Origin: an uncultured Prevotellaceae bacterium
GTDB lineage: Bacteria > Bacteroidota > Bacteroidia > Bacteroidales > Bacteroidaceae
NCBI GenBank assembly: GCA_900321835.1
Contig: ONXQ01000005.1
Location: 1 to 45,952 of the forward strand
Length of the DNA: 45,952 nt
Direction of reading: 5' to 3'
The notes under the pieces are model-generated. The model was not told the origin of the DNA. It ran no database searches and was given only the letters and a program-made list of their open reading frames with translations. Positions 1-45,952 of the stretch are shown here, piece after piece. How positions within the stretch are numbered: position 1 is the stretch's first letter; every line of letters starts with the position of its first letter. The position numbers and the translations under genes were made by a program.

Positions 1-100
1 GACAGGAATCATGAAAATTGCTGCATAACGAAAGATCTATCGGAATGCCTCAATGCAAAAAAGAAAAAAAGAGGATGTGCCTATTTTGACACACCCTCCA

Positions 101-148
101 GACGATTTTTTCCGAGCGCTCAGAAGTTTTCGTCCAAGCGCTTGCACG
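101..148. repeat. partial (2-unit) copy of the 22-bp-phased GAGCGCTC intergenic repeat family
   Basis: gacgattttttccGAGCGCTCagaagttttcgtccAAGCGCTTgcacg; cores at 114 and 136, exactly 22 bp apart. Confidence 0.8.
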
Positions 149-164
149 TATCAAAAAAACGCCG

Positions 165-172
165 TATTTTTG
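165..172 (+). promoter_or_regulatory. Bacteroidetes-type -7 promoter box (TAnnTTTG)
   Basis: TATTTTTG about 67 nt upstream of ATG 239. Confidence 0.5.
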
Positions 173-238
173 CAGAAAATTATCACCGGAGCCCCACCGA
201 CGGCACCTCACTCACACCCAAAAACAAGCAAAAATCCT

Positions 239-943
239 ATGCCTGCCAAAACAGATAAAAAAAAGCAGATTCTGGTCGTCGACGACGAACATGACTTGTG
301 CGAAATCCTGAAGTTCAACCTCCATTCGGCCGGTTACAAAGCCGAAGTCGCCTACTCCGCCGAGGAAGCACTGCACCACGACCTCCAGCACACCGACCTC
401 ATGCTGCTCGACGTCATGATGCCCGGCATGTCGGGATTCACCCTGGCCCAGCAACTCAAGCGCCAGCCCGAAACCGCCCAACTGCCCATCATCTTCCTCA
501 CGGCACGCGACACCGAACGCGACACCCTGCGCGGGTTCAGCCTCGGAGCCGACGACTACGTCTCCAAGCCCTTCTCCGTCAAGGAAGTCATGGCCCGCGT
601 CAAGGCCGTGCTCAGCCGCACAGCCGACACCCCGCCTGCACCCTCCGAAATCCTCACCTACGAAGGGCTCGTCGTGGACTTCGGCGCAAAAGGCGTCACC
701 ATCGACGGCGAGGCAGTCAGTTTCACACGCACCGAGTTCGAACTGCTCAGCCTGCTGCTCAGCCACCAGGGCGAAGTCTTCTCACGCAACAAACTCATCG
801 AAAGCATCTGGCCGCAAGATGTTGTCGTCACCGGGCGCACCGTCGATGTCAACATCACCCGGATGCGCAAAAAAATCGGTCCCTATGCCAAGTGCATCGC
901 CACCCGCATCGGCTACGGCTACTACTTTAAGACCGACTTTTGA
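239..943 (+). CDS. OmpR/PhoB-family response regulator
   Basis: ORF 53..943. Its 5' part runs through the repeat and promoter, so the start is moved to ATG 239 (MPAKTDKKKQILVVDDEHD). Receiver domain (VVDDE, LLDVMMPGMSGF) plus winged-helix output (LTRTEFELLSLL, VDVNITRMRKKI, GYGYYF). Confidence 0.85.
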   Translation: MPAKTDKKKQILVVDDEHDLCEILKFNLHSAGYKAEVAYSAEEALHHDLQHTDLMLLDVMMPGMSGFTLAQQLKRQPETAQLPIIFLTARDTERDTLRGFSLGADDYVSKPFSVKEVMARVKAVLSRTADTPPAPSEILTYEGLVVDFGAKGVTIDGEAVSFTRTEFELLSLLLSHQGEVFSRNKLIESIWPQDVVVTGRTVDVNITRMRKKIGPYAKCIATRIGYGYYFKTDF

Positions 944-977
944 CTCTTGACCCTCGCCTCTTGCCCAAAATTCAGAC

Positions 978-1898
978 ATGAAACGACTCACCGAAGGCCG
1001 CAAGATGTTCATCATCGTCATGGCCATCTACATCTTCTACGGCGCGTTCTTCGTCATCTTCGACGACTTCGACCGCCGCGTCTGGACCCCTCTCTCCGAA
1101 GAGTGGGACTGGCACATGATGGGAGTCGGCATCGTCATCCTCGTCATCCTCGCCTTCATCCTCCACCGCTATTCCCACCGCATGGACGAACGCATCAGTC
1201 GCGAACAGGCCGAGAAGGAAAACACACTGCGCCGCCAACTGACCCAGAACATCGGCCATGAACTGAAAACGCCCGTCGCCAGCATCCTCGGATACACCGA
1301 GACGCTGAAGGACAATCCCGACATCGCCCCGGACATTCGCCAACAGTTCATCGAGCGCACACATTCGCAGGCCGAACGGCTCACCCACCTGCTGTCCGAC
1401 CTCTCCACCCTCAACCGCCTCGACTACGCGCCCGACAAGGTCGAAAAAGAGCGTCTCGACCTGTGCCGCCTCTTCTCCGACATTGTCCAGGAAGTACAGT
1501 TGTCCCTCACGCAGCACAACATGACGCTGCGCAACTGCCTGCCCGGCTCCATTGTCATCCGAGGCAATCAGTCGTTGCTCTACAGCGTGTTCCGCAACCT
1601 GATTGACAACGCCATCAACCACGCCGGCAACGGCACTACCATCGAACTCACGGCGAGCGAACTGCCCCGCCACTGGCAGTTCACCTTCTCCGACAACGGG
1701 GTAGGCATCGCCGACAAGCATCTCCCACACATCTTCGAACGCTTCTACCGCATCGACAAGAGCCGAAGCCGTGCCACCGGCGGCACCGGCCTGGGGCTTT
1801 CCATCGTCAAGAACGCCATCGTCATGCACGGAGGCAACATCAGCGTCAAGGCCAACCAACCTCGCGGACTCATCTTCACCTTCACGCTTGAAAAGTAG
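978..1898 (+). CDS. sensor histidine kinase (HisKA + HATPase_c)
   Basis: Two N-terminal TM segments, H-box IGHELKTPVASILGYTE, N/G boxes NLIDNAINH, DNGVGI, GTGLGLSIV; lies 35 nt after the response-regulator gene. Confidence 0.85.
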   Translation: MKRLTEGRKMFIIVMAIYIFYGAFFVIFDDFDRRVWTPLSEEWDWHMMGVGIVILVILAFILHRYSHRMDERISREQAEKENTLRRQLTQNIGHELKTPVASILGYTETLKDNPDIAPDIRQQFIERTHSQAERLTHLLSDLSTLNRLDYAPDKVEKERLDLCRLFSDIVQEVQLSLTQHNMTLRNCLPGSIVIRGNQSLLYSVFRNLIDNAINHAGNGTTIELTASELPRHWQFTFSDNGVGIADKHLPHIFERFYRIDKSRSRATGGTGLGLSIVKNAIVMHGGNISVKANQPRGLIFTFTLEK

Positions 1899-1959
1899 CC
1901 ACACCCCATCGGCTCGTTCGGTTCACGTCGTTCAAGTCTCAACTTCCAACGCTCAACTC

Positions 1960-2751
1960 ATGAAACACCTTATGATTCTCTTCTCACTCTTCGCCGCCAC
2001 CCTGCACGCCCAACAGCAGGTGAGCATCGACCTCACCCCCGACGGCAGTGCAACGATGAAGGGATTCCTGCCCGCCCATCCCGACGGACGGGCCGTCCTC
2101 GTTCTGCCCGGCGGCGGATACAGCCATCTGGCCATGCAGCACGAAGGCTACGACTGGGCGCCCTGGTTCAACCGTCAGGGCATTGCCTGTTTCGTGCTCA
2201 CCTACCGTATGCCCAAAGGCGACTGGCAACTGCCTTTCTACGACGCCTGCAACGCCATGCTGCACATCCGTGAACACGCTGCCGACTATCATGTCGAGCC
2301 TCACCGGGTGGGCATCATGGGGTCGTCGGCCGGAGGCCACCTTGCCACGACCGTCGCCACACACGCCGACGACCACGCCCGTCCCGACTTCCAGATTCTC
2401 TTCTACCCCGTCGTCACGATGCAGAAGCAGGGCACCCACGAGGGGTCGGCACGCGAGTTTCTGGGCGAGCACCGCGACGACGACGTCTTCGTTCAGCGCT
2501 ACAGCAACGAGCGACAGGTGAAGGCTGGCGAAACCGCACCTGCCATCATCCTTGCCGCAAGCGACGACCGCGCCGTGCCTCCTGTCGAGAACGGCGTTGC
2601 CTACTACAATGCGCTCCAACGTGCCGGCATTCCGGCCACGCTCCACCTCTACCCTACCGGCGGACACGGCTTCGGCTTCCGCCGCAGTTTCAAATACCAC
2701 GAACCGATGCTGAACGAGTTGAGGAACTGGCTTGACAATTTATCACATTAA
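1960..2751 (+). CDS. secreted alpha/beta hydrolase (esterase/lipase-like)
   Basis: ORF 1771..2751 overlaps the kinase gene. An internal ATG at 1960 gives signal peptide MKHLMILFSLFAATLHAQ. LPGGGY oxyanion-type motif, nucleophile elbow GSSAGGH, C-terminal GGHGF. Confidence 0.75.
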   Translation: MKHLMILFSLFAATLHAQQQVSIDLTPDGSATMKGFLPAHPDGRAVLVLPGGGYSHLAMQHEGYDWAPWFNRQGIACFVLTYRMPKGDWQLPFYDACNAMLHIREHAADYHVEPHRVGIMGSSAGGHLATTVATHADDHARPDFQILFYPVVTMQKQGTHEGSAREFLGEHRDDDVFVQRYSNERQVKAGETAPAIILAASDDRAVPPVENGVAYYNALQRAGIPATLHLYPTGGHGFGFRRSFKYHEPMLNELRNWLDNLSH

Positions 2752-2764
2752 AAAAACAAACACA

Positions 2765-3352
2765 ATGATGAAAACAATGATCCATTTTGTTGTACTCTGT
2801 ACCCTGTACTTTGTACTTCCGCTCTCTGCCTCGGCACAGAGTGCCGACCGCCTCTACGAACAAGGCAAAACGCTCTACGACCAGAAAAAGTACACCGAGG
2901 CCGTGCCCAAACTGCGTGCTGCCGCCGAGAAAGGCCACAAGAAGGCCCAGTACCGGCTCGGCAAGTGCTACGACAAGGGACACGGCGTCGAAGAAGACGA
3001 CCAGAAGGCCTTCCAATGGTACCAGAAAGCCGCCGCACAGGACTACCACAAAGGGCTGTACGAACTGGGCCGCTGCTACCGCAAGGGCAAAGGTGTGCCC
3101 AAAGACAACAAGCGCGCCTTCGAACTTTTCACAAAGGCAGCCAAGCAGGACAACGGCGAAGCCCAACTGGCCCTCGGCGAGTGTTACCTGAAGGGCAAGG
3201 GCACGACGGCCGACCCGGCAAAGGCCAAATACTGGTTCAACAAGGCGATTCGCAACGAGAAGAAGGGCAAGGAAATCCTTCAGCAGTTGCGCAGCGACCG
3301 TGAAGACGGCGACGAAGACGCCAAGAAAATCCTCGAAATCATAGGAAAATAA
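2765..3352 (+). CDS. Sel1-repeat (SLR/TPR-like) secreted protein
   Basis: Signal peptide MMKTMIHFVVLCTLYFVLPLSASAQ. At least 4 Sel1-type repeats (AQYRLGKCYDKGHGVEEDDQKAFQWYQKAA, LYELGRCYRKGKGVPKDNKRAFELFTKAA, AQLALGECYLKGKG). Start chosen after the stop of the previous gene. Confidence 0.8.
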   Translation: MMKTMIHFVVLCTLYFVLPLSASAQSADRLYEQGKTLYDQKKYTEAVPKLRAAAEKGHKKAQYRLGKCYDKGHGVEEDDQKAFQWYQKAAAQDYHKGLYELGRCYRKGKGVPKDNKRAFELFTKAAKQDNGEAQLALGECYLKGKGTTADPAKAKYWFNKAIRNEKKGKEILQQLRSDREDGDEDAKKILEIIGK

Positions 3353-3398
3353 AAGGTCTGCGGGCCCGTCGCCGACGGTGTGCCCCGACTGTATGTTT

Positions 3399-3503
3399 GA
3401 GCGCTTGGACGAAAACGTCTGAGCGCTCAAACGTTTTCGTCTGAGCGCTCGGAAGATTTTTTCTGAGCGCTCAGACCTTTACGCGCGAGCGGGCGCACGT
3501 GGG
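3399..3503 (+). repeat. 22-bp-phased GAGCGCTC element, 4 units plus tail
   Basis: Cores start at 3399, 3421, 3443, 3465 (exact 22-bp period); tail cagacctttacgcgcgagcgggcgcacgtggg; lies between convergent genes. Confidence 0.92.
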
Positions 3504-3609
3504 AACGGACTGCACAATGCAACGCCGCCCTGCAACGACGAGACGTTGCAGGGCGGTGTTGTGCTGTTGTCCGTTCCGCACAAATCGGAGGACGGAGACG
3601 GGAAGGGGG

Positions 3610-4599
3610 TCAATAGACGCGGAAGCCGATGGTCTTGCGCACTTCGCGCAGGGTGGCGGCGCTGCTTTCACGGGCCTTTTCGGCACCCTGCCGGGCGATG
3701 CGGTCGAGCAGTTCGGTGTTGCTGCTGTACTCCTGGATGCGTTCGCGGATGGGACCCAGCGTGCGCACCATGTCTTCGGCGAGTTGTTTCTTCATGTCGC
3801 CATAGCGCAGGGTGCAGTCATTCCACTTCTCGTCGAAGTATTTGTAGGTCTCTTCGTCGGAGACAATGTGCATGAGGGTGAAAAGGTTCTGGATGACCTC
3901 GGGCTTTGGGGAATTGGGCTCCTGGGGTCCGTTGTCGGTGACAGCGCGCATCACCTTCTTGCGCACCGTCTTCTCGTCCTCATAGAGGTAGATGCAGTTG
4001 CCGTCGCTCTTGCCCATCTTTCCGCTGCCGTCGAGGCCTGGAACTTTCAGGGCCTCGCCGCCGAAGTAGAAGTTCTGCGGCTCTGGGAAGAGTTCGGTGT
4101 GGTAGATGTTGTTGAAGCGTCGGGCACATTTGCGTGCCATCTCCATGTTCTGTTCCTGGTCCTTGCCCACAGGCACCCACTTGGCGCGGTGCTGCAGAAT
4201 GTCGGCAGCCATGAGTGTGGGATAGGTGAACAGGCCTGCATTGACGTTGTCGGGCTGCTGGCGCGCTTTCTCCTTGAAGGTGGTGACGCGGCCGAGTTCG
4301 CCGATGTAGGTATTCATGTTCAGATAGAGGTAGAGTTCGATGGTTTCGGGCACGTCGCTCTGGATGTAGATGGTCGCCTTCTCGGGGTCGATTCCGCAGG
4401 CGAGGTATTCGGCCAGGATGGTGCGGGCCGAACGCTGGATGTTTTCGGGTGTGGGGTGTGTGGTGAGCGAATGCCAGTCGGCAATGAAAAAGTAGCAGTT
4501 GTATTCGTTTTGCATCTTCACGAAACTGCGCACGGCTCCGTAGTAGTTGCCGAGGTGCAGGTTGCCGGTTGGGCGAATTCCACTAAGTACGATGTCCAT
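3610..4599 (-). CDS. trpS: tryptophan--tRNA ligase
   Basis: MDIVLSGIRPTGNLHLGNYYGA (HIGH-type motif), KMGKS motif (GSGKMGKSDGN), 329 aa class-I synthetase length. Confidence 0.95.
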   Translation of the reverse strand: MDIVLSGIRPTGNLHLGNYYGAVRSFVKMQNEYNCYFFIADWHSLTTHPTPENIQRSARTILAEYLACGIDPEKATIYIQSDVPETIELYLYLNMNTYIGELGRVTTFKEKARQQPDNVNAGLFTYPTLMAADILQHRAKWVPVGKDQEQNMEMARKCARRFNNIYHTELFPEPQNFYFGGEALKVPGLDGSGKMGKSDGNCIYLYEDEKTVRKKVMRAVTDNGPQEPNSPKPEVIQNLFTLMHIVSDEETYKYFDEKWNDCTLRYGDMKKQLAEDMVRTLGPIRERIQEYSSNTELLDRIARQGAEKARESSAATLREVRKTIGFRVY

Positions 4600-4648
4600 T
4601 TATGTGCTGAAAATTGAGTATTGAAAATTTGTATTGATGAATTGCGGG

Positions 4649-7129
4649 TTATCGGATGTACGTTTTCTTTCCGCCGACGATGTAGAAACCCTTCGCGGGA
4701 TGTTCGACACGGCGACCGGTGAGGTCATAGACGGCACCCTCATTTTTCACTTTTTGCTGTTCACCTTTCACCTCCTCGATGCCCGTGGCAATGGGGTGCA
4801 GGCCGATGGCGTCAAGTTCATCCTCCGAGATGAAGAGGAAATGCTGCGTCTGGGCAGCGGTGCTGTAGTTGAAATCGACAATGGAGTTGGAGCCGTAGCC
4901 GCTCGTCACATTCGCGGCATTGAGCGAGAAGGCCTGGTTGCTGCCAGAGTTCCATGTCATCCAGTAGGTCGGTTTGGTGTAGGTGCCTCCGTCAACCGGA
5001 ATGGCCGCATCCACACGTCCGGGCATGAGTTGGAAGTTCTCGGTCGATGAGGGCGCTGCTGCGCGCTTCACGGTGACAGACCTTGCAGAGGCCGCGTGTG
5101 TCATGTAGCGGTCGGTGGCAGCATTACGGAAACGGTAGTAGCCCTGCACCGGCTCGTACTCCACGTACCAGGCGGCCGAGTCGTTCAGTGTCTCGGAGGT
5201 GAAGTGCGTCCAGCCAACGGCGCTCACTCCTCGCTGTGTGACAAATCCGTCGTCCAAACCGCGTTCGGCACTTTCGCAGCGGATGTAGTATTTCTTGTTT
5301 TCGTCGAAGTTGAAGGTGTAGCCCGGCACGCCGTTGGGGTGACCGCTTGTGGGGCAGAGACCGTCAACATAGAGCGAATAGAGGAGAGCGCAACCGCCGA
5401 TGTACTGTGCGGGGGTGTGTTTGTCCTTGTCTGCACCGTTGACAAACCAGTCGTAGGAAGCGTTGGTGCCCCATCCGTGGACGGCATCGCCGGTCATGAA
5501 AGTGGCTTCGTCGTCGGTGTTCTCCAGGAATCGGAGCGTCTTGTTGGCCCACGAACCGAGCCATTTGCCGTATTTTCCTTCCGACTCACGGGTGTCGGTA
5601 CAGTTGTACCAGCGCCAGTGGGTGCCGACTCCGACGCCGTGACCGGTCTCGTGCAGTACAGTTCCGATGGCTTGGTAGGCGGGGTTGGGTCCGATGCGCA
5701 TCCATCCGCCGTAGGAGCAGTCGGCGGTGGGAGTTCCAGAGCCATAGTTTCCTTGCAGGAGAAAGCCCTTGATGGCGGTCCACTCGTTGAGATAGTCGAT
5801 GGTCTGCTGTATGGCGGTGTTGCATCGCTCGTTGGCTTCGGCGGTGGGTGCGCCGTAGTTCCATGTGCCGCGGCATGAACCTTGTGGCAGGGTGACGACT
5901 TTCAGGACGTCGCCATAACCGACGGCATAGGTCTTCGTGACGGCATAAGCGCGGACGTAATAGACGGTCGAGGGGTTCATGCCTTTGACGTGGAAGAGCA
6001 TTCCCTTCTGGGAGTAGTAGTCGGTGGAGCGGTTGTCGAGGACGGTCGGCTCGGGGTCGGTGCTCCAGCAGATGCCGCGCTCCGTGATGTTGGCGCCGGC
6101 GAAGACGGCACGTACGAGTACGCCGTGGGCGGCCGGGATGAAGAATCGGGTGTGGGTGGTAGCGGTCGGGGCGTCGCCTGTGGCATTGGCTATGCGGAAG
6201 GCAAACACGGCCGTCTCGAGGGTTTTGATTTCGGCATCAATCTGTGCGACGGTGGTTGTCTCGTCCTGGTGTAGGCCGACGGCGTGGTCGATGGCCTGTC
6301 GAAATGGGTCAGCACCGGCTTTGTCGGCGTCGTAGATGGCTTCGGCCTCGTCGATGGCTTTTTGCAGACGGGCAAAGTCGGCGATGCTCTCGGTGGCTTT
6401 CACCATCGCGCCGACGAGGCTCTGGGCTGCCTGCTGAATGGCTTCGAGGGTGGCGTCGTCGGGCAGTGCGGTGGCTGTCTGGATAGCGGTCTCCAACTGT
6501 GTGCGGACGGTGGCCGACATCGTGCTCGAGAGTTGTTCGTTCGCCTGGGCAATCATGTTCTGCAGTTCGGCCTTCACCTCTTCGTCGGTGAGGGGGTCGG
6601 TCTGGGTGAGGCGGAAGTTATCGACGGCCAGCCAGTTGCCTGTGGCGTTCTCGGCCACGAAACCGATTTCGATTTCGGGGCAGATGTTGGTGAAGGTGAG
6701 GCGGTATTCGCGTGCGGTGTTGATGACAAGTTGTTCGGCACCGGCAAAGATGTAGGCACCTTTGCAGCGTGTGGTGGAGCCTTCGATCACGTTCTGCGCA
6801 CCGACTTGCAGGCGGTACTTGCCGACGGGCAGTTTGATCACCTGTGTGATGCGGGCACTGCCCACTTCGTTGCCGGCTTCAATCCATTTTTCCATATAGA
6901 CGTTGCCGTTTTTGCGGGCGAATGCGGAGTTGCTCTGCGGCTTGAGGCCTACGTTTGTCCAACCGGCGGCTCCGTTCTCTTCGAACGAAGGGTTGACGAT
7001 GAGGTCGGTGCGGGTGATGGGATAGGATTCCTCCTCGGTGTCGCCCCCGGTTTGTGCCACAGAACCTGCTGTGAGGCTGACAGCAAGCGTCAGCATGAGG
7101 AGTCTGCGGAAAGGTAATATAGACTTCAT
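4649..7129 (-). CDS. T9SS-secreted multidomain protein: CBM-like domain, helical (FIVAR-like) linker, FN3-like domain, HExxH zincin domain, lectin-like domain, T9SS CTD
   Basis: Signal peptide MKSILPFRRLLMLTLAVSLTAGSVAQ; NPSFEENGAAGW...NWLAVDNFRLTQ module; HETGHGVGVGTH; C-terminal VYDLTGRRVEHPAKGFYIVGGKKTYIR (Por secretion tail). Confidence 0.7.
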   Translation of the reverse strand: MKSILPFRRLLMLTLAVSLTAGSVAQTGGDTEEESYPITRTDLIVNPSFEENGAAGWTNVGLKPQSNSAFARKNGNVYMEKWIEAGNEVGSARITQVIKLPVGKYRLQVGAQNVIEGSTTRCKGAYIFAGAEQLVINTAREYRLTFTNICPEIEIGFVAENATGNWLAVDNFRLTQTDPLTDEEVKAELQNMIAQANEQLSSTMSATVRTQLETAIQTATALPDDATLEAIQQAAQSLVGAMVKATESIADFARLQKAIDEAEAIYDADKAGADPFRQAIDHAVGLHQDETTTVAQIDAEIKTLETAVFAFRIANATGDAPTATTHTRFFIPAAHGVLVRAVFAGANITERGICWSTDPEPTVLDNRSTDYYSQKGMLFHVKGMNPSTVYYVRAYAVTKTYAVGYGDVLKVVTLPQGSCRGTWNYGAPTAEANERCNTAIQQTIDYLNEWTAIKGFLLQGNYGSGTPTADCSYGGWMRIGPNPAYQAIGTVLHETGHGVGVGTHWRWYNCTDTRESEGKYGKWLGSWANKTLRFLENTDDEATFMTGDAVHGWGTNASYDWFVNGADKDKHTPAQYIGGCALLYSLYVDGLCPTSGHPNGVPGYTFNFDENKKYYIRCESAERGLDDGFVTQRGVSAVGWTHFTSETLNDSAAWYVEYEPVQGYYRFRNAATDRYMTHAASARSVTVKRAAAPSSTENFQLMPGRVDAAIPVDGGTYTKPTYWMTWNSGSNQAFSLNAANVTSGYGSNSIVDFNYSTAAQTQHFLFISEDELDAIGLHPIATGIEEVKGEQQKVKNEGAVYDLTGRRVEHPAKGFYIVGGKKTYIR

Positions 7130-7178
7130 AGTTATATCATTTCTGAGTGTTTGACTCGTTGATTCACACTTTATCGTG

Positions 7179-7338
7179 CAAAGTTACGGATAAGTGAGAG
7201 CAATACAAAATGAAAATCAAAAAATTTTCATTTTTATTGCCGAACGGGAGTAATTTCGGCGTAGCCAAAGTTACGGATAAGTGAGAGCAATACAAAAAGA
7301 AAATCAAAAAAAATTCATTTTTATTGCCGAACGGGAGT
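7179..7338 (-). repeat. tandem duplication (87-bp period) of a promoter-box plus AT-rich hairpin module
   Basis: Copy 1 is 7179-7251 and copy 2 is 7266-7338: caaagttacggataagtgagaGCAATACAAAAnGAAAAT...ATTTTTATTGCcgaacgggagt. On the minus strand each copy reads hairpin, then 13 nt, then TAACTTTG. Confidence 0.85.
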
Positions 7339-7366
7339 CTGCAGTCACCATTTCGATGCCACTTGC

Positions 7367-7466
7367 GAGCGCTTGGAAAAAAACGTCTGAGCGCTCAGAC
7401 GAAAACGTCCGAGCGCTCGGACGAAAATTTCTGAGCGCTCAGACCTTTACGCGCACACGCGTGGGA
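7367..7466 (+). repeat. 22-bp-phased GAGCGCTC element, 4 units plus tail
   Basis: Cores at 7367, 7389, 7411, 7433; head gccacttgcGAGCGCTTGGaaaaaaacgtc; tail cagacctttacgcgcacacgcgtggg; sits between divergently transcribed genes. Confidence 0.92.
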
Positions 7467-7579
7467 AGAAAAAAACGGTGCCGCACATTTTTCGTACTTA
7501 ACCGTACCTGTGGCTGCGTTGAAGGTACTCCCGTACGGAAAAAACCACAATAAATTTGCTTTTTTCGCTCACTTAATCG

Positions 7580-7587
7580 TAACTTTG
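7580..7587 (+). promoter_or_regulatory. -7 promoter box TAACTTTG
   Basis: 25 nt upstream of ATG 7613. Confidence 0.55.
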
Positions 7588-7612
7588 CATCGAATTTCGA
7601 AAAAAAGGGAAC

Positions 7613-9028
7613 ATGGTTCTGCTGACAGTCATACTCTACTTTGCCCTCCTGTTCGGCATTTCGCGGCTGACGGGACGGGGCACGAACGACGATTTCTTTC
7701 GGGCGGGACGACGGTCGCCGTGGCCGCTGGTGGCCTTCGGCATGGTCGGAGCGAGCATCTCGGGCGTGACGTTCGTGAGCGTGCCGGGCATGGTCACGAC
7801 GAGCGACATGACCTACCTGCAGATGTGCCTGGGATTCATTCTCGGCTATGTGGTCGTGGCCTTCGTGCTGCTGCCGCTCTACTACAAATATAACCTGACA
7901 AGCATCTATACCTACCTGGGCACGCGCCTGGGCCCCGTGAGCAGGAAGACGGGGGCGTGGTTTTTCCTGCTGTCGAAACTGACGGGGGCTGCCGCCAAGA
8001 TGTACCTGGTGTGCCTCGTGCTGCGGCAGTTTACGGGCCTGCCCTTCGTGGTCATCACGGCGGGTGCGCTCGTGCTCATCTGGCTCTACACGCGGCGTGG
8101 AGGCATCCGCACGCTGGTGTGGACCGACGCCGTGCAGACGCTGTGCCTGCTCGCTGCAGCGGCCTTGATTGTGGCCGAGGTGGCGTCGCAGTTGGGGATG
8201 TCGGCCGGCGAAGCGTGGCAGGCGGTGTGGACCGACCCGCATTCGCGCATTTTCGAGATGGACGACTGGGCAAGCCGGCAGAATTTCTGGAAACAGTTTC
8301 TGAGCGGCGTGTTCGTGGTGATTGTGATGACGGGGCTCGACCAGGACATGATGCAGAAGAACCTGACGTGCAAAAGCCTGCGCGACGGACAGAAGGACCT
8401 GTGCAGTTATGGTCTGCTGTTTCTGCCGGTCAACTTCCTGTTTCTCTCACTCGGGGTGCTGCTCCTGCTGTTCTATGCCCGGCATCCCGAACTGGCGCTG
8501 CCCGAGCGTGGCGACGACCTGCTGCCGACGGTCGTGGGCAGCGGCCTGCTGGGCGAGACGGCACTGGTGCTCTTCGTCATCGGCATCGTGGCGTCGGCCT
8601 TCAGCAGTGCCGACTCGGCGCTGACGGCGCTGACCACGAGCGTGTGTGTCGATTTGTTGCCCCGACAGGCCACAGTGCGGCAGCGCAAGTGGATTCACGC
8701 CGGAATGACGGCGGCACTGCTCGGCGTCATCCTGGCCATCGAGGCCATCGGCAGCAGCAGTGTGCTCGACCTCATCTATATGCTTGTGGGCTACACCTAC
8801 GGCCCGCTGCTCGGCCTGTTCGCCTTCGGCATGACCACCCGCCTCGGCGTACACGACCGGCTGGTGCCCTGGGTGGCCGTGGCCTCTCCCCTGCTCTGTT
8901 GGGCGTGCGACATGGCTGCGCGGCAGTGGTGGAACTACCGTTTTGGCTACGAACTGCTGCTGCTCAACGGCCTGCTCACTTTCGCGGGTCTGCTGCTCGT
9001 GAGCCGACACGAGAAAGCCCGAAGGTGA
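7613..9028 (+). CDS. sodium:solute symporter family transporter
   Basis: 471 aa, roughly 12-13 hydrophobic segments. N-terminal SSF signature region FFRAGRRSPWPLVAFGMVGASISGVTFVSVPG. Confidence 0.8.
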   Translation: MVLLTVILYFALLFGISRLTGRGTNDDFFRAGRRSPWPLVAFGMVGASISGVTFVSVPGMVTTSDMTYLQMCLGFILGYVVVAFVLLPLYYKYNLTSIYTYLGTRLGPVSRKTGAWFFLLSKLTGAAAKMYLVCLVLRQFTGLPFVVITAGALVLIWLYTRRGGIRTLVWTDAVQTLCLLAAAALIVAEVASQLGMSAGEAWQAVWTDPHSRIFEMDDWASRQNFWKQFLSGVFVVIVMTGLDQDMMQKNLTCKSLRDGQKDLCSYGLLFLPVNFLFLSLGVLLLLFYARHPELALPERGDDLLPTVVGSGLLGETALVLFVIGIVASAFSSADSALTALTTSVCVDLLPRQATVRQRKWIHAGMTAALLGVILAIEAIGSSSVLDLIYMLVGYTYGPLLGLFAFGMTTRLGVHDRLVPWVAVASPLLCWACDMAARQWWNYRFGYELLLLNGLLTFAGLLLVSRHEKARR

Positions 9029-9058
9029 CGACGCACCTTCGGGCTTTCGGTTCGTTTT
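9016..9058. terminator. stem-loop terminator shared by convergent genes
   Basis: AGCCCGAAGGTG-acgacg-CACCTTCGGGCT followed by ttcggttcgtttt; overlaps the symporter stop codon. Confidence 0.65.
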
Positions 9059-9074
9059 CAGCGGTTCTGAAGAC

Positions 9075-9572
9075 TTATTCCGGATCGGGAGTAATGGCTT
9101 CGAGAATCTTGCGTGCATCGGGATTAGCCGGGTCGGTAGATGTGCTCCAAACCATCAGGACTTCCTGCGGCAACTGGGCGATGTAGAGCAACTGATACTC
9201 ATCGCGCGTGGTGTTGTAAGCCTCCCAAGAGATGTCGCCAATGAGGAACTCTTCGGCCTTGTTCTCGGGTGTGCAGCCCGTGTTGGTCTTGCAAGCCTCG
9301 ATGTCGCTGCCTTCGCGGAACTTCAGAGCAACATTCTCGTTGCTTATCATAAGTTCCGAAACGGTGTCTTCCCAATCCCAGCCAGCAGGAACGGACACTG
9401 TGTAGTGGCCGCTGTAGCGGGAAACATCGTGTGGCTCTGCTACTTCTTCAGTAACTTCTTCTTCGGTAGCAACCGAGTCAGTGCCTTCACCCTGGTTGTT
9501 GGTGGTTCCGCTGCAAGCAGCGAACATCATTGCAGCGGCTGCAACGATGGCAAAACTGAAAATCTTTTTCAT
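9075..9572 (-). CDS. small lipoprotein, function unknown
   Basis: MKKIFSFAIVAAAAMMFAACSG lipobox; TAACTTTG box on the minus strand at 9640-9647. Confidence 0.6.
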   Translation of the reverse strand: MKKIFSFAIVAAAAMMFAACSGTTNNQGEGTDSVATEEEVTEEVAEPHDVSRYSGHYTVSVPAGWDWEDTVSELMISNENVALKFREGSDIEACKTNTGCTPENKAEEFLIGDISWEAYNTTRDEYQLLYIAQLPQEVLMVWSTSTDPANPDARKILEAITPDPE

Positions 9573-9833
9573 TCGACTTTTACTTTTAATAGATTAGGTG
9601 ATAAAAATGCGATGGGCTGTCTGTTGTCCCATACGGCGACAAAGTTATGCTTAAATTCTTGTTCTGCCAAAAATTTTAACATCTTTTTTTCGTTTTCGCC
9701 TGAAATACAGCATCAAATGCTCCGCATCAGGTGGAAACGTTCTAAAAACTTGCTAAAGTAAAAAAATCAGCAAAGATCGATAAAAAAATTGCATTTTAAC
9801 AGTTTTTTGACCATTTATCTGCAAAATTATTTT

Positions 9834-9841
9834 TAACTTTG
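9834..9841 (+). promoter_or_regulatory. -7 promoter box TAACTTTG
   Basis: 67 nt upstream of ATG 9909, inside a 330-bp AT-rich divergent intergenic region. Confidence 0.5.
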
Positions 9842-9908
9842 CAGGTGGAGAAATTCACGCTCCATCGAGACCTATTTTTTCTTATTCTTAAACTAACACC
9901 AACTACGT

Positions 9909-12875
9909 ATGAAGAAATTCTACATGATTGCTCTGCTGGCAACCCTCTTGCTGGGATTGTCGGCACAGGCGCAAATCACGGACACTCCCGTGCAACGCCC
10001 GAAGACAAAGGCCGGCGCTCCCGAAAACGGCAAGACCTATGTGATGGTCAGCGCCTACAGTCCGCTGCGCCACTACTCCAACCTCACTTCGTGGGACAAT
10101 GCCGTGTACCTCACTCAGGACATCGAGTTTGAGTTCACAGCCATCCAAAACGAGGACGACACTTGGTCGTTCACCCGCCAAGACGGCGACAAAACGCTCT
10201 ACATGATTACCCGCGAAGGCGACGGAAACTTGCGCTGGAACTCCGAAGAGCAGACCAAATGGCTGGTTGAACCCGGCGACTTCAAAGGCTTTGTCCGCCT
10301 CAAGGCCGGCGAAGGCAACGGCGAATCACAGCAAAAGTATTACGTCCATCTGAACGCCGGCGCTGAATACATCATCGTCAGTTGCCCCGGCTTCCCCTTC
10401 TACCCCGACTTCGCAGGCGGAATGATTGAAAACCCCGACATCGACGGTGAAGAAGAGTACCTCTCGGACGAAACCGGACGTTTCCTCATGGCCGACCACA
10501 CCAGCGAAAACTGGGCTTTCATCGCCAAAGAAGACTGGACTGACTTCACACAGCGCTATGAAATCTACAACAGCATCCAGAAACTTGAAGGCGACCAATA
10601 CAACATCGACGAATACATCAATGGTTTCAAGGCAACCTACAATGCCGTCGTAGCCATCTACAACGGCGATTGGGATACAGAAACCGACGGACAGACCATG
10701 CTCGACATGATCAACAACAAGATTGCCCTTTTCGAGCGCATTGAGTATGCCTACAGCCTCAATGTTGACCTCATGCTCCAAAACGCCATCAACGAGGCCC
10801 AGAATGCCTTCGACACAAAAACTTCGGCGGCAGACGTCGAAGCAGCCCTCAACGCACTGAACGACGCTATCTTCCAGTTTGAAAGCGGCGCCGGTGACTA
10901 CACGGGACTCATCAAGAACCCGTCGTTCGAAGACTTGAGTTCGCAGGGCGGCAATCAGACGAGCAACGTGGCAGGCGCTCCTGCTGGATGGAACGTTTTC
11001 ATCAACAACGTACAGGTTACAACAGCGGACGAAGTTCGCAATGCCGGCATCTACAACTGGCACGGCATCAACGACGACTGCGACGGTGAAGGCAAGGATG
11101 GCAACTACGGTTTCGGCATCTGGACAGCAGGCGTTCCTGACTACGAGATTTCGCAGACCATCGAAGGCCTGGAGTGCGGCACCTACACCGTAACTGCCGG
11201 TGTGATGGTCGGCGCCAACGGCAACGGTTCACGCCGCACGACGCAGCGCCTCTTCGGAAACCTCAACACGACGTACTTCGGCAGCAGTTCGGAGTATGAT
11301 GCAGACCTGCTCGAACTGGGCGAGGTGCGCGACTTTGCCGGACTTCCTGAACTCACCACAGACAGAACATTGCAACTCATGTCGGTGCGTGCATACGTTT
11401 ACGACGGAACGCTCACGTTTGGCCTGCGCACCGACGGCAACATCAAGGCGGCACTGCGTGAGACGAACAATCCGAACAGCGGCGACGGCTGGTTCAAACT
11501 CGACAATTTCCACATCCAGAAGGAAGGTTACTTCGGCAGCGAGGCTGCTAACGTGGCCAACACCTTCCTCAACATGTTCAAGGCCTATCAAGATCAGTAC
11601 ATGCAGAAGGAACTGACCGAGAAGATTCAAGGTCTGGTCAAGACGTACTCTGAAAAGACGGCCGACTCTCCGAAGGAGAAAATCAACGCGATGATTTCTT
11701 CGCTCTACGGACAGTTGGGTCTGCTTGACGAGGTGAAGGCTTGCATCGAGCAGTACGACCGACTGAGCAAAGCCATCGAAGACGGTTATGTGAGTCTTGA
11801 AGAGTATCTGTATAACAAGGGTGCTGACGAGTATGCCGCATTGCTTGAGGCTGCCGACCAGGGCTATCAGCAGGGTAGTTATGCTGCCGAGGAAATCGAC
11901 GGCGTGATCCAGAGGCTTAACGAGAAACTCGAAGAGGTCATCAAGGCCGGTGTGGCTGTAGGTGAGTACATCAACGTCATCAAGAACCCGTCGTTTGAGG
12001 ACCTTTCGGCTCAAGGCAACAGAAACAGCGACGGCATTGTCAACCCGCCGGCTGGCTGGACGCTGAAGTTCAACGACGTGCTTGTGACCGACGCTTCGCA
12101 GTATAGCGGTGCAGGAGCCAACGTCGGCTGGTGCGCCATCAATGGTGGTGACCCCATCAATGCAGATGACGAAAATGGCAACAACTGGACCCACCAGTAC
12201 ACCGACGGTTCTCACCTGTGGGGCATCTGGGGCGGCAACATGCCTGAAGTCGAACTTTCACAGACCATCGAAGGCCTGCCCGCAGGCACGTACATCCTGG
12301 AGTGCGACATGATTGTCGAGCACAACTGGGGCGGCTACAACGTGACCACACAGCGCATCTTCGGTAACGACTACGTGCAGATGTATGCCGACGAGGCCAC
12401 CTATGCCGAGGGTCTGAACGACACGCCCGACATGGCTCAGGCCAAGAAGGTGGACGCCAAGTACCCCGAGGCCGACATCAAGCACCTGCAGTTTGCCGGC
12501 TGGCAGTCGGTACAGTACGAAGCGGGCAACAACTTCACGTCGTGCCCCTACCCGATGGCCCTCACGTTCGGTGTTGACCACACAGGAACGGCCCACATCG
12601 GATTCCGCACCAACAACGTCAATCCGCAGGGTGTGGCCCACCACCACGACAGCGCCGGATGGTTCAAACTCGACAACTTCCGCCTCTACTACAAATCGAC
12701 GGACATCCCCGTCGGCATCAGCACGATGGAGATGAGCGGGGCCGCCCCACAGGTTGTCGGTCGCCAGTTCTTCACGGCCGACGGTCGCCAGGTGGCTCAG
12801 CCCGGTCGCGGCATCACCATTGTCCGCAACTTGATGAGCGACGGCAGCGTGAAGGCTGTGAAGGTGATCAAGTAG
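9909..12875 (+). CDS. T9SS-secreted 988-aa protein with two CBM-like (NPSFE...GWFKLDNF) domains
   Basis: Signal peptide MKKFYMIALLATLLLGLSAQAQ. Internal duplication 10911-11520 vs 11979-12690 (IKNPSFEDLS...IEGL..GTY...QR(L/I)FGN...GWFKLDNF(H/R)). C-terminal T9SS tail FFTADGRQVAQPGRGITIVRNLMSDGSVKAVKVIK. Confidence 0.75.
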   Translation: MKKFYMIALLATLLLGLSAQAQITDTPVQRPKTKAGAPENGKTYVMVSAYSPLRHYSNLTSWDNAVYLTQDIEFEFTAIQNEDDTWSFTRQDGDKTLYMITREGDGNLRWNSEEQTKWLVEPGDFKGFVRLKAGEGNGESQQKYYVHLNAGAEYIIVSCPGFPFYPDFAGGMIENPDIDGEEEYLSDETGRFLMADHTSENWAFIAKEDWTDFTQRYEIYNSIQKLEGDQYNIDEYINGFKATYNAVVAIYNGDWDTETDGQTMLDMINNKIALFERIEYAYSLNVDLMLQNAINEAQNAFDTKTSAADVEAALNALNDAIFQFESGAGDYTGLIKNPSFEDLSSQGGNQTSNVAGAPAGWNVFINNVQVTTADEVRNAGIYNWHGINDDCDGEGKDGNYGFGIWTAGVPDYEISQTIEGLECGTYTVTAGVMVGANGNGSRRTTQRLFGNLNTTYFGSSSEYDADLLELGEVRDFAGLPELTTDRTLQLMSVRAYVYDGTLTFGLRTDGNIKAALRETNNPNSGDGWFKLDNFHIQKEGYFGSEAANVANTFLNMFKAYQDQYMQKELTEKIQGLVKTYSEKTADSPKEKINAMISSLYGQLGLLDEVKACIEQYDRLSKAIEDGYVSLEEYLYNKGADEYAALLEAADQGYQQGSYAAEEIDGVIQRLNEKLEEVIKAGVAVGEYINVIKNPSFEDLSAQGNRNSDGIVNPPAGWTLKFNDVLVTDASQYSGAGANVGWCAINGGDPINADDENGNNWTHQYTDGSHLWGIWGGNMPEVELSQTIEGLPAGTYILECDMIVEHNWGGYNVTTQRIFGNDYVQMYADEATYAEGLNDTPDMAQAKKVDAKYPEADIKHLQFAGWQSVQYEAGNNFTSCPYPMALTFGVDHTGTAHIGFRTNNVNPQGVAHHHDSAGWFKLDNFRLYYKSTDIPVGISTMEMSGAAPQVVGRQFFTADGRQVAQPGRGITIVRNLMSDGSVKAVKVIK

Positions 12876-12906
12876 GCGAAAGCACACATTCTTGACTTAC
12901 ATTCCG

Positions 12907-12940
12907 AAGGTGTACCCCTCAAGGTACACCTTTTTTTTGT
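12907..12940 (+). terminator. rho-independent terminator
   Basis: AAGGTGTACC-cctcaa-GGTACACCTT followed by a T-run. Confidence 0.8.
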
Positions 12941-12990
12941 CCTTTTTCCACTTTTTCCGCCTAAAATTTTAACATTCGGCGGATAAGCCC

Positions 12991-12998
12991 TAACTTTG
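12991..12998 (+). promoter_or_regulatory. -7 promoter box TAACTTTG
   Basis: Overlaps the nominal TTG start of ORF 12996, which argues for a downstream start. Confidence 0.55.
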
Positions 12999-13022
12999 CA
13001 GGGACAAAAAACAACTGTATCT

Positions 13023-13997
13023 GTGGAAACAATCATACTCATCGTCAAGTTCGTCGTCGGCCTGGCCGCCATCATCAAGGGTGCCGACTGGCTCACCGAC
13101 GGCGCTTCGGCCATAGCCCGTCGCTACGGCATTCCCAGCATCGTCATAGGTCTGACCATCGTCGCCTTCGGCACGAGTGCACCCGAACTCGTGGTCAGCG
13201 TCGTCTCGGCTGTCGAGGGAAAGACGGAGATGGCCGTGGGCAACGTGGTCGGGTCGAACATCTTCAACACCCTGGCCATCATGGGCATCACGGCCCTCAT
13301 CTATCCCGTGGCTTGCAGCAAGAACAACATCCGCTACGACGTGCCCCTCTGCCTCCTGGCCTCCATCGCCCTCATGGCACTGGCACTCGACGGCGACATC
13401 GTCAGCCGCGGCGACGGCATCACCCTGCTCTGCTTCTTCCTCATCTTCATGTTCTACACCTTCGCCATCGCCAAGCAACCGAACGGCACAGCCGAGGGCG
13501 AACAGGAGACAAAGGCGGTGCCCCTCTGGCGCTCCATCGTCCTCTTCCTCGTTGGCCTCGCCTGCCTCATCCTGGGCGGCGAATGGTTTGTGGACGGAGC
13601 CTCGGGCTTTGCCCTCATGATGGGCGTGTCGCAGTCGGTCGTGGCTCTGACCATCGTGGCCGCCGGCACGTCGTTTCCCGAACTCGTCACGTCGATTGTG
13701 GCAGCGCGAAAGGGCGACACAGACATGGCGATGGGCAACGTCGTCGGGTCCAACATCTTCAACATCTTCATGGTGCTGGGCGTTGCATCGGTGCTCAATC
13801 CGCTCCAACTCGGCAACATCTCGCCCCTGGACCTCGGCACGATGACCTTCGGCGCCTTCCTGCTGTGGGTATTCTGCAAGTTCGGCCGCCGCTACCACTA
13901 CGTCACACGCACCGAGGGAGCCCTGCTCACAATCTGCGCCGTTGCCTACTACACCGCGGCCGTGCTGATGGCCACGGGCACCATTCCTGCCCTCTGA
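13023..13997 (+). CDS. calcium/cation antiporter (CaCA / YrbG-like K+-dependent Na+/Ca2+ exchanger family)
   Basis: Two alpha-repeat signatures GLTIVAFGTSAPELVVS and ALTIVAAGTSFPELVTS, GNVVGSNIFN twice. Start set to GTG 13023 because the promoter box covers 12996 (start uncertain). Confidence 0.85.
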   Translation: METIILIVKFVVGLAAIIKGADWLTDGASAIARRYGIPSIVIGLTIVAFGTSAPELVVSVVSAVEGKTEMAVGNVVGSNIFNTLAIMGITALIYPVACSKNNIRYDVPLCLLASIALMALALDGDIVSRGDGITLLCFFLIFMFYTFAIAKQPNGTAEGEQETKAVPLWRSIVLFLVGLACLILGGEWFVDGASGFALMMGVSQSVVALTIVAAGTSFPELVTSIVAARKGDTDMAMGNVVGSNIFNIFMVLGVASVLNPLQLGNISPLDLGTMTFGAFLLWVFCKFGRRYHYVTRTEGALLTICAVAYYTAAVLMATGTIPAL

Positions 13998-14001
13998 TTC
14001 G

Positions 14002-14105
14002 GAGCGCTCGAACGCGGACTTCCGAGCGCTTGGAAATTTTCGTCCGAGCGCTCAGACGTTTCTTTCTGAGCGCTCAGACCTTTACGCGCGCACGCGAGCG
14101 ACGGG
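14002..14105 (+). repeat. 22-bp-phased GAGCGCTC element, 4 units plus tail
   Basis: Cores at 14002, 14024, 14046, 14068; begins 5 nt after the antiporter stop; tail cagacctttacgcgcgcacgcgagcg. Confidence 0.92.
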
Positions 14106-14220
14106 ACCGACGGTGCTCCCGGAATCTGTCCGACACGGGGCAGCGGCGACAAAGGACACGAAACAGCCGCCTAAAAATGCTTTTTGTGGGAAAAAACGTG
14201 TCAATGAGAAAATAATTTCG

Positions 14221-14228
14221 TAAATTTG
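14221..14228 (+). promoter_or_regulatory. -7 promoter box TAAATTTG
   Basis: 42 nt upstream of ATG 14271. Confidence 0.5.
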
Positions 14229-14270
14229 CACACTTTTACGCCTCGCCCACAGCGGGGCACACAACGATTC

Positions 14271-15362
14271 ATGGAAAAAGAAACGACCATACAGTTGCGC
14301 AACGTCACCACAGGCTATCGCGTCAAGGGCAAGGAGAAGGAAATCAGCCTCGGGCTGAACGCCGCACTCCACACCGGCGAGATGACCTGCCTACTCGGCC
14401 CCAACGGAGCCGGCAAATCGACCCTGCTGCGCACGCTGGCAGGTTTCCAGCCGTCGCTCGGCGGCGAAATCACCGTCAACAACAAGCCGCTGAAGAAATA
14501 TGCGCCGAAGGAACTGGCCAAAGCCGTCAGTGTCGTGCTCACCCAGAACGCCGGCATCAAGAACATGACGGTCGAGGAGGTGCTGGCCATCGGACGCAGC
14601 CCCTACACCGGATTCTGGGGACGGCTGCGCGAACGCGACCACAAGATGATTGAGAAATGCCTCTCGTGGGTAGGCATCGAAGACCTGAGCAGCCGCAAGA
14701 TGCACACGCTCAGCGACGGTGAACGCCAGAAGGTGATGATAGCCAAAGCCATTGCACAGGAGACCCCCATCATCTTGCTCGACGAGCCGACGGCCTTCCT
14801 CGACTATCCCTCGAAGGTGGCCATGATGCTCCTGCTCCACCGTCTGGCCAAAGCACTGAAGAAGACCATCTTCCTCTCGACCCACGACCTCGAGCACGCC
14901 CTGCAAATCAGCGACCAAATCTGGCTGCTCGACCACAACAAGGGTCTCACCACGGGCATCCCCGAAGACCTCTGCGCCGAAGGCCACATCGGCCGCTACT
15001 TCGAGCGCGAAGGCATAGGCTTCGACGCCGAGACCTGCACCTTCAGCATCCAGCACGAAGTGGCCCGCGAGGTCATCGTCGAAGGCGACCCCACGTCGCT
15101 CCACTACCACCTCGCCACACGCGCCCTGCAACGCAATGCCATCCGCCCCATCCGCAACATGGCCGAAGCACGCATGGAGAGCACCCGCAACGACGTCGTC
15201 GTCCGCGTCGGCACCGACGGCACCTACCGACTCATCGACCACGGCAAGGAAACCGTCTGCGTCGAGCGCATCGAGCACATCCTCGGCATCGTCGGCTCCA
15301 CCATTGTCAAGAACCAAATCCAAGCCGTCCGCGACGCTGCCCAGATGACTGCCTACGAATAA
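14271..15362 (+). CDS. ABC transporter ATP-binding protein (FepC/BtuD-like) with an extra ~110-aa C-terminal domain
   Basis: Start moved to MEKETTIQLRNV. Walker A GPNGAGKST, signature LSDGERQ, Walker B IILLDEPTAFLD, H-loop STHD. No permease or binding protein adjacent. Confidence 0.85.
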   Translation: MEKETTIQLRNVTTGYRVKGKEKEISLGLNAALHTGEMTCLLGPNGAGKSTLLRTLAGFQPSLGGEITVNNKPLKKYAPKELAKAVSVVLTQNAGIKNMTVEEVLAIGRSPYTGFWGRLRERDHKMIEKCLSWVGIEDLSSRKMHTLSDGERQKVMIAKAIAQETPIILLDEPTAFLDYPSKVAMMLLLHRLAKALKKTIFLSTHDLEHALQISDQIWLLDHNKGLTTGIPEDLCAEGHIGRYFEREGIGFDAETCTFSIQHEVAREVIVEGDPTSLHYHLATRALQRNAIRPIRNMAEARMESTRNDVVVRVGTDGTYRLIDHGKETVCVERIEHILGIVGSTIVKNQIQAVRDAAQMTAYE

Positions 15363-15438
15363 TTCTTTCTCGTTTAATTTTTAATCCTTCATTCCTGATT
15401 TTTAATTTACAATTCTTATCTTTTCCACACCATAATCA

Positions 15439-18045
15439 ATGAAAAAACTCACAACCCTCGCAGCCGCACTGCTCATCGCACTCAGCGCCTCGGCCGTGCC
15501 TGCAAAACCCGTCAAGAAGACCGTCACCCTCACCGACGGCACCACAGTCACCGCCATCCTGCGCGGCGACGAACACCATCACAGCCTCGTCACCGCCGAC
15601 GGACGCGCCCTCAAGGAGGTGTCGGAAGGCATCTACGACTATAGCGACACCCAGGCCGAAAACGAGACGTGGAGCGCACTTCGCAACGCCAAAGCCAACC
15701 TGCGCCACCAAACCAGCCAGAAGCGACGCCAGGCCGGAAAGCCCCGCCGCGAATTCGGCGTTCCGGGCAAGGTGGTCGGCGAGAAGAGAGGACTTGTCAT
15801 CCTCGTCGAGTTCTCCGGCGCCTCAATGAAACACACACAGCAGGAGTTCGACCAGCAGTTCAACCAGGTCGGCTATTCGAAGAACCGCCACATAGGCTCC
15901 GTCCGCGACTATTTCAAGAAGCAGAGTTACGACCAACTCACCATCGACTTCGACGTCGTCGGACCCTATACGCTGGCGCATCCCATGTCCTACTACGGCA
16001 AGAACGCTTCGTTCACCTACAACGAAAACACCGGCATCATCACCTTCAAGGGCTGGAGTGAAAGTGGCGAAGACGTCAACGCCTTCGAAATGATCTACGA
16101 AGCCTGCCAGTCGGCCGACAAAGACGTGAATTTTGCCGACTACGACTGGGACGGCGACGGATACGTTGACCAGGTTTACGTCATCTACAACGGCTACGGC
16201 GAAGCCTCTGGGGCAGCCAGCACGACCATCTGGCCTCACGAATACGAACTTTCGATGTCGGCCTACTACCGGAACATGCCGTCGGGCTATCCCGACATGA
16301 CAAAGTTTGCCAACCTGACGCTCGACGGCGTGCATATCGACACCTACGCCTGCTCCAACGAACTCAGCGGAACGGCAGGCACGATGATGGACGGCATCGG
16401 CACCGCCTGCCACGAATTCACCCACTGCCTCGGCATTCCCGATTTCTATGACACGTCCTACAGCGGGAACTTCGGAATGGGCAATTGGGACCTCATGGAC
16501 CAGGGTTCGTACAATGGGCCTTCCGGCTACGAAGGATGCGTGCCAGCCGCCTACACGGCCTACGAGCGATGGTTCAGCGGATGGCTTGAGCCGGTCGAAC
16601 TCGACGAAGGTGCCAACGTCGCCGACATGGCTGCCATCACCGACAAGCCCGTCTCCTACGTCGTCTATAACCAAGGCAACCGCAACGAGTTCTACCTTCT
16701 GCAAAACATCCAGAAGACTTCCTGGAACCAGTATGCCGGAGGTCACGGAATGCTCGTCCAGCACATCTTCTACGACAAAGACATTTGGCAGGCCAACGAG
16801 CCCAACACCACCGGCAACAACAGCACGTCGGGCAACCAGTATCAGCGTTGCACCATCATTCCCGCCGACAACACCCGCAGCGAATACAACCTCGCCGGCG
16901 ACCCGTTCCCCGGCACATCCAAAAAGACAGCGCTGACCAACACCTCGATGCCCAGTGCAAGCCTGTACGTCTCCAACTCCAATGGTTCCAGACTCATGAA
17001 CCGCCCCATCGAGGACATCAAGGAGCAGAACGGCCTCATCTCCTTCACCTTCAACGGCGGAGCAAAGATTGACGCGCCCGTGGCCAACGAGGTGAAGGCC
17101 GACGACCTGACCGCCGACAGTTTCCGTGCCACATGGAGCGAAGTGTCGGAGGCAGCCTACTACAACGTTGAACTCACCGAATACGTCGAGGAGGAAGAGA
17201 CAACACCTGCTCCCGACGACCCACAGACCGTCACGCTGCTCCTCGACGAGGACTTCGCCGGCGTTTCGGCCCAGACCAACAGCAATGTCGATATCAGCGC
17301 CGACCTCGACCGATACCTGAACACGACAGGCTGGACAGGGTCGAAAGTCTATTCGGGCACCAACAATCCGGGTGGTGTGAAGATTGGTGCCAGCAAGACA
17401 GGCGGACGCCTCCAGACACCCCTGTTACAGGCGCCCCAGTCAAACGCCGTGACACTCTACCTGCGCTTCCAGGCCTACGGCACCGACGCAGTCGATTTCA
17501 CCGTCTCCTTCCTTTCGCAGACAGGCAATGTCATCACGACCAAAAACTACACGGCGAACACCGACGACGTGCTCACCGTCAGCATCGACCAGCCCTTCAG
17601 CGTGAAGTTTGAGACCGTGGCCAAGAAGCGCGTCTATCTCCTTGACGTCAAAGTGGCCGACGGCACCTACGACCGCAACGCCCTGCAGGACGGCGAAGGC
17701 ACGACGGACGACGACGACACGCCCAAGACCGTCGTGACGACCGTCCGTGTCGAAGACGCCACCGAGCACCTCTTCAGCGACCTCACCGCCAGCCAGTATT
17801 CCTACCGTGTGCAGGCTGTGGATGCCAGCGGTAACACCTCGGCGTGGAGCAACGTGGTCAGCGTCACCCTGCCCGAACCTCCCACCCACATCGCCGCCCC
17901 GACCGCGACCGACACCTTCGAGGTCTATACCCTCAGCGGCCTGCGCGTCAAGTCGGCTGCCAACGCCGCCACATGGCGCAACGGACTGCCACGCGGCACC
18001 TACATTCTCCGTTCGCAGCAAACGACGAAGAAGGCTGTGAAGTAA
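15439..18045 (+). CDS. M6-family (immune inhibitor A-like) metalloprotease with FN3-like domains and T9SS CTD
   Basis: Signal peptide; HEFTHCLGIPDFYD zinc motif; FRATWSEVSEAAYYNVEL and YSYRVQAVDASGNTSAWS FN3-like segments; C-terminal FEVYTLSGLRV...GTYILRSQQTTKKAVK. Confidence 0.8.
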   Translation: MKKLTTLAAALLIALSASAVPAKPVKKTVTLTDGTTVTAILRGDEHHHSLVTADGRALKEVSEGIYDYSDTQAENETWSALRNAKANLRHQTSQKRRQAGKPRREFGVPGKVVGEKRGLVILVEFSGASMKHTQQEFDQQFNQVGYSKNRHIGSVRDYFKKQSYDQLTIDFDVVGPYTLAHPMSYYGKNASFTYNENTGIITFKGWSESGEDVNAFEMIYEACQSADKDVNFADYDWDGDGYVDQVYVIYNGYGEASGAASTTIWPHEYELSMSAYYRNMPSGYPDMTKFANLTLDGVHIDTYACSNELSGTAGTMMDGIGTACHEFTHCLGIPDFYDTSYSGNFGMGNWDLMDQGSYNGPSGYEGCVPAAYTAYERWFSGWLEPVELDEGANVADMAAITDKPVSYVVYNQGNRNEFYLLQNIQKTSWNQYAGGHGMLVQHIFYDKDIWQANEPNTTGNNSTSGNQYQRCTIIPADNTRSEYNLAGDPFPGTSKKTALTNTSMPSASLYVSNSNGSRLMNRPIEDIKEQNGLISFTFNGGAKIDAPVANEVKADDLTADSFRATWSEVSEAAYYNVELTEYVEEEETTPAPDDPQTVTLLLDEDFAGVSAQTNSNVDISADLDRYLNTTGWTGSKVYSGTNNPGGVKIGASKTGGRLQTPLLQAPQSNAVTLYLRFQAYGTDAVDFTVSFLSQTGNVITTKNYTANTDDVLTVSIDQPFSVKFETVAKKRVYLLDVKVADGTYDRNALQDGEGTTDDDDTPKTVVTTVRVEDATEHLFSDLTASQYSYRVQAVDASGNTSAWSNVVSVTLPEPPTHIAAPTATDTFEVYTLSGLRVKSAANAATWRNGLPRGTYILRSQQTTKKAVK

Positions 18046-18055
18046 ATATAGGCCT

Positions 18056-18140
18056 GAGCGCTCGGACGAAAACGTCTGAGCGCTCAGAGATTTTCTTCCG
18101 AGCGCTCAGACGTTTTTTTCCAAGCGCACGGACTTCAAAA
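18056..18140 (-). repeat. 22-bp-phased GAGCGCTC element, reverse orientation, 4 units
   Basis: Cores at 18056, 18078, 18100, 18122 (the last is degenerate, AAGCGCAC). The head unit ...tttttttccAAGCGC is the reverse complement of GAGCGCTTGGaaaaaaa. Confidence 0.9.
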
Positions 18141-18186
18141 AAATCTGCGCTGTCCCGACTGGGGCAACGCAGATTCTTTTTTATGG
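18136..18186. terminator. bidirectional stem-loop terminator
   Basis: A-run, AAATCTGCG ... CGCAGATT, then a T-run; lies between convergent genes. Confidence 0.6.
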
Positions 18187-18209
18187 CAAAGCAGACCGGG
18201 CCGGACGGC

Positions 18210-18848
18210 TCACTGCATCACTGCCTCGACAAACATCTTCGTCGTCTGGAAAGACCGTTCAGCAATCGTGTTCCAGAAGTCGTGGTACTGCGAGGCGTCA
18301 GTGTCCTCGAGCGGCTTGTCGCTAATGACGCGGAAAGAGATGAAGGGCACGTGGTTGAGATAGCAGGCATGGGCAATGGCACACGACTCCATATCCACGG
18401 CTTTGGCGTCGGGAAAATGACCGACGATTTCGCGCATCTTCTCCTTGCTGTCCACAAACCAGTCGCCCGTGACGATAAGCCCCGGGTGGACACCCGGCAA
18501 CTGCACCGCCTTTGCCAGCAGTGCAGGGTCAGGAACGAAGCGCACCGGCAGCCCCTGCACCTGTCCGTACTGGGTCGTGTTGTCGATGGCTGCGCCACAA
18601 TAGACATCGTGGTAGGCCAGTTCGGCACTGACGACGACGTCCTGCACACGCACGTCCGGTCCGTTGCCGCCGGCACAGCCTGAAGAAATCACTACATCGG
18701 GGCAGAACTCCCCAATCATGCGCTGTGCGCCCAGAGCGGCATTCACCTTTCCGATGCCACACTTCTCAACGCGCACATTCTCTGTTGAAAAAAGCGATTG
18801 GAGTTGTTTCAACTCCTTATCCATAGCAACAATAATACCGATTTTCAT
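18210..18848 (-). CDS. mtnN: 5'-methylthioadenosine/S-adenosylhomocysteine nucleosidase
   Basis: MKIGIIVAMDKELKQL, GIGKVNAALGAQ, VISSGCAGG, AVDMESCAIAH: typical PNP_UDP_1/Pfs motifs. Confidence 0.9.
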   Translation of the reverse strand: MKIGIIVAMDKELKQLQSLFSTENVRVEKCGIGKVNAALGAQRMIGEFCPDVVISSGCAGGNGPDVRVQDVVVSAELAYHDVYCGAAIDNTTQYGQVQGLPVRFVPDPALLAKAVQLPGVHPGLIVTGDWFVDSKEKMREIVGHFPDAKAVDMESCAIAHACYLNHVPFISFRVISDKPLEDTDASQYHDFWNTIAERSFQTTKMFVEAVMQ

Positions 18849-18869
18849 ATTTTTTAGTATTTGTTTCGT

Positions 18870-18900
18870 GCAAAGTTACAAAATATTGTCGTAACTTTGC
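18870..18900. promoter_or_regulatory. palindromic pair of divergent -7 boxes (bidirectional promoter)
   Basis: GCAAAGTTACaaaatattgtcGTAACTTTGC; TAACTTTG on each strand faces mtnN (-) and ORF 18974 (+). Confidence 0.6.
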
Positions 18901-18973
18901 CCAAAATTTTAACAAATACTTGTCTTAGCGACAAGATTTTTCACTTTCAACTTTTCACTTATCACTTTCAACA

Positions 18974-19918
18974 ATGGATAGTTCCACACTTTCTTACATT
19001 CTCGGAGGACTTTGCGTGGTCATCGCCCTCGTTGAACTCTATTTCCTGCGCCGGATGCTTCATGCCTTCCGACCGCTCCGCGACGAAAACCGCCTCAGCG
19101 ACATCGAGGGCGGACGCTCCCACTTCCGCTTCGTGCCCGACAACATTGGTCCCCTCACCTTCGCAGCCTCCACCCACTACGTCCCCACCTTCCTCTCGAC
19201 CAAAGAGAAAGGCAAGTTCGTCGGCCTCGCAGTGCTCTACGTCACGCTCACAGCCCTCGTTGTCGGCCTCCTCGCCTACCTGCTCTGGGACAATCGCAAC
19301 GCCTGGGCAACGTCGGCCATCGTCATGTCCGTCGTCACCCTCCTGCTCCTCATCCTCCTGCTCTGCATTTTCACCGTCTATGCGTGGAAATACATCCCCT
19401 TCAAGTGTCGCCGGCAGGCCACCGATATGTTCGTCGGACGCGACGGCATCAGCCTCTACAAGTTCAAGGACACCCGCGAGCAGATAGCAGAGAGCAAGAC
19501 CATCCCCTTCGCCGCCGTCCACAACATCCTGCGCAAGCGCGAAGCCGCCAGCAGCAAGAAGAACCGCGTCGAATACCTCTACATCGGCAGTCCCAACGGC
19601 ACGCCCCGTGGCGACGACGCCGAACTGCTTAAACTTCGCGCCGTCCACAACACCCTGCTCAACAAGCCGGCCACCCTCCAGTTCCTCGAGGCTGCCGACA
19701 CCGCCTACGCCCACTGGCAGCAGGATGCCGACGCCTCAAAGCGCCGCGAAGCCGAGGACGCCGAACTGCGTGCCCGTGCCGAAGCCGCCGAACAGGCCGA
19801 AGCAGCACGACTGGAAGCCGAAGCACAACGACTGGCCGCCGAACAGGCTGCAGCCGCCGAACGTGCCAAGAAAACCGACACGTCCGACTACTTCTCCTCC
19901 ACCGCCACATTCAACTAA
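18974..19918 (+). CDS. membrane protein with Ala/Glu-rich (TolA-like) C-terminal coiled coil, function unknown
   Basis: 3 hydrophobic segments (ILGGLCVVIALVELYF, GLAVLYVTLTALVVGLLAYLL, AIVMSVVTLLLLILLLCIFTV); C-terminus REAEDAELRARAEAAEQAEAARLEAEAQRLAAEQAAAAERAKK. Confidence 0.6.
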   Translation: MDSSTLSYILGGLCVVIALVELYFLRRMLHAFRPLRDENRLSDIEGGRSHFRFVPDNIGPLTFAASTHYVPTFLSTKEKGKFVGLAVLYVTLTALVVGLLAYLLWDNRNAWATSAIVMSVVTLLLLILLLCIFTVYAWKYIPFKCRRQATDMFVGRDGISLYKFKDTREQIAESKTIPFAAVHNILRKREAASSKKNRVEYLYIGSPNGTPRGDDAELLKLRAVHNTLLNKPATLQFLEAADTAYAHWQQDADASKRREAEDAELRARAEAAEQAEAARLEAEAQRLAAEQAAAAERAKKTDTSDYFSSTATFN

Positions 19919-19953
19919 AATTCATCATCAACCCTTATTTTTCCAAAGACAAA

Positions 19954-20385
19954 ATGAAACGCATCTTATTCCTCACCCTCACCCTGTTCTGCGTGCTCTG
20001 CACCAGTGCCCAGGAGCAAACACAGCGTCCGCGCCGCCAGCGCTACGAAATCCCCACCGACGCACCCATCAAGACCAAGCAGCAGGACGGCACCGTCGTC
20101 ATCAACACCTCGGCCCTGTGCAAGGACGTGCGCGGCTACCGCGACATGACGCCCGTCCAGATTTTCATCAAGAAGGACAAAGTCGTCCGCGTCGAAGCCC
20201 TCCGCAACAACGAAGGCCCCAAGTACATGGACATGGCACGCCCCCTTCTCGACAAATGGAACGGGCAGAAGGTGAAGCAGGCACAGGCACAGAAGGTCGA
20301 TGCCGTCACCGGCGCCACCTTCACCTCCAACGCACTCATTGAAAACGTGCGCCAGGGCCTGAAATACTACGCAGAAAAGAAGTAG
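19954..20385 (+). CDS. secreted FMN-binding domain protein
   Basis: Signal peptide MKRILFLTLTLFCVLCTSAQ; FMN_bind signature VDAVTGATFTSNALIENV. Confidence 0.7.
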   Translation: MKRILFLTLTLFCVLCTSAQEQTQRPRRQRYEIPTDAPIKTKQQDGTVVINTSALCKDVRGYRDMTPVQIFIKKDKVVRVEALRNNEGPKYMDMARPLLDKWNGQKVKQAQAQKVDAVTGATFTSNALIENVRQGLKYYAEKK

Positions 20386-20414
20386 GCCGCCAGTTCGGCA
20401 TTTACCCCAAAAAC

Positions 20415-20458
20415 ACACCGCAGTGCAACGGAATTTGCACTGCGGTGTATTTTTATTT
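20415..20458 (+). terminator. rho-independent terminator
   Basis: 14-bp perfect stem ACACCGCAGTGCAA-cggaat-TTGCACTGCGGTGT followed by atttttattt. Confidence 0.85.
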
Positions 20459-20461
20459 CGT

Positions 20462-20548
20462 CTGTGGACGAAATTTATTTCAACTGCGGACGAAATTATT
20501 TTCGTCTGCGGACGAAATTTTTTTCAACTGCGGACGAAATTTGGGGGC
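20462..20548. repeat. 4-unit tandem array, 22-bp period, CTGCGGACGAAAT variant
   Basis: Units start at 20462, 20484, 20506, 20528: ctg(t/c)ggacgaaatt(t/a)(a/t)tttc(aa/gt). Confidence 0.9.
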
Positions 20549-20570
20549 ATGGGACAAGAACCGAAGGCCG

Positions 20571-22664
20571 TCAGTCGTAGAAGTTCCAACTGATGCCGAA
20601 ACGGAGGCCGCCGGGGTTCATCGGATAGTGGGGCGCCCAGAAACTGTTGCCGTCGCGCTGGTTGACATGATAATACTGCACATAGAAGCGGCACTTCTTC
20701 AGCAGGATGTTGGCATAGACGCTAATGAGGGGATAGCCACCAATCTGGATGCGATGGTTGGGGTTCTGCGTGGTGAACAGGCCGACGACGGGCGAGTAGT
20801 CGGGTGCATAGTAGCGGGTGAAGAAGGTCATGTCGCCTCCAATCTCGCAATGCATCACCTTTGCCACGACGAAACGCAGGTAGAGGTTGCTGTAGGTCGA
20901 GAGTGCAGGCAGGGGCAGGATGTCCTTCTGTGTGGAGTTTTGCCAGGTGACGACATTGTCGAGATGGACAGGGCCGAACTTGAGGTCCTGGCGCAGCGAG
21001 GCGGTCAGCACTTGGATGGGGCTGCCGTTCTGCTGGGCCACGATGTTGTGGGTCTGGTAGGTCGTGCCGCTGGTGGTGACGTCGGTGCCTTCGTCGGCCA
21101 GATAGATGTAGTTCTTGATGTTGTCGATTCCAGCGGTGAGGACGGTGTGGGTGTGGGGAATGGTGATGGTGCCGACGATGCGGGTGTGGAAGACGTTGTC
21201 GAAGGATTTGTCCCACCAGGCATGTTTGGAGTGATAATGCTCCATGTTGTAGGTGGTCGTCGTGCTGCTCACTTTGGCATTGACGGCCACTTGTGCCGTA
21301 TCACCGAGCAGGGGGATGTTCAGTTCGCCGTGTCCGCTGACGTCGAACTCGCCGATGTTGGTGCCTGCGGCAACGAGGGTGGCATCGACGTTGTAGTGAA
21401 TCAAGTGGCCTTGAGTACGGATAATCTGGCCGCCTACCAGGACGTCGCTTTCGGTGGGATGGGAACGGACTTCTGCCGGACTTCCGTCGATGGTCACCAC
21501 GTCGGGCATGTCGTAGCGGCGGTAACGGTAGCCGGCGTAGGCACTGAGGCCTGCCACGGCATAGCGGTTGAAGCCTTCACGCAGGGAGATGCCGGCGAGA
21601 GTTTGTACCTGGAGGAACTTGTAGCGGTCGGTAGCATCGGTGGTGAAGGGCATGAAGTCGTAGGTGTGGTAGGTGCCGACGGGGTTGTCCTGCTCGATAT
21701 AGGCCTTGCTGTACTTCTGCAGCGATGCGCTGTGGAAGAAGGTGGTGACAGGGACGAAGGTCTCCCATGTGCGCACGCTGTCGCTATCGACGCGGGTGAA
21801 GCCGACATGGTAGCGATGGTTGAACTGCACCTCGTCGTTCTCCATGCGGTTCCACGTGGCGCTCAGGCGGACAGGGATTTCGTTGGGTTCGAAACTCTGT
21901 GGCTGGTCCTCGGGACGGGTGATGTAGCCGTCGTCCTCAATACCTCCGTTCTCGGCCCACTTCATGTAGTTGTGGGTGTAGTGGAAGTGCATGTCGTAGC
22001 GCTCTCCTGTGTAGGAGGCAAAGCCCGTGGCGTTCATGAAGGAGGTTGACTGATGGTCGTAGTAGCCCTGACCGTAGAAGTAGTCGAAGATGCCGCCGAA
22101 GTTGAAGCGCTTGCCCACGTTGTTGGCATAGAGGGCACGGAAGCGGTCGTGGCCCGTACGCTTTTCGCCGCACCAGGTGTAGGTGAGGTTCATGTAGGGC
22201 GACTTGGTGTTGAAGTGGCGGAACTGGTCGGGGGGGATGATGAACTGCGAGAAGGGCTGGGTGAAGACGAAGTCGGGCTCGGCCTGACGATGGATGAAGA
22301 TGCGGTTGATGCGCGGCGAACCGAGGTTGGAGAGCGAGTTGTACTCGCCTTCGCGTCCTTCGGGGTGGTCGTCGTTCTGGAAGAGGTGCATGAGGGTATC
22401 GACGTCGGCGTCGATGCGGTTGCCGAAGGTGGGATCGACGGTCCACGAGCGCACATCGACGGGCACGACCTTGTTTTTCTTTTTCTCCTCGTCGGCGGCA
22501 TCCTGACGGCGCATCGAGTCGGCGGTGTTGAATCCGTCGAAGCCGGCATTGGTCTCCAACTCGCCGATGATGCGCTGGGCAGGCGACGTGACGCTGCACA
22601 GGGCACAAAGCAGGAGGCAGAGCAGGCGGAGCGAGGGTCGTGGGAGTCTTGTCATGCGGGCCAT
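20571..22664 (-). CDS. outer-membrane beta-barrel protein (Bacteroidetes putative-porin family)
   Basis: Signal peptide LLCLLLCALCSVTSPAQ; 697 aa rich in alternating aromatic/polar strands; C-terminal GLRFGISWNFYD. Confidence 0.65.
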   Translation of the reverse strand: MARMTRLPRPSLRLLCLLLCALCSVTSPAQRIIGELETNAGFDGFNTADSMRRQDAADEEKKKNKVVPVDVRSWTVDPTFGNRIDADVDTLMHLFQNDDHPEGREGEYNSLSNLGSPRINRIFIHRQAEPDFVFTQPFSQFIIPPDQFRHFNTKSPYMNLTYTWCGEKRTGHDRFRALYANNVGKRFNFGGIFDYFYGQGYYDHQSTSFMNATGFASYTGERYDMHFHYTHNYMKWAENGGIEDDGYITRPEDQPQSFEPNEIPVRLSATWNRMENDEVQFNHRYHVGFTRVDSDSVRTWETFVPVTTFFHSASLQKYSKAYIEQDNPVGTYHTYDFMPFTTDATDRYKFLQVQTLAGISLREGFNRYAVAGLSAYAGYRYRRYDMPDVVTIDGSPAEVRSHPTESDVLVGGQIIRTQGHLIHYNVDATLVAAGTNIGEFDVSGHGELNIPLLGDTAQVAVNAKVSSTTTTYNMEHYHSKHAWWDKSFDNVFHTRIVGTITIPHTHTVLTAGIDNIKNYIYLADEGTDVTTSGTTYQTHNIVAQQNGSPIQVLTASLRQDLKFGPVHLDNVVTWQNSTQKDILPLPALSTYSNLYLRFVVAKVMHCEIGGDMTFFTRYYAPDYSPVVGLFTTQNPNHRIQIGGYPLISVYANILLKKCRFYVQYYHVNQRDGNSFWAPHYPMNPGGLRFGISWNFYD

Positions 22665-22673
22665 TTCGTTGTG

Positions 22674-22940
22674 TCAGAACATGAAACGCAGTACAAATTC
22701 GGCTATCTTGAGCAGCAGGGCCGTCAGGCCTACGCCGAAGTAGAGGCCGCGCTGCTCGGGCAGGAGAAAATAGATGAGGATGGCGGCGACGAATCCGAGC
22801 ATGAAGACGATGTTGAGCACGGTGCGGACCTGCGTCACCCACTGGCGCCGGCGCGACGGGCGGTGCCATCGGCCGGCGTTGCGTCCCTTCTCTTTCTCGA
22901 GGGCCTCGGCTATAATCTGGTCGATTTCGTCCTGTTTCAT
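22674..22940 (-). CDS. small two-TM membrane protein, function unknown
   Basis: 88 aa with a charged N-terminus and 2 hydrophobic helices; start overlaps the stop of the upstream gene (ATGA at 22937-22940), which suggests an operon. Confidence 0.55.
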   Translation of the reverse strand: MKQDEIDQIIAEALEKEKGRNAGRWHRPSRRRQWVTQVRTVLNIVFMLGFVAAILIYFLLPEQRGLYFGVGLTALLLKIAEFVLRFMF

Positions 22941-23578
22941 TTGCAGGCTTCCTCCAGTTCGCGGAACAGTTCGTCCTTCAGGTCAACGGTGCGCACACGG
23001 AAGCGTGCAGCCGCCTTCAGCAGGCCGCCCTTGCGGCCGATAGCCTCGCGGTCGGTGATCCAGTCTTCGGCCGCGACACGTTCAGCCTCTTCGACAAAGG
23101 TGTAGGTGTAGGCAATCTGCGAAATCTCGGCAGCGACCCGTCCGTCGGCCACCTGCAGGCGCAGCAGGTATTGCAGGCGGGCTGCGTCGCGGTTGAGCAC
23201 CTTGTTGGTGAACACGAGTTCCTCGTCGCCCTGGCAGGTGATGACGCCCTCATCGACGTCGGCTATCTGGACAGAGGCAAATTCGTAGTTGTGGAAAAAG
23301 GCTGGCTCAAACCATTCGCCGCTCTGGATGCCTGCCGCATAGCGCATTTCGGCCCATCGGCCGATGGCATAGAAGAGATCCTGACGCGACTTGCCCGGCG
23401 CGTCGATGACGGTGCTGAACACCACCTTGCCGTCGCGTTCGGGCACGGCGCCCTTCAGATAGTATTCCGCCGGCTGGCGTCCTTTATACTCCTTCTTCAT
23501 CAGCAGTTGTGCGTTTGCCGTCGCTGCCGTCAGCCAGGCCATCATCACGACCGCGGCCACCAAGATATTTTTCTTCAT
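22937..23578 (-). CDS. secreted DUF4468-like protein, function unknown
   Basis: Start moved to ATG 23578 (MKKNILVAAVVMMAWLTAATANAQ signal peptide). The family assignment is from memory only. Confidence 0.55.
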   Translation of the reverse strand: MKKNILVAAVVMMAWLTAATANAQLLMKKEYKGRQPAEYYLKGAVPERDGKVVFSTVIDAPGKSRQDLFYAIGRWAEMRYAAGIQSGEWFEPAFFHNYEFASVQIADVDEGVITCQGDEELVFTNKVLNRDAARLQYLLRLQVADGRVAAEISQIAYTYTFVEEAERVAAEDWITDREAIGRKGGLLKAAARFRVRTVDLKDELFRELEEACK

Positions 23579-23638
23579 CCTTGTCTTGTGTTTAGGTTGA
23601 ACATCACGATTGAGTGCCGTTTCGGCACAAATTCTCTG

Positions 23639-23697
23639 CAAAGTTAGTGTAAAAGGTGTGCAATACAAAATAAATTAACATATTTTATTTTTATTGC
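23639..23697 (-). promoter_or_regulatory. -7 box TAACTTTG preceded by a GCAATA...TATTGC AT-rich hairpin (third copy of the 7179-7338 module)
   Basis: Minus strand reads GCAATAAAAATAAAATAtgttaATTTATTTTGTATTGCacaccttttacacTAACTTTG. Confidence 0.6.
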
Positions 23698-23764
23698 TGC
23701 CCTACGTCCCTGCATGGCGCAGAAGACGGACGGAGGGCGACGGCTGTACCGCTGGGGTGAAAAT

Positions 23765-23870
23765 CTTCGCGCGCACGCGTAAAGGTCTGAGCGCTCGGAA
23801 AGAAACGTCTGAGCGCTCGGAAGAAATCGTCTGAGCGCTCAGACGAAAATTTCCAAGCGCTCGGAAAGGC
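23765..23870 (-). repeat. 22-bp-phased GAGCGCTC element, reverse orientation, 4 units plus tail
   Basis: Cores at 23789, 23811, 23833, 23855. The reverse complement is nearly identical to the 14024-14105 copy apart from one extra unit. Confidence 0.92.
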
Positions 23871-23882
23871 GGCGACGGTGGG

Positions 23883-24683
23883 TCAGGATTGGGGGTCGGC
23901 GGCAGGCTGTCGTTTGGCCTCGTCCCAGAGCAGGTCCATCTCGGCCAGGGTCATGTCGCGCAGGGCGCGTCCCTGCTCGGCGGCGCGTCGCTCGACATAG
24001 TTGAAGCGGCGTATGAACTTCTGGTTGGTGCGCTCCAGGGCGTTGTCGGGGTTGATGTGGTAGAGGCGTGCGGCATTGATGAGCGAGAAGAGGACGTCGC
24101 CGAACTCGCTCGTGGCCCGCTCCTGGTCCATGTTCTCGACCTCGGCTTCGAATTCGCGGATTTCCTCCTTCACCTTCTTCCACACGTCGCGGCGCTCCTC
24201 CCAGTCGAATCCGACGTTGCGGGCCTTGTCCTGCACGCGGTAGGCCTTGACGAGCGAGGGCAGCGCGTCGGGCACTCCGCTCAGGGTTCCGCCCTTGCCC
24301 TTCTTTTCCTTCAGTTTCAACTGTTCCCACGACTTGAGCACTTCGCCGGCATCGTTGGCCACCGCGTCGCCATAGACGTGGGGATGGCGGTAGATGAGTT
24401 TGTCGCTCTCCTTGTTGCACACGTCGGCCATGTCGAAGCGCTGCTGCTCCTCGCCGATGCGGGCATAGAAAATCATGTGCATGAGCACGTCGCCCACCTC
24501 TTCGCAGATGCCGCGGGCATCGTCCTTGATGAGGGCGTCGCACAGTTCGTAGGTCTCTTCAATCGTGTTGGGGCGCAGGCTCTCGTTGGTCTGCTTCTTG
24601 TCCCACGGACACCGTTCGCGCAGCGTGTCGAGCACGTCGAGCAGGCGTCCGAAAGCCTCCAGTTTCTCTTCTCTTGTGTGCAT
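23883..24683 (-). CDS. mazG: nucleoside triphosphate pyrophosphohydrolase MazG
   Basis: LRERCPWDKKQT, EETYELCDAL, two MazG EExxE-type segments (EEVGDVLMHMIF, SEFGDVLFSLIN); minus-strand TAACTTTG at 24715-24722. Confidence 0.9.
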   Translation of the reverse strand: MHTREEKLEAFGRLLDVLDTLRERCPWDKKQTNESLRPNTIEETYELCDALIKDDARGICEEVGDVLMHMIFYARIGEEQQRFDMADVCNKESDKLIYRHPHVYGDAVANDAGEVLKSWEQLKLKEKKGKGGTLSGVPDALPSLVKAYRVQDKARNVGFDWEERRDVWKKVKEEIREFEAEVENMDQERATSEFGDVLFSLINAARLYHINPDNALERTNQKFIRRFNYVERRAAEQGRALRDMTLAEMDLLWDEAKRQPAADPQS

Positions 24684-24786
24684 GAGAGTAAGGTTAAAAT
24701 GTTAAATTTTGACGCAAAGTTAGAGGTTATTTTGCAGAAAATCAGTATTTCTTACGCGGAAAATTGTGTTTTTGGAAAAAGTATCG

Positions 24787-24794
24787 TAATTTTG
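24787..24794 (+). promoter_or_regulatory. -7 promoter box TAATTTTG
   Basis: 37 nt upstream of ATG 24832. Confidence 0.5.
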
Positions 24795-24831
24795 CAACGA
24801 AAATACACCTTTTTTATAAAAGCACATTCCT

Positions 24832-26571
24832 ATGAAACGAATTTATACCCTCCTGCTGCTCACGTCACTGGTGCTCACAGCCAGCGCCACCGTCAAACCC
24901 CGCTACCGCGGAGCCACCACCGCCGTCTGGGCAACGACCGACGAAGCCGAAGCCACGCACACCCCCACCCTGCGCCGCGTCGGGCTGCACAGCGACGCGC
25001 CCCTGCAGTCCTACGGCTCGCCCAGCGTGCCCGTCATCCTCGTCCAGTTCTCCGACCTCAAGTTCACCAGCGGCCTGCCCGACGGCGAGACGTGCGAATC
25101 GACCGAGCAGTTTGAAGCCGTGAACGAGTTTTTCGACCTCTTCTGCAACGGACAGGCCGACGGCACCGAATACACCACCCTCTGCGGCAGCATGGGCTCC
25201 ATCACCGAATACTTCCGCGACCAGAGCGACGGCCAGTTCACCCCGAAGTTCAAAGTCATCGGTCCCGTCACCCTCAGCAACAGCCACGACTACTACGGCA
25301 AGAACAGCGGCTCGTCGAAAGACGTCAACATCAACGCCTTCTACAAAGAAAGCATCCAGAAAGCACAGGAACTCGAGAGCGACTGGGCACAGTTCGACAA
25401 CGACGGCAACGGCAAAGCAGACATGGCCTTCTTCATCTTCGCCGGCGAAGGCGAAAACAGCGGCGCCGGCGTCGAATGCATCTGGCCGAAGGAACAGCCC
25501 AACGGCGGCACCATCGGCGGCGTGGAATACGGCTGCTACGCCTGCTGCAACGAGACCTACAAAGGCAAGCCCGACGGCATCGGCGTCTTTGTCCACGAAC
25601 TCAGCCACGCCCTCGGACTGCCCGACCTCTACGACTACAACTACGTGGCCTACGGACTCGACTACTGGGACATCATGGACTCGGGCTGCTACAACCAGGA
25701 CGGAAAGACACCCTGCGGCTACAGCGCCTACGAAAAAGACTTCATGGGATGGCAGAACCTCGTCACCCTCGACCCCACCGTGCCCCAGCACCTCGTACTC
25801 CAGCCCGGACACCAGTGGGGAGAAGCCTACAAAATCGTCAACCCCAACAACGCCAACGAATACTACATCATCGAAAACCGACAGAGCCAACTCTGGGACA
25901 CCTACATCGGCAAAGGAACCGAACGCACCAAGATGCACGGACTGCTCATCACACACATCGACTACGCCCAAAGCAGTTGGACCAGCAACCGACTCAACTC
26001 CACACGCACCCGACAGCGCTGCTCCATCATCCCCGCCGACGGCGATCTCTTCTCCTATATGAACGTCCGCACCGGCACAAACATCAGCGTCACAGAACTC
26101 TACAACGAGTTCTACCTCTCCGTCACCTGCGACGCCTTCCCCGGACGCACAGGCATCACCGAATGGAATGCCACCGACAGCATCAACATGCCCTACTGGG
26201 CCACCGTCAACGTCAACGACACCATCGTCGAAGAAGTTAACGGCCAGGAAACCACACGCATCGTCACACGACAAGTGGACAGCCTGCTCGTCCAAAAACT
26301 GCCACCCTTCTACACCAAGCCCAAGTTCTACCAACCCCTCATCAACATCCAGGAAATGGAAGACGGCACCGTAGAACTCGACTACTGCCCCAACGGACAA
26401 TTCCCCACAGCCATCTATGCCCTGCCCACACGACAACCCAAAGACGCAACCCTCTACAGCATCAACGGCGTGTCGCTCGGCACCGTCCGCCTGCAAGGAC
26501 AACACCCCGACCTCAGCGGACTGCCCGCAGGCATCTACATCGTCAACAAGCAAAAGTACATCGTGAAATAA
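24832..26571 (+). CDS. M6-family (InhA-like) metalloprotease with T9SS CTD (paralog of 15439..18045)
   Basis: Signal peptide; VHELSHALGLPDLYD; shared blocks with the paralog (RCSIIPADG vs RCTIIPADN, FPG(R)T); C-terminal LYSINGVSLGTVRLQG...LPAGIYIVNKQKYIVK. Confidence 0.8.
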   Translation: MKRIYTLLLLTSLVLTASATVKPRYRGATTAVWATTDEAEATHTPTLRRVGLHSDAPLQSYGSPSVPVILVQFSDLKFTSGLPDGETCESTEQFEAVNEFFDLFCNGQADGTEYTTLCGSMGSITEYFRDQSDGQFTPKFKVIGPVTLSNSHDYYGKNSGSSKDVNINAFYKESIQKAQELESDWAQFDNDGNGKADMAFFIFAGEGENSGAGVECIWPKEQPNGGTIGGVEYGCYACCNETYKGKPDGIGVFVHELSHALGLPDLYDYNYVAYGLDYWDIMDSGCYNQDGKTPCGYSAYEKDFMGWQNLVTLDPTVPQHLVLQPGHQWGEAYKIVNPNNANEYYIIENRQSQLWDTYIGKGTERTKMHGLLITHIDYAQSSWTSNRLNSTRTRQRCSIIPADGDLFSYMNVRTGTNISVTELYNEFYLSVTCDAFPGRTGITEWNATDSINMPYWATVNVNDTIVEEVNGQETTRIVTRQVDSLLVQKLPPFYTKPKFYQPLINIQEMEDGTVELDYCPNGQFPTAIYALPTRQPKDATLYSINGVSLGTVRLQGQHPDLSGLPAGIYIVNKQKYIVK

Positions 26572-26679
26572 GGCAAAAACACACCGCCAAGCACACTTTT
26601 TACAAAAAAAATGCACTTTCCGGGAAAATTTTTCCTTTTTCACTTTTCACTTTTCACTTTTCTTTGTATCTTTGCAACG

Positions 26680-26950
26680 CGAACAAAAAAGGCAACAGCG
26701 GTTGACCTGACACGCGAACAATATTCATACCCTTAAGCCGGGATAAAGGATCGATCGGGATACTCATCAAATTACAATCGAAAACCGAGAACGCTTTGCA
26801 TATCAATGGCGGGCCACGCCCTCCCTCGGGAAGGTAACCTTGAGTCGGTGGATTACAAAGATATGCGAGCACTCAAATCTTATCTGCTCGGAGTTTCATC
26901 ACATCTCCTCCCGGCTTTTCCCATAAAGGAGGCAGCACCGCTGCCTCCTT
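26680..26950 (+). ncRNA. candidate structured non-coding transcript upstream of tRNA-Ser (class not recognised)
   Basis: TATCTTTG -7 box at 26667-26674; no credible ORF; 9-bp long-range pairing AAGCCGGGA (26735-26743) with TCCCGGCTT (26909-26917); perfect 10-bp terminal hairpin AAGGAGGCAG-caccg-CTGCCTCCTT (26926-26950). Confidence 0.3.
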
Positions 26951-26986
26951 CATTACGACCAACAGCACACACCGCGTGTGACACAA

Positions 26987-27073
26987 GGAAAGTTGCCGGA
27001 GTGGTCGATCGGGCCGCACTCGAAATGCGGTGACCGGGTAACTGGTCCGGGGGTTCGAATCCCTCACTTTCCG
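26987..27073 (+). tRNA. tRNA-Ser (anticodon CGA), long variable arm
   Basis: Acceptor GGAAAGT/ACTTTCC, D-arm GCCGGAGTGGTCGATCGGGC, anticodon stem-loop CCGCA-CTCGAAA-TGCGG, variable arm TGACCGGGTAACTGGTCCGG, T-arm GGGGTTCGAATCCC. Confidence 0.9.
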
Positions 27074-27121
27074 CAAGGAGAAGGGAGAGATGTCTGAAAG
27101 ACACTCCCTCTCTTTCCGCTG

Positions 27122-27151
27122 AAAAGGACATCGAAAAGATGTCCTTTTTTC
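27122..27151 (+). terminator. rho-independent terminator after the tRNA
   Basis: AAAGGACATC-gaaaa-GATGTCCTTT followed by ttt. Confidence 0.75.
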
Positions 27152-27212
27152 GTTCAAGAAATCTGAACCCTATCCATTCTTTCCATTCGAAACATTTACG
27201 ATTCAACCAGAT

Positions 27213-28447
27213 ATGAAGAAAATCATTGTGGCTGGGCTGGGGCCTGGCAGCCGCGAAGACATGACGGAGGCGGTGGCGAAGGCGCTGGCCGAAGCCGATG
27301 TGGTGGTCGGCTACAAGTTCTATTTCCAGTTTGTCGAACCGTGGCTGAAGCCGGGAGCCGAGTGTGTCGATACGGGAATGAAACGCGAAAGAGACCGTGC
27401 CGAACAGGCTTTCCAACTGGCTGAAGAGGGCCGCACAAGCAGAAGCGCGGCTCGGACGTCGAGGTGGTGGTGTTGCCCGGCATTTCGGCTTTCCAGAAGG
27501 CGGCATCGCTGCTCGGCGCTCCGATTGGTCACGACCTCTGCCTCATTTCGCTGAGCGACCTGATGACGCCGTGGGAAGTCATCGAACGCCGCATCCGTGC
27601 TGCCGCCGGCGGCGATTTCGTCACAGCGGTCTATAATCCGCGCAGCCACGGACGCTACTGGCAACTCAGCCGCCTTCGGGAGGTTTTCCTGCAGGAGGGC
27701 CGCAGCGAGAACACCCCTGTGGGACTGGTCAGGCAGGCTGGACGTGAGGACCAGACGGTGCAGGTGACCACACTCGGCAGCCTCCGTGTCGAAGAAGTTG
27801 ATATGTTCACCGTCCTCATCATCGGCAATTCGCAGTCGTATGTGGAGGACGGACGGATGATCACGCCACGCGGCTACTTTGCCAACGAGACCGAAGACCA
27901 AGACTGCGTCAAGCCTGGTCAGCAAATCATGATGGAGTCGTTCCGCACCATCCGCAGCGAACTGCGTCGCCACGACTACCCCACCGACCATCTGTGGGCA
28001 CTGCTCCATGCCATCCACACGACTGCGGACTTTGAGATGGAGAACATCCTCTACACCGACCCTGATATCGAGGTGAAATGCTACCTGAGCGACCCGCGTG
28101 TGGCCGACATGGCTGTGCAGCAGGGCATCACCCGCACACAGGCCGGCATCCGTCTCGCTGTCGCCGAGCATCCCGATGCGCTCTACGTCTTCGGCAATGC
28201 TCCTACGGCGCTGATGGAACTGTGCGACCTCATGCGCAAGGGTGCGGCCCATCCAGCCGGCATCGTCGCCGCTCCCGTCGGCTTTGTCCACGTGAAAGAA
28301 TCGAAATACATGGTAAAAACCTTTACGGACGTGCCCAAAATCATCGTCGAAGGGCGCAAGGGCGGCAGCAATGTCGCTGCTACACTCTGCAACGCCATTC
28401 TCTGCTTCGACGACGCCGAGGCGCTGCGTCCCGGCCGCGACTTATGA
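27213..28447 (+). pseudogene. cbiH-cbiC: cbiH(cobJ)-cbiC(cobH) fusion: precorrin-3B C17-methyltransferase / precorrin-8X methylmutase, disrupted
   Basis: CbiH N-terminus MKKIIVAGLGPGSREDMT...AFQLAEEGR is in the frame of 27213. The continuation (K)QKRGSDVEVVVLPGISAFQKAASLLGAPIGHDLCLISLSDLMTPW is in the frame of 27464. The conserved SSGD(A/P)G(I/V)YGMA block expected between them is absent (junction about 27434-27437). CbiC motifs HTTADF, GNAPTAL, PVGFV, GRKGGSNVAA are present. Confidence 0.7.
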
Positions 28448-29502
28448 AGTTCTACGTTATTGGCATTACAGACCATCCGCAGCCGTGGTTTCCTCCCGAG
28501 ACATCACCGTGCCGCTTGATGCGGTGTTTGAACAGTATCGCACCCACGACGAAATCATCGTCTTTGCCTCGGGCGACCCACTTTTCTTCGGCTTTGCCGC
28601 CACGTTGCAACGCCGTCTGCCCGAGGCCCGACTGCAGGTGTTTCCTGCGCCCAATTCCTTGCAAATGCTGGCCCATCGCTGCCTGATTCCCTACGACGAC
28701 ATGCACATCGTGTCGCTCACGGGTCGTCCGTGGCACGAACTGGACCGTGCGCTGATGAGCCACACTGCGAAAATCGGAGTTCTGACCGACCGCCAGCACA
28801 CTCCGACGACCATTGCGCAGCGGCTGATGGACTATGGCTACGGGGACTACACGATGTGGGTAGGCGAACACCTCGGCAATCCGCAGCAGGAACGGGTCGT
28901 AAGCCTGTCGCTCAAGGAGGCAGCCAGCGCGACATTCGATTTGCCCAACTGCCTCATTCTCTGGGCAAGAAACGGACTTCCGCCACGCCGCATGGGCATT
29001 CCCGACGCTGAGTTTGAACTGCTCGACGGCCGCGAACGCATGATTACGAAGATGCCCATCCGCCTGCTTTCGCTCCAAGCCCTCGAGCACCGGCAGCGTG
29101 TCCATTGAAGCCGCGCTGCAGTTTCCCCACCTGCACATCCATTCGTTTGAAGTGCGGGAAGAAGGCCGGCGCCTGATGGACGTGAACACACACCGCTTCG
29201 GTGCCGTCGGCATCGAAGTGAGCATCTGCGATTTCCTCAGCAAAGACCTCACCGCCCTGCCTCGTCCCGACGCCGTCTTCATCGGCGGCCATGGCGGTCG
29301 GCTGAAAGAGATGATGACGCGAATCTGCGGCGTACTCACTGTCGGAGGCTGCATCGTCATGAACAGCGTGACGGAGCAGAGCCGGCAGGACTTCGAAGCC
29401 GCCTGCGACGCCCTTCGCCTCAGCCGTTGTCCCTCCCTGCACGTTGCACTCAACGACTACAACCCCATCGACATTCTGAAGACGGTGAAAAACCAGCCCT
29501 GA
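28444..29502 (+). pseudogene. cbiET: cbiE-cbiT (cobL) precorrin-6Y C5,15-methyltransferase (decarboxylating), disrupted twice
   Basis: MKFYVIGITDHPQPWFPPE (frame of 28444) jumps to DITVPLDAVFEQY...VFASGDPLFFGF (frame of 28371) at about 28498-28500. ...MITKMPIRLLSLQALE jumps to (S)TGSVSIEAALQFPHLHI...DAVFIGGHGG (frame of 29098) at about 29085-29089. The expected intervening conserved segments are missing. Confidence 0.7.
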
Positions 29503-29566
29503 CCCACCCCACGCACCTGCTGAAGCCACCACTCGGGTCCGCCATCAGGACTTGCTTTCGACTTTT

Positions 29567-29631
29567 AAGTGCTTAAAAAAAAGTTTTAAGTGCATAAAAA
29601 TACATTTTCAAGTGCTTAGAAATTCATTTCA
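29567..29631. repeat. 3-unit tandem array, 21/22-bp period, AAGTGCTT variant
   Basis: Units at 29567, 29588, 29610: AAGTGCTTaaaaaaaagtttt / AAGTGCATaaaaatacattttc / AAGTGCTTagaaattcatttc. Confidence 0.85.
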
Positions 29632-29647
29632 ACCAAGACATAGAGAC

Positions 29648-31374
29648 ATGAAGACAGCAGTGATACAAGTGACAGAAGCCGGCGCACAGGTGGCGCAGGT
29701 GGTCTGTCAGGAAACAGGCGGAATGCTCGTTCCCCGCTCCGACCTCGGCCGGCACTGGGCCGACGTGGAGGCCGTCGTGTTCATCGGCGCAATGGGCATC
29801 TGTGTCCGCACCATTGCGCCCTTGCTGACGGACAAGCACACCGACCCCGCCGTCGTGTGCATCAGCAGCGACGGCAGCCATGTGATTTCCGTCGTTTCGG
29901 GGCACGTCGGCGGTGCCAACCAACTGGCCGGACAACTGGCCGCTGCCCTGCCCGGGGCCGAGGCCGTGGTCACGACCCAGAGTGACACACAAGGACTCTG
30001 GGCCCTCGACACGCTGGCACAGCGCTATGGCTGGACTGCCGAGGTGGAGGGTGCGACGATGAATGACGCCATCTTCCGCTTTGTCGGCAAAGAGCCTGTG
30101 GCACTGCTGATTGAGACGTGCGATGCAGGCAGCGACTATCTGCAGCGCACCTGTCCGCCACACGTTCGCCGCATCCAGTCGGAGAGCGAAGTGGATACAG
30201 CCAGCGACCGTCTGCTCATTGCCGTCACTCCGCGCCAGATTCACAGCAGCGTTCCCGTGCTCCAGTACGTTCCGAAGACGCTCTGCCTGGGCATCGGGCT
30301 GGCCCATCAGGCAGAACCTGCCGAGGCGATTCTCCGTCAAATCATGCAGTGTGTCGCCGACAGCGGATGGCTGTGGCAGGGTGTGCGCACCGTTGCGACC
30401 ATCGACGTGAAACGCGACGAACCCGTCGTGAAACTGCTGCAAAGTCAAGGCTTCGACGTTCAGTTCTACACGGCAGACCAACTCGCCGCTGTGCCTGTGC
30501 CCACGCCCAGCGATGTCGTCGCCAGCCATGTGGGGACACCGAGTGTGAGTGAGGCCGCAGCCATTCTTGCAGCCGACGGAGGCCCGCTGGTCGTCAGCAA
30601 GAAAAAAGGTGAAAAATTCACCGTTGCCGTGGCCTCTTTGCCGCTGATGCAGGAGGTGGGCAGTGGGCATGGCTTCATCGAAATTGTCGGAGCCGGCCCC
30701 GGCGATCCCGACCTCATCTCCGTGCGCGGCCGTCGAATGCTCGAACGTGCCGACCTCATCCTCTACGCAGGTAGTCTGGTACCACGCGAACTCACGCTGT
30801 GCGCCAAACCAGAGGCCGTGGTGCGTTCCTCCGCCTCGATGTCGCTGGAGGAACAGTGTGCGCTGATGAAGGAATATTACGACCGAGGCTGCTTCATCGT
30901 CCGTCTGCACACGGGCGACCCCTGCATCTTCGGTGCCATCCAGGAGCAGATGGCCTACTTCGACGCCCACCACATGCACTACCACATCACACCATACCCG
31001 AACGCTGTCAGACCATCATCCTGACGCGCGGCGAAGGCCGTACGCCCATGCCCGAACGCGAAAAACTCCATCTGCTGGCCCGCAGCCGCTCGACCATGTG
31101 CATCTTCCTCAGTGCTGCCATCGTCGATGACGTGCAGCAGCAACTCCTCGCCGAATACCCGCCTGAGACGCCTGTCGCCGCCTGCTACCATCTGACGTGG
31201 CCCGACCAGCGCATCTATCGGGGTCAACTCAAAGACCTGGCCAGCATCGTCCACGACCATCATCTCACACTGACCACCATGCTCGTGGTCGGCGATGCGA
31301 TTGACAACCGCCAGGGCCTCTCCGAACTCTATTCGGCACACTTTTCACACTTGTTCAGAAAAGCCAGCGAATGA
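29648..31374 (+). pseudogene. cbiGF: cbiG-cbiF fusion: cobalt-precorrin-5A hydrolase / precorrin-4 C11-methyltransferase, disrupted in the cbiF part
   Basis: CbiG part looks intact (ATG 29648, MKTAVIQVTEAG...). CbiF starts with IEIVGAGPGDPDLISVRG...RLHTGDPCIFGAIQEQ...MHYHITP, then stops. The continuation IPERCQTIILTRGEGRTPMPEREKL...TMLVVGD is in the frame of 30799. The PGVSSF...AAAA segment expected between them is absent (junction about 30992-30997). Confidence 0.7.
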
Positions 31375-33242
31375 TACTCCTCTTTGGTGGCACGACCGAA
31401 GGACGCAAGGCTGCAGAGGTGCTCGAAGAGGCCGGCAGCACGTTCTACTACTCGACCAAGACGGGCGAGCAGGACATCGCCCTGCACCACGGGCTGCGCA
31501 TCGACGGAGCGATGGATGCCGAGGCGATGCAACGTTTTTGTCAGGAACAGGAAATCCGCCTCATCATCGACGCCGCCCATCCCTTTGCGCAGCAGTTGCA
31601 CCAGACCATTGCCGACGTCGCCCAGCGCCTACGCCTTCCCGTCGTCCGCTACGAACGCATCTTTCCGCCGCGCGACGAACACTTCATCTGGATTGACCGC
31701 TACGAAGATTTGCGCACGCTGCGGCCTGCCACCGTTCTTGCCACAACCGGCGTACAGAGCATTTCGCACCTGAAACCCCTCGAGACCGCAGGCTTCCGCT
31801 TCCTGTACCGCATTTTGCCCCGCGAGAGTTCTGTGGCACTGGCAAAAGCGCAGGGTGCTGCCGACGACCAACTTTGCTACTATCACGACGACGAGGACGA
31901 AGTCGCCCTGCTCCGCAGGCTCCGTCCCGACATCCTCCTGGTGAAGGAAAGCGGTGAAAGCGGTGGTTTCAACAAAAAAACGCAAGCCGCTCGTTCACTG
32001 GGTATTACGGTTGTCGCGCTGAAACGCCCTGCAACGCCTTTCACCTTCCACTGCGTCAACGGTCCGCACGGACTTCGCCGCCGTGTCGAGCAGTTGCTAC
32101 CCGACTTTTTTTCCCTGCACAGCGGCCTGACCACAGGCACGTGTGCCACCGCAGCCGCCGTAGCAGCAACGATTCGTCTGACGCGGGGTGAAACACCCTC
32201 CCAGGTGCCTGTCATCCTGCCCGACGGCGAAACCATCTCCGTCGGCGTCGGCTATGGCAACGACTATGCTTTCTGCATCAAGGACGGCGGCGACGACCCC
32301 GACGTGACCGACGGGATTGAAATAAGGGCAAAGGTGGAGGCACAAGCCCCCCTCCACCTCCCCCCCGAAGGGGGAGGGCCTCAAAAACAGCCTGTAGATA
32401 AGGAATCCTCCCCACTCGGGGGGGAGTTAGAGGGGGGCCAGGTCTTTATCACTGGTGGCGAAGGCATCGGAACCATCACCCTCCCCGGCTTTGACTATCC
32501 CCCTGGTTCGCCAGCCATCAACCGTGTACCCCGGGAGATGATAATGACTAACTTAAAGGCACTCCCCTTATGTGGGAGAGATGGAGGGGGGCCGTTCACC
32601 ATCACCCTCTCCGTCCCCAACGGTGCAGAGATAGCCCGCCGCACGTTCAATCCGCGCCTGGGCATCGAGGGCGGCATCAGCATCATTGGGGTGAGCGGCA
32701 TTACGAAACCCTTCAGCGAAGAGGCCTTCGTCGCCTCCATCCGCAAATGTATGGAAGTGGCAAAGGCCAGTATGCCCGCCGAAGGCTGTCTGGTCATCAA
32801 CAGCGGCGCGAAGAGCGAGGCCTACGTCAAGGCGCGTTTTCCCGAACTGCCTGCACCCTGTTTCGTGCAGTATGGCAACTACATCGGTGCCACACTCCGC
32901 ATCGCGGCCGAACTCGCCATTCCCCGTGTCACGCTTTGCGTGATGCTGGGCAAGGCCGTCAAACTCGCTGCCGGCAACCTCGACACCCACAGCCGCCGCA
33001 CGACAATGGACGTCGGCTTTGTCCTCTCCATGCTCACCGAGGCAGGGTGCAGCGACGACGTCATCGCCGCAGCCCACGGTCTCACGCTGGCCCGCGACCT
33101 CTGGACCCTCCTGCCGCCCGACCGTCTCGAACCTTTTGCCCGCGTCGTCATCCGCCATTGTCACCACCATTGCGACCCGGTTTTGCCCGACGGCCAACTC
33201 GACATCCTGCTCATCGACGAGGAAGGACATATATACGCCTGA
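31371..33242 (+). CDS. cbiJD: cbiJ-cbiD fusion: cobalt-precorrin-6A reductase / cobalt-precorrin-5B C1-methyltransferase
   Basis: CbiJ: MILLFGGTTEGR, IIDAAHPFA, LVKESGESGG. CbiD: SGLTTGTCATAAAVAA, KDGGDDPDVT, PAINRVPREMI, FNPRLGIEGGISIIGVSGI. ATGA overlap with the preceding ORF. The frame is open but contains the inserted repeats listed below. Confidence 0.8.
   Translation: MILLFGGTTEGRKAAEVLEEAGSTFYYSTKTGEQDIALHHGLRIDGAMDAEAMQRFCQEQEIRLIIDAAHPFAQQLHQTIADVAQRLRLPVVRYERIFPPRDEHFIWIDRYEDLRTLRPATVLATTGVQSISHLKPLETAGFRFLYRILPRESSVALAKAQGAADDQLCYYHDDEDEVALLRRLRPDILLVKESGESGGFNKKTQAARSLGITVVALKRPATPFTFHCVNGPHGLRRRVEQLLPDFFSLHSGLTTGTCATAAAVAATIRLTRGETPSQVPVILPDGETISVGVGYGNDYAFCIKDGGDDPDVTDGIEIRAKVEAQAPLHLPPEGGGPQKQPVDKESSPLGGELEGGQVFITGGEGIGTITLPGFDYPPGSPAINRVPREMIMTNLKALPLCGRDGGGPFTITLSVPNGAEIARRTFNPRLGIEGGISIIGVSGITKPFSEEAFVASIRKCMEVAKASMPAEGCLVINSGAKSEAYVKARFPELPAPCFVQYGNYIGATLRIAAELAIPRVTLCVMLGKAVKLAAGNLDTHSRRTTMDVGFVLSMLTEAGCSDDVIAAAHGLTLARDLWTLLPPDRLEPFARVVIRHCHHHCDPVLPDGQLDILLIDEEGHIYA
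32347..32439 (+). repeat. in-frame GC-rich hairpin insertion inside cbiD
   Basis: ccCCTCCacCTCCCCCccgaaGGGGGAGGgcc tcaaaaacagcctgtagataaggaat CCTCCCCactcgGGGGGAGttagaggggggcc; encodes APLHLPPEGGGPQKQPVDKESSPLGGELEGG. The AT-rich centre is atypical for this CDS. Confidence 0.6.
32560..32593 (+). repeat. second copy of the CTCCCC...GGGAG...GAGGGGGGCC motif inside cbiD
   Basis: cACTCCCCttatgtGGGAGagatggaggggggcc resembles 32407-32439. It is preceded by rare-codon AT-rich DNA (atgataatgactaacttaaag). Confidence 0.45.
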
Positions 33243-33350
33243 GCGCTCAGAAATTTTCGTCTGAGCGCTCAGACGTTTTCCTCCGAGCGCTCAGACGTTT
33301 TCTTCCGAGCGCTCAGACGTTTTTTTCCAAGCGCTCAGATGTATATAGAA
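33238..33350 (-). repeat. 22-bp-phased GAGCGCTC element, reverse orientation, 5 units
   Basis: Cores at 33241, 33263, 33285, 33307, 33329. The first core overlaps the cbiJD stop codon (ccTGAgcgctc). Head ...tttttttccAAGCGCTCagatgtatatag. Confidence 0.92.
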
Positions 33351-33434
33351 AAGGTACACTGTCCGAAACCCGTCAGTGCAGAAAAAAAATCGAAATAATT
33401 TAGTAGATTTGTTTTGGCTTCAGCATTTTTTTCG

Positions 33435-33442
33435 TAACTTTG
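33435..33442 (+). promoter_or_regulatory. -7 promoter box TAACTTTG for the riboswitch-led operon
   Basis: ttcgTAACTTTGcag just upstream of the riboswitch. Confidence 0.6.
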
Positions 33443-33454
33443 CAGCGCAAAGAG

Positions 33455-33650
33455 AACAACGGTAGTGCCGCGCCGTCACGACGGCGGTGCGAAGCACGCA
33501 AGGGAATGCGGTGTGAATCCGCAGCTGTACCTGCAACTGTAATCCTCTTCTTTTAAGGCTGTCCATCCATGCCACTGACCCTCTGGGACGGGAAGGCGGA
33601 CAGACCGGGGAAAGCCAGGAGACCTGCCGTAAGAAACGAATCTCTTCCAA
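33455..33650 (+). promoter_or_regulatory. cobalamin (B12) riboswitch
   Basis: Conserved core AAGGGAATGCGGTGTGAATCCGCAGCTGTACCTGCAACTGTAA, GCCACTG (33571-33577) and B12 box AGCCAGGAGACCTGCC (33613-33628); about 50 nt upstream of the TBDT start. Confidence 0.9.
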
Positions 33651-33699
33651 ACAGAAAAAGCGCACGCTCAGGAAAAAGCGCAGCGAAAAGCAGACTTAA

Positions 33700-35835
33700 A
33701 TGAGGATACGAAGAGTCGCCTTAGGGCTGGCATTGCTATGCTGTGCCGCTATGGGTCGCAGTCAGGACGTATTGCTCAGCGACACACTGGAAACGGTGGT
33801 CGTCACGGGCACCGGCACGAAGCACCTGCTGAAGGACGCTCCCGTCGAGACGGAGGTCATCAGCGGACGCACACTGCGTCAGTATGGCGGACAAAGTCTC
33901 GAGGACATCCTGGGAAGCCTGTCGGCCTCGTTCGCCTTCAACGAGGGCGACATGGGCAGCCAGATGCAACTGAACGGCCTCGGCAACTCGTACATTCTCG
34001 TACTCATCGACGGAAAGCGCCTGACGGGCGACGTGGGCGGACAGAACGACCTTTCGCTCATCGACCCCCACAACATCGAGCGCATCGAAATCGTGAAGGG
34101 TGCATCGAGCGCCCTCTACGGCAGCGACGCCATCGCCGGCGTGGTCAACATCATCACCCGCCGCCACGAAGGAGGCATCATGCTGGAGAACTCGACACGC
34201 TACGGCTCGTACAACGACGTCCGCCAGCACAACAGCGTCGGCCTGGCATGGGGAAAGTGGAAGAGCCTCACGGGGTTTCAACTCCAGCATTCGGACGGAT
34301 GGCAGAACACATCGGTCGAAAACACACCGAGCAGCGCCACACCCGTCACCGACTCGCGCAGCATGACGGTCAACCGCCACACAAGTTGGCAACTCTCGGA
34401 GCAACTCACCTTCGCTCCCAGCGAAGACCTTGAGTTCTACCTCGCCGGCACGCTGCACAGAAAGGGCATCTACCGTCCGAAGGGAAAATATCCCAAATAC
34501 GACGTCAAGACCTTTGACCTCAAGTATGAAAATGCCTCTGCAGCCCTGGGCGGACAGTGGCGGACAGAACGCGGCGACCTGCTGACCCTCGACATCGACT
34601 GGGCGCAACACGCCTACTACCACGCCTTCACTTCGACGACGCTGACCGAGGGCTTCGATGCCGACGGACTTCTGATTCTGGACTTCCCCTATTTCGCCGG
34701 ACAACGTCTGCTGCAGAGCAACCAGCAACGCACCACCGCCCAACTGAAGGGCGTGTTCAACTTCCCAAATCACAGACTGTCGGCCGGCCTCGAGGCGCGT
34801 TTCGACCACCTGAAGGCTCCGACCAGCCTTGCCTCACGCACGGCATCCGACAACACCGAGGCGCTGTACGTGCAGGACGAATGGTCACAGTTGCACTGGC
34901 TTTGGCTCACAGGCGGCCTGCGCCTGTGCCGCAACGAAGGCTTTGGCTGGCGGCTGACGCCCAAACTCTCGGCGATGGCCCGACTGGGCAACGTGCGTCT
35001 GCGTGCTACGTGGAGTCAGGGTTTCAAGACCCCTACGCTGAAAGAGATGAACTACCGCTACATCCGCGAGATGACGAACATCGTGATGTACCTGGGCAAC
35101 GAAAATTTGAAACCGCAGACGTCGAACTATTTCTCGCTTGGAGGCGAACTGACGCACCACGGCTTCAACTTCACAGTCACAGCCTACGTGAACCGCCTGG
35201 ACAACATGATTGCACTGGCGACGGTTTCCACCAGCGCTGCACCTGCAGCCTACCGCGAGCAGTACGGCGAAATGCTGAACAAGGTGCGCCGCTACGAAAA
35301 CATGGAGGATGCACGGACGATGGGCGTGGACATCAGCGCAAGTTATACGCGAAAGGAGTGGACAGCCGGTGCCAGTTACAGTTACCTCGACACGAAGGCA
35401 CACGTCTATGACTCGGACGCGGAACGGCTCGAGCGCGTTGTCATTGACGGCATGGCGCGTCACAAGGGCAATGTTTTTGTGACGTGGGAACATCGTTTCT
35501 CTCCCTCCTATGCACTGGGGCTCGGGCTGTACGGCCGTATGTCGAGCCGGCGCTTCTATGCCCTCGACGGCAACGGTCGTCCGTTCCAGATCTGGCGGTT
35601 GACGACGTCGCACAACCTGGGGCACAGCCGCACGATGACCTACCGGCTGGAGGCGGGCATCGACAACATCTTCAACCATGTGGACCGCACGCCTCACGGC
35701 CTGCATCTGGGCACGACCTCGCCGGGCACGACTGTGTTTGCCACGCTGACCGTGCGTTTCAAGACCAACAAGTCACTTAAATTTTCCAATAAACATAAGT
35801 CTAACTCTAAAAATCAAAACGATGAAGAAGATTAA
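33700..35835 (+). CDS. TonB-dependent receptor (BtuB-like, riboswitch-controlled)
   Basis: Signal peptide; TonB-box-like ETVVVTGT; plug motifs LNGLGNSYILVLIDGKR, IERIEIVKGASSALYGSDAIAGVVNIIT; barrel ends ...TVFATLTVRF followed by a 24-aa extension. Confidence 0.85.
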   Translation: MRIRRVALGLALLCCAAMGRSQDVLLSDTLETVVVTGTGTKHLLKDAPVETEVISGRTLRQYGGQSLEDILGSLSASFAFNEGDMGSQMQLNGLGNSYILVLIDGKRLTGDVGGQNDLSLIDPHNIERIEIVKGASSALYGSDAIAGVVNIITRRHEGGIMLENSTRYGSYNDVRQHNSVGLAWGKWKSLTGFQLQHSDGWQNTSVENTPSSATPVTDSRSMTVNRHTSWQLSEQLTFAPSEDLEFYLAGTLHRKGIYRPKGKYPKYDVKTFDLKYENASAALGGQWRTERGDLLTLDIDWAQHAYYHAFTSTTLTEGFDADGLLILDFPYFAGQRLLQSNQQRTTAQLKGVFNFPNHRLSAGLEARFDHLKAPTSLASRTASDNTEALYVQDEWSQLHWLWLTGGLRLCRNEGFGWRLTPKLSAMARLGNVRLRATWSQGFKTPTLKEMNYRYIREMTNIVMYLGNENLKPQTSNYFSLGGELTHHGFNFTVTAYVNRLDNMIALATVSTSAAPAAYREQYGEMLNKVRRYENMEDARTMGVDISASYTRKEWTAGASYSYLDTKAHVYDSDAERLERVVIDGMARHKGNVFVTWEHRFSPSYALGLGLYGRMSSRRFYALDGNGRPFQIWRLTTSHNLGHSRTMTYRLEAGIDNIFNHVDRTPHGLHLGTTSPGTTVFATLTVRFKTNKSLKFSNKHKSNSKNQNDEED

Positions 35836-36925
35836 GTTGCTCGTCATGGCACTGGCTGCCATGATGTTGTCGGCAGGATTCACGTCCTGCAGCGACAACG
35901 ACGACGACACCATGTCGAACATGGAACGTTACCAACAGGAAGTGGAGAACACCGTACGTGCCGAGAAGGCGCACAAGAAAGCGCTGCTGCTCGTGGCCTT
36001 CGGCTCGACCTGGCAGCAGGCCTACGATGCTTTCGACCTGACCCGTCAGGAGTATCAGAAGGCATTCCCCGACTACGACGTTTTCCTCTCCTTCTCGTCG
36101 GCCATCTGCATCAACCGTGCAGCCGCAGGCGAGAACACGGCCAAGCGTTCTTTCTACGAACCCATGTACTGGCTCGAGGCTTTCGGCCGTGTGCAGTATG
36201 AGGAAATCATCGTGCAGTCGATGCAGGTGATTCCCGGCGAAGAGTTCAGCCGCGTGGTGAACGCCATGAAGGACTTCGGCAACAACAAACTCGGCGACCT
36301 GGACGATGCCTACATGAAGACCGTGACCCTCAAACTGGGTATGCCGCTCATGTACACCGAGGACAATGCCAAAGAACTGGCTTCGGCCCTCGACGCCAAC
36401 TTCCACAAGTATGCCGAGATGGGTGCCATGCTGTTCATGGGCCACGGCAACCCCGACGACTACGACACTTACAAGGCCAACGTGCGCTACACACAACTTG
36501 AGACTGCCCTGCAGGCCATCCATCCCAACTATTACGTAGGTACGGTCGATATGGCCGACAACTTCAAGGTGCAGGTGAACAACCGCATGGAGGCCAACGG
36601 CTTTGCTTCGAACGGCAAGGTGTTCTGCGCTCCGCTGATGTCGATTGCCGGCGACCACGCCCACAACGACATGGCCGGCGACGACGACGAATGGGATGAC
36701 GCGATGGCCACTCAGACCGAAGGCGAAGCCGAGGACGTAAGTTGGAAGAAATACTTCGGCCACAAGGGCTACACCATCGAGGAGACACCTTACTACACCG
36801 ACAACGGCGAAGACGCCCTCGTGAAGGGTCTGCTGGAGTACAAGAACATCCGCGACCTGTACATAAAGCACACCCAGGCGGCCGAAGTGGTTGACTTCTA
36901 CCACTCGATGTACCCCGAGGAGTAA
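35822..36925 (+). CDS. surface lipoprotein with CbiK-type (class II chelatase) fold; IhtB-like
   Basis: Lipobox LSAGFTSC followed by the acidic run SDNDDD. CbiK-like blocks LLLVAFGSTW, MLFMGHGNP, PLMSIAGDHAHNDMAG. Confidence 0.7.
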   Translation: MKKIKLLVMALAAMMLSAGFTSCSDNDDDTMSNMERYQQEVENTVRAEKAHKKALLLVAFGSTWQQAYDAFDLTRQEYQKAFPDYDVFLSFSSAICINRAAAGENTAKRSFYEPMYWLEAFGRVQYEEIIVQSMQVIPGEEFSRVVNAMKDFGNNKLGDLDDAYMKTVTLKLGMPLMYTEDNAKELASALDANFHKYAEMGAMLFMGHGNPDDYDTYKANVRYTQLETALQAIHPNYYVGTVDMADNFKVQVNNRMEANGFASNGKVFCAPLMSIAGDHAHNDMAGDDDEWDDAMATQTEGEAEDVSWKKYFGHKGYTIEETPYYTDNGEDALVKGLLEYKNIRDLYIKHTQAAEVVDFYHSMYPEE

Positions 36926-36944
36926 GCGCCCCGGCGCTACTCGC

Positions 36945-37045
36945 GCGCGTATATATACGTCTGAGCGCTCGGACGAAACGCTCTGAGCGCTCAGACGAAA
37001 ACTTCCGAGCGCTCAGACGTTTTTTTCCAAGCGCTCGGAAACCGA
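36945..37045 (-). repeat. 22-bp-phased GAGCGCTC element, reverse orientation, 4 units
   Basis: Cores at 36963, 36985, 37007, 37029; left end is the palindrome CGTATATATACG (36948-36959); head ...tttttttccAAGCGCTCgg. Confidence 0.92.
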
Positions 37046-37052
37046 AATAGAC

Positions 37053-39143
37053 ATGACAAGAAAAACATGTGATATGTTATTTAAGAAAGTAGGTTTTTTG
37101 ATGGCGGCACTCCTCACGGGGAGTGCTGCCTTTGCGCAAATTCACAAGATGGAACGTGCCGACACGTCGGCCGTGGCACACACCTACGACCTCAACCCCG
37201 TCGTCGTCACAGGCTCGGGCCACCATCAGCGCATGAAGTACACAGCCACGCCCGTCCGTATGCTTTCCTCGCAGGAAATCCGAGAACAGGGCATCACCAC
37301 CTTCGACGCTGCCCTCACACGCATGATGCCCCAGGTGTCGATGGCACCCAACTCGATGGGCACCTTCCTGCGGCTCAACGGACTGGGCAACAAGTACATC
37401 CTCATTCTGGTGAACGGACAGAAACTGTCGGGCGACATCTCGAACAATGTTGACCTCAACCGCATCAACATGGCACGCGTGAAGCGCATCGAGGTGCTCG
37501 ACGGAGCAGCCTCGTCGCTCTACGGCAGCGATGCCATCGCCGGCGTCATCAACATCATCACCGACCAGCCCACACAGCAACTGGTGAGCGTGATGAGCGA
37601 CACCCGAGTGTCGGGCAAGGGCCAACTCACCGAGTCGGTCAACCTCGACATCCACACCCACGGCTTCGGTTCCTACACCTCCTTTGTCCACGACCGGGCC
37701 GACAGTTACCAGACCACGGACCTCGAATACAAGAAAGGCTCCGACACCGAGACCCAGCCGACCATCGCACCCTTCTTCACCGGCTACCGCTCCAACGTGC
37801 TCAGCCAGAAGTTCACCTACAGTCCCAACCGCCACCTGGCGATGAACGCCTACGTGGACTATTCGAACAAAATCACCGACCGTCCCGCGACACGTCCCGA
37901 CATCACCGGCGGCACCGACTACGAGATGCGCTACCGCGGCCTGCGCTACGGCTTTGGCGGCATCTACAAGTTCACACAGCGCAACTCGCTGCAGGCCGAC
38001 CTGACCATCGACCGCTTCCGCTACGGCAAGGAATACGACGTCGAGACGAAGAACAACGCCGTGGGCGACTTTGTCGAGTCGAAACGCCAGCGCACCATCG
38101 AGGGACAACTGAAGGGCGTGCTCGGCCTCACGGCAAACTCGACCACCGTGGTCGGTGCCGACTGGCGCCGCGACAAACTCGTCGCCACGAGCGGCAACAT
38201 CGACCAGACCGCCTACACCCTCGCCGCCTATGCCCAGCACGAAGTGAAGATGTGGGACCTGCTCACAGCCACCGTCGGCCTGCGCTACGACTATCACGAG
38301 AACTTCCACAACCGCCTCACGCCAAAAGCCACACTGATGCTCTCGCCAGGCCCCTTTAACTTCCGTGCCACATGGTCCACAGGCTTCCGTGCCCCAGGCC
38401 TCGACGAACTCTACTACCACTACTACTCCGTCAACCGCGGAAAGCCGCAAATCACCTTCGGCAACAGCAGTCTCGACCCCGAGCGCAGCAACTACTTCGC
38501 CCTCAACGCCGAATACCGCACCCAGACCCTCGCCGTCAGCGTGACCGGCTATGTGAACCGCATCAGCGACATGATCATACGCCAGGACATCCCCGTCGGC
38601 TCGTCCGAACTGACCATGCTGCAGGCCGAATTTCCGGAGATGACGTCGGCCGAGGCCGCCAAACTCGAACGCTACAGCCGCTATGTCAACAGCGACCGCG
38701 GCGACGTCAAAGGTCTGCAAGTGAACGTGTCGGCCAACCTTTTCGATGGTTTCAACCTCTCGGCCAACTACGCCTACACCTATGCCCGGACTGAGAACGC
38801 CGGCGAGTGGAGCGTGCTGGAGCGCAGCATCCGCAACGTGGCAACGCTGGCGGCAAACTACCACCATGCCTGGGGTCACTATGCACTGAACGTCAACCTG
38901 AACGGACGCTTGCAGTCGCGCACCTACTATACCAGTTACGAGAATGCACCGGGCTACGGCATCTGGAACCTGCACACCACGCACACGTTCGATCACCTGC
39001 ATTGGGCCATCATCGAGCCCAGCATCGGTGTTGACAATCTGTTCAACCGGGTCGATCGACGCATCGACTCCAGCAACCGCAAGTACGCCCTCTACAGCCC
39101 CGGACGTATGATCGTCGTCGGTCTGCGCGTACGTTTCCAGTAA
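37053..39143 (+). CDS. TonB-dependent receptor (paralog of 33700..35835)
   Basis: LNPVVVTGS, LNGLGNKYILILVNGQK, IKRIEVLDGAASSLYGSDAIAGVINIIT, C-terminal VVGLRVRFQ. The start may instead be ATG 37074. Confidence 0.85.
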   Translation: MTRKTCDMLFKKVGFLMAALLTGSAAFAQIHKMERADTSAVAHTYDLNPVVVTGSGHHQRMKYTATPVRMLSSQEIREQGITTFDAALTRMMPQVSMAPNSMGTFLRLNGLGNKYILILVNGQKLSGDISNNVDLNRINMARVKRIEVLDGAASSLYGSDAIAGVINIITDQPTQQLVSVMSDTRVSGKGQLTESVNLDIHTHGFGSYTSFVHDRADSYQTTDLEYKKGSDTETQPTIAPFFTGYRSNVLSQKFTYSPNRHLAMNAYVDYSNKITDRPATRPDITGGTDYEMRYRGLRYGFGGIYKFTQRNSLQADLTIDRFRYGKEYDVETKNNAVGDFVESKRQRTIEGQLKGVLGLTANSTTVVGADWRRDKLVATSGNIDQTAYTLAAYAQHEVKMWDLLTATVGLRYDYHENFHNRLTPKATLMLSPGPFNFRATWSTGFRAPGLDELYYHYYSVNRGKPQITFGNSSLDPERSNYFALNAEYRTQTLAVSVTGYVNRISDMIIRQDIPVGSSELTMLQAEFPEMTSAEAAKLERYSRYVNSDRGDVKGLQVNVSANLFDGFNLSANYAYTYARTENAGEWSVLERSIRNVATLAANYHHAWGHYALNVNLNGRLQSRTYYTSYENAPGYGIWNLHTTHTFDHLHWAIIEPSIGVDNLFNRVDRRIDSSNRKYALYSPGRMIVVGLRVRFQ

Positions 39144-39159
39144 ATCATCTTATGAACAA

Positions 39160-39210
39160 GGAATGAAGAATGACGGATGCCCGCTTGTCGTTCTTCATTC
39201 CATTTTTTTT
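39160..39210 (+). terminator. GAATGAAGAAT-type hairpin plus T-run
   Basis: GGAATGAAGAATGACG-gatgcccgct-TGTCGTTCTTCATTCC then attttttttc; ends 8 nt before the next start codon. Confidence 0.6.
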
Positions 39211-39217
39211 CAAACCC

Positions 39218-39724
39218 ATGAAGCAACTCTACACCAGGACAGGCGACAGCGGCCTGACCAGCCTTCGCGAGGGCGTCAGGGTCGAGAAGGACGACCTGCG
39301 CATCGAAGTGAACGGACAGGTGGACCACCTCAACGCCCTGCTCGGTCTGGTACGCAGCGACGAGCGCACAGCAGCCCTGCTGCCGACCGACGACGCTGCA
39401 CTCATCAGGCGGGTGCAGACAGAACTGATGTCGGTCATGAGCCACATCGCCACGCCCAGCGGCAGTGTCAATCCCCGTCCGCTCCATGTCGGCGAACTGA
39501 CTGCTGAGATGGAGCAAGCCATCGACCGCCACACCGACGGGCGCACCACAGGCTTCACCATTCCCGGCGACACACCGGCGGCGGCGTTGCTCCATGTGGC
39601 CCGCACCCAGACACGCACCGTCGAGCGCCGGCTCTGGACCCTGCATCGCGAGCATCCGCTGTCGCCCAGCGTGCTCACCTTCTTCAACCGCCTCAGCGAC
39701 TACCTTTTTTCACTCACCCTCTGA
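39218..39724 (+). CDS. pduO: PduO-type ATP:cob(I)alamin adenosyltransferase
   Basis: Start moved to MKQLYTRTGDSGLTSL; VNGQVDHLNALLG, ARTQTRTVERR, FFNRLSDYLF. Confidence 0.85.
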   Translation: MKQLYTRTGDSGLTSLREGVRVEKDDLRIEVNGQVDHLNALLGLVRSDERTAALLPTDDAALIRRVQTELMSVMSHIATPSGSVNPRPLHVGELTAEMEQAIDRHTDGRTTGFTIPGDTPAAALLHVARTQTRTVERRLWTLHREHPLSPSVLTFFNRLSDYLFSLTL

Positions 39725-39738
39725 CTCTTTTTCCAACC

Positions 39739-40755
39739 ATGCTCTACGGACACGGCGACGACACCTTCCGCTTCCCCCACCTGCGTGCCAACTTCAGTTC
39801 GAACATCTGCACAGAGGCCGACCTTGCCCCCCTCAAGGCGCATCTGGCCACACGGCTCTCCGCCATCGAGAACTATCCGGAGCCGGCAGCCGACTCGCTC
39901 GCTGCCTGCATCGCCCGGCTGCACGGCATCCAGCCCGACGAGGTGCTGGTGACCAACGGCGCCACCGATGCCATCTACCTCATTGCACAGGCTTTTGCCA
40001 CGGATGGTACCTATTTCTCGACCGACGAACCCACTTTCAGCGAATATGCCGACGCCTGCCTTTTGTTCGGATTGAAACCTCAGACAGACGCGGACTCTTC
40101 TGCAGCCGTTCGCTGGCTGTGCAACCCGAACAACCCCGACGGCCGCATCTACACGTCCGAGCAAGTGCGACGGGAGGCACAGCGCAGCACGTGGCTCGTC
40201 GTCGATCAGTCGTACGAAGACTACACCGCAGCCCCTCTGCTCACCGCTCGCGAGGCGCTCGGTGTGCCCAACCTGCTGCTGCTCCATTCGCTCACCAAGA
40301 GTTACGCCGTACCGGGGCTGCGCATCGGCTATGTCACTGCGCCGGCTCCGCTCATCGCCCGTCTCAAGTCCGTCAGCCGTCCGTGGGCCGTCAATGCCCT
40401 GGCGGTCGAGGCCGGGAAATGGCTGCTCAGCCACGATGTACGTGCCGTGCCCGACCTCGATGCCCTGTTGGCAGAGACCCAGCGGCTGGCCAACGCACTT
40501 TCGGAGGTGCCTCACCTCCACGTCAGCCCCACCGCCACGACCTTCATGCTCGTCTGCTGCGACACGTTCACGGCGGCCCAACTGAAGGAGCGGCTGGCCT
40601 CGGAACACGGTCTGCTCATCCGCGATGCCTCCAATTTCCCCACGCTCACTCCCCATCACTTCCGTGTGGCAACCCAGCGGCCCGACCAGAACGATGCACT
40701 TGTCGCTGCCCTGCGCACCCTTCTCTCCCCGTCTGCAGACGAACGAAAGTTCTGA
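39739..40755 (+). CDS. cobD: threonine-phosphate decarboxylase (class I/II aminotransferase fold)
   Basis: MLYGHGDD, NFSSN, YPEP, CNPNNPDG, HSLTKSYAVPGLRIGY (PLP lysine motif). Confidence 0.85.
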   Translation: MLYGHGDDTFRFPHLRANFSSNICTEADLAPLKAHLATRLSAIENYPEPAADSLAACIARLHGIQPDEVLVTNGATDAIYLIAQAFATDGTYFSTDEPTFSEYADACLLFGLKPQTDADSSAAVRWLCNPNNPDGRIYTSEQVRREAQRSTWLVVDQSYEDYTAAPLLTAREALGVPNLLLLHSLTKSYAVPGLRIGYVTAPAPLIARLKSVSRPWAVNALAVEAGKWLLSHDVRAVPDLDALLAETQRLANALSEVPHLHVSPTATTFMLVCCDTFTAAQLKERLASEHGLLIRDASNFPTLTPHHFRVATQRPDQNDALVAALRTLLSPSADERKF

Positions 40756-40820
40756 GTGCTTGAAAAAAAAGTTTTAAGTGCTTGAAAATTTACTTTTACG
40801 TGCTTGAAAGTTTGTTTTTA
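40754..40820. repeat. 3-unit tandem array, 22-bp period, (G/A)AGTGCTT variant
   Basis: Units at 40754, 40776, 40798: GAGTGCTTgaaaaaaaagtttt / AAGTGCTTgaaaatttactttt / ACGTGCTTgaaagtttgttttt; the first unit overlaps the cobD stop. Confidence 0.88.
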
Positions 40821-40833
40821 CCTACTTGTTTCG

Positions 40834-40841
40834 TAACTTTG
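40834..40841 (+). promoter_or_regulatory. -7 promoter box TAACTTTG
   Basis: 19 nt upstream of ATG 40861. Confidence 0.5.
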
Positions 40842-40860
40842 CACAAAGATTAGAAAACAA

Positions 40861-41400
40861 ATGGAGGTAGTCCTTATTCGCCACACCAGCGTCGCAGTCC
40901 CGAAAGGCACGTGCTACGGACAGACCGACGTGCCCGTTGCCGACACGTTTGAACAGGAGGCTGCGGCCACCCGTGCCGCCCTCGGCCGCTACGGCCAGTT
41001 CGACGCCGTCTTCTCGTCGCCCCTCACCCGTGCCCGCCTGCTGGCAGCAGCCTGCGGCTACGAACAGCCCGTCATCGACGACCGTCTGAAGGAGATGTCG
41101 ATGGGCGATTGGGAGATGAAGCAGTTTGACCTCATCGACGACCCGCACCTGAAGGAGTGGTACGACAACTACATCGAAGAGCGCACCAGCGGCGGAGAGA
41201 GTTTCCAGGACGTCTATCGGCGCGTGGCAGCCTTTCTTGACGAAGTGCGCCAACGGCCCGACTACACCCGCGTGGCCGTCTTTGCCCACGGCGGCGTGCT
41301 GATGTGTGCAGGCCTGTATGCCGGGCTCTACACCGCCGACGATATGTTCTACCACCTCGTCCCCTACGGCGGCATTCTGGAAATAAAAATTGAGAATTAG
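40861..41400 (+). CDS. cobC: alpha-ribazole phosphatase (histidine phosphatase family)
   Basis: MEVVLIRHTSV...CYGQTDVP, SSPLTRA, FAHGGV. Confidence 0.8.
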   Translation: MEVVLIRHTSVAVPKGTCYGQTDVPVADTFEQEAAATRAALGRYGQFDAVFSSPLTRARLLAAACGYEQPVIDDRLKEMSMGDWEMKQFDLIDDPHLKEWYDNYIEERTSGGESFQDVYRRVAAFLDEVRQRPDYTRVAVFAHGGVLMCAGLYAGLYTADDMFYHLVPYGGILEIKIEN

Positions 41401-41408
41401 TCAACACG

Positions 41409-41981
41409 ATGAGCAGAGTCATCTTGATCACAGGCGGACAGCGCTCGGGCAAGAGCGAATGGGCAGAGCGGATGGCGCTCTCGCTCAGCGACAGCCCCGT
41501 CTATGTGGCCACGGCCCATGTGTGGGACGAAGAGTTCCGCCAGCGGGTGCGCCGTCATCAGGAGCGTCGTGGACCTCAGTGGACAAACATCGAGGAAGAG
41601 ATGCGGCTGGCCGACCACGACCTGACGGGACGTGTGGCGGTGATTGACTGTGTGACACTTTGGCTCACCAATTTCTTCTTCCACCTTGACAGCAACACCG
41701 AACAGGCCCTCGCCGCCGCCAAGCGCGAATTCGACCGCCTCGCCGAGCAGGATGCGACCCTCATCTTTGTAACCAACGAAATCGGCTGTGGCGGCGTAAG
41801 CGACAATGCCCTTCAGCGCCGATTCACCGACCTGCAAGGCTGGATGAACCAGCACATCGCACAGCGAGCCGACGAGGTGTGGTGGATGGTGTCGGGCCTG
41901 CCCGTACAGATTAAGCATGAGAACATTCAACATACAACAGCCCGACAGCAGGATGCTGGCGGACATTCGCAAGAAGATTGA
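41409..41981 (+). CDS. cobU: bifunctional adenosylcobinamide kinase / adenosylcobinamide-phosphate guanylyltransferase
   Basis: ILITGGQRSGKSEWAE P-loop, HQERRGPQWTNIEE, IDCVTLWLTN, VTNEIGCGGV; the 3' end overlaps cobT by 65 nt. Confidence 0.85.
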   Translation: MSRVILITGGQRSGKSEWAERMALSLSDSPVYVATAHVWDEEFRQRVRRHQERRGPQWTNIEEEMRLADHDLTGRVAVIDCVTLWLTNFFFHLDSNTEQALAAAKREFDRLAEQDATLIFVTNEIGCGGVSDNALQRRFTDLQGWMNQHIAQRADEVWWMVSGLPVQIKHENIQHTTARQQDAGGHSQED

Positions 41982-42954
41982 CAACCTGAACAAGCCGAAA
42001 GGCTCGCTCGGACGCCTCGAAACGCTCGCCGAGCAAATCTGCCTGGTGCAGCAAACCCTGTCGCCGCGCCTCACCCACCCCAGCCACCTGCTACTCGGAG
42101 CCGACCACGGCATCGAGCGCGAGGCAGTGAGCGTGAGTCCGCGCGAAGTCACGTGGCAGCAGATGCTTAACTTCACCCACGGCGGCGGCGGAGTCAACAT
42201 GTTCTGCCGTCAGCACGGCTTCAAGTTGCGCATCGTAGATGTCGGCGTCGATTACGACTTCACGGGCGTTGATGGGATTCTGGACAGAAAAGTGGCGCGT
42301 GGAACACGCAATTTTCTCCACGAGGCTGCCATGACACAGGAAGAGTACGACCGCACCATCGACATCGGTGCAGCGCTCTGCGACGACTGCTTCGCCGAAG
42401 GCTGCAACGTGCTGAGCATCGGCGAGATGGGCATAGCCAACACCTCGCCGTCCAGCATCTGGATGAGCCTCTTTTGCCACATCCCGCTCGACGAGTGCAT
42501 AGGTGCCGGAGCAGGACTCGACACACCGGGCATCCGTCACAAGCGCGAGGTGCTCAGACAGGCTGTGGACAACTATCAGGGACAGGGCACTGCCGCCGAC
42601 CTCATCCGCTACTTCGGCGGATTCGAGATGGTAGCCGCCATCGGAGCCATGCTTCGTGCAGCCAAGCATCGTATGCTGGTGCTGGTCGATGGATTCATCA
42701 TGTCGGCCTGTGCCCTCGCCGCCATCCAGTTGGAACCGGAGGTGCGCGACTACATGATCTTTGCCCACTGCGGCGACGAGAGCGGCCATCGGCGTATGCT
42801 CGATGCCATGCAGGCCCAGCCCCTGCTCAGTCTTGGCCTGCGGCTGGGAGAAGGAACGGGAGCGCTCTGTGCCTACCCCATCGTCGATTCGGCTGTGCGG
42901 ATGATCAACGAAATGAACAACTTCGACAATGCGCGTATTACGAAATATTTTTGA
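41917..42954 (+). CDS. cobT: nicotinate-nucleotide--dimethylbenzimidazole phosphoribosyltransferase
   Basis: IDNLNKPKGSLGRLE, GADHGI, GEMGIANTS, LRLGEGTGA. Confidence 0.9.
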   Translation: MRTFNIQQPDSRMLADIRKKIDNLNKPKGSLGRLETLAEQICLVQQTLSPRLTHPSHLLLGADHGIEREAVSVSPREVTWQQMLNFTHGGGGVNMFCRQHGFKLRIVDVGVDYDFTGVDGILDRKVARGTRNFLHEAAMTQEEYDRTIDIGAALCDDCFAEGCNVLSIGEMGIANTSPSSIWMSLFCHIPLDECIGAGAGLDTPGIRHKREVLRQAVDNYQGQGTAADLIRYFGGFEMVAAIGAMLRAAKHRMLVLVDGFIMSACALAAIQLEPEVRDYMIFAHCGDESGHRRMLDAMQAQPLLSLGLRLGEGTGALCAYPIVDSAVRMINEMNNFDNARITKYF

Positions 42955-43711
42955 CCGTCTGTGGGCGGCTCTCATCTTTTTCACACGTCTGCCGTTGTGG
43001 CGGCTTTATCAGCCACCACAGGAGTGCTACAACTCGGTCGTTGAGTTCTGGCCGCTGACGGGATGGCTCACAGGCGGCGTGATGGCCGTCGTCATCGGGG
43101 TGGGCAGCCAGTGGCTGCCCTTGTCGGTGAGCGTCGTGCTGGCCATCGCTGCGCGCCTCTTGCTGACGGGCGGCCTTCACGAGGACGGCCTGGCCGATTT
43201 CTTTGACGGAATGGGCGGCGGAGGCAGCGACCGCAGCCGTGTGCTGGCCATCATGAAAGACTCTCACATCGGCACCTTCGGCGTTCTCTCGCTCATTGTC
43301 TATTTTCTGTTGCTGTGGACCGTGCTGACCTCCATGCCAGCCGTCATGGCCGCCTTCTGCATCTTCGTCGCCGACCCGTATGCCAAAATGCTGAGCGGAC
43401 AACTCATCCTCATGCTGCCCTACGCACGGACGGAGGAGACGGCGAAGAACCGCACCGTCTATCGTCGCTATTCGTGGAAGGCAGGACTGAGCCTGCTGGT
43501 GCAGGGACTGCTGCCGATGGGCCTCCTCGTTTATGTGTCGATGGATGTAGACTTCACCTGGGTGCTCATGCTGCCGGCCGTCGTCTTCTACCTGCTCTAC
43601 CTTTTCATTCGCCACCGTCTGCACGGCTACACGGGTGACTGCTGCGGCGCCGTCTGCCTGATGGTCGAGTTGACGACGTGCCTGGCCATGCTGCTCTGGG
43701 GGACCATGTGA
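42929..43711 (+). CDS. cobS: adenosylcobinamide-GDP ribazoletransferase (cobalamin synthase)
   Basis: ALIFFTRLP, GGLHEDGLADFFDG, multi-TM, 260 aa. Confidence 0.85.
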   Translation: MRVLRNIFDRLWAALIFFTRLPLWRLYQPPQECYNSVVEFWPLTGWLTGGVMAVVIGVGSQWLPLSVSVVLAIAARLLLTGGLHEDGLADFFDGMGGGGSDRSRVLAIMKDSHIGTFGVLSLIVYFLLLWTVLTSMPAVMAAFCIFVADPYAKMLSGQLILMLPYARTEETAKNRTVYRRYSWKAGLSLLVQGLLPMGLLVYVSMDVDFTWVLMLPAVVFYLLYLFIRHRLHGYTGDCCGAVCLMVELTTCLAMLLWGTM

Positions 43712-43772
43712 ACCACACCCGTTTTTCCTGAATCCCATAGTCCCACACAGAGGGAAGTTTTGCCACTTGTCC

Positions 43773-43865
43773 GAGCGCTTGGAAAAAAACGTCCGAGCGC
43801 TCGGACGTTTTCGTCTGAGCGCTCAGAGATTTTTTTCTGAGCGCTCAGCCCTATATACAGACTTT
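43773..43865 (+). repeat. 22-bp-phased GAGCGCTC element, 4 units
   Basis: Cores at 43773, 43795, 43817, 43839. The head gccacttgtccGAGCGCTTGGaaaaaaacgtc matches the 7367 copy. Tail cagccctatatacagac. Lies between convergent cobS and cbiB. Confidence 0.92.
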
Positions 43866-43866
43866 G

Positions 43867-44754
43867 TCAGAAAGAAAAGCAGAGGACGGCTGCCAGGAGC
43901 ACGGCAACGACTTCGGTGGTGACCACGATGCGCACGGCCCGCTGCATGTCGGGGGTGGAAAGCGGACGGGGGTTCGTGCCGATGAAAGGTTTGTCGAAAA
44001 GTTGGCCGAAGTAGGTGTGCGGACCGCCGAAACGGCAGTCGAGGATGCCGGCCAGAGCGGCTTCGGGCCATCCGCTGTTGGGGCTGGCATGGCGCGGGCC
44101 GTAGGTCCAGACAAAGCGCAGGAGCGACGGACGGCCGGCGACGAGAATCATGAGCAGGGCGGTGAGACGTGCAGGGATGAAGTTGGCGACGTCATCAATG
44201 CGGGCAGCGACGGTGCCGAAACGGCGATAGCGGTCGGTGCGGTAGCCAATCATCGAGTCAAGGGTGTTGACCATCTTGTAGGCCAGCATACCCGGTGCGC
44301 CGAGGAGGACGTACCAGAAAAGCGGTGCGATGACACCGTCGCTGAGGTTCTCGGCGAGCGTTTCGAGAGCGGCCGTGCGCACCTCCTGCGCTGTGAGTTC
44401 AGTCGTGTCGCGGCCCACAATGCGTGCCACCTGTCGGCGTCCCTGTTCCAGACCTTCATCGAGGGCGACAAAGACCTGACGGACTTCGCGGACGAGCGTA
44501 GTGCCTGCGAGACAGAAAAAGACTATGACGAAGTCGATGTAGCGTGGCAGTGCCCATGCGAGGGCGTAGGCCAGCAGAATGAGCACGACAGCCATGACGC
44601 CTCCTTTCAGACGTCGCCACGTGCCGCGGTTGAGCCAGTGTTCGCCCCAGCCAATCAGACGACCGAAGCCGACGACCGGGTGTGGCAGCCACGATGGGTC
44701 GCCCAGCAGGCGGTCGAGCGACCAACCGCCCAGAAGCATGAGGAACTTAATCAT
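43867..44754 (-). CDS. cbiB: adenosylcobinamide-phosphate synthase
   Basis: Start moved to ATG 44754 (MIKFLMLLGGWSLDRLLGDPSWLPHPVVGFGRLI). NLSDGVIAPLFWY, NTLDSMIGY, DDVANFIPARL, SPNSGWPEAA. Confidence 0.88.
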   Translation of the reverse strand: MIKFLMLLGGWSLDRLLGDPSWLPHPVVGFGRLIGWGEHWLNRGTWRRLKGGVMAVVLILLAYALAWALPRYIDFVIVFFCLAGTTLVREVRQVFVALDEGLEQGRRQVARIVGRDTTELTAQEVRTAALETLAENLSDGVIAPLFWYVLLGAPGMLAYKMVNTLDSMIGYRTDRYRRFGTVAARIDDVANFIPARLTALLMILVAGRPSLLRFVWTYGPRHASPNSGWPEAALAGILDCRFGGPHTYFGQLFDKPFIGTNPRPLSTPDMQRAVRIVVTTEVVAVLLAAVLCFSF

Positions 44755-45952
44755 GGCGCAGAATCTGGTAAATGCGTTGCAGGTCAACGTGCTGGCGGAC
44801 ATGGTCGGCCAGACGGTCGTATTGCTCCTGCTTGAATGCCTGATAATCAAAGGTGGAGACCTTGTCCGAGCGTTTTGCAGCATAGGGCTGGAGCAGGAAG
44901 TCCACGAAGGCGCGGTTGTCGAAGATGCCGTGCAGGTAGGTTCCCATGCACTGCGGACTGGCGTAGTATCCGTCTTCGCGTCCGTCGCTGAGGCGGAAAA
45001 GTGGAGAGGCAGGCTCATCGCCAAAGGGCTTCGTCACACCCATGTGGATTTCGTAGCCCGTGAGAAGAGCCTCGCCGTCCCCAGGCGAAAAGGCTGGGAA
45101 TGAAGAATGAAGAATGTCGGTTTCTCCTCCGGATGAAGAATAAGATTTACTTTCATTCTTCATTCTTAATTCTTCATTCTTCATGTCGTCGAAGGGAAGC
45201 CAACGGGCAGATACCTGGCGGGTAACTTTCTCGCCAGAAAGCGTAGTAGTGACTGGCAGAAGGCCCAAACCGGGAAGGCGTTCGGCATCGCCTTCGACAT
45301 GAAGCGGGTCGCACACCTCGACACCCAGCATCTGATAACCTCCGCAGATGCCCACCACTGTTTTTCCCTCGCGATGCGCCTCAACAATGGCCTGCGCCAT
45401 GCCGCTGCGGCGCAGATGGTAGAGGTCGTCGAGGGTCGATTTGCTCCCCGGCAGCACGACGATGTCGGCCTGCCGGAGGTCGTCGGGCGCTGCGGTGTAG
45501 AAGAGGTGGATGCGCGGATCCTGTTCCAGGGCATCGAAGTCGGTGAAGTTGGAGATGTGCTGAAGCATGACCACGGCGATGTTGATGCGTCCCTGCGCCG
45601 TCACCCTGGATTTCTGAGCCAAAGAAACACTGTCTTCCTCCTCGATGTGGATGTCTTTGAAATAGGGTATGACGCCCAGCACGGGGATGCCGCAAATCTT
45701 TTCCAACAGGCTGCGCCCCTCGTCGAAAAGGCGCATATCGCCACGGAATTTGTTGATAATGATGCCGCAGATGCGTCGGCGGTCGTCGTCGGGCAGCAGT
45801 GCGATGCTTCCATAAACCGAAGCAAACACGCCGCCACGGTCGATGTCGCCGACCAGAATGACACGTGCGTCGGCATGGCGGGCCATCGGCATATTCACGA
45901 TGTCGCTGTCGCGGAGGTTGAGTTCGCTGATGCTACCTGCTCCCTCCATGAC
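44747..45952 (-). CDS. cobQ: cobyric acid synthase, 5'-truncated by the window edge
   Basis: GAGSISELNLRDSDIVNM, VGDIDRGGVFAS, IINKFRGD, GATase part GICGGYQMLG, GYEIHMG, GTYLHGIFDN. The stop overlaps the cbiB start by 8 nt. Contains the inserted repeat listed below. Confidence 0.88.
   Translation of the reverse strand, partial: VMEGAGSISELNLRDSDIVNMPMARHADARVILVGDIDRGGVFASVYGSIALLPDDDRRRICGIIINKFRGDMRLFDEGRSLLEKICGIPVLGVIPYFKDIHIEEEDSVSLAQKSRVTAQGRINIAVVMLQHISNFTDFDALEQDPRIHLFYTAAPDDLRQADIVVLPGSKSTLDDLYHLRRSGMAQAIVEAHREGKTVVGICGGYQMLGVEVCDPLHVEGDAERLPGLGLLPVTTTLSGEKVTRQVSARWLPFDDMKNEELRMKNESKSYSSSGGETDILHSSFPAFSPGDGEALLTGYEIHMGVTKPFGDEPASPLFRLSDGREDGYYASPQCMGTYLHGIFDNRAFVDFLLQPYAAKRSDKVSTFDYQAFKQEQYDRLADHVRQHVDLQRIYQILRHD
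45098..45184. repeat. in-frame AT-rich heptamer-palindrome insertion inside cobQ
   Basis: GAATGAAGAATGAAGAATG (45098-45116) ... CATTCTTCATTCTTAATTCTTCATTCTTCAT (45154-45184). Translated on the minus strand as ...DDMKNEELRMKNESKSYSSSGGETDILHSSF... Confidence 0.8.

Follow-up and report, generated by a model that had tools for sequence, protein, structure and literature searches.

The nine intergenic arrays analysed here most probably (at a probability of roughly 0.85) represent a lineage-specific repeat family of uncultured Bacteroidales, whose small extragenic palindromes are dispersed and REP/BIME-like or MITE-like in kind. The window, a 45,952-nucleotide stretch of an uncultured Prevotellaceae bacterium (contig ONXQ01000005.1), contained 27 exact matches to the 8-bp core GAGCGCTC against 1.66 ± 1.2 expected from 100 dinucleotide shuffles, the largest of which reached 5. 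Twenty-six of these copies fell in the nine arrays, and the 27th (42860) was located within a cobT-like (DBI_PRT) coding sequence. The core-to-core distance was exactly 22 bp throughout the nine arrays. Tandem Repeats Finder called period 22 at eight of the nine sites, and the phase of the 14002 array, which received no call, was taken from the core coordinates. An nhmmer profile of the element yielded zero additional copies of the GAGCGCTC family in the window. A preliminary description of this DNA had reported a dense, dispersed and strictly phased family of eight full copies and one partial copy; all nine sites were present where it had placed them, and both the copy number and the exact phase were reproduced. 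The long palindrome gacgaaaacgtctgagcgctcaaacgttttcgtc that it quoted could be located at 3409–3442. In correction of its unit counts, three exact cores accompany a degenerate head at 18056.

Each unit consisted of an 8-bp palindrome and a quasi-palindromic spacer of 14 bp around a central A/T tract, giving the consensus GAGCGCTC-AGACG-TTTT-CGTCC. In a census of 12 elements (nine in the window and three on related contigs), near-maximal information was observed at the core and at spacer positions 2–3 and 12–13. The census comprised 35 GAGCGCTC cores and 12 one- or two-base variants, the variants being assigned to the head unit in 11 elements and to both cores of the partial copy 101–148. The core was near-invariant whereas the spacers drifted. 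An array forms a bounded module of approximately 95–110 bp, which opens with a head (GAGCGCTT + GGAAAAAAACGTCY), continues with two or three, and up to four, internal units (GAGCGCTC + RGAMR-W4-YKTCY) and closes with a tail, either AGACCTTTACGCGCG or AGRCSTATATA. The cores are all self-complementary, so that pairing is possible between any two of them on either strand, and the defined head and tail give the element an orientation, which was plus at 3399, 7367, 14002 and 43773 and minus at 101, 18056, 23765, 33238 and 36945. The nine copies, followed by three further 22-bp arrays with other cores in the window, are as follows.

101–143, minus strand: partial element with cores at 114–121 (GAGCGCTC) and 136–143 (AAGCGCTT, head) and a T-rich half spacer; a canonical hairpin+T terminator (70–99) on one side and a -7 promoter box (165–172) on the other.
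3399–3493, plus strand: full element with head, three cores and tail AGACCTTTACGCGCG, in the convergent gap that separates the Sel1-repeat gene (stop 3352) from trpS (stop 3610).
7367–7461, plus strand: full element between divergent promoters, with -7 boxes at 7179/7266 on the minus strand and at 7551/7580 on the plus strand.
14002–14111, plus strand: full element whose head is preceded by an extra unit, so that the variant (head) core is the second of its four cores; begins 4 nt past the stop of a Na/Ca-exchanger gene; next -7 box at 14221.
18039–18129 (copy 18056), minus strand: full element with three exact cores, degenerate head AAGCGCAC and a TATAT-type tail, between the convergent genes for an M6 peptidase (stop 18045) and PNP (stop 18210).
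23765–23862, minus strand: full element lying 20 nt past the mazG stop (minus strand); next -7 box (23639–23646, minus strand) about 120 nt further downstream.
33223–33348 (copy 33238), minus strand: longest element, five cores; the cbiJD stop codon TGA (33240–33242) overlaps the first core, TATATAC-type inverted repeats flank both sides and the sense-strand spacers are all T-type; next promoter at 33435, then a cobalamin riboswitch.
36941–37036 (copy 36945), minus strand: full element in the gap that runs from cbiK (stop 36925) to the second TonB-dependent receptor gene (start 37053).
43773–43866, plus strand: full element with A7 – hairpin – T7 symmetry, in the gap where cobS (stop 43711) converges with a cobD-like gene (stop 43867).
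20452–20542: related 22-bp array of four units, TTTCGTCTGCGGACGAAA palindrome with a 4-nt linker, directly after a canonical terminator and between convergent genes.
29563–29629: older-type 22-bp array of three units, AAGTGCTT core with AT-rich spacers, 19 nt upstream of the cbiG start.
40746–40828: older-type 22-bp array in decay, AAGTGCTT core, running into a -33/-7 promoter at 40834.

As the preliminary description had stated, all nine arrays were intergenic, in a window with approximately 11% non-coding DNA according to the gene map built in this analysis (chance ~2e-9). The GAGCGCTC arrays occupied 9 of approximately 21 intergenic gaps, and 22-bp arrays of any core occupied about half of all intergenic regions in the window. 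Three arrays were in convergent, four in co-directional and one in divergent contexts, and one was at the window edge. Seven were positioned 0–61 nt from a stop codon, and 7367 was the sole copy among the nine that did not adjoin one. At 14002, 23765 and 33238 the array followed a stop codon and preceded the next TAnnTTTG -7 box. No promoter box occurred between cbiK and the second TonB-dependent receptor gene, which makes copy 36941–37036 intra-operonic. The genes beside the arrays were unrelated housekeeping genes.

The preliminary description did not recognise the element as a named family, and the database searches agreed. Rfam, applied to the whole window at gathering thresholds, identified only Bacteroidales-1, a cobalamin riboswitch and tRNA, all outside the arrays, and the element searched at E <= 10 gave only sub-threshold generic (miRNA-like) hairpin matches and no family. 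BLAST against PLSDB plasmids and GenBank phages left the element unmatched, IMG/VR gave zero matches to the family-specific pattern, and no description of the element could be found in the searchable literature. Eight viral three-core matches were all in one phage ORF with a terminase-small-subunit-like N-terminus (L137, 9307–10200, minus strand) and were rejected as a coding coincidence. A CRISPR array was rejected because the conserved part is only 8 bp long and the 14-bp spacers are variants of one consensus; plasmid or phage iterons and a partition centromere because the nine arrays lie amid chromosomal housekeeping genes and rep/par are absent; and an integron attC on the basis of anatomy and housekeeping gene context. 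Unit ends lacked the GTAG of GTAG-type REP/BIME sequences, the unit being TCY-GAGCGCTC-RGA plus an A/T tract. Membership among CGTC-tagged REPs was likewise rejected, as CGTC pairs here with a GACG lying on the other side of the core or the A/T tract, stems start TGAGC, the CCA tail is absent and the units are tandem. BrickBuilt was set aside because of the exact 22-bp period and the palindromic unit, whose sequence is unrelated to AGACCATAGTATCCTCTCATATG. Against generic MITE criteria, filled/empty polymorphism and discrete boundaries were present, and no target duplication was found.

A close resemblance in habit was seen to the REP/BIME sequences of Enterobacteriaceae and Pseudomonas, which are also short extragenic palindromes at a density of hundreds per genome. 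One array per approximately 5 kb was observed here, and E. coli BIMEs occur about once per 8 kb. Further common traits were clustered units of alternating polarity, placement in convergent and co-directional gaps near or over stop codons and in some cases inside operons, species-specific sequence with certain sites common to related species, and absence of target-site duplication. REPINs are mobilised by RAYT transposases. In contrast to REP/BIME, the arrays carry no GTAG tag and their CGTC is base-paired rather than an unpaired terminal tag; the units abut head-to-tail on a strict 22-bp lattice whereas REP/BIME linkers are variable, and the conserved part is a perfect 8-bp palindrome without a loop of its own. 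The roles proposed for REP/BIME include termination, mRNA 3' protection and gyrase/IHF binding (PMC3733652 and general background on BIMEs).

BrickBuilt, a minisatellite-MITE of Porphyromonas gingivalis (Klein et al. 2015, PMC4596501), belongs to the same bacterial order and is likewise strictly intergenic, without an Rfam match, species-restricted, variable in unit number between strains and present at filled or empty sites; its tandem units are of near-equal length (23 nt) between distinct 'leader' and 'tail' flanks, and long stem-loops are predicted. Its unit AGACCATAGTATCCTCTCATATG, however, is non-palindromic with no similarity to the 22-bp unit, up to 23 units and leaders or tails of up to ~300 nt occur, and its IS5-like 12-bp terminal inverted repeats come with 2–5 bp target duplications. 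With 19 copies per 2.3 Mb it is ~25 times sparser than the present arrays. The CGTC-tagged REP superfamily (Di Nocera et al. 2013, PMC3733652), which includes Neisseria dRS3, also combines CGTC with a short palindrome, has been reported in Bacteroidetes, lies near ORF 3' ends and has no transposase association; unlike the unit here, it has an unpaired terminal CGTC, an 8–9 bp stem starting from A/T pairs, a loop of 4–5 nt and a CCA tail, and it occurs mostly as head-to-head dimers. As dense small repeats at gene ends with long transcript hairpins, Neisseria Correia elements and paired DNA-uptake sequences also resemble the arrays. They have been shown to terminate transcription, undergo RNase III processing or carry promoters. 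Correia elements differ in their length of 100–155 bp, in their TA duplication and in the 26-bp inverted repeats at their termini; an internal tandem lattice is absent, their sequence is unrelated and their hosts belong to another phylum.

Among the sequences searched with nhmmer, the family was confined to the window, L140, L124 and L126, L129 carried a diverged relative, and near copies occurred only on one near-conspecific contig and two metagenome contigs. The near-conspecific contig, L140, terminates inside an element. The sister MAG contained zero GAGCGCTC arrays or cores and carried 22-bp arrays of the related palindrome CCAAGYRCTTGG at four shared intergenic sites, and GAGCGCTC was also absent from 18–21 kb loci of relatives with 94–98% identical TrpS. 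Orthologous sites were filled differently in related loci: that of 14002 held a CCAAGTGCTTAG 22-bp array in L121, that of 43773 held four CCAAGYRCTTGG units in L141, that of 29563 held four CCAAGTGCTTAG units in L141, and that of 40746 had no array in L141. The cbiK/btuB2 junction (the 36941 site) was filled in the window, L140 and L142, where a CCAAGTACTTGG array replaces the element of the window and L140, and empty in L141, L143 and L144. The difference between the two families was symmetric (AAG..CTT vs GAG..CTC), and the central YR of the sister core varied freely. Two copies in L126 were 99% identical from TGCACATC to GCGTGAA within unrelated flanks. No target-site duplication was present at the L126 copies or the cbiK junction. 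Inverted TATATAC(R)YCY flanks were found at copy 33238 and at L141 17798; clear terminal inverted repeats were absent outside copy 33238, none matched a known IS, and no transposase could be detected in the window or approximately 300 kb of related loci. The GAGCGCTC family has replaced the older sister family CCAAGYRCTTGG at many shared sites, and we infer that some copy mechanism spreads or homogenises it and leaves no target-site duplication.

All elements folded into long hairpins on both strands, at -46 to -70 kcal/mol and z scores of -3 to -12 against shuffles. In a terminator scan of the window, the elements contributed about half of the long-stem (>=11 pairs) hairpin+T matches and the two top-ranked ones (array-derived matches at 18054, 3393, 7418, 33239 and 43768/43795), and gene ends without an array carried canonical terminators instead (9013, 12906, 20415 and 39160). 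A terminator consensus scan flagged six of the eight full elements. On 12 of the 12 strands leading from a stop codon into an element, the 3'-most spacer was T-rich. Net T polarity lay on the sense strand in five of six co-directional members of the GAGCGCTC family, the sixth being neutral, and in all five co-directional sister-family arrays, a statistic drawn from approximately 10 partly non-independent arrays. This polarity followed transcription regardless of head/tail direction (14002 and 23765 vs 33238). A GC-rich hairpin with a U-run on the sense strand after a stop codon, as in intrinsic terminators, could be recognised with an imperfect fit; the U-runs were often 5 nt off the stem base, or pulled into the stem in the minimum-energy fold, and the elements are thus not textbook intrinsic terminators. 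The core-flanking R/Y positions showed no covariation (T/A 15, T/G 6, C/G 4, C/A 9) and the sense-strand mispairs there were mainly C.A mismatches, not G.U wobbles, indicating that RNA pairing is not the sole constraint. The lack of association gives no support to an additional base pair at these positions. A wobble-versus-mismatch strand test was mixed, with the sister family 6:2 for RNA pairing and the GAGCGCTC family against it, and was given no weight.

The testable evidence leans to an RNA-level role over a protein array. The preliminary description had held that a protein-binding array or curved DNA fits at least as well as a terminator, a claim that the T-tract polarity, the hairpin+T matches and the position of the two-sided (co-directional) arrays ahead of the next -7 box speak against. 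We consider it about an even chance that this REP/BIME-like repeat works as a terminator or attenuator of the hairpin/U-tract kind or protects 3' ends, a role in vivo that we infer from these features. The transcribed module would form one or two long GC-rich hairpins with U-runs on their flanks, and these hairpins would terminate or attenuate read-through at gene ends, with one strand working between co-directional genes and both strands between convergent genes; the stable 3' hairpin left behind may protect the upstream mRNA. The intra-operonic copy 36941–37036 and the copy between divergent promoters (7367) count against this terminator reading because termination is not needed there. So do the 22-bp GAGCGCTC arrays of two other Bacteroidota (L095 and L081), which are without any T-runs, and the fixed 22-bp period across unrelated units, which a hairpin model leaves unexplained.

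That this period stays constant over sequence-unrelated arrays is the single surprise. Tandem arrays in 217 kb of this clade were of period 22 (n = 19) or 7 (n = 18) with almost no others, whereas period 22 accounted for 2 of approximately 270 arrays in 809 kb of control bacteria, which supports the idea of the preliminary description that phasing matters. Its placement of the A/T tracts on one face of the DNA held less well, as coherence was 0.2–0.7 at 10.5 bp per turn and 0.65–0.92 at 11.0 in a crude phasing-coherence calculation. A DNA-level lattice, in which a dimeric protein (a repeat-binding factor, a nucleoid-associated protein or gyrase) binds each palindromic core, could account for such spacing and is considered unlikely overall. 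Cores two helical turns apart would place the dimers on one face of moderately curved DNA, and co-evolution of core and protein would explain family-specific cores; DNA gyrase binding at E. coli BIME-2 offers a parallel. The lattice agrees with the dominance of periods 22 and 7 in the clade and not in the control loci, with A/T tracts in phase at 11 bp per turn, with the almost invariant core amid drifting spacers, and with a 22-bp period kept while palindrome length (8–18 bp) trades off against linker length (4–14 bp). In Ca. Colivivens, the palindromes AAGGTGTACACCTT and CGAGCGCTCG lie on one continuous lattice with dyads in register. In a genome scan with a variable-gap three-core pattern, most of the matches listed were chance ones from high-GC Actinomycetota and Myxococcota, and among the others at least five other Bacteroidota genomes had 22-bp GAGCGCTC arrays; in all five of these the cores recurred at 22 bp (one at 21/22) despite otherwise different spacers. 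Independent variation of the flanking R/Y positions is expected of tolerated half-site transitions, and the symmetric family difference and free central YR also suit a protein dimer, but these last two are equally expected of a hairpin with a GNNC loop. Moreover, no candidate protein is known or encoded beside the arrays, symmetric DNA binding does not predict a T-tract polarity matched to transcription, and a period inherited by unit duplication requires no selection. An extension in which the 22-bp lattice is itself functional, as part of a conserved and hitherto unrecognised Bacteroidota system whose dimeric DNA- or RNA-hairpin-binding factor reads palindromes at gene ends, exactly two helical turns apart, to form nucleoprotein insulators separating transcription units, is regarded as rather doubtful; co-evolution of core and factor would then lead to in-place family replacement, to different palindromes on one lattice and to the recurrence of GAGCGCTC at 22 bp from Sphingobacterium to gut Bacteroidales.

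A selfish or neutral repeat (a non-autonomous REPIN-like or MITE-like mobile element, or a slippage-prone minisatellite) that gathers downstream of genes, where its insertion is least harmful, without host function also appears improbable, its palindromy and period then being mere properties of the founder and its transposase. Discrete boundaries, unrelated loci with near-identical copies, orthologous sites filled in some genomes and empty in others, strict lineage restriction and family turnover, with decaying older arrays in the same genome (29563, 40746), would all be expected of it, as would the somewhat faster evolution of spacers relative to the neighbouring gene (95.3% vs 98.3% identity). 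BrickBuilt, the closest published analogue, has been interpreted as a MITE (PMC4596501). Target-site duplication, IS-matching terminal repeats and a transposase were nevertheless all missing from the sequences searched, arrays recur at the same sites in diverged genomes, and 22-bp arrays in about half of the intergenic regions would be a heavy load of junk for an 89% coding genome. The T-tract polarity tracks transcription and not element orientation, an independence that suggests post-insertion selection. Regulatory arrays at promoters, whether upstream activating sites, UP-like curved DNA or mobile promoters, would fit the bidirectional promoter activity of BrickBuilt segments (PMC4596501), the 40746 array that leads straight into its promoter, the partial copy 101–143, whose head supplies TTG 19–21 nt upstream of the -7 box at 165, and copy 7367, approximately 100 bp upstream of two divergent promoters. 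Such a function is very improbable for the family, given that the TAnnTTTG box occurs in none of the complete GAGCGCTC elements, three copies lie between convergent stop codons where a promoter is unneeded, one overlaps a stop codon, and the distance to the downstream promoter varies from 17 to 120 nt.

If the density of the window holds genome-wide, several hundred copies would be present, amounting to about a sixth of the non-coding DNA, and together with the related arrays about half of the intergenic regions would be occupied. The arrays would then shape transcript ends, operon partitioning and short-read assembly breaks, such as the contig end in L140. Bacteroidales are central gut and rumen organisms in which terminators and 3'-end biology are poorly mapped, and Bacteroides engineering would find a natural terminator part in a hairpin/U-tract element that is modular and adapts to orientation. 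The replacement of one sister family by the other at shared sites provides a tractable model of bacterial repeat turnover, and existing Bacteroides genetics can be used to address the fixed 22-bp period over unrelated sequences, together with the second peak at 7 bp.

The tail sequence AGACCTTTACG was found to have 8 consecutive bases in common with the BrickBuilt terminal repeat GAGACCTTTGCA, at one end only and in 7 of 12 copies, a sequence overlap that may serve as a lead rather than a match.

The pattern put forward in the preliminary description, a palindromic core repeated in strict 22-bp phase at nine intergenic sites, could be recovered as stated: 26 of the 27 GAGCGCTC cores in the window occurred in nine clusters with neighbouring cores exactly 22 bp apart, and the 27th, at 42860, was located inside coding sequence. 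Dinucleotide-preserving shuffles of the 45,952 bp yielded 1.66 ± 1.2 cores, with a maximum of 5. Period 22 was called independently at eight of the nine sites by Tandem Repeats Finder; site 14002 received no call, and its phase was read off the positions of the cores. With an nhmmer profile made from ten copies, no further copies emerged in the window. All nine arrays were positioned within non-coding DNA, which made up approximately 11% of the window in a gene map based on GC3 and Pfam, and took up roughly a sixth of this fraction. The element is very probably a dispersed palindromic repeat.

Alignment of the copies by orientation revealed a module with defined limits rather than an open-ended satellite. 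The head consisted of GAGCGCTT followed by GGAAAAAAACGTCY or GGAAATTTTCGTCY, the two or three internal units (four in one copy) of GAGCGCTC plus RGAMR-WWWW-YKTCY, and the final core and tail of AGACCTTTACGCGCG(C) in five window or related copy types and AGRCSTATATA(C) in four. The information profile showed a nearly invariant core with TC./.GA flanks, while the spacer interior was free on an A/T-rich theme. Two copies on the metagenome contig L126 were 99% identical from TGCACATC to GCGTGAA between unrelated flanks, which fixes the element boundaries at approximately 103 bp; a target-site duplication was absent at both. Alternating purine-pyrimidine runs (ACGCGCGCGT, TATATATACGCGCGCG), potentially Z-DNA- or cruciform-prone, could be observed in the tails (3473–3493, 7441–7461, 14076–14100, 23765–23788, 36941–36962). 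The copies, named by start, were placed as follows.

101–143, −: partial copy, canonical terminator on one side and promoter box on the other
3399, +: between convergent genes
7367, +: between divergent promoters
14002, +: between co-directional genes
18056, −: between convergent genes
23765, −: between co-directional genes
33238, −: between co-directional genes
36945, −: between co-directional genes
43773, +: between convergent genes

The nearest stop codon was 0–61 nt from the elements, and the first core of 33238 was overlapped by the cbiJD TGA. The Bacteroidetes −7 promoter box TAnnTTTG, known from Bacteroides promoters, was enriched in the window (27 against 7.9 expected). As located by this box, arrays 14002, 23765 and 33238 occurred after a stop codon and before the following promoter, and the 36945 copy was considered intra-operonic because no such box was present before the downstream TonB-dependent receptor gene.

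On either strand, each element gave one or two long near-perfect hairpins (−46 to −70 kcal/mol, z −3 to −12). A simple terminator scan returned the elements as about half of its long-stem hairpin plus T matches, including the two top-ranked, and array-free gene ends carried conventional terminators (9013, 12906, 20415, 39160). The canonical terminator at 12906–12933, after a 988-aa gene, had stems AAGGTGTAC / GTACACCTT; this stem sequence is the array palindrome of Ca. Colivivens caballi with an inserted loop, which hints at a relationship between array palindromes and ordinary terminator stems. Most informative was the polarity of the A/T tracts. The 3'-most spacer was T-rich on 12 of 12 strands leading from a stop codon into an element. 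Between convergent genes, both strands showed the order A-tract, hairpin, T-tract. Between co-directional genes, sense-strand T-runs were seen in five of six GAGCGCTC-family members (one neutral) and in all five arrays of the sister family, whose 22-bp units are built on an AAG..CTT-type palindrome. The polarity was the same for head-to-tail (14002, 23765, L126) and tail-to-head (33238) reading; thus, it is coupled to transcription and uncoupled from element orientation. With approximately ten partly dependent cases and p of the order of 0.001–0.03, this result is suggestive and no proof.

The host was an uncultured Bacteroidales genome; the window had 58% GC and a cob operon, and its TrpS shared 98–94% identity with proteins from MAGs that carry a Bacteroidaceae or Bacteroidales label. 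On the near-conspecific contig L140, cbiK was 98.3% identical at the nucleotide level and was followed by the same element, with 82 of 86 bases identical to the window copy and all four changes outside the cores; the contig end falls inside the repeat. Additional copies from a family-specific metagenome scan were limited to three, on L124 and L126, together with a diverged array in L129, a human-gut contig with 42% GC. GAGCGCTC was wholly absent from the loci of relatives with TrpS 94–98% identical. The sister MAG GCA_024684455.1 (contigs L121 and L141) was syntenic with most of the window and carried CCAAGYRCTTGG 22-bp arrays at four orthologous sites, namely the Na/Ca-exchanger stop, the cbiD stop, the cobS/cobD junction and upstream of cbiG. 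The cbiK/btuB2 junction was occupied as follows, L142–L144 being related loci.

Window and L140: four GAGCGCTC units
L142: four CCAAGTACTTGG units, same starting flank position
L141, L143 and L144: empty

Two decaying AAGTGCTT arrays are kept in the window (29563–29629, 40746–40828), and both families were present in L126. The GAGCGCTC and sister families have in common the head core (AAGCGCTT on the other strand), a T-rich head spacer and TATATAC-type flanks. We infer that symmetric changes in the AAG..CTT family gave rise to GAGCGCTC, which then spread across that family or took its place.

In 217 kb of the clade, de-duplicated tandem arrays numbered 18 at period 7, 19 at 22, four at 21 and one at 44, with none at periods 13, 15–18, 20 or 23–32. 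The periods found in 809 kb of other bacteria were broad, with multiples of three dominant, and period 22 occurred in only two of approximately 270 arrays, both picked by our own search pattern. About 12 of some 21 window intergenic regions over 40 bp held a 22-bp array (nine GAGCGCTC and three others). The sum stayed at 22, longer palindromes having shorter linkers and vice versa. Unrelated 22-bp units were also found.

Window 20452–20542: TTTCGTCTGCGGACGAAA
L144: AAGTGCGGCACTT
L143: GTAAAACnnnGTTTTAC and AGATTCTAGGCACTTCGTCAAG
Ca. Colivivens: AAGGTGTACACCTT

In Ca. Colivivens caballi (L006 4299–4443, L053 7613–7742), four AAGGTGTACACCTT units and then three CGAGCGCTCG units formed one continuous 22-bp register, in opposite orientation at the two loci. 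Among the matches listed, GAGCGCTC at 22 bp with other spacers occurred in Ca. Colivivens, Bacteroides sp. 51, a Prevotellaceae MAG (21/22) and Sphingobacterium, also 3' of housekeeping genes. The surprise lies in the lattice of 22 bp (and 7 bp) throughout the clade, together with the apparent in-place exchange of one palindrome family for another.

The best-supported reading, with a probability of about 0.5, is a REP/BIME-like lineage-specific repeat serving as terminator or attenuator and 3' stabiliser. Element transcripts would fold into stable hairpins with U-runs suited to the strand, and termination or attenuation would operate in one direction or in both. Against a clean terminator are U-runs often 5 nt away from the stem, the absence of covariation at the R/Y positions adjoining the core, and the copies within an operon (36945) and between promoters (7367). 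The hairpin model cannot explain the fixed 22-bp period. This period and the core invariance are best explained by a phased DNA-protein lattice, a reading that had been proposed to fit at least as well as a simple terminator. A lattice does not predict the T-tract polarity, and it appears unlikely.

The lineage restriction, turnover and filled or empty sites could be accounted for by a purely selfish repeat, a similarly doubtful explanation that leaves over the T-tract polarity and site re-use. A promoter role fits a few arrays, but only a few, and is highly improbable. The terminator, lattice, selfish and promoter readings are not mutually exclusive; three such readings are united in the REP/BIMEs of E. 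coli. A −7-like box, TATGTTTG at 3392–3399, directly adjoins element 3399 at its head core, and at 136–172 the partial copy has a head core (AAGCGCTTG) with a TTG that is placed, relative to the −7 box at 165, at the −33 distance. Promoter parts may sometimes be contributed by element heads.

No Rfam family matched the element, plasmid and phage searches gave no match, and viral contigs gave no family match. The earlier failure to recognise a named family was borne out; the finding is real, without earlier description in searchable sources, and represents a new form of a known class, extragenic palindromic repeats. BrickBuilt of Porphyromonas gingivalis is the closest published element, being intergenic with 23-nt tandem units, leader and tail, and stem-loops; however, membership was rejected on its unit AGACCATAGTATCCTCTCATATG, long leaders, IS5-like terminal repeats and target duplications (PMC4596501). 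The CGTC-tagged REP superfamily (PMC3733652) was rejected since the element does not fit the stem, loop and tail that define it. Eight viral three-core matches were dismissed as coincidence, all being within a phage ORF. This ORF (L137 9307–10200, −, and seven other IMG/VR contigs among L132–L139) has a terminase-small-subunit-like N-terminus and keeps three GGAGCGCTCC at exactly 22-bp spacing inside coding sequence in all eight; the spacing was treated as coincidental, though odd for a non-multiple of three.

Period 7 formed the second sharp peak of the clade spectrum. The heptamer repeats (TTTTCAC, TTCATTC, ATTGACC x9, CATCACT x15, ATTAAGC x13) were often just 5' of −7 promoter boxes, and the Sel1/trpS gap held an (ATTGACC)9 array in L121 whereas the window had a GAGCGCTC element. 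Heptamer arrays and further window features were as follows.

Window 18938–18968, 26629–26662 and 45152–45184: heptamer repeats
L121 10996–11061, L143 14074–14174 and L144 13305–13398: heptamer repeats
26739–26922: Bacteroidales-1 (6S-like) RNA, 133 bits
26987–27074: tRNA-Ser(CGA)
33465–33645: cobalamin riboswitch upstream of the TonB-dependent receptor/cbiK operon

The cbiG-cbiH fusion gene (592 aa in L141) was represented in the window (29648–31374) by two overlapping ORFs, 29552–31024 and 30799–31374, owing to a frameshift near 31000; the split reflects either pseudogenisation or an error in sequencing. An 87-bp tandem duplication at 7179–7338 included a conserved leader, CTCACTTATCCGTAACTTTG, and, on the − strand, the −7 box TAACTTTG. 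In the sister MAG (L121 4944–5131, 9683–10000 and 19778–19991; L141 about 7470–7610), similar promoter-leader modules of ~75–87 bp, sometimes duplicated, recurred 5' of unrelated genes and may represent a second dispersed, promoter-carrying repeat.

Follow-up and report, generated by a model that had tools for sequence, protein, structure and literature searches.

What are the 22-bp tandem arrays that recur in the spacers of this Prevotellaceae contig, one of them at 23,765-23,870, and how did they come to stand in so many places? A preliminary description had taken them for copies of one dispersed, possibly once-mobile element with slippage of units, and not for independent local expansions. 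The window, that is the whole stretch analysed here, comprises the entire contig of 45,952 bp. Counted on both strands, the heptamer GAGCGCT occurs 64 times in it, against 10.3 ± 4.1 in dinucleotide-preserving shuffles (n = 100), none of which reaches 64. Clustering of AGCGCT sites gives nine arrays (A1 to A9, Table 1) with 36 cores in 46 kb, every one of them intergenic, and within each array the hexamers are spaced at exactly 22 bp; TRF also reports a period of 22. Three additional 22-bp arrays in the window have cores other than AGCGCT. Together arrays make up about 2% of the contig DNA, with roughly one array per 4-5 kb. Eight of the nine copies had been recognized earlier, and the orientations then assigned to them hold (forward at 3399, 7367, 14002/14024 and 43773; reverse at 18056, 23765, 33238 and 36945), while a ninth, reverse copy at 99-142 had been overlooked. 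In another assembly of the same strain A1 has four cores and a TATA-type tail, CAGACGTATAG, and lies directly after the stop of a 500-aa gene. An assembly artefact was rejected, as the arrays recur in independent ENA, NCBI and Logan assemblies. The arrays break short-read assemblies, six independent ones ending within them, and account for contig ends in metagenome-assembled genomes. Two further candidates were set aside: avoidance of AGCGCT as a restriction site, since the hexamer occurs 17 times outside the arrays where ~14 are expected from base composition, and a CRISPR array, since the units abut and the 16 nt between cores consist of repeated arm and linker motifs.

Table 1. The 22-bp arrays of the window, their gene context and the orthologous sites in the sister genome.
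Array	Position	Strand	Composition	Gene context	Orthologous site in sister genome
A1	99..142	- (reverse)	two cores left; cut by contig end	upstream of response-regulator gene	own-type 22-bp array: core AAGYRCTT, arms TAGCG/TGGCG
A2	3399..3505	+ (forward)	four cores: head, two units, type-1 tail (CAGACCTTTACGCGC...GTGGGAA)	begins 47 bp past stop of Sel1-repeat gene, ahead of the conventional terminator hairpin (bidirectional) that this gene shares with convergent trpS	heptamer microsatellite
A3	7358..7467 (array start 7367)	+ (forward)	four cores: extended head (gccacttgc), two units, type-1 tail	sole copy in a divergent spacer: 826-aa gene (minus) / SSF symporter gene (plus)	no array
A4	14002..14105	+ (forward)	four cores: degenerate upstream unit, head, one unit, type-1 tail	begins 5 bp past stop of Na/Ca-exchanger gene	own-type 22-bp array: core AAGYRCTT, arms TAGCG/TGGCG
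A5	18046..18131 (array start 18056)	- (reverse)	three cores plus degenerate head; two units, TATA-type tail	tail abuts stop of 868-aa M6 peptidase gene; conventional bidirectional terminator after head	conserved terminator only
A6	23765..23870	- (reverse on plus strand)	four cores: head, two units, type-1 tail	head 13 bp past mazG stop (mazG on minus strand); upstream of DUF4468 gene promoter	own-type 22-bp array: core AAGYRCTT, arms TAGCG/TGGCG
A7	33228..33347 (array start 33238)	- (reverse)	five cores; TATATAC at either end	cbiJ-cbiD stop codon falls within tail	
A8	36940..37042 (array start 36945)	- (reverse)	four cores	begins 15-20 bp past cbiK stop; ends ~60 nt before called start of next gene (TonB-dependent receptor)	
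A9	43762..43857 (array start 43773)	+ (forward)	four cores: extended head (gccacttgtcc), two units, TATA-type tail	between convergent cobS and cobD	
Other-family 22-bp array	20452..20542		unit TTTCGTCTGCGGACGAAA plus A/T run	adjoins conventional terminator between convergent genes	unrelated element
AT-rich 22-bp array	29563..29629		unit TTTTAAGTGCTTAAAA	within cbi operon	
AT-rich 22-bp array	40746..40828		unit AAGTGCTTGAAAA	spacer between 338-aa aminotransferase-like gene and histidine-phosphatase gene; just upstream of promoter-like motif TAACTTTG	

The copies share one architecture. Read head-first, each opens with a head, continues with internal units of 22 bp, between one and three in number, and closes with a tail of ~25-35 nt. 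The head unit that had been proposed, GAGCGCTTGGAAAAAAACGTCT, is common to all nine copies (consensus GAGCGCTTGGAAA(A/T)4CGTCY), with the qualification that the core of the head at 18056 is degenerate (GTGCGCT). Two types of tail occur, type 1 in A2, A3, A4 and A6 (CAGACCTTTACGCG(C/T)GC...) and a TATA type in A5, A7, A8 and A9 (CAG(R)C(S)TATATA...), and these are akin to one another (CAGACC-TTT-ACGCGCGC against CAGACG-TATATAT-ACGCGCGC), as can be seen from the tail of A8, CAGACGTATATATACGCGCGCG. Of the three recurrent ends distinguished in the preliminary description, one, the 'ccAAGCGCT end', is simply what the head looks like when read backwards. For 23765-23870, the reverse complement is exactly as had been written, and the copy at 14024 agrees with it in units 1, 3 and 4 (one mismatch each), lacks unit 2 and has a different unit upstream. 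The degenerate upstream unit of A4, GAGCGCTCGAACGCGGACTTCC (…CGAACGC…), resembles the spacer TCGAACGC of the sister-type (TAGCG) arrays described below. The copies at 7367 and 43773 have gccacttg(c/tcc)GAGCGCTTGGAAAAAAACGTC in common, again as reported. The Hamming distance per 16-nt spacer is 2.9 between heads, 5.3 between tails, 7.4 between units within one array and 10.2 between heads and tails. Since heads and tails are closer between loci than units are within an array, the copies are related end to end, which is what had been claimed and which speaks against independent local expansions.

The unit itself is an 18-nt palindrome, CGTCTG-AGCGCT-CAGACG, followed by an A- or T-run of 4-7 nt. 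Over all arrays the palindromes measure 18-20 nt, with 7-11 arm positions paired around each AGCGCT, and the 16 nt between cores are two half-arms flanking the run, so that adjacent cores can pair around the linker. A single unit, two neighbours or a whole array can thus form hairpins, on either strand. Spacers of both orientations are found within one element (cGGAAGAAAACGTCTg and its reverse complement). Single strands of whole arrays are predicted to fold into one nested hairpin or two long hairpins, at -48.9 to -70.5 kcal/mol, with z-scores from -2.9 to -12.2 and no equally stable structure among 200 shuffles, and several units pass a pattern scan for terminators (hairpin plus T-run). At gathering thresholds, Rfam assigns no family to the arrays, its matches in the whole window being a 6S-like RNA, a cobalamin riboswitch and a tRNA; the sole sub-threshold match on an array is a spurious viral stem-loop.

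In order to see how the arrays change over short times, nine loci whose MazG falls within the 90%-identity cluster of the window protein were compared, together with further contigs. Over 13.5 kb, the strain loci have an identity of 98.9-99.3% to the window. All arrays are retained in all strains compared, about ten at ~99% identity, and no presence/absence (insertion) polymorphism was found among them, which suggests that any mobility is slow or past. The number of units does differ: of six arrays compared, A4 and A7 vary by exactly one 22-bp unit. At A4, six strains carry an extra unit, GAGCGCTCAGACGATTTCTTCC, which is the one 'missing' at 14024 in the window, in agreement with the claim that copies differ by whole 22-bp units. 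With this unit, A4 and A6 are ~97% identical over 88 nt, tail included. The most variable locus is A7, where six strains are one unit shorter (-22 or -21 bp) and one further strain is without the head. In L200 and L201 the left spacer of A7 reads TTGGAAAAAAA in place of CAGAAATTTT (in another extract of this spacer, TTGGAAAAAAACGTCTG in place of CAGAAATTTTCGTCTG), a 6-nt patch of six changes in ten bases that makes the left end the exact reverse complement of the right end, A7 of L200 being a near-perfect 100-bp palindrome. A change of this kind is the mark left by template switching on a quasi-palindrome, or by conversion with another copy as donor. A4 and A7, with head-to-tail units present in different numbers in different strains, have the character of a minisatellite or VNTR, and this variation could be of use as a typing marker. 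Variable sites are rare in the unit parts of A4, A5 and A6 (1 in 241 bp) when compared to other intergenic (47 in 1579) and coding sequence (181 in 11300), and the unit part of A6 is invariant across strains within a polymorphic spacer. The units are accordingly either constrained or homogenised. At two sites, strains with divergent recombinant alleles of the flanking genes carry a different subfamily at the same position; at the 29563 site, strains with a divergent flanking allele have a TAGCG-type AAGYGCTT array.

Deeper differences are seen in a sister genome (GCA_024684455.1; 50-54% G+C), syntenic over ~35 kb, in which MazG and TrpS have 92% and 94% amino-acid identity, respectively. Four of the seven orthologous sites (A2, A3, A5 and 20452) are without such an array, while the other three hold the sister's own type (Table 1). 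Its array at the A4 site lies directly past the stop, in the same orientation as A4 of the window, and has the head TTGGAATTTTT (type TTGGAAWTTTT). The mazG site, too, is empty in relatives at 89% and at 83-84% identity, and TAGCG-type arrays are still present in the window species itself. The comparison of occupied with empty sites, proposed earlier as a check, shows no empty site at ~99% identity and four of seven in the sister species. The search for target-site duplications found none at the flanks of the window copies, and the empty sites in the relatives are too diverged for exact junctions. Taken together, the comparisons indicate that the window lineage gained arrays at new sites, that some sites have long been occupied, and that subfamilies were homogenised or replaced genome-wide, a behaviour known from REP/BIMEs. 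The sister's own variant at three orthologous sites makes concerted evolution, or repeated use of sites, part of the story; long residence with concerted evolution, or re-use of hot spots, could explain part of the pattern without frequent transposition. Three modes of change, unit slippage, templated patching and subfamily replacement, are seen within one population.

The position of the arrays relative to genes was derived from Pfam scans, refined by the gene calls of sister contigs. The 12 arrays are without exception intergenic. In eight of the nine AGCGCT copies the distance from a stop codon to the start of the array is 0-61 bp, and most of the contig's spacers with a gene 3' end hold an array. 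An array is found in four of the five convergent spacers, and A3 is the only copy in a divergent one. Since A2, A5 and the 20452 array stand beside conventional terminator hairpins, arrays are not needed for termination there; a homologous terminator-plus-array module of the 20452 type is found at a different locus in L227. A8 takes up most of the spacer before the next gene, and as the genes around it are probably co-transcribed, it is not a strong terminator. From these two observations the arrays are best placed in 3' UTRs or between cistrons, and not as sole strong terminators. As to the host, a Prevotella-like bacterium of the rumen, one array flank is matched at 99.3% in a 'Prevotella sp.' MAG from sheep omasum, and identical proteins are present in rumen metagenome assemblies and in MAGs labelled Bacteroidaceae.

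With moderate confidence, we read the nine arrays as copies of one modular, non-coding family of dispersed repeats, REP/BIME- or BOX-like, which has spread to gene 3' ends, has since been altered by slippage and templated copying, and would act as a 3' stem-loop. On this reading, copies of the whole element would have entered numerous intergenic spacers, nearly always where a gene ends. No GTAG tag, consistent inverted ends, target duplication or transposase being in view, we infer this dispersal from the shared architecture and the empty orthologous sites. The preliminary reading of a dispersed, possibly once-mobile element with unit slippage is supported by the same two lines of evidence and by slippage among the strains. 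Resident copies change by replication slippage, one 22-bp unit per step, for which the strain polymorphism of ±22 bp is the demonstration; one allele shows a second route, template switching or gene conversion, which acts across the palindrome or from one copy to another. Such templated copying would keep the arms complementary and homogenise the copies within a genome. Most copies follow a stop codon and precede the next terminator or gene, and so should be transcribed, presumably as 3' UTR or intercistronic RNA, in which the array would fold into a very stable stem-loop with U-runs. By analogy with REP/BIME and BOX, this structure may serve as an orientation-independent, leaky terminator and hold off 3' exonucleases. 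The account is weaker for RNA than for DNA, since palindrome-templated copying can explain complementary arms without selection on RNA. Four co-directional copies have ~4 G-U against 13 A-C mismatches on the sense strand, and this balance, which reveals no sense-strand preference, lends no support to selection on the sense RNA specifically. Should the arrays influence where mRNAs end, or the polarity of operons, this would bear on annotation and on the engineering of Prevotella and Bacteroides.

A wider survey, covering 1.0 Mb around mazG in 80 Prevotellaceae metagenome contigs, places the window arrays among many others. TRF periods peak sharply at 22-23 bp, with 60 of 110 matches having a period of 21-23. 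These 60 arrays constitute 27 sequence families, of which 26 are intergenic, with nine in convergent, eleven in co-directional and one in divergent spacers. In many families the unit is a hairpin of unrelated sequence (for example AAAACATCCGGATGTTTT), and the mazG 3' spacer holds unrelated arrays in several species. Arrays of 22-23 bp with lineage-specific hairpins are hence common across Prevotellaceae; no prior description in Prevotella, Bacteroides or Bacteroidales was found in the literature beyond BrickBuilt and general REP papers. At 35 other loci of Bacteroidales in which AGCGCT recurs at 22 bp (112 distinct units), complementarity of the arms is far above chance: arm positions 4-9 are 56% Watson-Crick, compared to 28% (maximum 34%) in shuffles, and all four pair types occur at every position. 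A generic scan for AGCGCT-N16-AGCGCT-N16-AGCGCT returned, among the matches listed, mostly perfect tandem repeats of 22 or 11 bp that are unrelated and belong to GC-rich phyla, the Bacteroidales matches listed being the only comparable ones. Nine matches on viral contigs (GGAGCGCTCC at 22-bp spacing) were judged unrelated, as by their sequence they appear to be coding, with an apparent peptide repeat of GAPKG type, and a search of plasmids gave no match.

A conserved period combined with unrelated sequences invites a broader explanation, in which the AGCGCT arrays are one lineage's version of a so far undescribed, Bacteroidales-wide class of intergenic arrays, their hairpin units abutting at a fixed 22-23 bp and built on a palindromic core peculiar to each lineage, which a dedicated trans-acting machinery would maintain and spread or which would act as a specific 3'-end RNA signal. 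We consider this rather unlikely, while keeping it in view. The machinery may, for instance, be a site-specific recombinase or an HUH-type enzyme that recognizes the core in a folded strand; alternatively, the arrays could be a 3'-end RNA signal in a phylum lacking Hfq and ProQ. If the class exists, the period would reflect the geometry of the machinery and not common descent from terminators, and if a dedicated enzyme moves the arrays, they would represent a new repeat-enzyme system.

A rival proposal is that the arrays are phased binding sites, the AGCGCT core being bound by a dimeric protein (nucleoid-associated, or a site-specific recombinase) and the 22-bp spacing placing the sites on one face of the helix. 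If the protein is a recombinase, units could be deleted or duplicated and spacers inverted by virtue of the palindromic centre. Lineages with wholly different arms and linkers agree in the 6-bp core and in the 22-bp period (GAGCGCTC/CAGACG in the window, AAGYRCTT/TAGCG for the sister species, and elsewhere AAGTGCTT between AT-rich arms), the A- and T-run linkers could bend DNA in phase, and both the variation in whole units and the two spacer orientations within one element, cGGAAGAAAACGTCTg and its reverse complement, would follow. However, no candidate protein was found, the arrays lie at gene 3' ends and not at promoters, and other Prevotellaceae have entirely different cores (ATCCGGAT, GAGCCTC) at a period that is still 22-23 bp. 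Complementary arms with all four pair types are, furthermore, expected for a folded strand or for palindrome-templated copying, but are not required for binding of a 6-bp core. Taken together, this makes the proposal improbable.

A classical MITE has slimmer prospects still, and we regard it as quite improbable. The element would be what deletion has left of an insertion sequence, with terminal inverted repeats; the transposase of that insertion sequence would move it in trans and make target duplications, and the 22-bp units would form a minisatellite in its interior, comparable to that of BrickBuilt. Size, location between genes and the emptiness of orthologous sites agree with this, A7 has symmetric ends (TATATAC(G/A)(C/T)CTGAGCGCT...AGCGCTCAG(A/G)(T/C)GTATATA) and is a near-perfect palindrome of 100 bp in L200, and TATATA could serve as a TA-type target. 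Yet eight of nine copies have unlike ends, head against tail, A7 alone being symmetric; direct repeats flank no copy, leader or tail segments of hundreds of bases are absent, and the window has no transposase-like gene. For BrickBuilt, an inverted repeat of IS5 type, GAGACCTTTGCA, is reported (PMC4596501), and AGACCTTT is common to it and to the type-1 tail CAGACCTTTACG, an 8-nt match that was noticed post hoc and is weak, because CAGAC is part of the ordinary unit arm. Finally, it is very improbable, and we disfavour it, that each locus duplicated its own terminator hairpin in place and that the likeness stems from shared constraints on terminators: the units do resemble bidirectional terminators (A-run, GC-rich hairpin, T-run), the arrays do stand at gene 3' ends, 22-bp expansion and contraction does occur and many unrelated units have the same period in other Prevotellaceae, but the head unit recurs at nine loci together with tails that are akin and form no part of a hairpin arm, A4 of other strains is ~97% identical to A6 from end to end, A3 and A9 have an 8-nt flank beyond the head in common, conventional terminators persist beside A2, A5 and the 20452 array, and four of seven sister-species sites are empty.

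A modular family of dispersed repeats thus remains the reading to be compared with known systems. Dense palindromic repeats are well studied in Proteobacteria (REP/BIME, REPIN-RAYT) and in pneumococci (BOX); to our knowledge, such families have barely been described in Bacteroidota, a dominant phylum of gut and rumen. REPINs are mobilised by RAYT transposases (Y1/HUH). With an IS200-type query, tblastn gave no match in the 2.28 Mb of loci compared, which is a lead at most, and the Pfam gene map has no transposase-like gene in the window. Like the REP/BIME/REPIN repeats of Enterobacteria and Pseudomonas, whose palindromes measure 20-40 bp, the window elements are short imperfect palindromes, extragenic and of high copy number, which lie mostly after genes, between convergent or co-directional ones, and form clusters that may be mosaic, with a species-specific sequence at shared intergenic sites. 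As the units are palindromic, orientation within an array is visible only in linkers and arm variants, and both orientations occur in one array. When transcribed, REP-type stem-loops stabilise the upstream mRNA and terminate weakly (PMC3733652, PMC2817692), and among the criteria for REPs is a conserved tetranucleotide, GTAG or else CGTC, which stands unpaired at an end of the palindrome (PMC3733652). In contrast, no GTAG tag stands next to the units here, and CGTC pairs with GACG inside the stem. CGTC-tagged REPs, considered since the units begin with CGTC, were rejected because the tag of that family is unpaired and its stems start with A-T pairs. The rigid, abutting 22-bp units, the defined head and tail and the phylum, Bacteroidota, set the window elements further apart from REP/BIME.

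In layout the resemblance is to BOX of Streptococcus pneumoniae, boxA-(boxB)n-boxC, of which about a hundred dispersed intergenic copies occur in both orientations, with unit numbers that differ between loci and strains, a stable RNA structure and no coding capacity. The window elements likewise have a modular head, a variable number of tandem internal units and a tail, are non-coding and are found in both orientations. They differ in the unit (22 bp against ~45 bp), share no sequence similarity with BOX and belong to another phylum, and while boxA and boxC are partly complementary and act as inverted ends, the head and tail here are not complementary. As in intrinsic bidirectional terminators, GC-rich unit hairpins are flanked by A- and T-runs and follow stop codons; unlike these, the units are iterated in tandem, share a non-hairpin head and tail and often stand beside a separate conventional terminator, and A8 probably lies inside an operon.

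The nearest published case within the order Bacteroidales is BrickBuilt of Porphyromonas gingivalis, which has a 23-nt, only weakly palindromic unit, AGAYCATARTATCCTCTCRTRTG, in up to 22.8 copies, with leaders and tails of up to ~300 nt that end in IS5-like inverted repeats, and with short target duplications (PMC4596501). Common to both are intergenic, abutting tandem units that form long stem-loops between a leader and a tail, expansion and contraction by whole units between strains, assembly gaps at the elements and the lack of an Rfam match. In the window elements, however, units follow at a period of exactly 22 and bear no relation in sequence to that of BrickBuilt, the flanks measure 10-35 nt, and roughly one array per 4-5 kb compares with 19 copies of BrickBuilt per genome (PMC4596501). 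The element, while not a member of any named family, is akin in its working to REP/BIME, to BOX and to the minisatellite part of BrickBuilt.

In cbiG and the 5' portion of cobQ/cbiA, the alleles are only 82-83% identical, or cannot be aligned, between strains that are 97-99% identical elsewhere. Such divergence suggests that strains have recombined with a diverged lineage, and the subfamily of the adjoining 22-bp array changes along with the divergent cbiG or cobQ/cbiA allele. The large cobalamin biosynthesis and salvage cluster also includes a cobalamin riboswitch and a TonB-dependent receptor. A contig of Prevotella sp. RGIG5985 (L028) matches the window at 99.3% over 743 bp, starting inside copy A7 of the AGCGCT element, and similarity to the window is not detectable in this contig beyond position 743, which could mean either that the contig is chimeric or that a receptor gene there varies between strains.

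Coordinates of known RNAs, variable regions and recurring spacer sequences
Feature	Window	Other contigs	Remark
Bacteroidales-1 (6S-like) RNA	26739-26922		133 bits
tRNA-Ser(CGA)	26987-27074		
Cobalamin riboswitch	33465-33645		ahead of TonB-dependent receptor
Divergent allele regions	29650-30990	L222 14059-14927	window vs L200-L207 (close strains); L222 vs L223
Promoter-like block and like blocks	7179-7338, 23640-23700	L226 (sister genome) 9700-9990, 19808-19976	
Missing segment, 64 bp	27436/27437		absent vs L108
Missing segment, 111 bp	28066/28067		absent vs L108
Missing segment, 97 bp	28499/28500		absent vs L108
Missing segment, 38 bp	29086/29087		absent vs L108
Missing segment, 51 bp	30990/30991		absent vs L108
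Short tandem repeats	45098-45184	L191 13892-13975; L226 10996-11061	

Pairwise comparison with a metagenome contig (L108), otherwise 100% identical, revealed five segments missing from the window, which break the frames of a cbi methyltransferase, cbiC and cbiG, all intact in L108. No direct repeats flank the five junctions, and position 27436 coincides exactly with the end of two other contigs. These gaps appear to have arisen when this MAG contig was assembled or processed, and not to be biological. The window start is probably also chimeric or collapsed, at the repeat copy A1: positions 1-98 are unlike two further assemblies of this strain, where A1 directly follows a 500-aa gene and has two extra cores and a TATA-type tail (L218 1510-1600).

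Other spacer sequences recur as well. The convergent-gene array at 20452 belongs to a module (20400-20542) of a terminator hairpin (GCACTGCGGTGTAT...) and 22-bp units with the core CTG(C/T)GGACG. As the same module is found elsewhere in a related species, in the SSF-trpS spacer (L227, about 5100-5300, reverse complement), the array may be a member of a second dispersed family. Whole-unit polymorphism also extends to other array families, since a 21-bp array (AAATCTCGACGTGATTTTTRC) of a related species has 2.9 copies in one assembly (L191, 5649-5708) and 3.9 in another (L192, 5628-5708). A promoter-like block (CAAAGTTACGGATAAGTGAG...GCAATACAAAA...TTTTTATTGC, with TAACTTTG on the minus strand) lies within an 87-bp tandem duplication and may represent a second recurring intergenic module; a resembling block lies upstream of the DUF4468 gene, and similar blocks, likewise duplicated, occur in the sister genome. 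Inverted short tandem repeats are another route to hairpin-forming spacers in these genomes: repeats of 7-8 bp form blocks in inverted orientation, (GAATGAA)n ... (TTCATTC)n in the window and, in L191, (GAGAAAAT)n ... (TTCTCATT)n, and the sister-genome site matching A2, the element copy near trpS, holds 9.4 copies of the heptamer ATTGACC in one long run.

What the first reader, a model, noticed from the sequence alone, without database searches (positions are those of the whole stretch)
27213..33242. Corrin-ring half of the anaerobic B12 pathway is broken in at least four places while the salvage and nucleotide-loop half looks intact
cbiH-cbiC, cbiE-cbiT and cbiG-cbiF each switch reading frame at a point where a conserved block of the family is missing. 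In contrast, pduO-type ATR, cobD, cobC, cobU, cobT, cobS, cbiB and cobQ read through cleanly, and a B12 riboswitch drives two TonB-dependent receptors. The sequence flanking each lesion is still highly family-like. The lesions are therefore either very recent, with the organism moving from corrin producer to corrinoid salvager/remodeller, or assembly artefacts. No cbiL, cbiA or cytoplasmic cbiK/cbiX is present in this window; they may lie elsewhere in the genome.
Basis: partly seen in the sequence, partly recalled or inferred. Interest (0 to 1): 0.7.

Follow-up and report, generated by a model that had tools for sequence, protein, structure and literature searches.

The report
Collapsed assembly gaps mimicking B12 pseudogenes
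The "broken" vitamin-B12 ring-synthesis genes are real in this deposited contig, but they are five clean-cut missing pieces that other assemblies of the same rumen bacterium contain, so they are most likely an assembly artefact and not gene decay.

Summary
The fused genes cbiH-cbiC, cbiE-cbiT and cbiG-cbiF are interrupted, and cbiJ-cbiD, the cobalamin riboswitch, two TonB-dependent receptors and pduO/cobD/cobC/cobU/cobT/cobS/cbiB/cobQ are intact. There are five lesions, not four.

An ENA scaffold of the same strain differs from the window by 2 mismatches over about 32.7 kb, plus blunt deletions of 64, 111, 97, 38 and 52 bp. These lie after window positions 27436, 28066, 28499, 29086 and 30990. 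That scaffold encodes full-length CbiHC, CbiET and CbiGF. A second assembly is base-identical and intact across deletions 2-5.

Evidence against biological decay:
- No substitution accompanies the deletions, and junction microhomology is 0-1 nt.
- None of the five truncated products occurs on any other contig, whereas flanking proteins occur on 3-4.
- Two independent MEGAHIT contigs end exactly at 27436.
- Another assembly has a run of N over deletion 2.
- Similar blunt deletions occur in other N-free contigs of the RUG (rumen MAG) and "scaffold_N" type, and in none of 56 loci from other sources.

Most likely (about 0.8) these are scaffold joins whose gaps were closed up. Recent pseudogenisation is not supported. 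Only read mapping can finally exclude a real multi-deletion clone (about 0.1).

The parts
27213..28447 (+). cbiH-cbiC fused gene, interrupted twice. The intact form is 469 aa.
   Evidence: Pfam TP_methylase and CbiC hits split over two frames. The intact 469-aa version is in L081.
27436..27437 (.). Junction 1: 64 bp missing (frameshift). It removes CbiH residues about 76-96 (VVVISSGDAGIYGMAPLVWEM).
   Evidence: blunt, 0 nt microhomology. MEGAHIT contigs k127_363416 and k141_745492 both end exactly at 27436.
28066..28067 (.). Junction 2: 111 bp missing, in frame (37 codons of the CbiC domain, AVAILYNK...ALQRLG).
   Evidence: A 72-N scaffold gap in L097 covers L081 6354-6441 and overlaps the missing segment (L081 6399-6509).
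28444..29502 (+). cbiE-cbiT fused gene, interrupted twice. The intact form is 397 aa.
   Evidence: tblastn chain in three frames. The intact P0016 gives full CbiE and CbiT NCBIfam coverage.
28499..28500 (.). Junction 3: 97 bp missing (frameshift). It removes CbiE residues about 20-51.
   Evidence: Intact and 100% identical in L081 and L087.
29086..29087 (.). Junction 4: 38 bp missing (frameshift). It removes the start of the CbiT SAM-binding motif (DLPSRTVLWDVGFC).
29648..31374 (+). cbiG-cbiF fused gene, interrupted once. The intact form is 592 aa.
   Evidence: Pfam CbiG_N/mid/C plus a split TP_methylase. The intact P0031 is shown.
30990..30991 (.). Junction 5: 52 bp missing (frameshift). It removes the CbiF PGISSFLAAAAELRSQF motif.
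   Evidence: 1 nt of ambiguity.
31371..33242 (+). cbiJ-cbiD fused gene, intact (623 aa).
   Evidence: Pfam CbiJ and CbiD, NCBIfam. The identical protein is on 3 contigs.
33465..33645 (+). Cobalamin riboswitch.
   Evidence: Rfam RF00174, 81 bits, full length.
33751..39143 (+). TonB-dependent receptor (33751-35835), CbiK-like surface lipoprotein (35822-36925), second TonB-dependent receptor (37101-39143).
   Evidence: Gene calls on the identical L081 contig, NCBIfam, lipoprotein signal peptide.
39170..43711 (+). Intact salvage and nucleotide-loop genes: PduO-type ATR, CobD, CobC, CobU, CobT, CobS.
   Evidence: NCBIfam equivalog hits. No indels against L081.
43867..45952 (-). cbiB (ORF 43867-45024, start uncertain) and cobQ (44747-45952, runs off the window end).
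   Evidence: Pfam and NCBIfam.

Best explanation
The five interruptions are defects of this sequence record, not of the organism. The contig was most likely built from six short-read contigs: ...-27436, 27437-28066, 28067-28499, 28500-29086, 29087-30990 and 30991-.... A scaffolder ordered them across small unresolved gaps of 38-111 bp. The record then abuts them directly, with no N and none of the missing bases.

The cbi region is where closely related co-occurring strains differ in a mosaic way. Short-read assembly graphs therefore fragment there, and not in the flanks.

The bacterium itself, an uncultured rumen Prevotellaceae, carries intact cbiHC, cbiET, cbiGF and cbiJD next to a riboswitch-controlled corrinoid uptake and salvage cluster.

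Shown: the deletions, their bluntness, near-identity to an intact assembly, coincidence with contig ends or a gap elsewhere, and uniqueness to this record. Inferred: the exact software step that dropped the gaps, and the attribution of the window to the IDBA-UD/RUG pipeline.
For: 1. L081 (ENA ERZ28614472, scaffold_1374) matches the window with 2 mismatches over window 10571-43242, apart from five blunt deletions. It encodes 469-, 397- and 592-aa proteins with full HMM coverage.

2. L087 (ERZ27279866, k141_1029, a contig without N) is 100% identical to L081 across deletions 2-5.

3. There are zero substitutions in the 6-kb cbi region alongside five deletions. Microhomology is 0, 0, 0, 0 and 1 nt.

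4. The window's own truncated products (P0117, P0027, P0119, P0040, P0120) each occur on exactly one contig, the 45,952-bp one. The exact flanking proteins occur on 3-4 contigs, including Logan contigs of run ERR2027898.

5. Two MEGAHIT contigs with different k (k127_363416 and k141_745492) end exactly at window 27436. By my rough estimate an exact match of a contig end with a deletion edge has a chance of about 4e-3, even if the two are counted as one event.

6. L097, a scaffold from another study at about 98% identity, has 72 N where 88 bp belong, overlapping deletion 2.

7. All internal pieces (630, 433, 587 and 1904 bp) exceed the 300-bp minimum contig length used in the IDBA-UD pipeline of PMC5830445 and PMC6785717.

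8. The same kind of lesion occurs in other RUG and 'scaffold_N' contigs:
- L008: 50 nt in cbiGF.
- L063: 43 nt in cbiJD, plus 61 nt in a FecCD/BtuC-type permease, which is not a biosynthesis gene.
- L088 and L089: about 37-46 nt in cbiH.
No such lesion occurs in 56 loci from other sources. Counting the window as RUG-type gives 3 of 25 against 0 of 56, Fisher p about 0.03.

9. None of these RUG or 'scaffold_N' loci contains a single N. Scaffolds from the UBA (L009, L060) and SPIRE (L097) sets do contain N-runs, of 68, 107 and 72 nt, the same size range as the deletions.
Against: - No reads could be examined, so junction-spanning reads cannot be excluded.
- A contig end exactly at 27436 is also what a real intact/deleted polymorphism would produce in a de Bruijn graph.
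- Edge coincidence was found only for deletion 1, and overlap with a gap only for deletion 2. Nothing comparable was found for deletions 3-5.
- The deleted segments are not enriched for k-mers shared with other species (p about 0.23), so a simple 'conserved repeat node' cause is not supported.
- Assigning the window to the IDBA-UD/RUG pipeline is an inference from its near-identity to re-assemblies of PRJEB21624 data, not a documented fact.
- I found no statement that N-runs were stripped in that pipeline.
Confidence: 0.8

Rival explanations
1. The deletions are real. A clonal sub-population of this strain in the sampled rumen carries all five deletions and has just lost corrin-ring synthesis while keeping uptake and salvage. 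This would be 'Black Queen' loss caught at its start.
For: - All lesions fall in ring-synthesis genes, and the salvage genes are untouched.
- Two MEGAHIT contigs end exactly where an intact/deleted bubble would start.
- Other rumen Prevotellaceae records also show broken cbi genes.
Against: - Five deletions of 38 bp or more with no point substitution in 6 kb, and only 2 in about 33 kb, is very unlikely for spontaneous mutation. From general knowledge of bacterial mutation spectra, deletions this large are far rarer than base substitutions.
- One lesion would be enough to inactivate the pathway.
- There is no junction microhomology.
- The contig L087 runs through sites 2-5 without a branch.
- The truncated products are unique to this record.
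- A comparable lesion in L063 hits a transporter gene.
Confidence: 0.12
2. This is ordinary evolutionary pseudogene decay: the lineage lost selection on the ring pathway some time ago and is accumulating deletions.
For: Disrupted ORFs with conserved blocks missing.
Against: An otherwise base-identical intact haplotype exists. There are no substitutions, no small indels and no divergence in the broken genes. The nearest species representative (L001) and 79 other relatives have these blocks.
Confidence: 0.01
3. This is another kind of record artefact. Either internal spans were cut out after assembly (for example trimming after a screening report, or a polishing or local re-assembly error), or the assembler wrongly simplified a bubble. 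In this reading the cause is not N-stripped scaffold gaps.
For: Blunt excisions in an otherwise identical sequence. No paper text documents how gaps were handled.
Against: The missing spans are bona fide cbi coding sequence, not adaptor-like. The coincidence with contig ends and with an N-gap in other assemblies points to assembly-graph breakpoints and not to arbitrary trimming.
Confidence: 0.07

Closest known systems
Scaffold gaps or mis-joins in short-read metagenome-assembled genomes (MAGs)
   Same: Blunt loss of tens of bases at assembly-graph breakpoints. Clustering where strains differ. Another assembly shows an explicit N-gap at one of the sites. Contig ends coincide with one edge.
   Different: No N marks the gaps in this record, so the joins read as genuine deletions and frameshifts. 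The step that removed the gaps is not documented.
Anaerobic (early cobalt insertion) cobalamin pathway cluster of Bacteroidales with fused genes (cbiHC, cbiET, cbiGF, cbiJD)
   Same: All eight domains are present in the usual fused arrangement. About 80 related Prevotellaceae/Bacteroidales loci share the layout.
   Different: In the window three of the four fusions are interrupted. cbiL, cbiA and a cytoplasmic cbiK/cbiX are not in this 46-kb contig.
Corrinoid salvagers that lack ring synthesis, such as Bacteroides thetaiotaomicron (from general knowledge)
   Same: Riboswitch-controlled TonB-dependent receptors plus cobD/C/U/T/S, cbiB and cobQ, as expected for uptake and remodelling.
   Different: Those organisms lack the ring genes altogether. 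Here the same strain has them intact in other assemblies, so a salvager lifestyle is not indicated.

Membership tests
Recent pseudogenes (genuine gene inactivation) | ORF disrupted relative to intact orthologues | tested here: met
Recent pseudogenes (genuine gene inactivation) | Lesion reproducible in independent sequence of the same lineage | tested here: not met
   Two other assemblies are intact. The truncated products are on one contig only. No junction-bearing homologue of the 113-aa product was found.
Recent pseudogenes (genuine gene inactivation) | Signs of relaxed selection (extra substitutions, small indels) in the broken genes | tested here: not met
   0 substitutions and 0 small indels against L081 in 27213-33242.
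Assembly or scaffolding artefact | Otherwise identical sequence with blunt, microhomology-free loss | tested here: met
   microhomology of 0, 0, 0, 0 and 1 nt; 2 mismatches in about 32.7 kb.
Assembly or scaffolding artefact | Lesion edges coincide with contig ends or gaps in independent assemblies | tested here: inconclusive
   Met for junction 1, where two contigs end at 27436. Junction 2 is overlapped by an N-gap. No coincidence was found for junctions 3-5.
Assembly or scaffolding artefact | Same lesion type in other records of the same pipeline, including in unrelated genes | tested here: met
   L008, L063 (including a permease gene), L088 and L089 carry such lesions. There are none in 56 loci from other sources. 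The window's own provenance is inferred.
Assembly or scaffolding artefact | No reads span the junctions, and reads cover the intact sequence | not testable with these tools
   No access to raw reads.
Anaerobic cbi corrin-ring gene cluster | CbiH, CbiC, CbiE, CbiT, CbiG, CbiF, CbiJ and CbiD domains present | tested here: met
   Coverage is full length only in the intact assemblies.
Anaerobic cbi corrin-ring gene cluster | CbiL, CbiA and a cytoplasmic cobaltochelatase (CbiK/CbiX) present | tested here: not met
   Not among the genes of this contig. The CbiK homologue is a lipoprotein. These genes may lie elsewhere in the genome.
Cobalamin-riboswitch-controlled corrinoid uptake locus | RF00174 aptamer upstream of a TonB-dependent receptor | tested here: met

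The most novel reading that the evidence does not exclude
A clonal sub-population of a rumen Prevotellaceae strain acquired five separate blunt deletions confined to three fused corrin-ring genes, essentially simultaneously and with no other mutation, and coexists with its intact parent. This would be very recent, possibly mechanistically unusual (clustered, microhomology-free) loss of B12 ring synthesis in a corrinoid-rich habitat.
Probability: 0.1. Interest if true: 0.6.

Novelty: not a real feature. Interest (0 to 1): 0.12.

Why it matters
If the lesions were real, they would show a B12 producer turning into a salvager in the rumen.

As it stands, the value is a caution. A public MAG contig contains unmarked joins that read as frameshifted pseudogenes. 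Similar joins appear in other contigs that seem to come from the same source. Pathway-completeness calls, such as who makes and who scavenges cobalamin in the rumen, and pseudogene counts that rely on such records can therefore be wrong.

Tried and rejected
- K-mer test: I asked whether the deleted segments are unusually rich in k-mers shared with about 79 other Prevotellaceae loci, as a 'conserved repeat node' model predicts. They are not (permutation p about 0.23-0.28).
- Strain-difference test: I asked whether the deletions sit at edges of differences between L081 and L001. There is no consistent pattern.
- All-against-all nucleotide gap scan for private deletions: too noisy among diverged loci. 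I replaced it with tblastn frame chaining.
- Exact look-ups of the 113-aa and 458-aa products: nothing returned. The tool hides the window's own contig, so only the cluster listings were informative.
- Homology search with the 113-aa frameshifted product: no other sequence carries junction 1, but it turned up two other broken cbiH genes.
- JGI metagenome scans for junction 1 and for the intact sequence: both empty. The strain is not in that collection, so the result is uninformative.
- Literature: the methods of PMC5830445 and PMC6785717 give the IDBA-UD settings but say nothing about how N-gaps were handled. A search on 'scaffold.fa' gave nothing useful.
- dN/dS analysis: dropped, because there are no substitutions to analyse.
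Full report
**What is in the window.** The window is a complete 45,952-bp public contig. The cluster listings show its gene products on a contig of exactly that length, held by NCBI and ENA. It comes from an uncultured rumen Prevotellaceae. The closest species representative is RUG483 (L001), which is about 99% identical in the flanks.

On the plus strand, 27213-33242 carries the four fused corrin-ring genes typical of this group: cbiH-cbiC, cbiE-cbiT, cbiG-cbiF and cbiJ-cbiD. A Bacteroidales-1 RNA and a tRNA precede them. Downstream lie:
- a cobalamin riboswitch at 33465-33645;
- a TonB-dependent receptor, a CbiK-like lipoprotein and a second receptor;
- intact pduO-type ATR, cobD, cobC, cobU, cobT and cobS;
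- cbiB and a partial cobQ on the minus strand.

**Checking the observation.** Pfam finds TP_methylase positions 1-67 of CbiH in one frame and 112-211 in another. For CbiF it finds positions 4-115 and then 141-212 in another frame. CbiC is matched in two pieces.

The CbiT piece alone hits nothing in Pfam, but neither does the CbiT half of the intact protein. NCBIfam detects full CbiE and CbiT in the intact protein.

**The decisive comparison.** An exact-protein look-up with the intact CbiJD returned ENA scaffold STEW18-1_SAMEA104153970_METAG-scaffold_1374 (L081). There the upstream genes are called as 469, 397 and 592 aa.

Megablast shows the window and this scaffold to be 100% identical over 21.5 kb apart from one mismatch at 24471. 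Over 32.7 kb, using L083, there are two mismatches. The only other differences are five deletions in the window:

| Junction (window) | Missing | Effect | Removed |
|---|---|---|---|
| 27436\|27437 | 64 bp | frameshift | CbiH GDAGIYG block |
| 28066\|28067 | 111 bp | in frame, 37 codons | part of the CbiC domain |
| 28499\|28500 | 97 bp | frameshift | CbiE N-terminal block |
| 29086\|29087 | 38 bp | frameshift | start of the CbiT SAM motif |
| 30990\|30991 | 52 bp | frameshift | CbiF PGISS block |

The junctions are blunt, with boundary ambiguity of 0, 0, 0, 0 and 1 nt. The intact proteins give full-length HMM coverage. The same five segments are also present in L001 and L002.

**Independent support for the intact form.** Contig k141_1029 of another assembly (ERZ27279866, L087) is 100% identical to L081 over 3,645 bp and runs uninterrupted through deletions 2-5.

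The window's own truncated products (325, 207, 134, 458 and 108 aa) each occur on exactly one contig among about 15 billion proteins from NCBI, ENA, JGI and Logan. The exact flanking proteins of this strain occur on 3-4 contigs, including Logan contigs of run ERR2027898. A homology search with the frameshifted 113-aa product found no other sequence carrying junction 1.

**Why this is not decay.** Five deletions of 38-111 bp sit in 3.6 kb, with no substitution in the 6-kb cbi region and only two in about 33 kb. General knowledge of bacterial mutation spectra says large deletions are much rarer than point changes, so this ratio cannot be reconciled with spontaneous decay. One lesion would already have inactivated the pathway. 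There are also no small indels.

**Why an assembly cause is likely.**

1. Two MEGAHIT contigs built with different k both end exactly at window 27436, the left edge of deletion 1. They are ERZ932404 k127_363416 from run ERR2027898 of PRJEB21624, and ERZ27279866 k141_745492.

2. An 862-bp scaffold from another study (L097, about 98% identical) has a run of 72 N where 88 bp belong, at L081 6354-6441. This overlaps deletion 2, which spans L081 6399-6509. It shows directly that scaffolders leave a gap at this spot.

3. The cbi region is an assembly-fragmentation hotspot. ERZ27279866 breaks it into at least four contigs, while the flanks assemble into 29-kb and 32-kb contigs. The region is also mosaic against RUG483, at 77-95% identity in patches, compared with 99% in the flanks.

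4. The internal pieces of the window (630, 433, 587 and 1904 bp) all exceed the 300-bp minimum contig length of the IDBA-UD runs described for the rumen MAG sets.

5. Frame-chaining of 16 reference proteins over about 670 kb of homologous coding sequence in some 85 loci found large frame-breaking deletions in only three sequences. These are the window, L008 (RUG11335, 50 nt in cbiGF) and L063 (RUG12503, 43 nt in cbiJD). L063 also has a 61-nt loss in a FecCD/BtuC-type permease gene, so the lesions are not specific to ring synthesis.

6. Two further broken cbiH genes turned up on contigs named scaffold_265 and scaffold_5426.

7. None of these RUG or 'scaffold_N' loci contains a single N. Scaffolds from other pipelines in the same set do carry N-runs, of 68, 107 and 72 nt, which is the size range of the window's deletions.

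**What remains open.** A contig ending exactly at 27436 is also what a genuine intact/deleted polymorphism would produce. I found no edge coincidence for deletions 3-5. The k-mer-sharing test for a 'conserved repeat node' cause was negative. The JGI scans were uninformative, because neither form is in that collection.

The step that removed the gaps, and the window's origin in the IDBA-UD/RUG pipeline, are inferences. Read mapping is the decisive test, and I could not run it.

**Verdict.**
- The interpretation as recent pseudogenisation is not supported.
- The most likely explanation (about 0.8) is that unresolved scaffold gaps were closed up in the deposited record.
- A real clonal multi-deletion haplotype keeps about 0.1, and other post-assembly artefacts keep about 0.07.
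- The organism should be treated as carrying intact cbiHC, cbiET, cbiGF and cbiJD. Whether it makes the corrin ring de novo depends on cbiL, cbiA and a cytoplasmic chelatase, none of which is in this contig.

Noticed in passing
window 3390-3485, 7355-7455, 18035-18140, 23775-23875, 33225-33345, 36945-37030, 43762-43862: A 22-bp unit, roughly CGTCTGAGCGCTCAGACGTTTT (a perfect 16-bp palindrome GTCTGAGCGCTCAGAC plus an A/T run), occurs in 3-5 tandem copies at seven or more intergenic sites. It is also present in L001. It looks like a dispersed stack of terminator-like or REP-like hairpins.
   Followed up: partly
window 28500-33242 compared with L001 7036-11866: Against the species representative RUG483, the flanks are about 99% identical. 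cbiET, cbiGF and cbiJD contain patches of only 77-90% identity. This indicates either recombination with diverged alleles or a chimeric consensus in one of the MAGs.
   Followed up: partly
window 35822-36925: The CbiK homologue between the two TonB-dependent receptors starts MKKIKLLVMALAAMMLSAGFTSC|SDNDDD. This is a lipoprotein signal followed by an acidic stretch, so it is probably a surface or periplasmic tetrapyrrole-binding protein and not the cytoplasmic cobaltochelatase.
   Followed up: partly
window 26739-27073: A Bacteroidales-1 (6S-like) RNA at 26739-26922 and a tRNA at 26987-27073 lie directly upstream of cbiH. No riboswitch precedes the ring-synthesis genes. The only cobalamin riboswitch controls the uptake genes.
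   Followed up: no
L063 1821 and 2841; L008 7109; L088 and L089 about 8290-8305: Other public rumen MAG contigs (RUG12503, RUG11335, scaffold_265, scaffold_5426) carry single blunt 37-61-nt losses inside conserved genes relative to all their relatives. This suggests a recurring record defect.
   Followed up: partly
window 1-98: The first 98 bases of the window do not align with the otherwise near-identical contig k141_745492 (L090), which continues further left. This may be a branch point or a contig-end artefact.
   Followed up: no
P0060 and P0075 (549-bp ENA contigs): Two partial CbiH products end in ...DRKSVV. This is the translation of the Illumina adapter GATCGGAAGAGCGTCGTG, so adapter sequence has been left at the contig ends in a public assembly.
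   Followed up: no

Follow-up and report, generated by a model that had tools for sequence, protein, structure and literature searches.

The cbiJ-cbiD gene of an uncultured Prevotellaceae bacterium, located in a 45,952-nt stretch of contig ONXQ01000005.1 (the whole stretch analysed, hereafter the window), carries GC-rich palindromic segments in frame, and raises the question of what these segments are and how an enzyme gene came to hold them. Rickettsia palindromic elements (RPEs) are short, dispersed palindromic repeats that lie in frame in protein genes and are translated as extra loops. To our knowledge, neither the source of in-frame palindromic repeats such as RPEs nor the enzyme behind them has been known so far. 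We give a probability of about 0.75 to the cbiD segments being what is left, in non-autonomous form, of small selfish DNA elements that make up a family in Prevotellaceae/Bacteroidales. Elsewhere, the arms that compose them flank a DUF559 gene as inverted terminal repeats, and the cbiD inserts are therefore read as ORF-less remnants, one a doublet and the other a single arm (Table 1).

Table 1. Position of the host gene, the two inserts and their parts in the window
Feature	Position	Strand	Evidence
cbiJ-cbiD fusion (precorrin-6x reductase + CbiD), 623 aa	31371..33242	+	intact frame; ORF list, Pfam, PDB
Insert 1, ORF-less doublet (MITE/REPIN-like): left arm + spacer + right arm	32345..32439	+	inverted repeat, long hairpin, ortholog comparison, pLDDT
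Left arm of insert 1: tail AGCCCCCCTCCA + hairpin CCTCCCCC-CCGAA-GGGGGAGG	32345..32378	-	CM R1 58.1 bits, E 2.8e-12
AT-rich spacer of the doublet, CCTCAAAAACAGCCTGTAGATAAGGAAT	32379..32406	+	position occupied by the DUF559 ORF in full-length elements
Right arm of insert 1: hairpin CCTCCCC-ACTC-GGGGGGGAG + TTA + tail GAGGGGGGCC	32407..32439	+	CM R1 49.3 bits, E 5.3e-10; alignment A2
Insert 2, single arm: hairpin CTCCCC-TTATGT-GGGAG + tail GAGGGGGGCC, no left tail	32560..32593	+	CM R1 47.6 bits, E 1.5e-9

Both parts of the fusion are recognized by Pfam, the CbiJ part as PF02571 (aa 2–223, E 4.9e-49) and the CbiD part as PF01888 (aa 250–535, E 1.1e-77), the latter scoring 261 bits and exceeding the curated threshold of 25. 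PDB 1SR8 is the best match of the CbiD part by sequence as well as by fold, and all invariant CbiD residues are present in the window protein (alignment of 51 sequences).

The in-frame part of insert 1 spans 93 nt (32346–32438), corresponding to 31 stop-free codons with the translation APLHLPPEGGGPQKQPVDKESSPLGGELEGG, and is flanked by ...EIRAKVEAQ on one side and QVFITGGEGIG on the other. The original prediction, made from the sequence alone, of an in-frame insert of about 93 nt between blocks that normally lie a few residues apart was correct, the shortest orthologs (578 aa) having only approximately five residues at this position. The arms of insert 1 (32 nt) are inverted and 88% complementary, enclose a core of 28–29 nt, and have an 8-bp hairpin each, the left one pairing 32357–64 with 32370–77. 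Of the predicted arrangement of two hairpins around an AT-rich centre, the hairpins and the AT-rich spacer stand, but they form one inverted-repeat doublet and not two independent hairpins. The reverse complement of the left arm fits the arm model, and its sequence type is that of left arms beside DUF559 ORFs. The 99-nt stretch 32343–32441, which contains insert 1, folds as one long hairpin (RNA -67.4 kcal/mol, z -6.9; DNA -33.9, z -5.8).

Insert 2, with the in-frame translation LPLCGRDGGGP, had been noted as a third, similar motif, and it is indeed 75% identical to the right arm of insert 1, in the same orientation. It is also near-identical to the right arm located 3' of the DUF559 ORF in a BirA-like gene (L066). 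Folded alone, it is no more stable than shuffled sequence (z -0.2). The neighbouring DNA, which had been described as AT-rich and composed of rare codons, encodes the conserved PREMIxxNLK motif and is outside any element. In insert 1 both arms remain, with 28 nt where the ORF would be, and in insert 2 one hairpin with a single tail.

A hairpin-pattern scan of the window gave eight matches, as compared with 1.6 expected, all inside the three arm copies, and the arm covariance model found only these three arms in the 46 kb (E 3e-12, 5e-10, and 1.5e-9). No DUF559 gene was detected in the window by tblastn. The clustering of three arms in one gene, in a window having no other arms, exceeds the expectation from sparse random scatter and, like the missing DUF559 gene, counts against a remnant origin. 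Rfam gave no family for the arms at gathering scores in the window, nor at E <= 1 in a set of ten element-bearing loci; the "Pedo-repair" motif, a candidate identity, was absent from the Rfam matches.

The original prediction suggested a search for other copies of the motif, and many Prevotellaceae/Bacteroidales genomes proved to have them, both within unrelated genes and between genes. An exact-pattern scan with 23 specified bases over 185,579 genomes gave 17 matches, when approximately 0.02 are predicted under a uniform-composition model. No two of them share a context, and 16 come from MAGs of Prevotellaceae/Bacteroidales; viral contigs had no exact match to the pattern. Eleven of the 17 lie within long ORFs, including those for ABC-F, CCA-adding enzyme, FeoB, PrmC, MntP, KAS, pseudouridine synthase, and DUF5107. 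ORF-less doublets and single arms are common, and one contig (L043) has at least eight arms within 3.7 kb.

At three of the exact matches (L003, L009, L017), the motif forms the left arm within an insertion that is in frame and contains a PF04480 DUF559 domain (E 8e-35, 4e-33), and at two other loci (L027, L034) stand-alone DUF559 genes lie between inverted arms. Full-length elements have about 430–570 nt and consist of the left arm, the ORF, and the inverted right arm. The left arm has (T/A)AGCCCCCCTC, 3 nt, and then a 7–8-bp hairpin made of a C-run and a G-run, and the right arm has the hairpin, 3 nt, and GAGGGGGGCT. The ORF, of about 120 codons, encodes a DUF559 endonuclease (Vsr-like, PD-(D/E)XK), and the bracketed gene was PF04480 DUF559 in every case read. 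In these full-length relatives of the window copies, PF04480 is matched at E 1e-26 to 1e-35, and the DUF559 profile matches PDB entries 3HRL (3e-28) and the homing endonuclease I-Bth0305I (3R3P, 9e-8), which belong to one PD-(D/E)XK clade (PMC3424549). The place of the arms as terminal inverted repeats of a DUF559 endonuclease element was beyond what the earlier reading could see.

Eighty metagenomic DUF559 loci gave 68 arm-model matches, including 46 at <=150 nt from the ORF in the expected inverted orientation, one in the wrong orientation, and 21 elsewhere. At least one arm of the window type is present in 30 of these 80 loci, and both arms in 15. The frame is open for at least 80 aa past the DUF559 domain on one side in 34 loci and on both sides in 17, which puts the number of loci with a complete element in frame within a host gene at 17–34 of the 80, and the hosts confirmed by Pfam include LeuRS, MetRS, IleRS, RecG, MetH, MnmE, BirA-like, DegT, an epimerase, and GH31. 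Different states of one site were found in ABC-F genes, where L017 has the full element, L014 a 45-nt palindrome (left tail, one hairpin, and right tail), and L011 an empty site. Against the element reading, the filled and empty ABC-F sites and 16 element flanks revealed no target-site duplication and no common target motif. The co-variation of arm type with DUF559 sequence is weak in small samples (identity 54–66% within a type and 48–53% between types), and a cognate relationship between enzyme and ends is therefore not established. No description of arm-bracketed DUF559 elements was found in a searchable full-text collection, a weak negative because most subscription journals are outside its coverage.

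Alignment of CbiD orthologs revealed no shared loop of fixed length. Both insertion sites vary in length and content, even among proteins that are 94–97% identical. For example, P0004 and P0006 are 96.6% identical outside the inserts, yet differ at both sites, and P0003 and P0005 (93.8%) differ at site 1. Site 1 is empty in L021 and L024, contains a decayed doublet in L019 and a single arm in L023; the site-2 copy of L020, considered as an arm in opposite orientation, is better described as a complete single palindrome with both tails. Other repeat families occupy the loops in L018, L025, L119, and L120. Simple tandem repeats are present at the same loops in L024 and L119, and inverted repeats unrelated to the arms at site 1 of L119 and L120. 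Among the 120 best homologs, none has a full-length element in cbiD, and the longest (650–685 aa) owe their extra length to other repeats. An independent assembly (L022), whose protein is 97% identical to that of the window, has the same inserts, and these are therefore not an assembly artefact. CbiD has two permissive loops that different repeat families have taken up repeatedly. The AlphaFold model, in which a surface position of the insert could be sought as had been proposed, places both inserts in low-confidence loops between regular secondary-structure elements, insert 1 at domain residues 98–125 (pLDDT <50) and insert 2 between helix 155–166 and strand 179–184. All the checks that had been proposed speak for the original prediction.

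The composition of the arms bears on how the segments persist. Because the arms are runs of C and G, five of the six reading frames of the consensus arm lack a stop codon, and 50–60% of the residues are Pro+Gly in every frame. An insertion of a whole number of codons therefore contributes no more than a flexible loop rich in Pro and Gly. Such an insertion would survive wherever the host protein offers a permissive surface loop. The DUF559 nuclease may copy the element by acting on arms or empty sites, through break repair as in homing or through transposition directed by the hairpins, and deletion between the two palindromic hairpins would then leave doublets and single arms. The 28-nt spacer of insert 1 is unlike both the inner ends of full elements and the L043 doublet spacers, which leaves internal deletion as an assumed route of descent. 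The cbiD inserts are probably translated, with CbiD still active. A wider proposal, somewhat short of an even chance, is that the elements constitute an undescribed selfish class, with palindromic C-run/G-run arms and a Vsr-like (DUF559) gene, inserted in frame in essential proteins (aminoacyl-tRNA synthetases, RecG, MetH, MnmE, ABC-F) without splicing. The arms, poor in stop codons and encoding Pro/Gly linkers in any frame, would be what permits the entire element, with its nuclease, to reside there. The nuclease would then be made as a domain of the host protein, and arm-arm deletion would leave doublets or single arms as permanent loops, so that the element would continually supply variation in the protein loops of Bacteroidota.

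The strongest competing explanation, although an unlikely one, separates the arms from the nuclease: the arms would be an independent REP/MITE-type repeat moved by another enzyme (e.g., RAYT/IS200-type tyrosine transposase), and DUF559 a homing-endonuclease gene invading arm doublets, for which the arms are the target and not the ends. The abundance of ORF-less doublets and single arms, the presence of a true homing endonuclease in the DUF559 clade, the failure to find a target-site duplication, and the weak co-variation of arm type with DUF559 sequence are all in its favour. However, the arms accompany the ORF in the same arrangement and orientation at many unrelated loci, and each arm of a full element has a complete hairpin, unlike the product of insertion into the loop of a single palindrome. 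Non-systematic reading of the loci also found no transposase gene beside the arms. A selected cis-acting RNA or DNA structure in the cbi operon (translation pause, mRNA stabiliser, or internal attenuator), for which lineages acquired different sequences with the same role, is very improbable; it would agree with the great stability of the hairpin and with the unrelated inverted repeats at the same site in L119 and L120, but the close orthologs L021 and L024 do without a hairpin at site 1, dozens of unrelated genes as well as intergenic DNA carry the same arms, and no Rfam family is matched.

There is scarcely any room for lineage-specific low-complexity loops, born in place by slippage and point mutation and resembling each other and sequences elsewhere in composition only. 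The segments are GC-rich and Pro/Gly-rich, and two orthologs have simple tandem repeats at the same loops, but recurrence of a 23-base pattern in unrelated genes of 16 Bacteroidales genomes, arm-model E-values of 1e-9 to 1e-12, complementarity of the arms over 32 nt, and the near-identity of the L066 arm after its DUF559 ORF to the site-2 copy already contradict such an origin. Inactivation of cbiD by the inserts, making it a decaying pseudogene, is about as improbable. Although 31 and 11 foreign residues lie within the methyltransferase domain, the 623-codon frame is intact, the invariant residues are kept, and the 97% identical relative retains the same inserts while differing elsewhere in the gene; the inserts are, moreover, in loops according to the predicted structure.

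A candidate enzyme gene with the same ends is now tied to RPE-like behaviour, so that how such repeats originate and spread can be put to the test in Bacteroidota of the gut and rumen that are open to culture. Should full elements be translated inside LeuRS, RecG, MetH, and other proteins, they would parasitize essential genes much as inteins do, but with no need for splicing, and they would account for much of the length variation of Prevotella proteins. Arm segments can also lead gene callers and domain annotation astray, cause breaks in assemblies, and make the protein diversity of metagenomes look larger than it is.

The comparison with RPEs is sound as a description of behaviour, i.e., the cbiD inserts are palindromic, in frame in an ORF, apparently translated, and compatible with an intact product. 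The likeness is one of description; the cbiD arms probably have no sequence relationship to RPEs, and their host, a member of Bacteroidales, belongs to another phylum. We know of no enzyme gene associated with RPEs, whereas the arms described here form hairpins from runs of C and G and, in full-length elements, enclose a DUF559 nuclease gene. RPE-4 and RPE-6 are CGTC-tagged REPs (PMC3733652), and that tag is absent from the cbiD arm. In-frame palindromes had been considered unusual outside Rickettsia, which calls for correction, since in-frame REP-type repeats have been reported elsewhere (PMC3733652).

In REP/REPIN/REPtron systems, REPs flank a RAYT tyrosine transposase gene (PMC3733652, partly background). 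The arms resemble these repeats in being 30–35-nt stem-loops with an unpaired tail that occur as single units and inverted doublets, in bracketing the gene of the presumed enzyme between two inverted units, and in having intragenic copies. They differ in lacking the GTAG/CGTC tag, 20 aligned arms ending with AGCCCCCCTC / GAGGGGGGCT, in flanking a PD-(D/E)XK DUF559 nuclease gene and not an IS200/IS605-type Y1 transposase in the loci read, and in the large share of full DUF559 elements that lie in frame within host genes. MITEs similarly have terminal inverted repeats around a short core, with ORF-less copies sharing their ends with ORF-carrying ones, and are multi-copy in some genomes, but for the arms no target-site duplication was detected and the partner ORF, DUF559, is not a known transposase.

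With respect to the nuclease, I-Bth0305I (PDB 3R3P, Vsr-like EDxHD) has a homologous catalytic domain, and together with the "fractured gene" endonucleases (PMC2677866) it exemplifies selfish endonuclease genes lodged in conserved genes. Those genes reside within group I introns or in the gap of a split intein, and splicing removes them, whereas in DUF559 elements no intron or intein was seen and the gene has its own inverted arms. Inteins are like these elements in being inserted in frame, in carrying an endonuclease domain, and in occupying fixed positions in essential housekeeping proteins (aminoacyl-tRNA synthetases, RecG, MetH). The inserted segments, however, have no Hint/splicing domain, Pfam giving only DUF559/MTES_1575, and their junctions are APL.../...GGxxGA, without Cys/Ser/Thr and His-Asn, and the insertion apparently stays in the protein.

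The host gene in the window is a CbiJ-CbiD fusion, the CbiD half of which matches 1SR8, the only solved CbiD, by sequence and by fold. Between ...DDPDVTDGIEIRAKVEAQ and QVFITGGEGIG it carries, as the original prediction had it, a stop-free in-frame insert of 93 nt (insert 1, 32346-32438). The predicted pair of hairpins around an AT-rich centre stood in so far as each arm forms a hairpin beside an AT-rich spacer, but at the DNA level insert 1 is a single inverted-repeat unit (a doublet) with 32-nt arms that are 88% complementary. The 99-nt stretch holding it (32343-32441) folds as a single long hairpin (RNA, -67.4 kcal/mol, z -6.9; DNA, -33.9, z -5.8). The third motif, also predicted, is an arm with hairpin and right tail (insert 2, at site 2), whose stability when folded alone is not unusual. 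Since L022, an independent assembly encoding a 97% identical protein, has the same three arms, they are not an assembly artefact.

Features of the window with their coordinates
Feature	Position (nt)	Strand	Description
CbiJ-CbiD fusion ORF	31371-33242	+	623 aa; CbiJ/CobK PF02571 and CbiD PF01888
Insert 1, left arm	32345-32378		AGCCCCCCTCCA, then hairpin CCTCCCCC-CCGAA-GGGGGAGG
Insert 1, spacer			28 nt, AT-rich, between left and right arms
Insert 1, right arm	32407-32439		Hairpin CCTCCCC-ACTC-GGGGGGGAG, TTA, GAGGGGGGCC
Insert 2, third arm	32560-32593		Right-arm orientation; left tail absent
22-nt CGTCTGAGCGCTCAGACG arrays	99-142, 3416-3480, 7367-7444, 18078-18127, 23781-23868, 33241-33339, 36960-37019, 43790-43848		
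Other 22-nt-period arrays	20452-20542, 29563-29629, 40746-40828		Different AT-rich palindromic cores TTTCGTCTGCGGACGAAA, TTTTAAGTGCTTAAAA
87-nt repeat unit	7179-7338		1.8 copies, 95% identity; region 7001-8000 about 51% G+C, below surroundings
Bacteroidales-1 (6S-like) RNA	26739-26922		133 bits
tRNA	26987-27073		After Bacteroidales-1 RNA
Cobalamin riboswitch	33465-33645		Rfam RF00174, 81 bits
TonB-dependent receptor ORF	33700-35835		Downstream of cobalamin riboswitch

Intergenic DNA of the source genome, within the 46-kb window, carries a different repeat of 22-nt period. Its tandem arrays (2-4.5 copies, palindromic core CGTCTGAGCGCTCAGACG), one of them immediately 3' of the cbiD stop codon, are unrelated to the GC-rich arms and look like CGTC-tagged REP-type repeats (cf. 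PMC3733652); the arrays with other cores may be sister families. The riboswitch and TonB-dependent receptor pair lies directly downstream of cbiD, and the Bacteroidales-1 RNA with its tRNA supports a Bacteroidales origin of the window.

The alignment covered 120 homologs, of which one is a CbiD-only protein of 369 aa and the rest are Prevotella-type CbiJ-CbiD fusions (541-685 aa). Length and content vary in it at exactly two places, site 1 following EIRAxV and site 2 following PREMIxxNLxxI; a segment of the same length in all orthologs is not what is found. Site 1 has about five residues in the shortest proteins (578 aa). In the DNA of the nearest relatives it is empty in loci L021 and L024, while it holds a single arm in L023, a single arm of another GC-rich family in L025, a decayed copy of the window's doublet in L019 and a different inverted repeat in L018. 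Site 2 holds a single arm in L019 and L021, the window's arm in L018, and a complete single palindrome with both tails in L020. Two more inverted repeats, also unrelated, are found at site 1 of P. copri-type genes (one folds at -65 kcal/mol), and site 2 of these genes has a CTCTCAC heptamer array. With inserts masked, identity is 96.6% between proteins P0004 and P0006, which differ at both sites, and 93.8% between P0003 and P0005, which differ at site 1; the two sites thus change much faster than the surrounding gene. The cbiD segments are insertions at sites of fast turnover; their origin in place as low-complexity sequence is unlikely, as is a selected regulatory hairpin.

The AlphaFold model has a mean pLDDT of 78. 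Insert 1, at domain residues 96-126, matches its low-confidence stretch 98-125, which is flanked by strands 87-94 and 128-132, and the single arm of site 2 (168-178) lies between helix 155-166 and strand 179-184, which places both inserts at predicted loop positions. The inserts would be translated and harmless; that cbiD is a pseudogene is unlikely. At least four repeat families have repeatedly taken over these loops, which suggests unusually permissive loops or some site preference.

In the P. copri-type cbiJ-cbiD genes of L119 (10001-11893) and L120 (8623-10461) the site-2 array is read as PLTSHLS, and the CbiJ-CbiD linker of L119 consists of tandem 21-nt units encoding SKLNAQC. The lengths of homologs differ in 7-aa steps (616/623/630), so that only changes of three heptamers preserve the frame and single-unit slippage would shift it. 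The inverted repeat at site 1 of L120, long and unrelated, has arms of about 40 nt (RNA, -65 kcal/mol) and is read in frame as ESRRYEGTGARGYENTPASDKSRAPVPPCLRTPA; it is one more palindrome translated in that CbiD loop. Site 2 of L024 (1397-1447) is an AT-rich CAATTGT/AATTTGTC tandem repeat, and a similar array directly adjoins a GC-rich arm in L006 (1540-1590); arms in L001 and L008 likewise have heptamer arrays next to them (GGGGCAA and TAGAGTG, respectively). In L119 (542-9254), cbiG and cbiJ-cbiD are kept apart by a gene block that includes a ResIII helicase, an N6/N4 methyltransferase, a DpnII/MboI-type endonuclease, RhuM and T5orf172, apparently a defence or restriction-modification island that has entered the cbi operon.

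Pattern and arm-model searches of the 46-kb window gave no copies beyond the three arms, all of which lie in cbiD. Other copies exist in other Bacteroidales genomes: pattern CTCCCCNNNNGNGGGNGAGNTNGAGGGGGGC (23 specified bases) had 17 matches in 185,579 genomes, one per species, every one in a different sequence context, compared with about 0.02 expected by our own arithmetic under a uniform-composition model. All but one (16/17) were in Prevotellaceae, Alloprevotella, Bacteroidaceae or Bacteroidales MAGs, whereas a compositional artefact would favour high-GC phyla. The exception, a tight doublet in an Anaerolineae MAG (L007, 3540-3630; left arm, 10 nt, right arm), would reflect hosts beyond this order or else mis-binning of the contig. 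Eleven of the matches lie within long open frames, in Pfam-identified ABC-F ATPases, CCA-adding enzyme, FeoB, PrmC-like methyltransferase, MntP, ketoacyl synthase, pseudouridine synthase and a DUF5107 protein, where they encode the same peptides as in CbiD (APL(H/Q)LPPxGG, LPLRGGxGGG, SPxGGELEGG). Five of the six reading frames of the consensus arm are free of stops, and all six encode 50-60% Pro+Gly, which explains how a protein loop can tolerate it in any frame or orientation. The family is locally very dense in the arg-operon contig L043, with at least eight arms, tandem doublets included, within 3.7 kb; these surround argG, argC and a DUF559 gene (60-140, 900-1090, 2260-2500, 2918-2946, 3695-3725), and the doublets share a 17-20-nt spacer.

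The arms form the termini of an element with a DUF559 endonuclease gene. Three of the genome matches, those in L003, L009 and L017, are left arms of in-frame insertions about 140 aa long, which contain PF04480 (DUF559; E 8e-35 and 4e-33) and are closed by the inverted right arm. Used as the query of a protein search, this insertion yielded 2,405 relatives. The best matches come from Prevotellaceae and Bacteroidaceae and are stand-alone proteins about 125 aa long that sources call 'endonuclease domain-containing protein'. The genes of two of them, inspected in their contigs, sit tightly between operon genes with inverted GC-rich arms on both sides, one pair being of the window's type. Among 80 metagenomic loci found with a DUF559 alignment, most have GC-rich inverted arms 0-100 nt outside the ORF. 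A covariance model built from 20 arms gave 68 matches in these loci. Of these, 46 are no more than 150 nt from the ORF and oriented as expected, with the upstream (left) arm on the minus strand and the downstream (right) arm on the plus strand; one more adjoins the ORF but points the wrong way, and the remaining 21 are elsewhere. Window-type arms occur at least once in 30 loci and on both sides in 15. The full element reads (T/A)AGCCCCCCTC, 3 nt, hairpin, 370-505 nt with the ORF, hairpin, 3 nt, GAGGGGGGCT. In a BirA-like gene (L066) the right arm after the ORF is nearly identical to the window's site-2 arm. Six DUF559 proteins of 165-187 aa (P0172, P0174, P0183, P0192, P0201, P0215) have called N-termini of repeated PAEHSTPL(S/A)(L/F)GEGxGGEA units, which come from translating GC-rich arm arrays that precede the nuclease ORF and that gene callers have taken into the protein.

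The DUF559 profile matches 3HRL, a solved endonuclease-like protein of N. gonorrhoeae (3e-28), and 3R3P, the catalytic domain of the group I intron homing endonuclease I-Bth0305I (9e-8). Vsr, DUF559 and I-Bth0305I fall in one clade of the PD-(D/E)XK superfamily (PMC3424549), so that a selfish, DNA-cutting role, which these proteins may have by analogy, is precedented there.

Beyond the DUF559 domain the frame remains open for 80 or more codons on one side or both in 34 of the 80 loci, and on both in 17. Split hosts confirmed by Pfam include LeuRS, MetRS, IleRS, RecG, MetH, MnmE, a BirA-type ligase, DegT aminotransferase, NAD-dependent epimerase and GH31 hydrolase, and the junctions are Pro/Gly-rich, arm-encoded peptides. 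The same host site recurs in independent metagenomes (LeuRS x4, RecG x3, MetH x2, epimerase x6). One ABC-F site is empty in L011, holds the full element in L017 and L003, and in L014 carries a 45-nt palindrome (left tail, one hairpin, right tail), which would be the expected leftover of deletion between the two palindromic hairpins of the full element. Neither the states of this site nor element flanks show a target-site duplication.

Arms in hairpin or cruciform form, or else empty alleles, may be what the DUF559 protein recognises, and copying of the element would follow from the cut it makes. Single arms would plausibly derive from full elements by deletion and doublets like insert 1 by less complete deletion, both being immobile on their own; similarity between the window spacer and the inner ends of full elements was not detectable. 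The 46-kb window has no DUF559 gene. The main alternative, that the arms are an independent REP-like repeat into which the DUF559 gene homes, is improbable: complete hairpins stand on both sides and the geometry is constant.

The full-text literature searched, the coverage of which is incomplete, gave no description of the arm/DUF559 family, and a new class of in-frame selfish element, as the stronger reading would have it, is given slightly less than even odds (about 0.45). Inteins and homing endonuclease genes are similar in choosing essential genes, but the arm/DUF559 family is without splicing apparatus; Pfam found no Hint/intein domain in the DUF559 insertions, and their junction residues are not intein-like. 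REPtrons share the structure of an enzyme gene between two inverted REPs, with singlets and doublets scattered, but the arms are without the GTAG/CGTC tag and their gene encodes a PD-(D/E)XK nuclease instead of a Y1 transposase. In function, the cbiD inserts behave like the intragenic REPs of Di Nocera et al. (PMC3733652) and, as originally predicted, like Rickettsia palindromic elements.

Follow-up and report, generated by a model that had tools for sequence, protein, structure and literature searches.

The Iht system of Porphyromonas gingivalis and P. gulae combines a TonB-dependent transporter (TBDT), IhtA, with a CbiK-like outer-membrane lipoprotein, IhtB or FetB (PDB 9B86), and a type-II ABC importer, IhtCDE, and the literature describes it as a haem/iron system. 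In vitro, FetB has cobalt and manganese chelatase activity, for which the assayed substrate was a porphyrin analogue rather than an isobacteriochlorin, and it binds porphyrins, is needed for Mn-PPIX and shows no dechelatase activity on haemin (PMC13065792). Transcription of iht does not respond to starvation for iron or haem (PMC12094164). The CbiK of Salmonella enterica (PDB 1QGO) is a cytoplasmic protein without a signal peptide. Desulfovibrio vulgaris has, besides a cytoplasmic CbiK, an exported class-II cobaltochelatase homologue, CbiK(P) (PDB 2XVX/2XVZ), which is soluble in the periplasm, carries no lipid anchor and has no TBDT partner. A B12 element in Desulfovibrio controls cbiK-cbiL and btuCDF (PMC545781). 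In the BtuB-BtuG systems of Bacteroides (with BtuH, BtuJ or BtuK), which the literature describes as general in B12-scavenging Bacteroidetes, a riboswitch-controlled TBDT gene is directly followed by the gene for a surface lipoprotein with an export signal (PMC10404256), and there the lipoprotein is a seven-bladed beta-propeller (BtuG) or a beta-jelly-roll (BtuJ).

The window analysed here, a 45,952-nt stretch of DNA from an uncultured Prevotellaceae bacterium of Prevotella type from the rumen, contains a three-gene operon 3′ of a cobalamin riboswitch, all on the forward strand, that encodes a first TBDT (TBDT1), a CbiK-family lipoprotein and a second TBDT (TBDT2), in the order given by the original prediction (Table 1). 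The riboswitch, which had been predicted at 33455–33650, is matched by the full Rfam model at well above its gathering threshold of 31.5 bits, ends 55 nt before the start of TBDT1, a placement 5′ of the regulated gene, and is the sole cobalamin riboswitch found in the window's genome (87% complete). Just 5′ of it we read a putative promoter element, with TTTG about 25 nt further 5′; the −7 promoter consensus of Bacteroidetes is TAnnTTTG. The genes for TBDT1 and the lipoprotein overlap by 14 nt, and a hairpin between the TBDT2 and adenosyltransferase genes is possibly a terminator or attenuator closing the riboswitch-controlled unit. Among 16 related loci scanned, 15 have a riboswitch at the matching position (none was called in locus L026), and the order riboswitch, TBDT1, lipoprotein is present in 13 of 16 genomes of the window's genus. 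Short stretches of the lipoprotein gene and of the two TBDT genes recur almost unchanged in metatranscriptome contigs from four rumen studies (Table 1). We do not count this as proof of expression, since RNA libraries can contain DNA and the contigs carry no starts, ends or expression level, and nothing follows from stretches left uncovered.

Table 1. Features of the operon and its surroundings, with positions counted from the first nucleotide of the window.
Feature	Position	Strand	Evidence or detail
Corrin-ring genes cbiH-cbiC, cbiET, cbiG-cbiF, cbiJ-cbiD	27213–33242	+	Pfam
Putative −7 promoter box, Bacteroidetes-type, TAACTTTG	33436–33443	+	Read from sequence, just 5′ of riboswitch
Cobalamin riboswitch aptamer, RF00174	33465–33645	+	Rfam, 81.1 bits, E 1.5e-18, full model 1–189
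TBDT1, 711 aa	33700–35835	+	Pfam Plug and TonB_dep_Rec_b-barrel
CbiK-family lipoprotein, 367 aa	35822–36925	+	PF06180 CbiK
Lipid Cys23 of lipoprotein	35888–35890
Acidic run SDNDDD of lipoprotein	35891–35908
His208 of lipoprotein	36443–36445
Asp243 of lipoprotein	36548–36550
His279 of lipoprotein	36656–36658
His281 of lipoprotein	36662–36664
TBDT2, 696 aa	37053–39143	+	Pfam Plug and TonB_dep_Rec_b-barrel
Hairpin, 17 pairs, GAATGAA-type arms, then T run	39160–39209	+	Terminator-like scan
Late-step cobamide genes: PduO-type adenosyltransferase, CobD, CobC, CobU, CobT, CobS	39170–43711	+	Pfam
cbiB and cobQ (cbiP)	43867–45949	−	Pfam
Metatranscriptome match	35817–36055		239 nt, 1 mismatch
Metatranscriptome match	36624–36779		156 nt, 0 mismatches
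Metatranscriptome match	38036–38191		156 nt, 0 mismatches

The lipoprotein matches the CbiK family over almost the entire profile (positions 1–260 of 262, E 4.7e-42) and contains the three sequence blocks on which a class-II chelatase assignment had been based, LVAFGSTW (residues 56–63), FMGHGNP (205–211) and SIAGDHAHND (274–283). Specifically, His208 and His279, which in the alignment with 1QGO fall on its motifs FMGHG and AGDHA and correspond to the catalytic His145 and His207 of the Salmonella enzyme, are invariant in a 122-sequence family alignment. The position of Salmonella Glu175 is occupied by Asp243, an Asp in 100% of the window clade and a Glu in 96% of signal-less CbiKs, which reads as a conservative yet clade-specific change, and a further clade-specific residue, His281, lies near His279. 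Some 38 core positions are common to the lipoprotein clade and the cytoplasmic CbiKs, and at the level of sequence the catalytic core shows the conservation seen in true chelatases. The structure prediction that had been suggested as a check gave an AlphaFold2 model (pLDDT 93.4) with a two-domain alpha/beta chelatase fold, whose best Foldseek matches were FetB (9B86), CbiK(P) (2XVZ) and CbiK (1QGO) at target TM 0.87–0.90; IhtB and the periplasmic CbiK of Desulfovibrio, named in advance as comparisons, are thereby the nearest solved relatives. The likeness to CbiK(P) holds at a target TM of 0.87 and about 25% identity, and Salmonella CbiK shares the Pfam family, fold and catalytic histidines. 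Against the NCBIfam equivalog for sirohydrochlorin cobaltochelatase CbiK (NF047852), the lipoprotein scored 103 bits, below the cut-off of 400, and it is the sole CbiK or CbiX match in the window's genome.

Residues 1–22 of the lipoprotein form a signal peptide with the lipobox FTSC, and the lipid-bearing Cys23 is directly followed by the acidic run, bearing out the mature N terminus expected from the original prediction. The surface export signal of Bacteroidetes lipoproteins is CS(D/E)2, with Cys, Ser and acidic residues at +3 and +4 (PMC6222051), against which the window protein reads C-S-D-N-D-D-D, with Asn at +4. Lipobox and acidic run are kept in all 15 orthologues read, nine of them with CSDDDD and the rest with forms like CSDSDD, CSDDEE or CSSDDD, and we consider the protein to be exported and probably surface-exposed. 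The same conservation, together with a gene that overlaps one TBDT gene and lies between two throughout the genus, and with a genome that lacks the enzymes making the cytoplasmic substrate, makes it extremely improbable that the protein is an ordinary cytoplasmic cobaltochelatase whose signal peptide is a start-codon artefact or which gains a cytoplasmic form by an internal start at Met31 or Met34. What speaks for such an enzyme is that no second chelatase homologue was found in a genome that has ring genes, that its catalytic residues are intact and that both methionines are in frame before the folded domain; the internal-start isoform was rejected because these codons are not conserved, being absent in loci L030–L034.

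Both flanking proteins are TonB-dependent transporters by their plug (PF07715) and barrel (PF00593) domains, but ‘paralogous’, as they had been called, is a loose term for two proteins of about 29% identity that belong to two different subfamilies. TBDT1, the constant neighbour of the lipoprotein across the window's genus, has a signal peptide, a TonB-box-like ETVVVTG, a plug and a barrel with Phe687 as its last residue; an unusual tail of 24 aa, rich in lysine and asparagine, comes after it. It is 39% identical to P. gulae IhtA, and TBDT2 is 32% identical to it. Of 14 long-form loci read, 10 have TBDT2 behind the lipoprotein. In other lineages, TBDT2-like genes precede CbiK homologues of the signal-peptidase-I type, and the two subfamilies pair there with different CbiK types. 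Neither transporter scored above the cut-off of any NCBIfam TBDT equivalog, BtuB equivalogs included, and a sequence search of solved structures returned only generic matches (CirA and the plug of E. coli BtuB) that give no clue to specificity.

The locus resembles Iht in several respects. In the window and in P. gulae alike, a TBDT gene is directly followed by the gene for a CbiK-fold lipoprotein, and a cobalamin riboswitch (75 bits) precedes the iht operon of P. gulae, too. Among solved structures, FetB gives the window lipoprotein its closest match (E 3.8e-27, Foldseek target TM 0.90), and both catalytic histidines are retained in the two proteins. However, the window lipoprotein is 74 residues longer than FetB at about 34% identity, carries a strongly acidic export signal where FetB has CSSNNKD, and has Asp243 and His281, which are specific to its clade. 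In a quick maximum-likelihood CbiK tree (IQ-TREE), the two proteins fell into separate clades, both with 100% support, and orthology is not borne out. The window operon further differs in having a second TBDT, in lacking an ABC importer, which is encoded elsewhere in the genome, and in being embedded in cobamide genes. Bacteroidales commonly need external haem, and this need, the porphyrin binding of FetB and its role in Mn-PPIX formation, its first rank among solved structures by sequence and fold, and the identity of TBDT1 to IhtA all fit a handler of haem or porphyrin that would bind haem, remove its iron or make Mn-protoporphyrin. We nevertheless regard this reading as very unlikely, as a cobalamin riboswitch controls both the window operon and that of P. 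gulae, iht transcription is indifferent to iron and haem starvation, FetB does not dechelate haemin, the window lipoprotein lies outside the FetB clade, and CbiK homologues were found only in those sampled Bacteroidales genomes that carry the corrin pathway.

The operon is flanked by corrin-ring genes on one side and by late-step cobamide genes on the other (Table 1), and the ring genes of the window include no chelatase, cbiL or SUMT gene. We found neither ALAD nor SUMT in the 87%-complete genome, and cbiL and SUMT are also missing from near-complete genomes of the genus. A TP_methylase match on contig C121 was considered as cbiL/cobA and rejected as rather an RsmI-like rRNA methyltransferase, judged on its first 40 residues only. 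A Peripla_BP_2/FecCD importer pair lies on another contig (C32), beside cbiA and away from the window operon. In a 98%-complete relative (G010), where the corrin-ring genes are intact, the riboswitch operon runs directly into cbiHC-cbiET-cbiGF-cbiJD, with cbiA just 5′ of this cluster and a BtuF/FecCD pair adjoining, and in another genome (G260) the two TBDT genes of such an operon enclose cbiL, whose product acts after CbiK.

Across a sample of 401 Bacteroidales genomes, in which related genomes are not independent samples, CbiK homologues were present in 20 of the 26 with cbiD vs none of the 375 without it. Fifteen of the 26, the window's genome among them, lack both ALAD and SUMT and hence cannot make precorrin-2. 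In these 15 we found no true CbiX and no cytoplasmic chelatase of any kind; 13 of them have CbiK homologues, all with an export signal of the lipoprotein or signal-peptidase-I type. Chelatases that lack a signal, either short CbiX or CbiK, were found only among cbiD-positive genomes with both ALAD and SUMT, in nine of 11. A cobalamin riboswitch lies on the same strand within about 6 kb 5′ of 23 of the 26 CbiK genes in 19 other Bacteroidales genomes, and a TBDT gene adjoins most of these CbiK genes. The importers that accompany exported CbiK genes are of the Peripla_BP_2/FecCD type, which carries chelates (haem, siderophores, B12) and not free ions. Three genomes of one genus (g101) have the full de novo route and a cytoplasmic CbiX and yet keep the unit of riboswitch, TBDT and CbiK lipoprotein; there, precursor import is not strictly needed.

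This distribution bears on the BtuG/BtuH-like role in corrinoid capture that had been proposed. The broader statement that the protein binds or captures tetrapyrroles is compatible with the data, but a capturer of finished corrinoids is unsupported as written. Such a protein would take up cobalamin, other cobamides or cobinamide and hand them to a BtuB-like TBDT, as an analogue of BtuG, BtuH or BtuJ with a different fold, the window protein being a Rossmann-like two-domain chelatase and neither a beta-propeller like BtuG nor a DUF4465 beta-jelly-roll like BtuH and BtuJ. The B12 riboswitch, the gene position directly behind a TBDT gene, the conserved export signal and the predicted logic of a lipoprotein acting as lid or capturer on a TBDT are shared with BtuBG; cobinamide-salvage genes lie directly downstream, and His281 could ligate the cobalt of a corrin. 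In addition, any uptake of complete cobamides would have to go through this locus, since no DUF4465 (BtuJ/BtuH-type) protein was found in the window's genome or in G010 and G014 of its genus and the window's genome has a single riboswitch locus. Against this, most Bacteroidetes depend on scavenged cobamides (PMC6461909) and the CbiK lipoprotein is found only in ring-pathway genomes, its core is kept as in enzymes acting on flat isobacteriochlorins with no remodelling seen for a bulky, nucleotide-bearing ligand, and no described B12-binding lipoprotein of B. thetaiotaomicron is chelatase-like. We therefore consider capture of finished corrinoids unlikely. Papers that mention both BtuG and CbiK were looked for, and the search brought up none.

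Restriction to ring-pathway genomes would be equally expected if the exported CbiK scavenged cobalt, binding Co2+ at its His/His/Asp site and passing it to the TBDT, alone or on a small carrier, for cells that synthesise the ring. In five ring-pathway genomes we found no cobalt transporter of the CbiM type, the unit persists in de novo producers that have a cytoplasmic CbiX, and FetB chelates Co and Mn. B12 riboswitches often control cobalt transporters, and CbiK-using delta-proteobacteria are without known ones (PMC545781). This explanation seems to us quite unlikely, because the inner-membrane importers are of the chelate and not the free-ion type, because imported free cobalt would still need a chelatase, which leaves the missing cytoplasmic enzyme of genomes unable to make precorrin-2 unaccounted for, and because the entire tetrapyrrole-binding core is conserved, beyond the metal ligands.

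Restriction to cbiD-positive genomes, a chelatase-like core and the finding that genomes unable to make precorrin-2 have no chelatase homologues other than exported CbiK point to the handling of a ring precursor or of cobalt, not of B12 itself, and the operon, encoding the sole chelatase homologue found in a genome unable to start the ring, is the best candidate for bringing in a half-made B12 ring from outside. We propose, with a probability of roughly 0.45, that the lipoprotein is an extracytoplasmic chelatase or tetrapyrrole handler with which TBDT1 imports a cobalt-tetrapyrrole ring precursor, so that the operon would be a B12-repressed outer-membrane gate feeding an incomplete, ‘headless’ corrin-ring pathway. 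In this model, TBDT1 would work jointly with the lipoprotein encoded by the overlapping gene. An N-terminal lipid would anchor the lipoprotein, and the acidic export signal would flip it to the cell surface. There it would bind an early B12-branch tetrapyrrole from outside the cell, an isobacteriochlorin (for example factor II, factor III or the cobalt form of either), and would insert cobalt, or hold the cobalt complex, through the His208/His279 site. The complex would then be handed to TBDT1, with which we infer a direct contact, for TonB-driven import and carried into the cytoplasm by the BtuF/BtuC-type importer encoded beside ring genes, where the corrin would be completed by CbiH and the enzymes after it and the nucleotide loop added by the products of the downstream genes. 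The cargo of TBDT2 may be a second form, possibly cobinamide or complete corrinoids. Since the genus lacks cbiL and SUMT, insertion of cobalt into sirohydrochlorin alone would not connect to CbiH, which places the cargo at the level of factor III or cobalt-precorrin-3 unless another enzyme methylates C20. A wider generalisation, which we offer as a tentative possibility, is that in many Bacteroidales cobalt insertion, by which anaerobic B12 synthesis first commits to cobalt, occurs outside the cytoplasm, a surface or periplasmic CbiK metalating or specifically holding an isobacteriochlorin that neighbouring microbes release and the cell scavenges, and a dedicated TBDT importing the cobalt complex.

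P. gingivalis was reportedly described by Roper in 2000 as having the late B12 ring pathway without means to make the starting tetrapyrrole, and we know of no uptake route for ring precursors. It lacks the steps to precorrin-2, and the ‘tetrapyrrole precursor salvagers’, named as a class in 2018, were without a known uptake route (PMC6461909). The operon offers a concrete candidate, a B12-repressed transporter together with the cell's only chelatase homologue, outside the cytoplasm. If precursor import is true, it would supply the missing entry route of these salvagers and resolve the puzzle of the headless P. gingivalis pathway, and the Iht ‘iron-haem transport’ system would really be a B12-branch system, altering the meaning of Iht/FetB in this oral pathogen. 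Should the cargo be finished corrinoids or cobalt, the lipoprotein would still be a new fold among Bacteroidetes surface acquisition proteins. Confirmation of precursor import would alter the genome-based prediction of B12 production in rumen and gut, because many Prevotella would be conditional producers relying on cross-fed intermediates.

The CbiK-family chelatase homologue is tied to synthesis of the B12 ring rather than to general scavenging of B12. In an even set of 401 Bacteroidales genomes, 20 carried CbiK homologues and 26 carried cbiD; every one of the 20 was cbiD-positive, and none of the 375 cbiD-negative genomes contained a CbiK homologue. Most Bacteroidetes depend on scavenged cobamides (PMC6461909), so a protein that captures B12 in general should not be limited to cbiD genomes, and this argues against capture of finished corrinoids by the lipoprotein, a role we consider unlikely. 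We split the 26 cbiD-positive genomes by two markers for the ability to make precorrin-2, ALAD and SUMT. Counted across these genomes, which are related and not independent samples, a chelatase without an export signal occurred in 9 of the 11 that have both markers (short CbiX in seven, signal-less CbiK in G235 and G286) but in 0 of the 15 that have neither, a group that includes the window's own genome. CbiK was exported in five of the former 11, signal-less in two and absent from four, whereas 13 of the latter 15 encode it and all of their copies are exported, either as lipoproteins or as signal-peptidase-I type proteins. The ability to make precorrin-2 varies inside three families (f18, f30 and f99), so that some of these contrasts are independent. 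As judged from gene content, genomes unable to make the starting tetrapyrrole have only extracytoplasmic chelatase homologues, mostly encoded beside a TonB-dependent importer and under predicted B12 control, and the accompanying inner-membrane importers are of a chelate-carrying type.

In the window's genome (G000, a 2.38-Mb MAG, 87% complete), the lipoprotein is the sole CbiK or CbiX match, and a search for ALAD, run within the genus on this genome alone, found none. The names of homologues, together with run records, put the organism with Prevotella-type bacteria of the rumen. G000 and its congeners G010 and G014 contain cbiH, C, E, T, G, F, J, D and A; cbiL and SUMT were found in none of these, near-complete genomes of the genus included, and the pathway as encoded there would begin at CbiH (cobalt-precorrin-3). 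The operon itself follows the only cobalamin riboswitch of G000, with the lipoprotein gene lying between two TonB-dependent transporter genes, TBDT1 and TBDT2, whose products share only ~29% identity. The TBDT1 and lipoprotein reading frames overlap by 14 nt, and the hairpin behind TBDT2 may mark the end of, or an attenuator within, the riboswitch-controlled transcript. The ring genes of the window show apparent frameshifts; a relative carries intact versions of them. On contig C32 of this genome (locus L092, G000:C32:3533-7726), we also observed genes for a BtuF-like binding protein and a FecCD permease, the latter in two frames, which may reflect assembly collapse, together with cbiA, within which the contig ends.

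Features of the riboswitch operon and its surroundings in the window
Feature	Position	Strand	Details
Bacteroidales-1 (6S-like) RNA and tRNA	26739-26922 and 26987-27073		RNA 133 bits; just 5′ of ring-gene block
Ring genes cbiHC, cbiET, cbiGF, cbiJD			Upstream of operon
GC-rich palindromic unit array	33239-33340		GAGCGCTCAGACG...; between cbiJD stop and riboswitch promoter
Bacteroidetes-type -7 box	33436-33443		TAACTTTG; read from sequence
Cobalamin riboswitch	33465-33645	+	Rfam, full-length, 81.1 bits
TBDT1	33700-35835	+	711 aa; plug and barrel domains
TBDT1 C-terminal tail	35761-35835		24 residues past barrel-terminal Phe687; Lys/Asn/Ser-rich, ending DEED; contains lipoprotein start codon
Lipoprotein	35822-36925	+	367 aa; CbiK family, whole profile, E 4.7e-42
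Lipoprotein Asp243	36548-36550		Third metal-site position
Lipoprotein His281	36662-36664		Adjoins catalytic His279
TBDT2	37053-39143	+	696 aa; plug and barrel domains
Hairpin	39160-39209		17 pairs, GAATGAA-type arms and T run; between TBDT2 and adenosyltransferase gene
PduO-type adenosyltransferase, cobD, cobC, cobU, cobT, cobS		+	Downstream, same strand as operon
cbiB, cobQ		opposite
Palindromic array	43768-43824		Similar to 33239-33340; after cobS

The lipoprotein starts with a signal peptide and an FTSC lipobox (Cys23), followed by SDNDDD. Each of the 15 orthologues that we read in related genomes keeps the signal peptide and lipid cysteine; nine have CSDDDD and the remainder variants such as CSDSDD, CSDDEE and CSSDDD, and this acidic run is broadly consistent with the CS(D/E)2 signal that drives surface exposure in Bacteroides (PMC6222051). 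As a start for a cytoplasmic form we considered the in-frame Met31 and Met34, but these codons are not conserved, and an ordinary cytoplasmic enzyme is hardly credible. AlphaFold2 gives a confident model (pLDDT 93.4), whose closest structures are P. gingivalis FetB (9B86), D. vulgaris periplasmic CbiK and Salmonella CbiK (TM on target 0.87-0.90). His208 and His279, the counterparts of the Salmonella CbiK catalytic residues His145 and His207, are invariant across 122 family members, and the lipoprotein clade has ~38 further core positions in common with signal-less CbiKs. The third metal-site position, Asp243, is Asp in 100% of the clade vs Glu in 96% of signal-less CbiKs. His281, which together with His279 gives the motif GDHAHND, is conserved in the long lipoprotein clade only and could provide an extra axial or metal ligand. 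The clade also conserves short insertions and a helix at the N-terminus.

Thirteen of the 16 genomes from the window's genus have the order riboswitch-TBDT1-lipoprotein, and most of the 13 have TBDT2 too. In G010 (98% complete), the riboswitch operon continues into cbiHC-cbiET-cbiGF-cbiJD, with cbiA immediately 5′ and a BtuF/FecCD pair alongside. Of 26 CbiK genes located in 19 other Bacteroidales genomes, 23 lie behind a cobalamin riboswitch on their own strand, directly in nine cases (within 350 bp), at ~2.4 kb in 11 and at 5-6 kb in three; a TBDT gene occupied the ~2.4-kb gap in every such locus read, and most of the 26 CbiK genes neighbour one. In one of the sampled genomes, G260 (locus L081, G260:C1:1459000-1474000), the riboswitch is followed by a TBDT2-like gene, cbiL, a TBDT1-like gene, a CbiK lipoprotein (377 aa) and a further CbiK (333 aa) whose signal peptide is of the ordinary type, an order that places the gene for a cytoplasmic ring methylase between transporter genes and ahead of tandem exported chelatase homologues.

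The nearest described system is that of P. gingivalis, composed of the TBDT IhtA, the CbiK-like lipoprotein IhtB (FetB) and the ABC importer IhtCDE. It has been read as iron or haem acquisition, yet limiting iron or haem does not alter its transcription (PMC12094164), and FetB is a Co and Mn chelatase that shows no dechelatase activity towards haemin (PMC13065792); for the window lipoprotein, a role in haem or porphyrin handling like that of FetB appears very improbable. In P. gulae DSM 15663 (NZ_KB899178.1, L091:357-596), we observed a cobalamin riboswitch (75.1 bits, E 1.9e-17) directly 5′ of ihtA, which is followed by ihtB, encoding a FetB 94% identical to the FetB query, and a BtuFCD-type importer (ihtCDE). 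This ‘iron-haem transport’ operon thus looks B12-regulated, and we found no mention of the riboswitch in the searchable literature. TBDT1 is 39% identical to IhtA, which stops two residues past the equivalent of TBDT1 Phe687, whereas TBDT1 runs on for 24. A tail beyond the C-terminal aromatic residue is unusual in outer-membrane barrels. In a quick maximum-likelihood tree, long lipoprotein CbiKs form a clade with 100% support that includes the window lipoprotein and excludes FetB. The window lipoprotein is thus a variant of the Iht kind and not an orthologue; its fold is unrelated to BtuG, BtuH or BtuJ.

The simplest mechanism, to which we assign a probability of roughly 45%, is precursor import, in which an external tetrapyrrole of the B12 branch would be taken up and the exported CbiK would insert cobalt or keep hold of the cobalt complex. 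Since the window's genus is without cbiL, the imported compound would need to have reached the factor III stage. Three genomes of genus g101 (G117, G232 and G322) combine a complete de novo pathway (ALAD, SUMT and a short cytoplasmic CbiX) with a riboswitch-TBDT-CbiK lipoprotein-TBDT unit, and keeping both forms implies that the exported one has a role distinct from that of the cytoplasmic chelatase. Retention of the unit by these producers fits cobalt scavenging, overall a quite improbable function, at least as well as it fits precursor import. If true, precursor import would give the ‘tetrapyrrole precursor salvagers’ of Shelton et al. (PMC6461909) a route of uptake.
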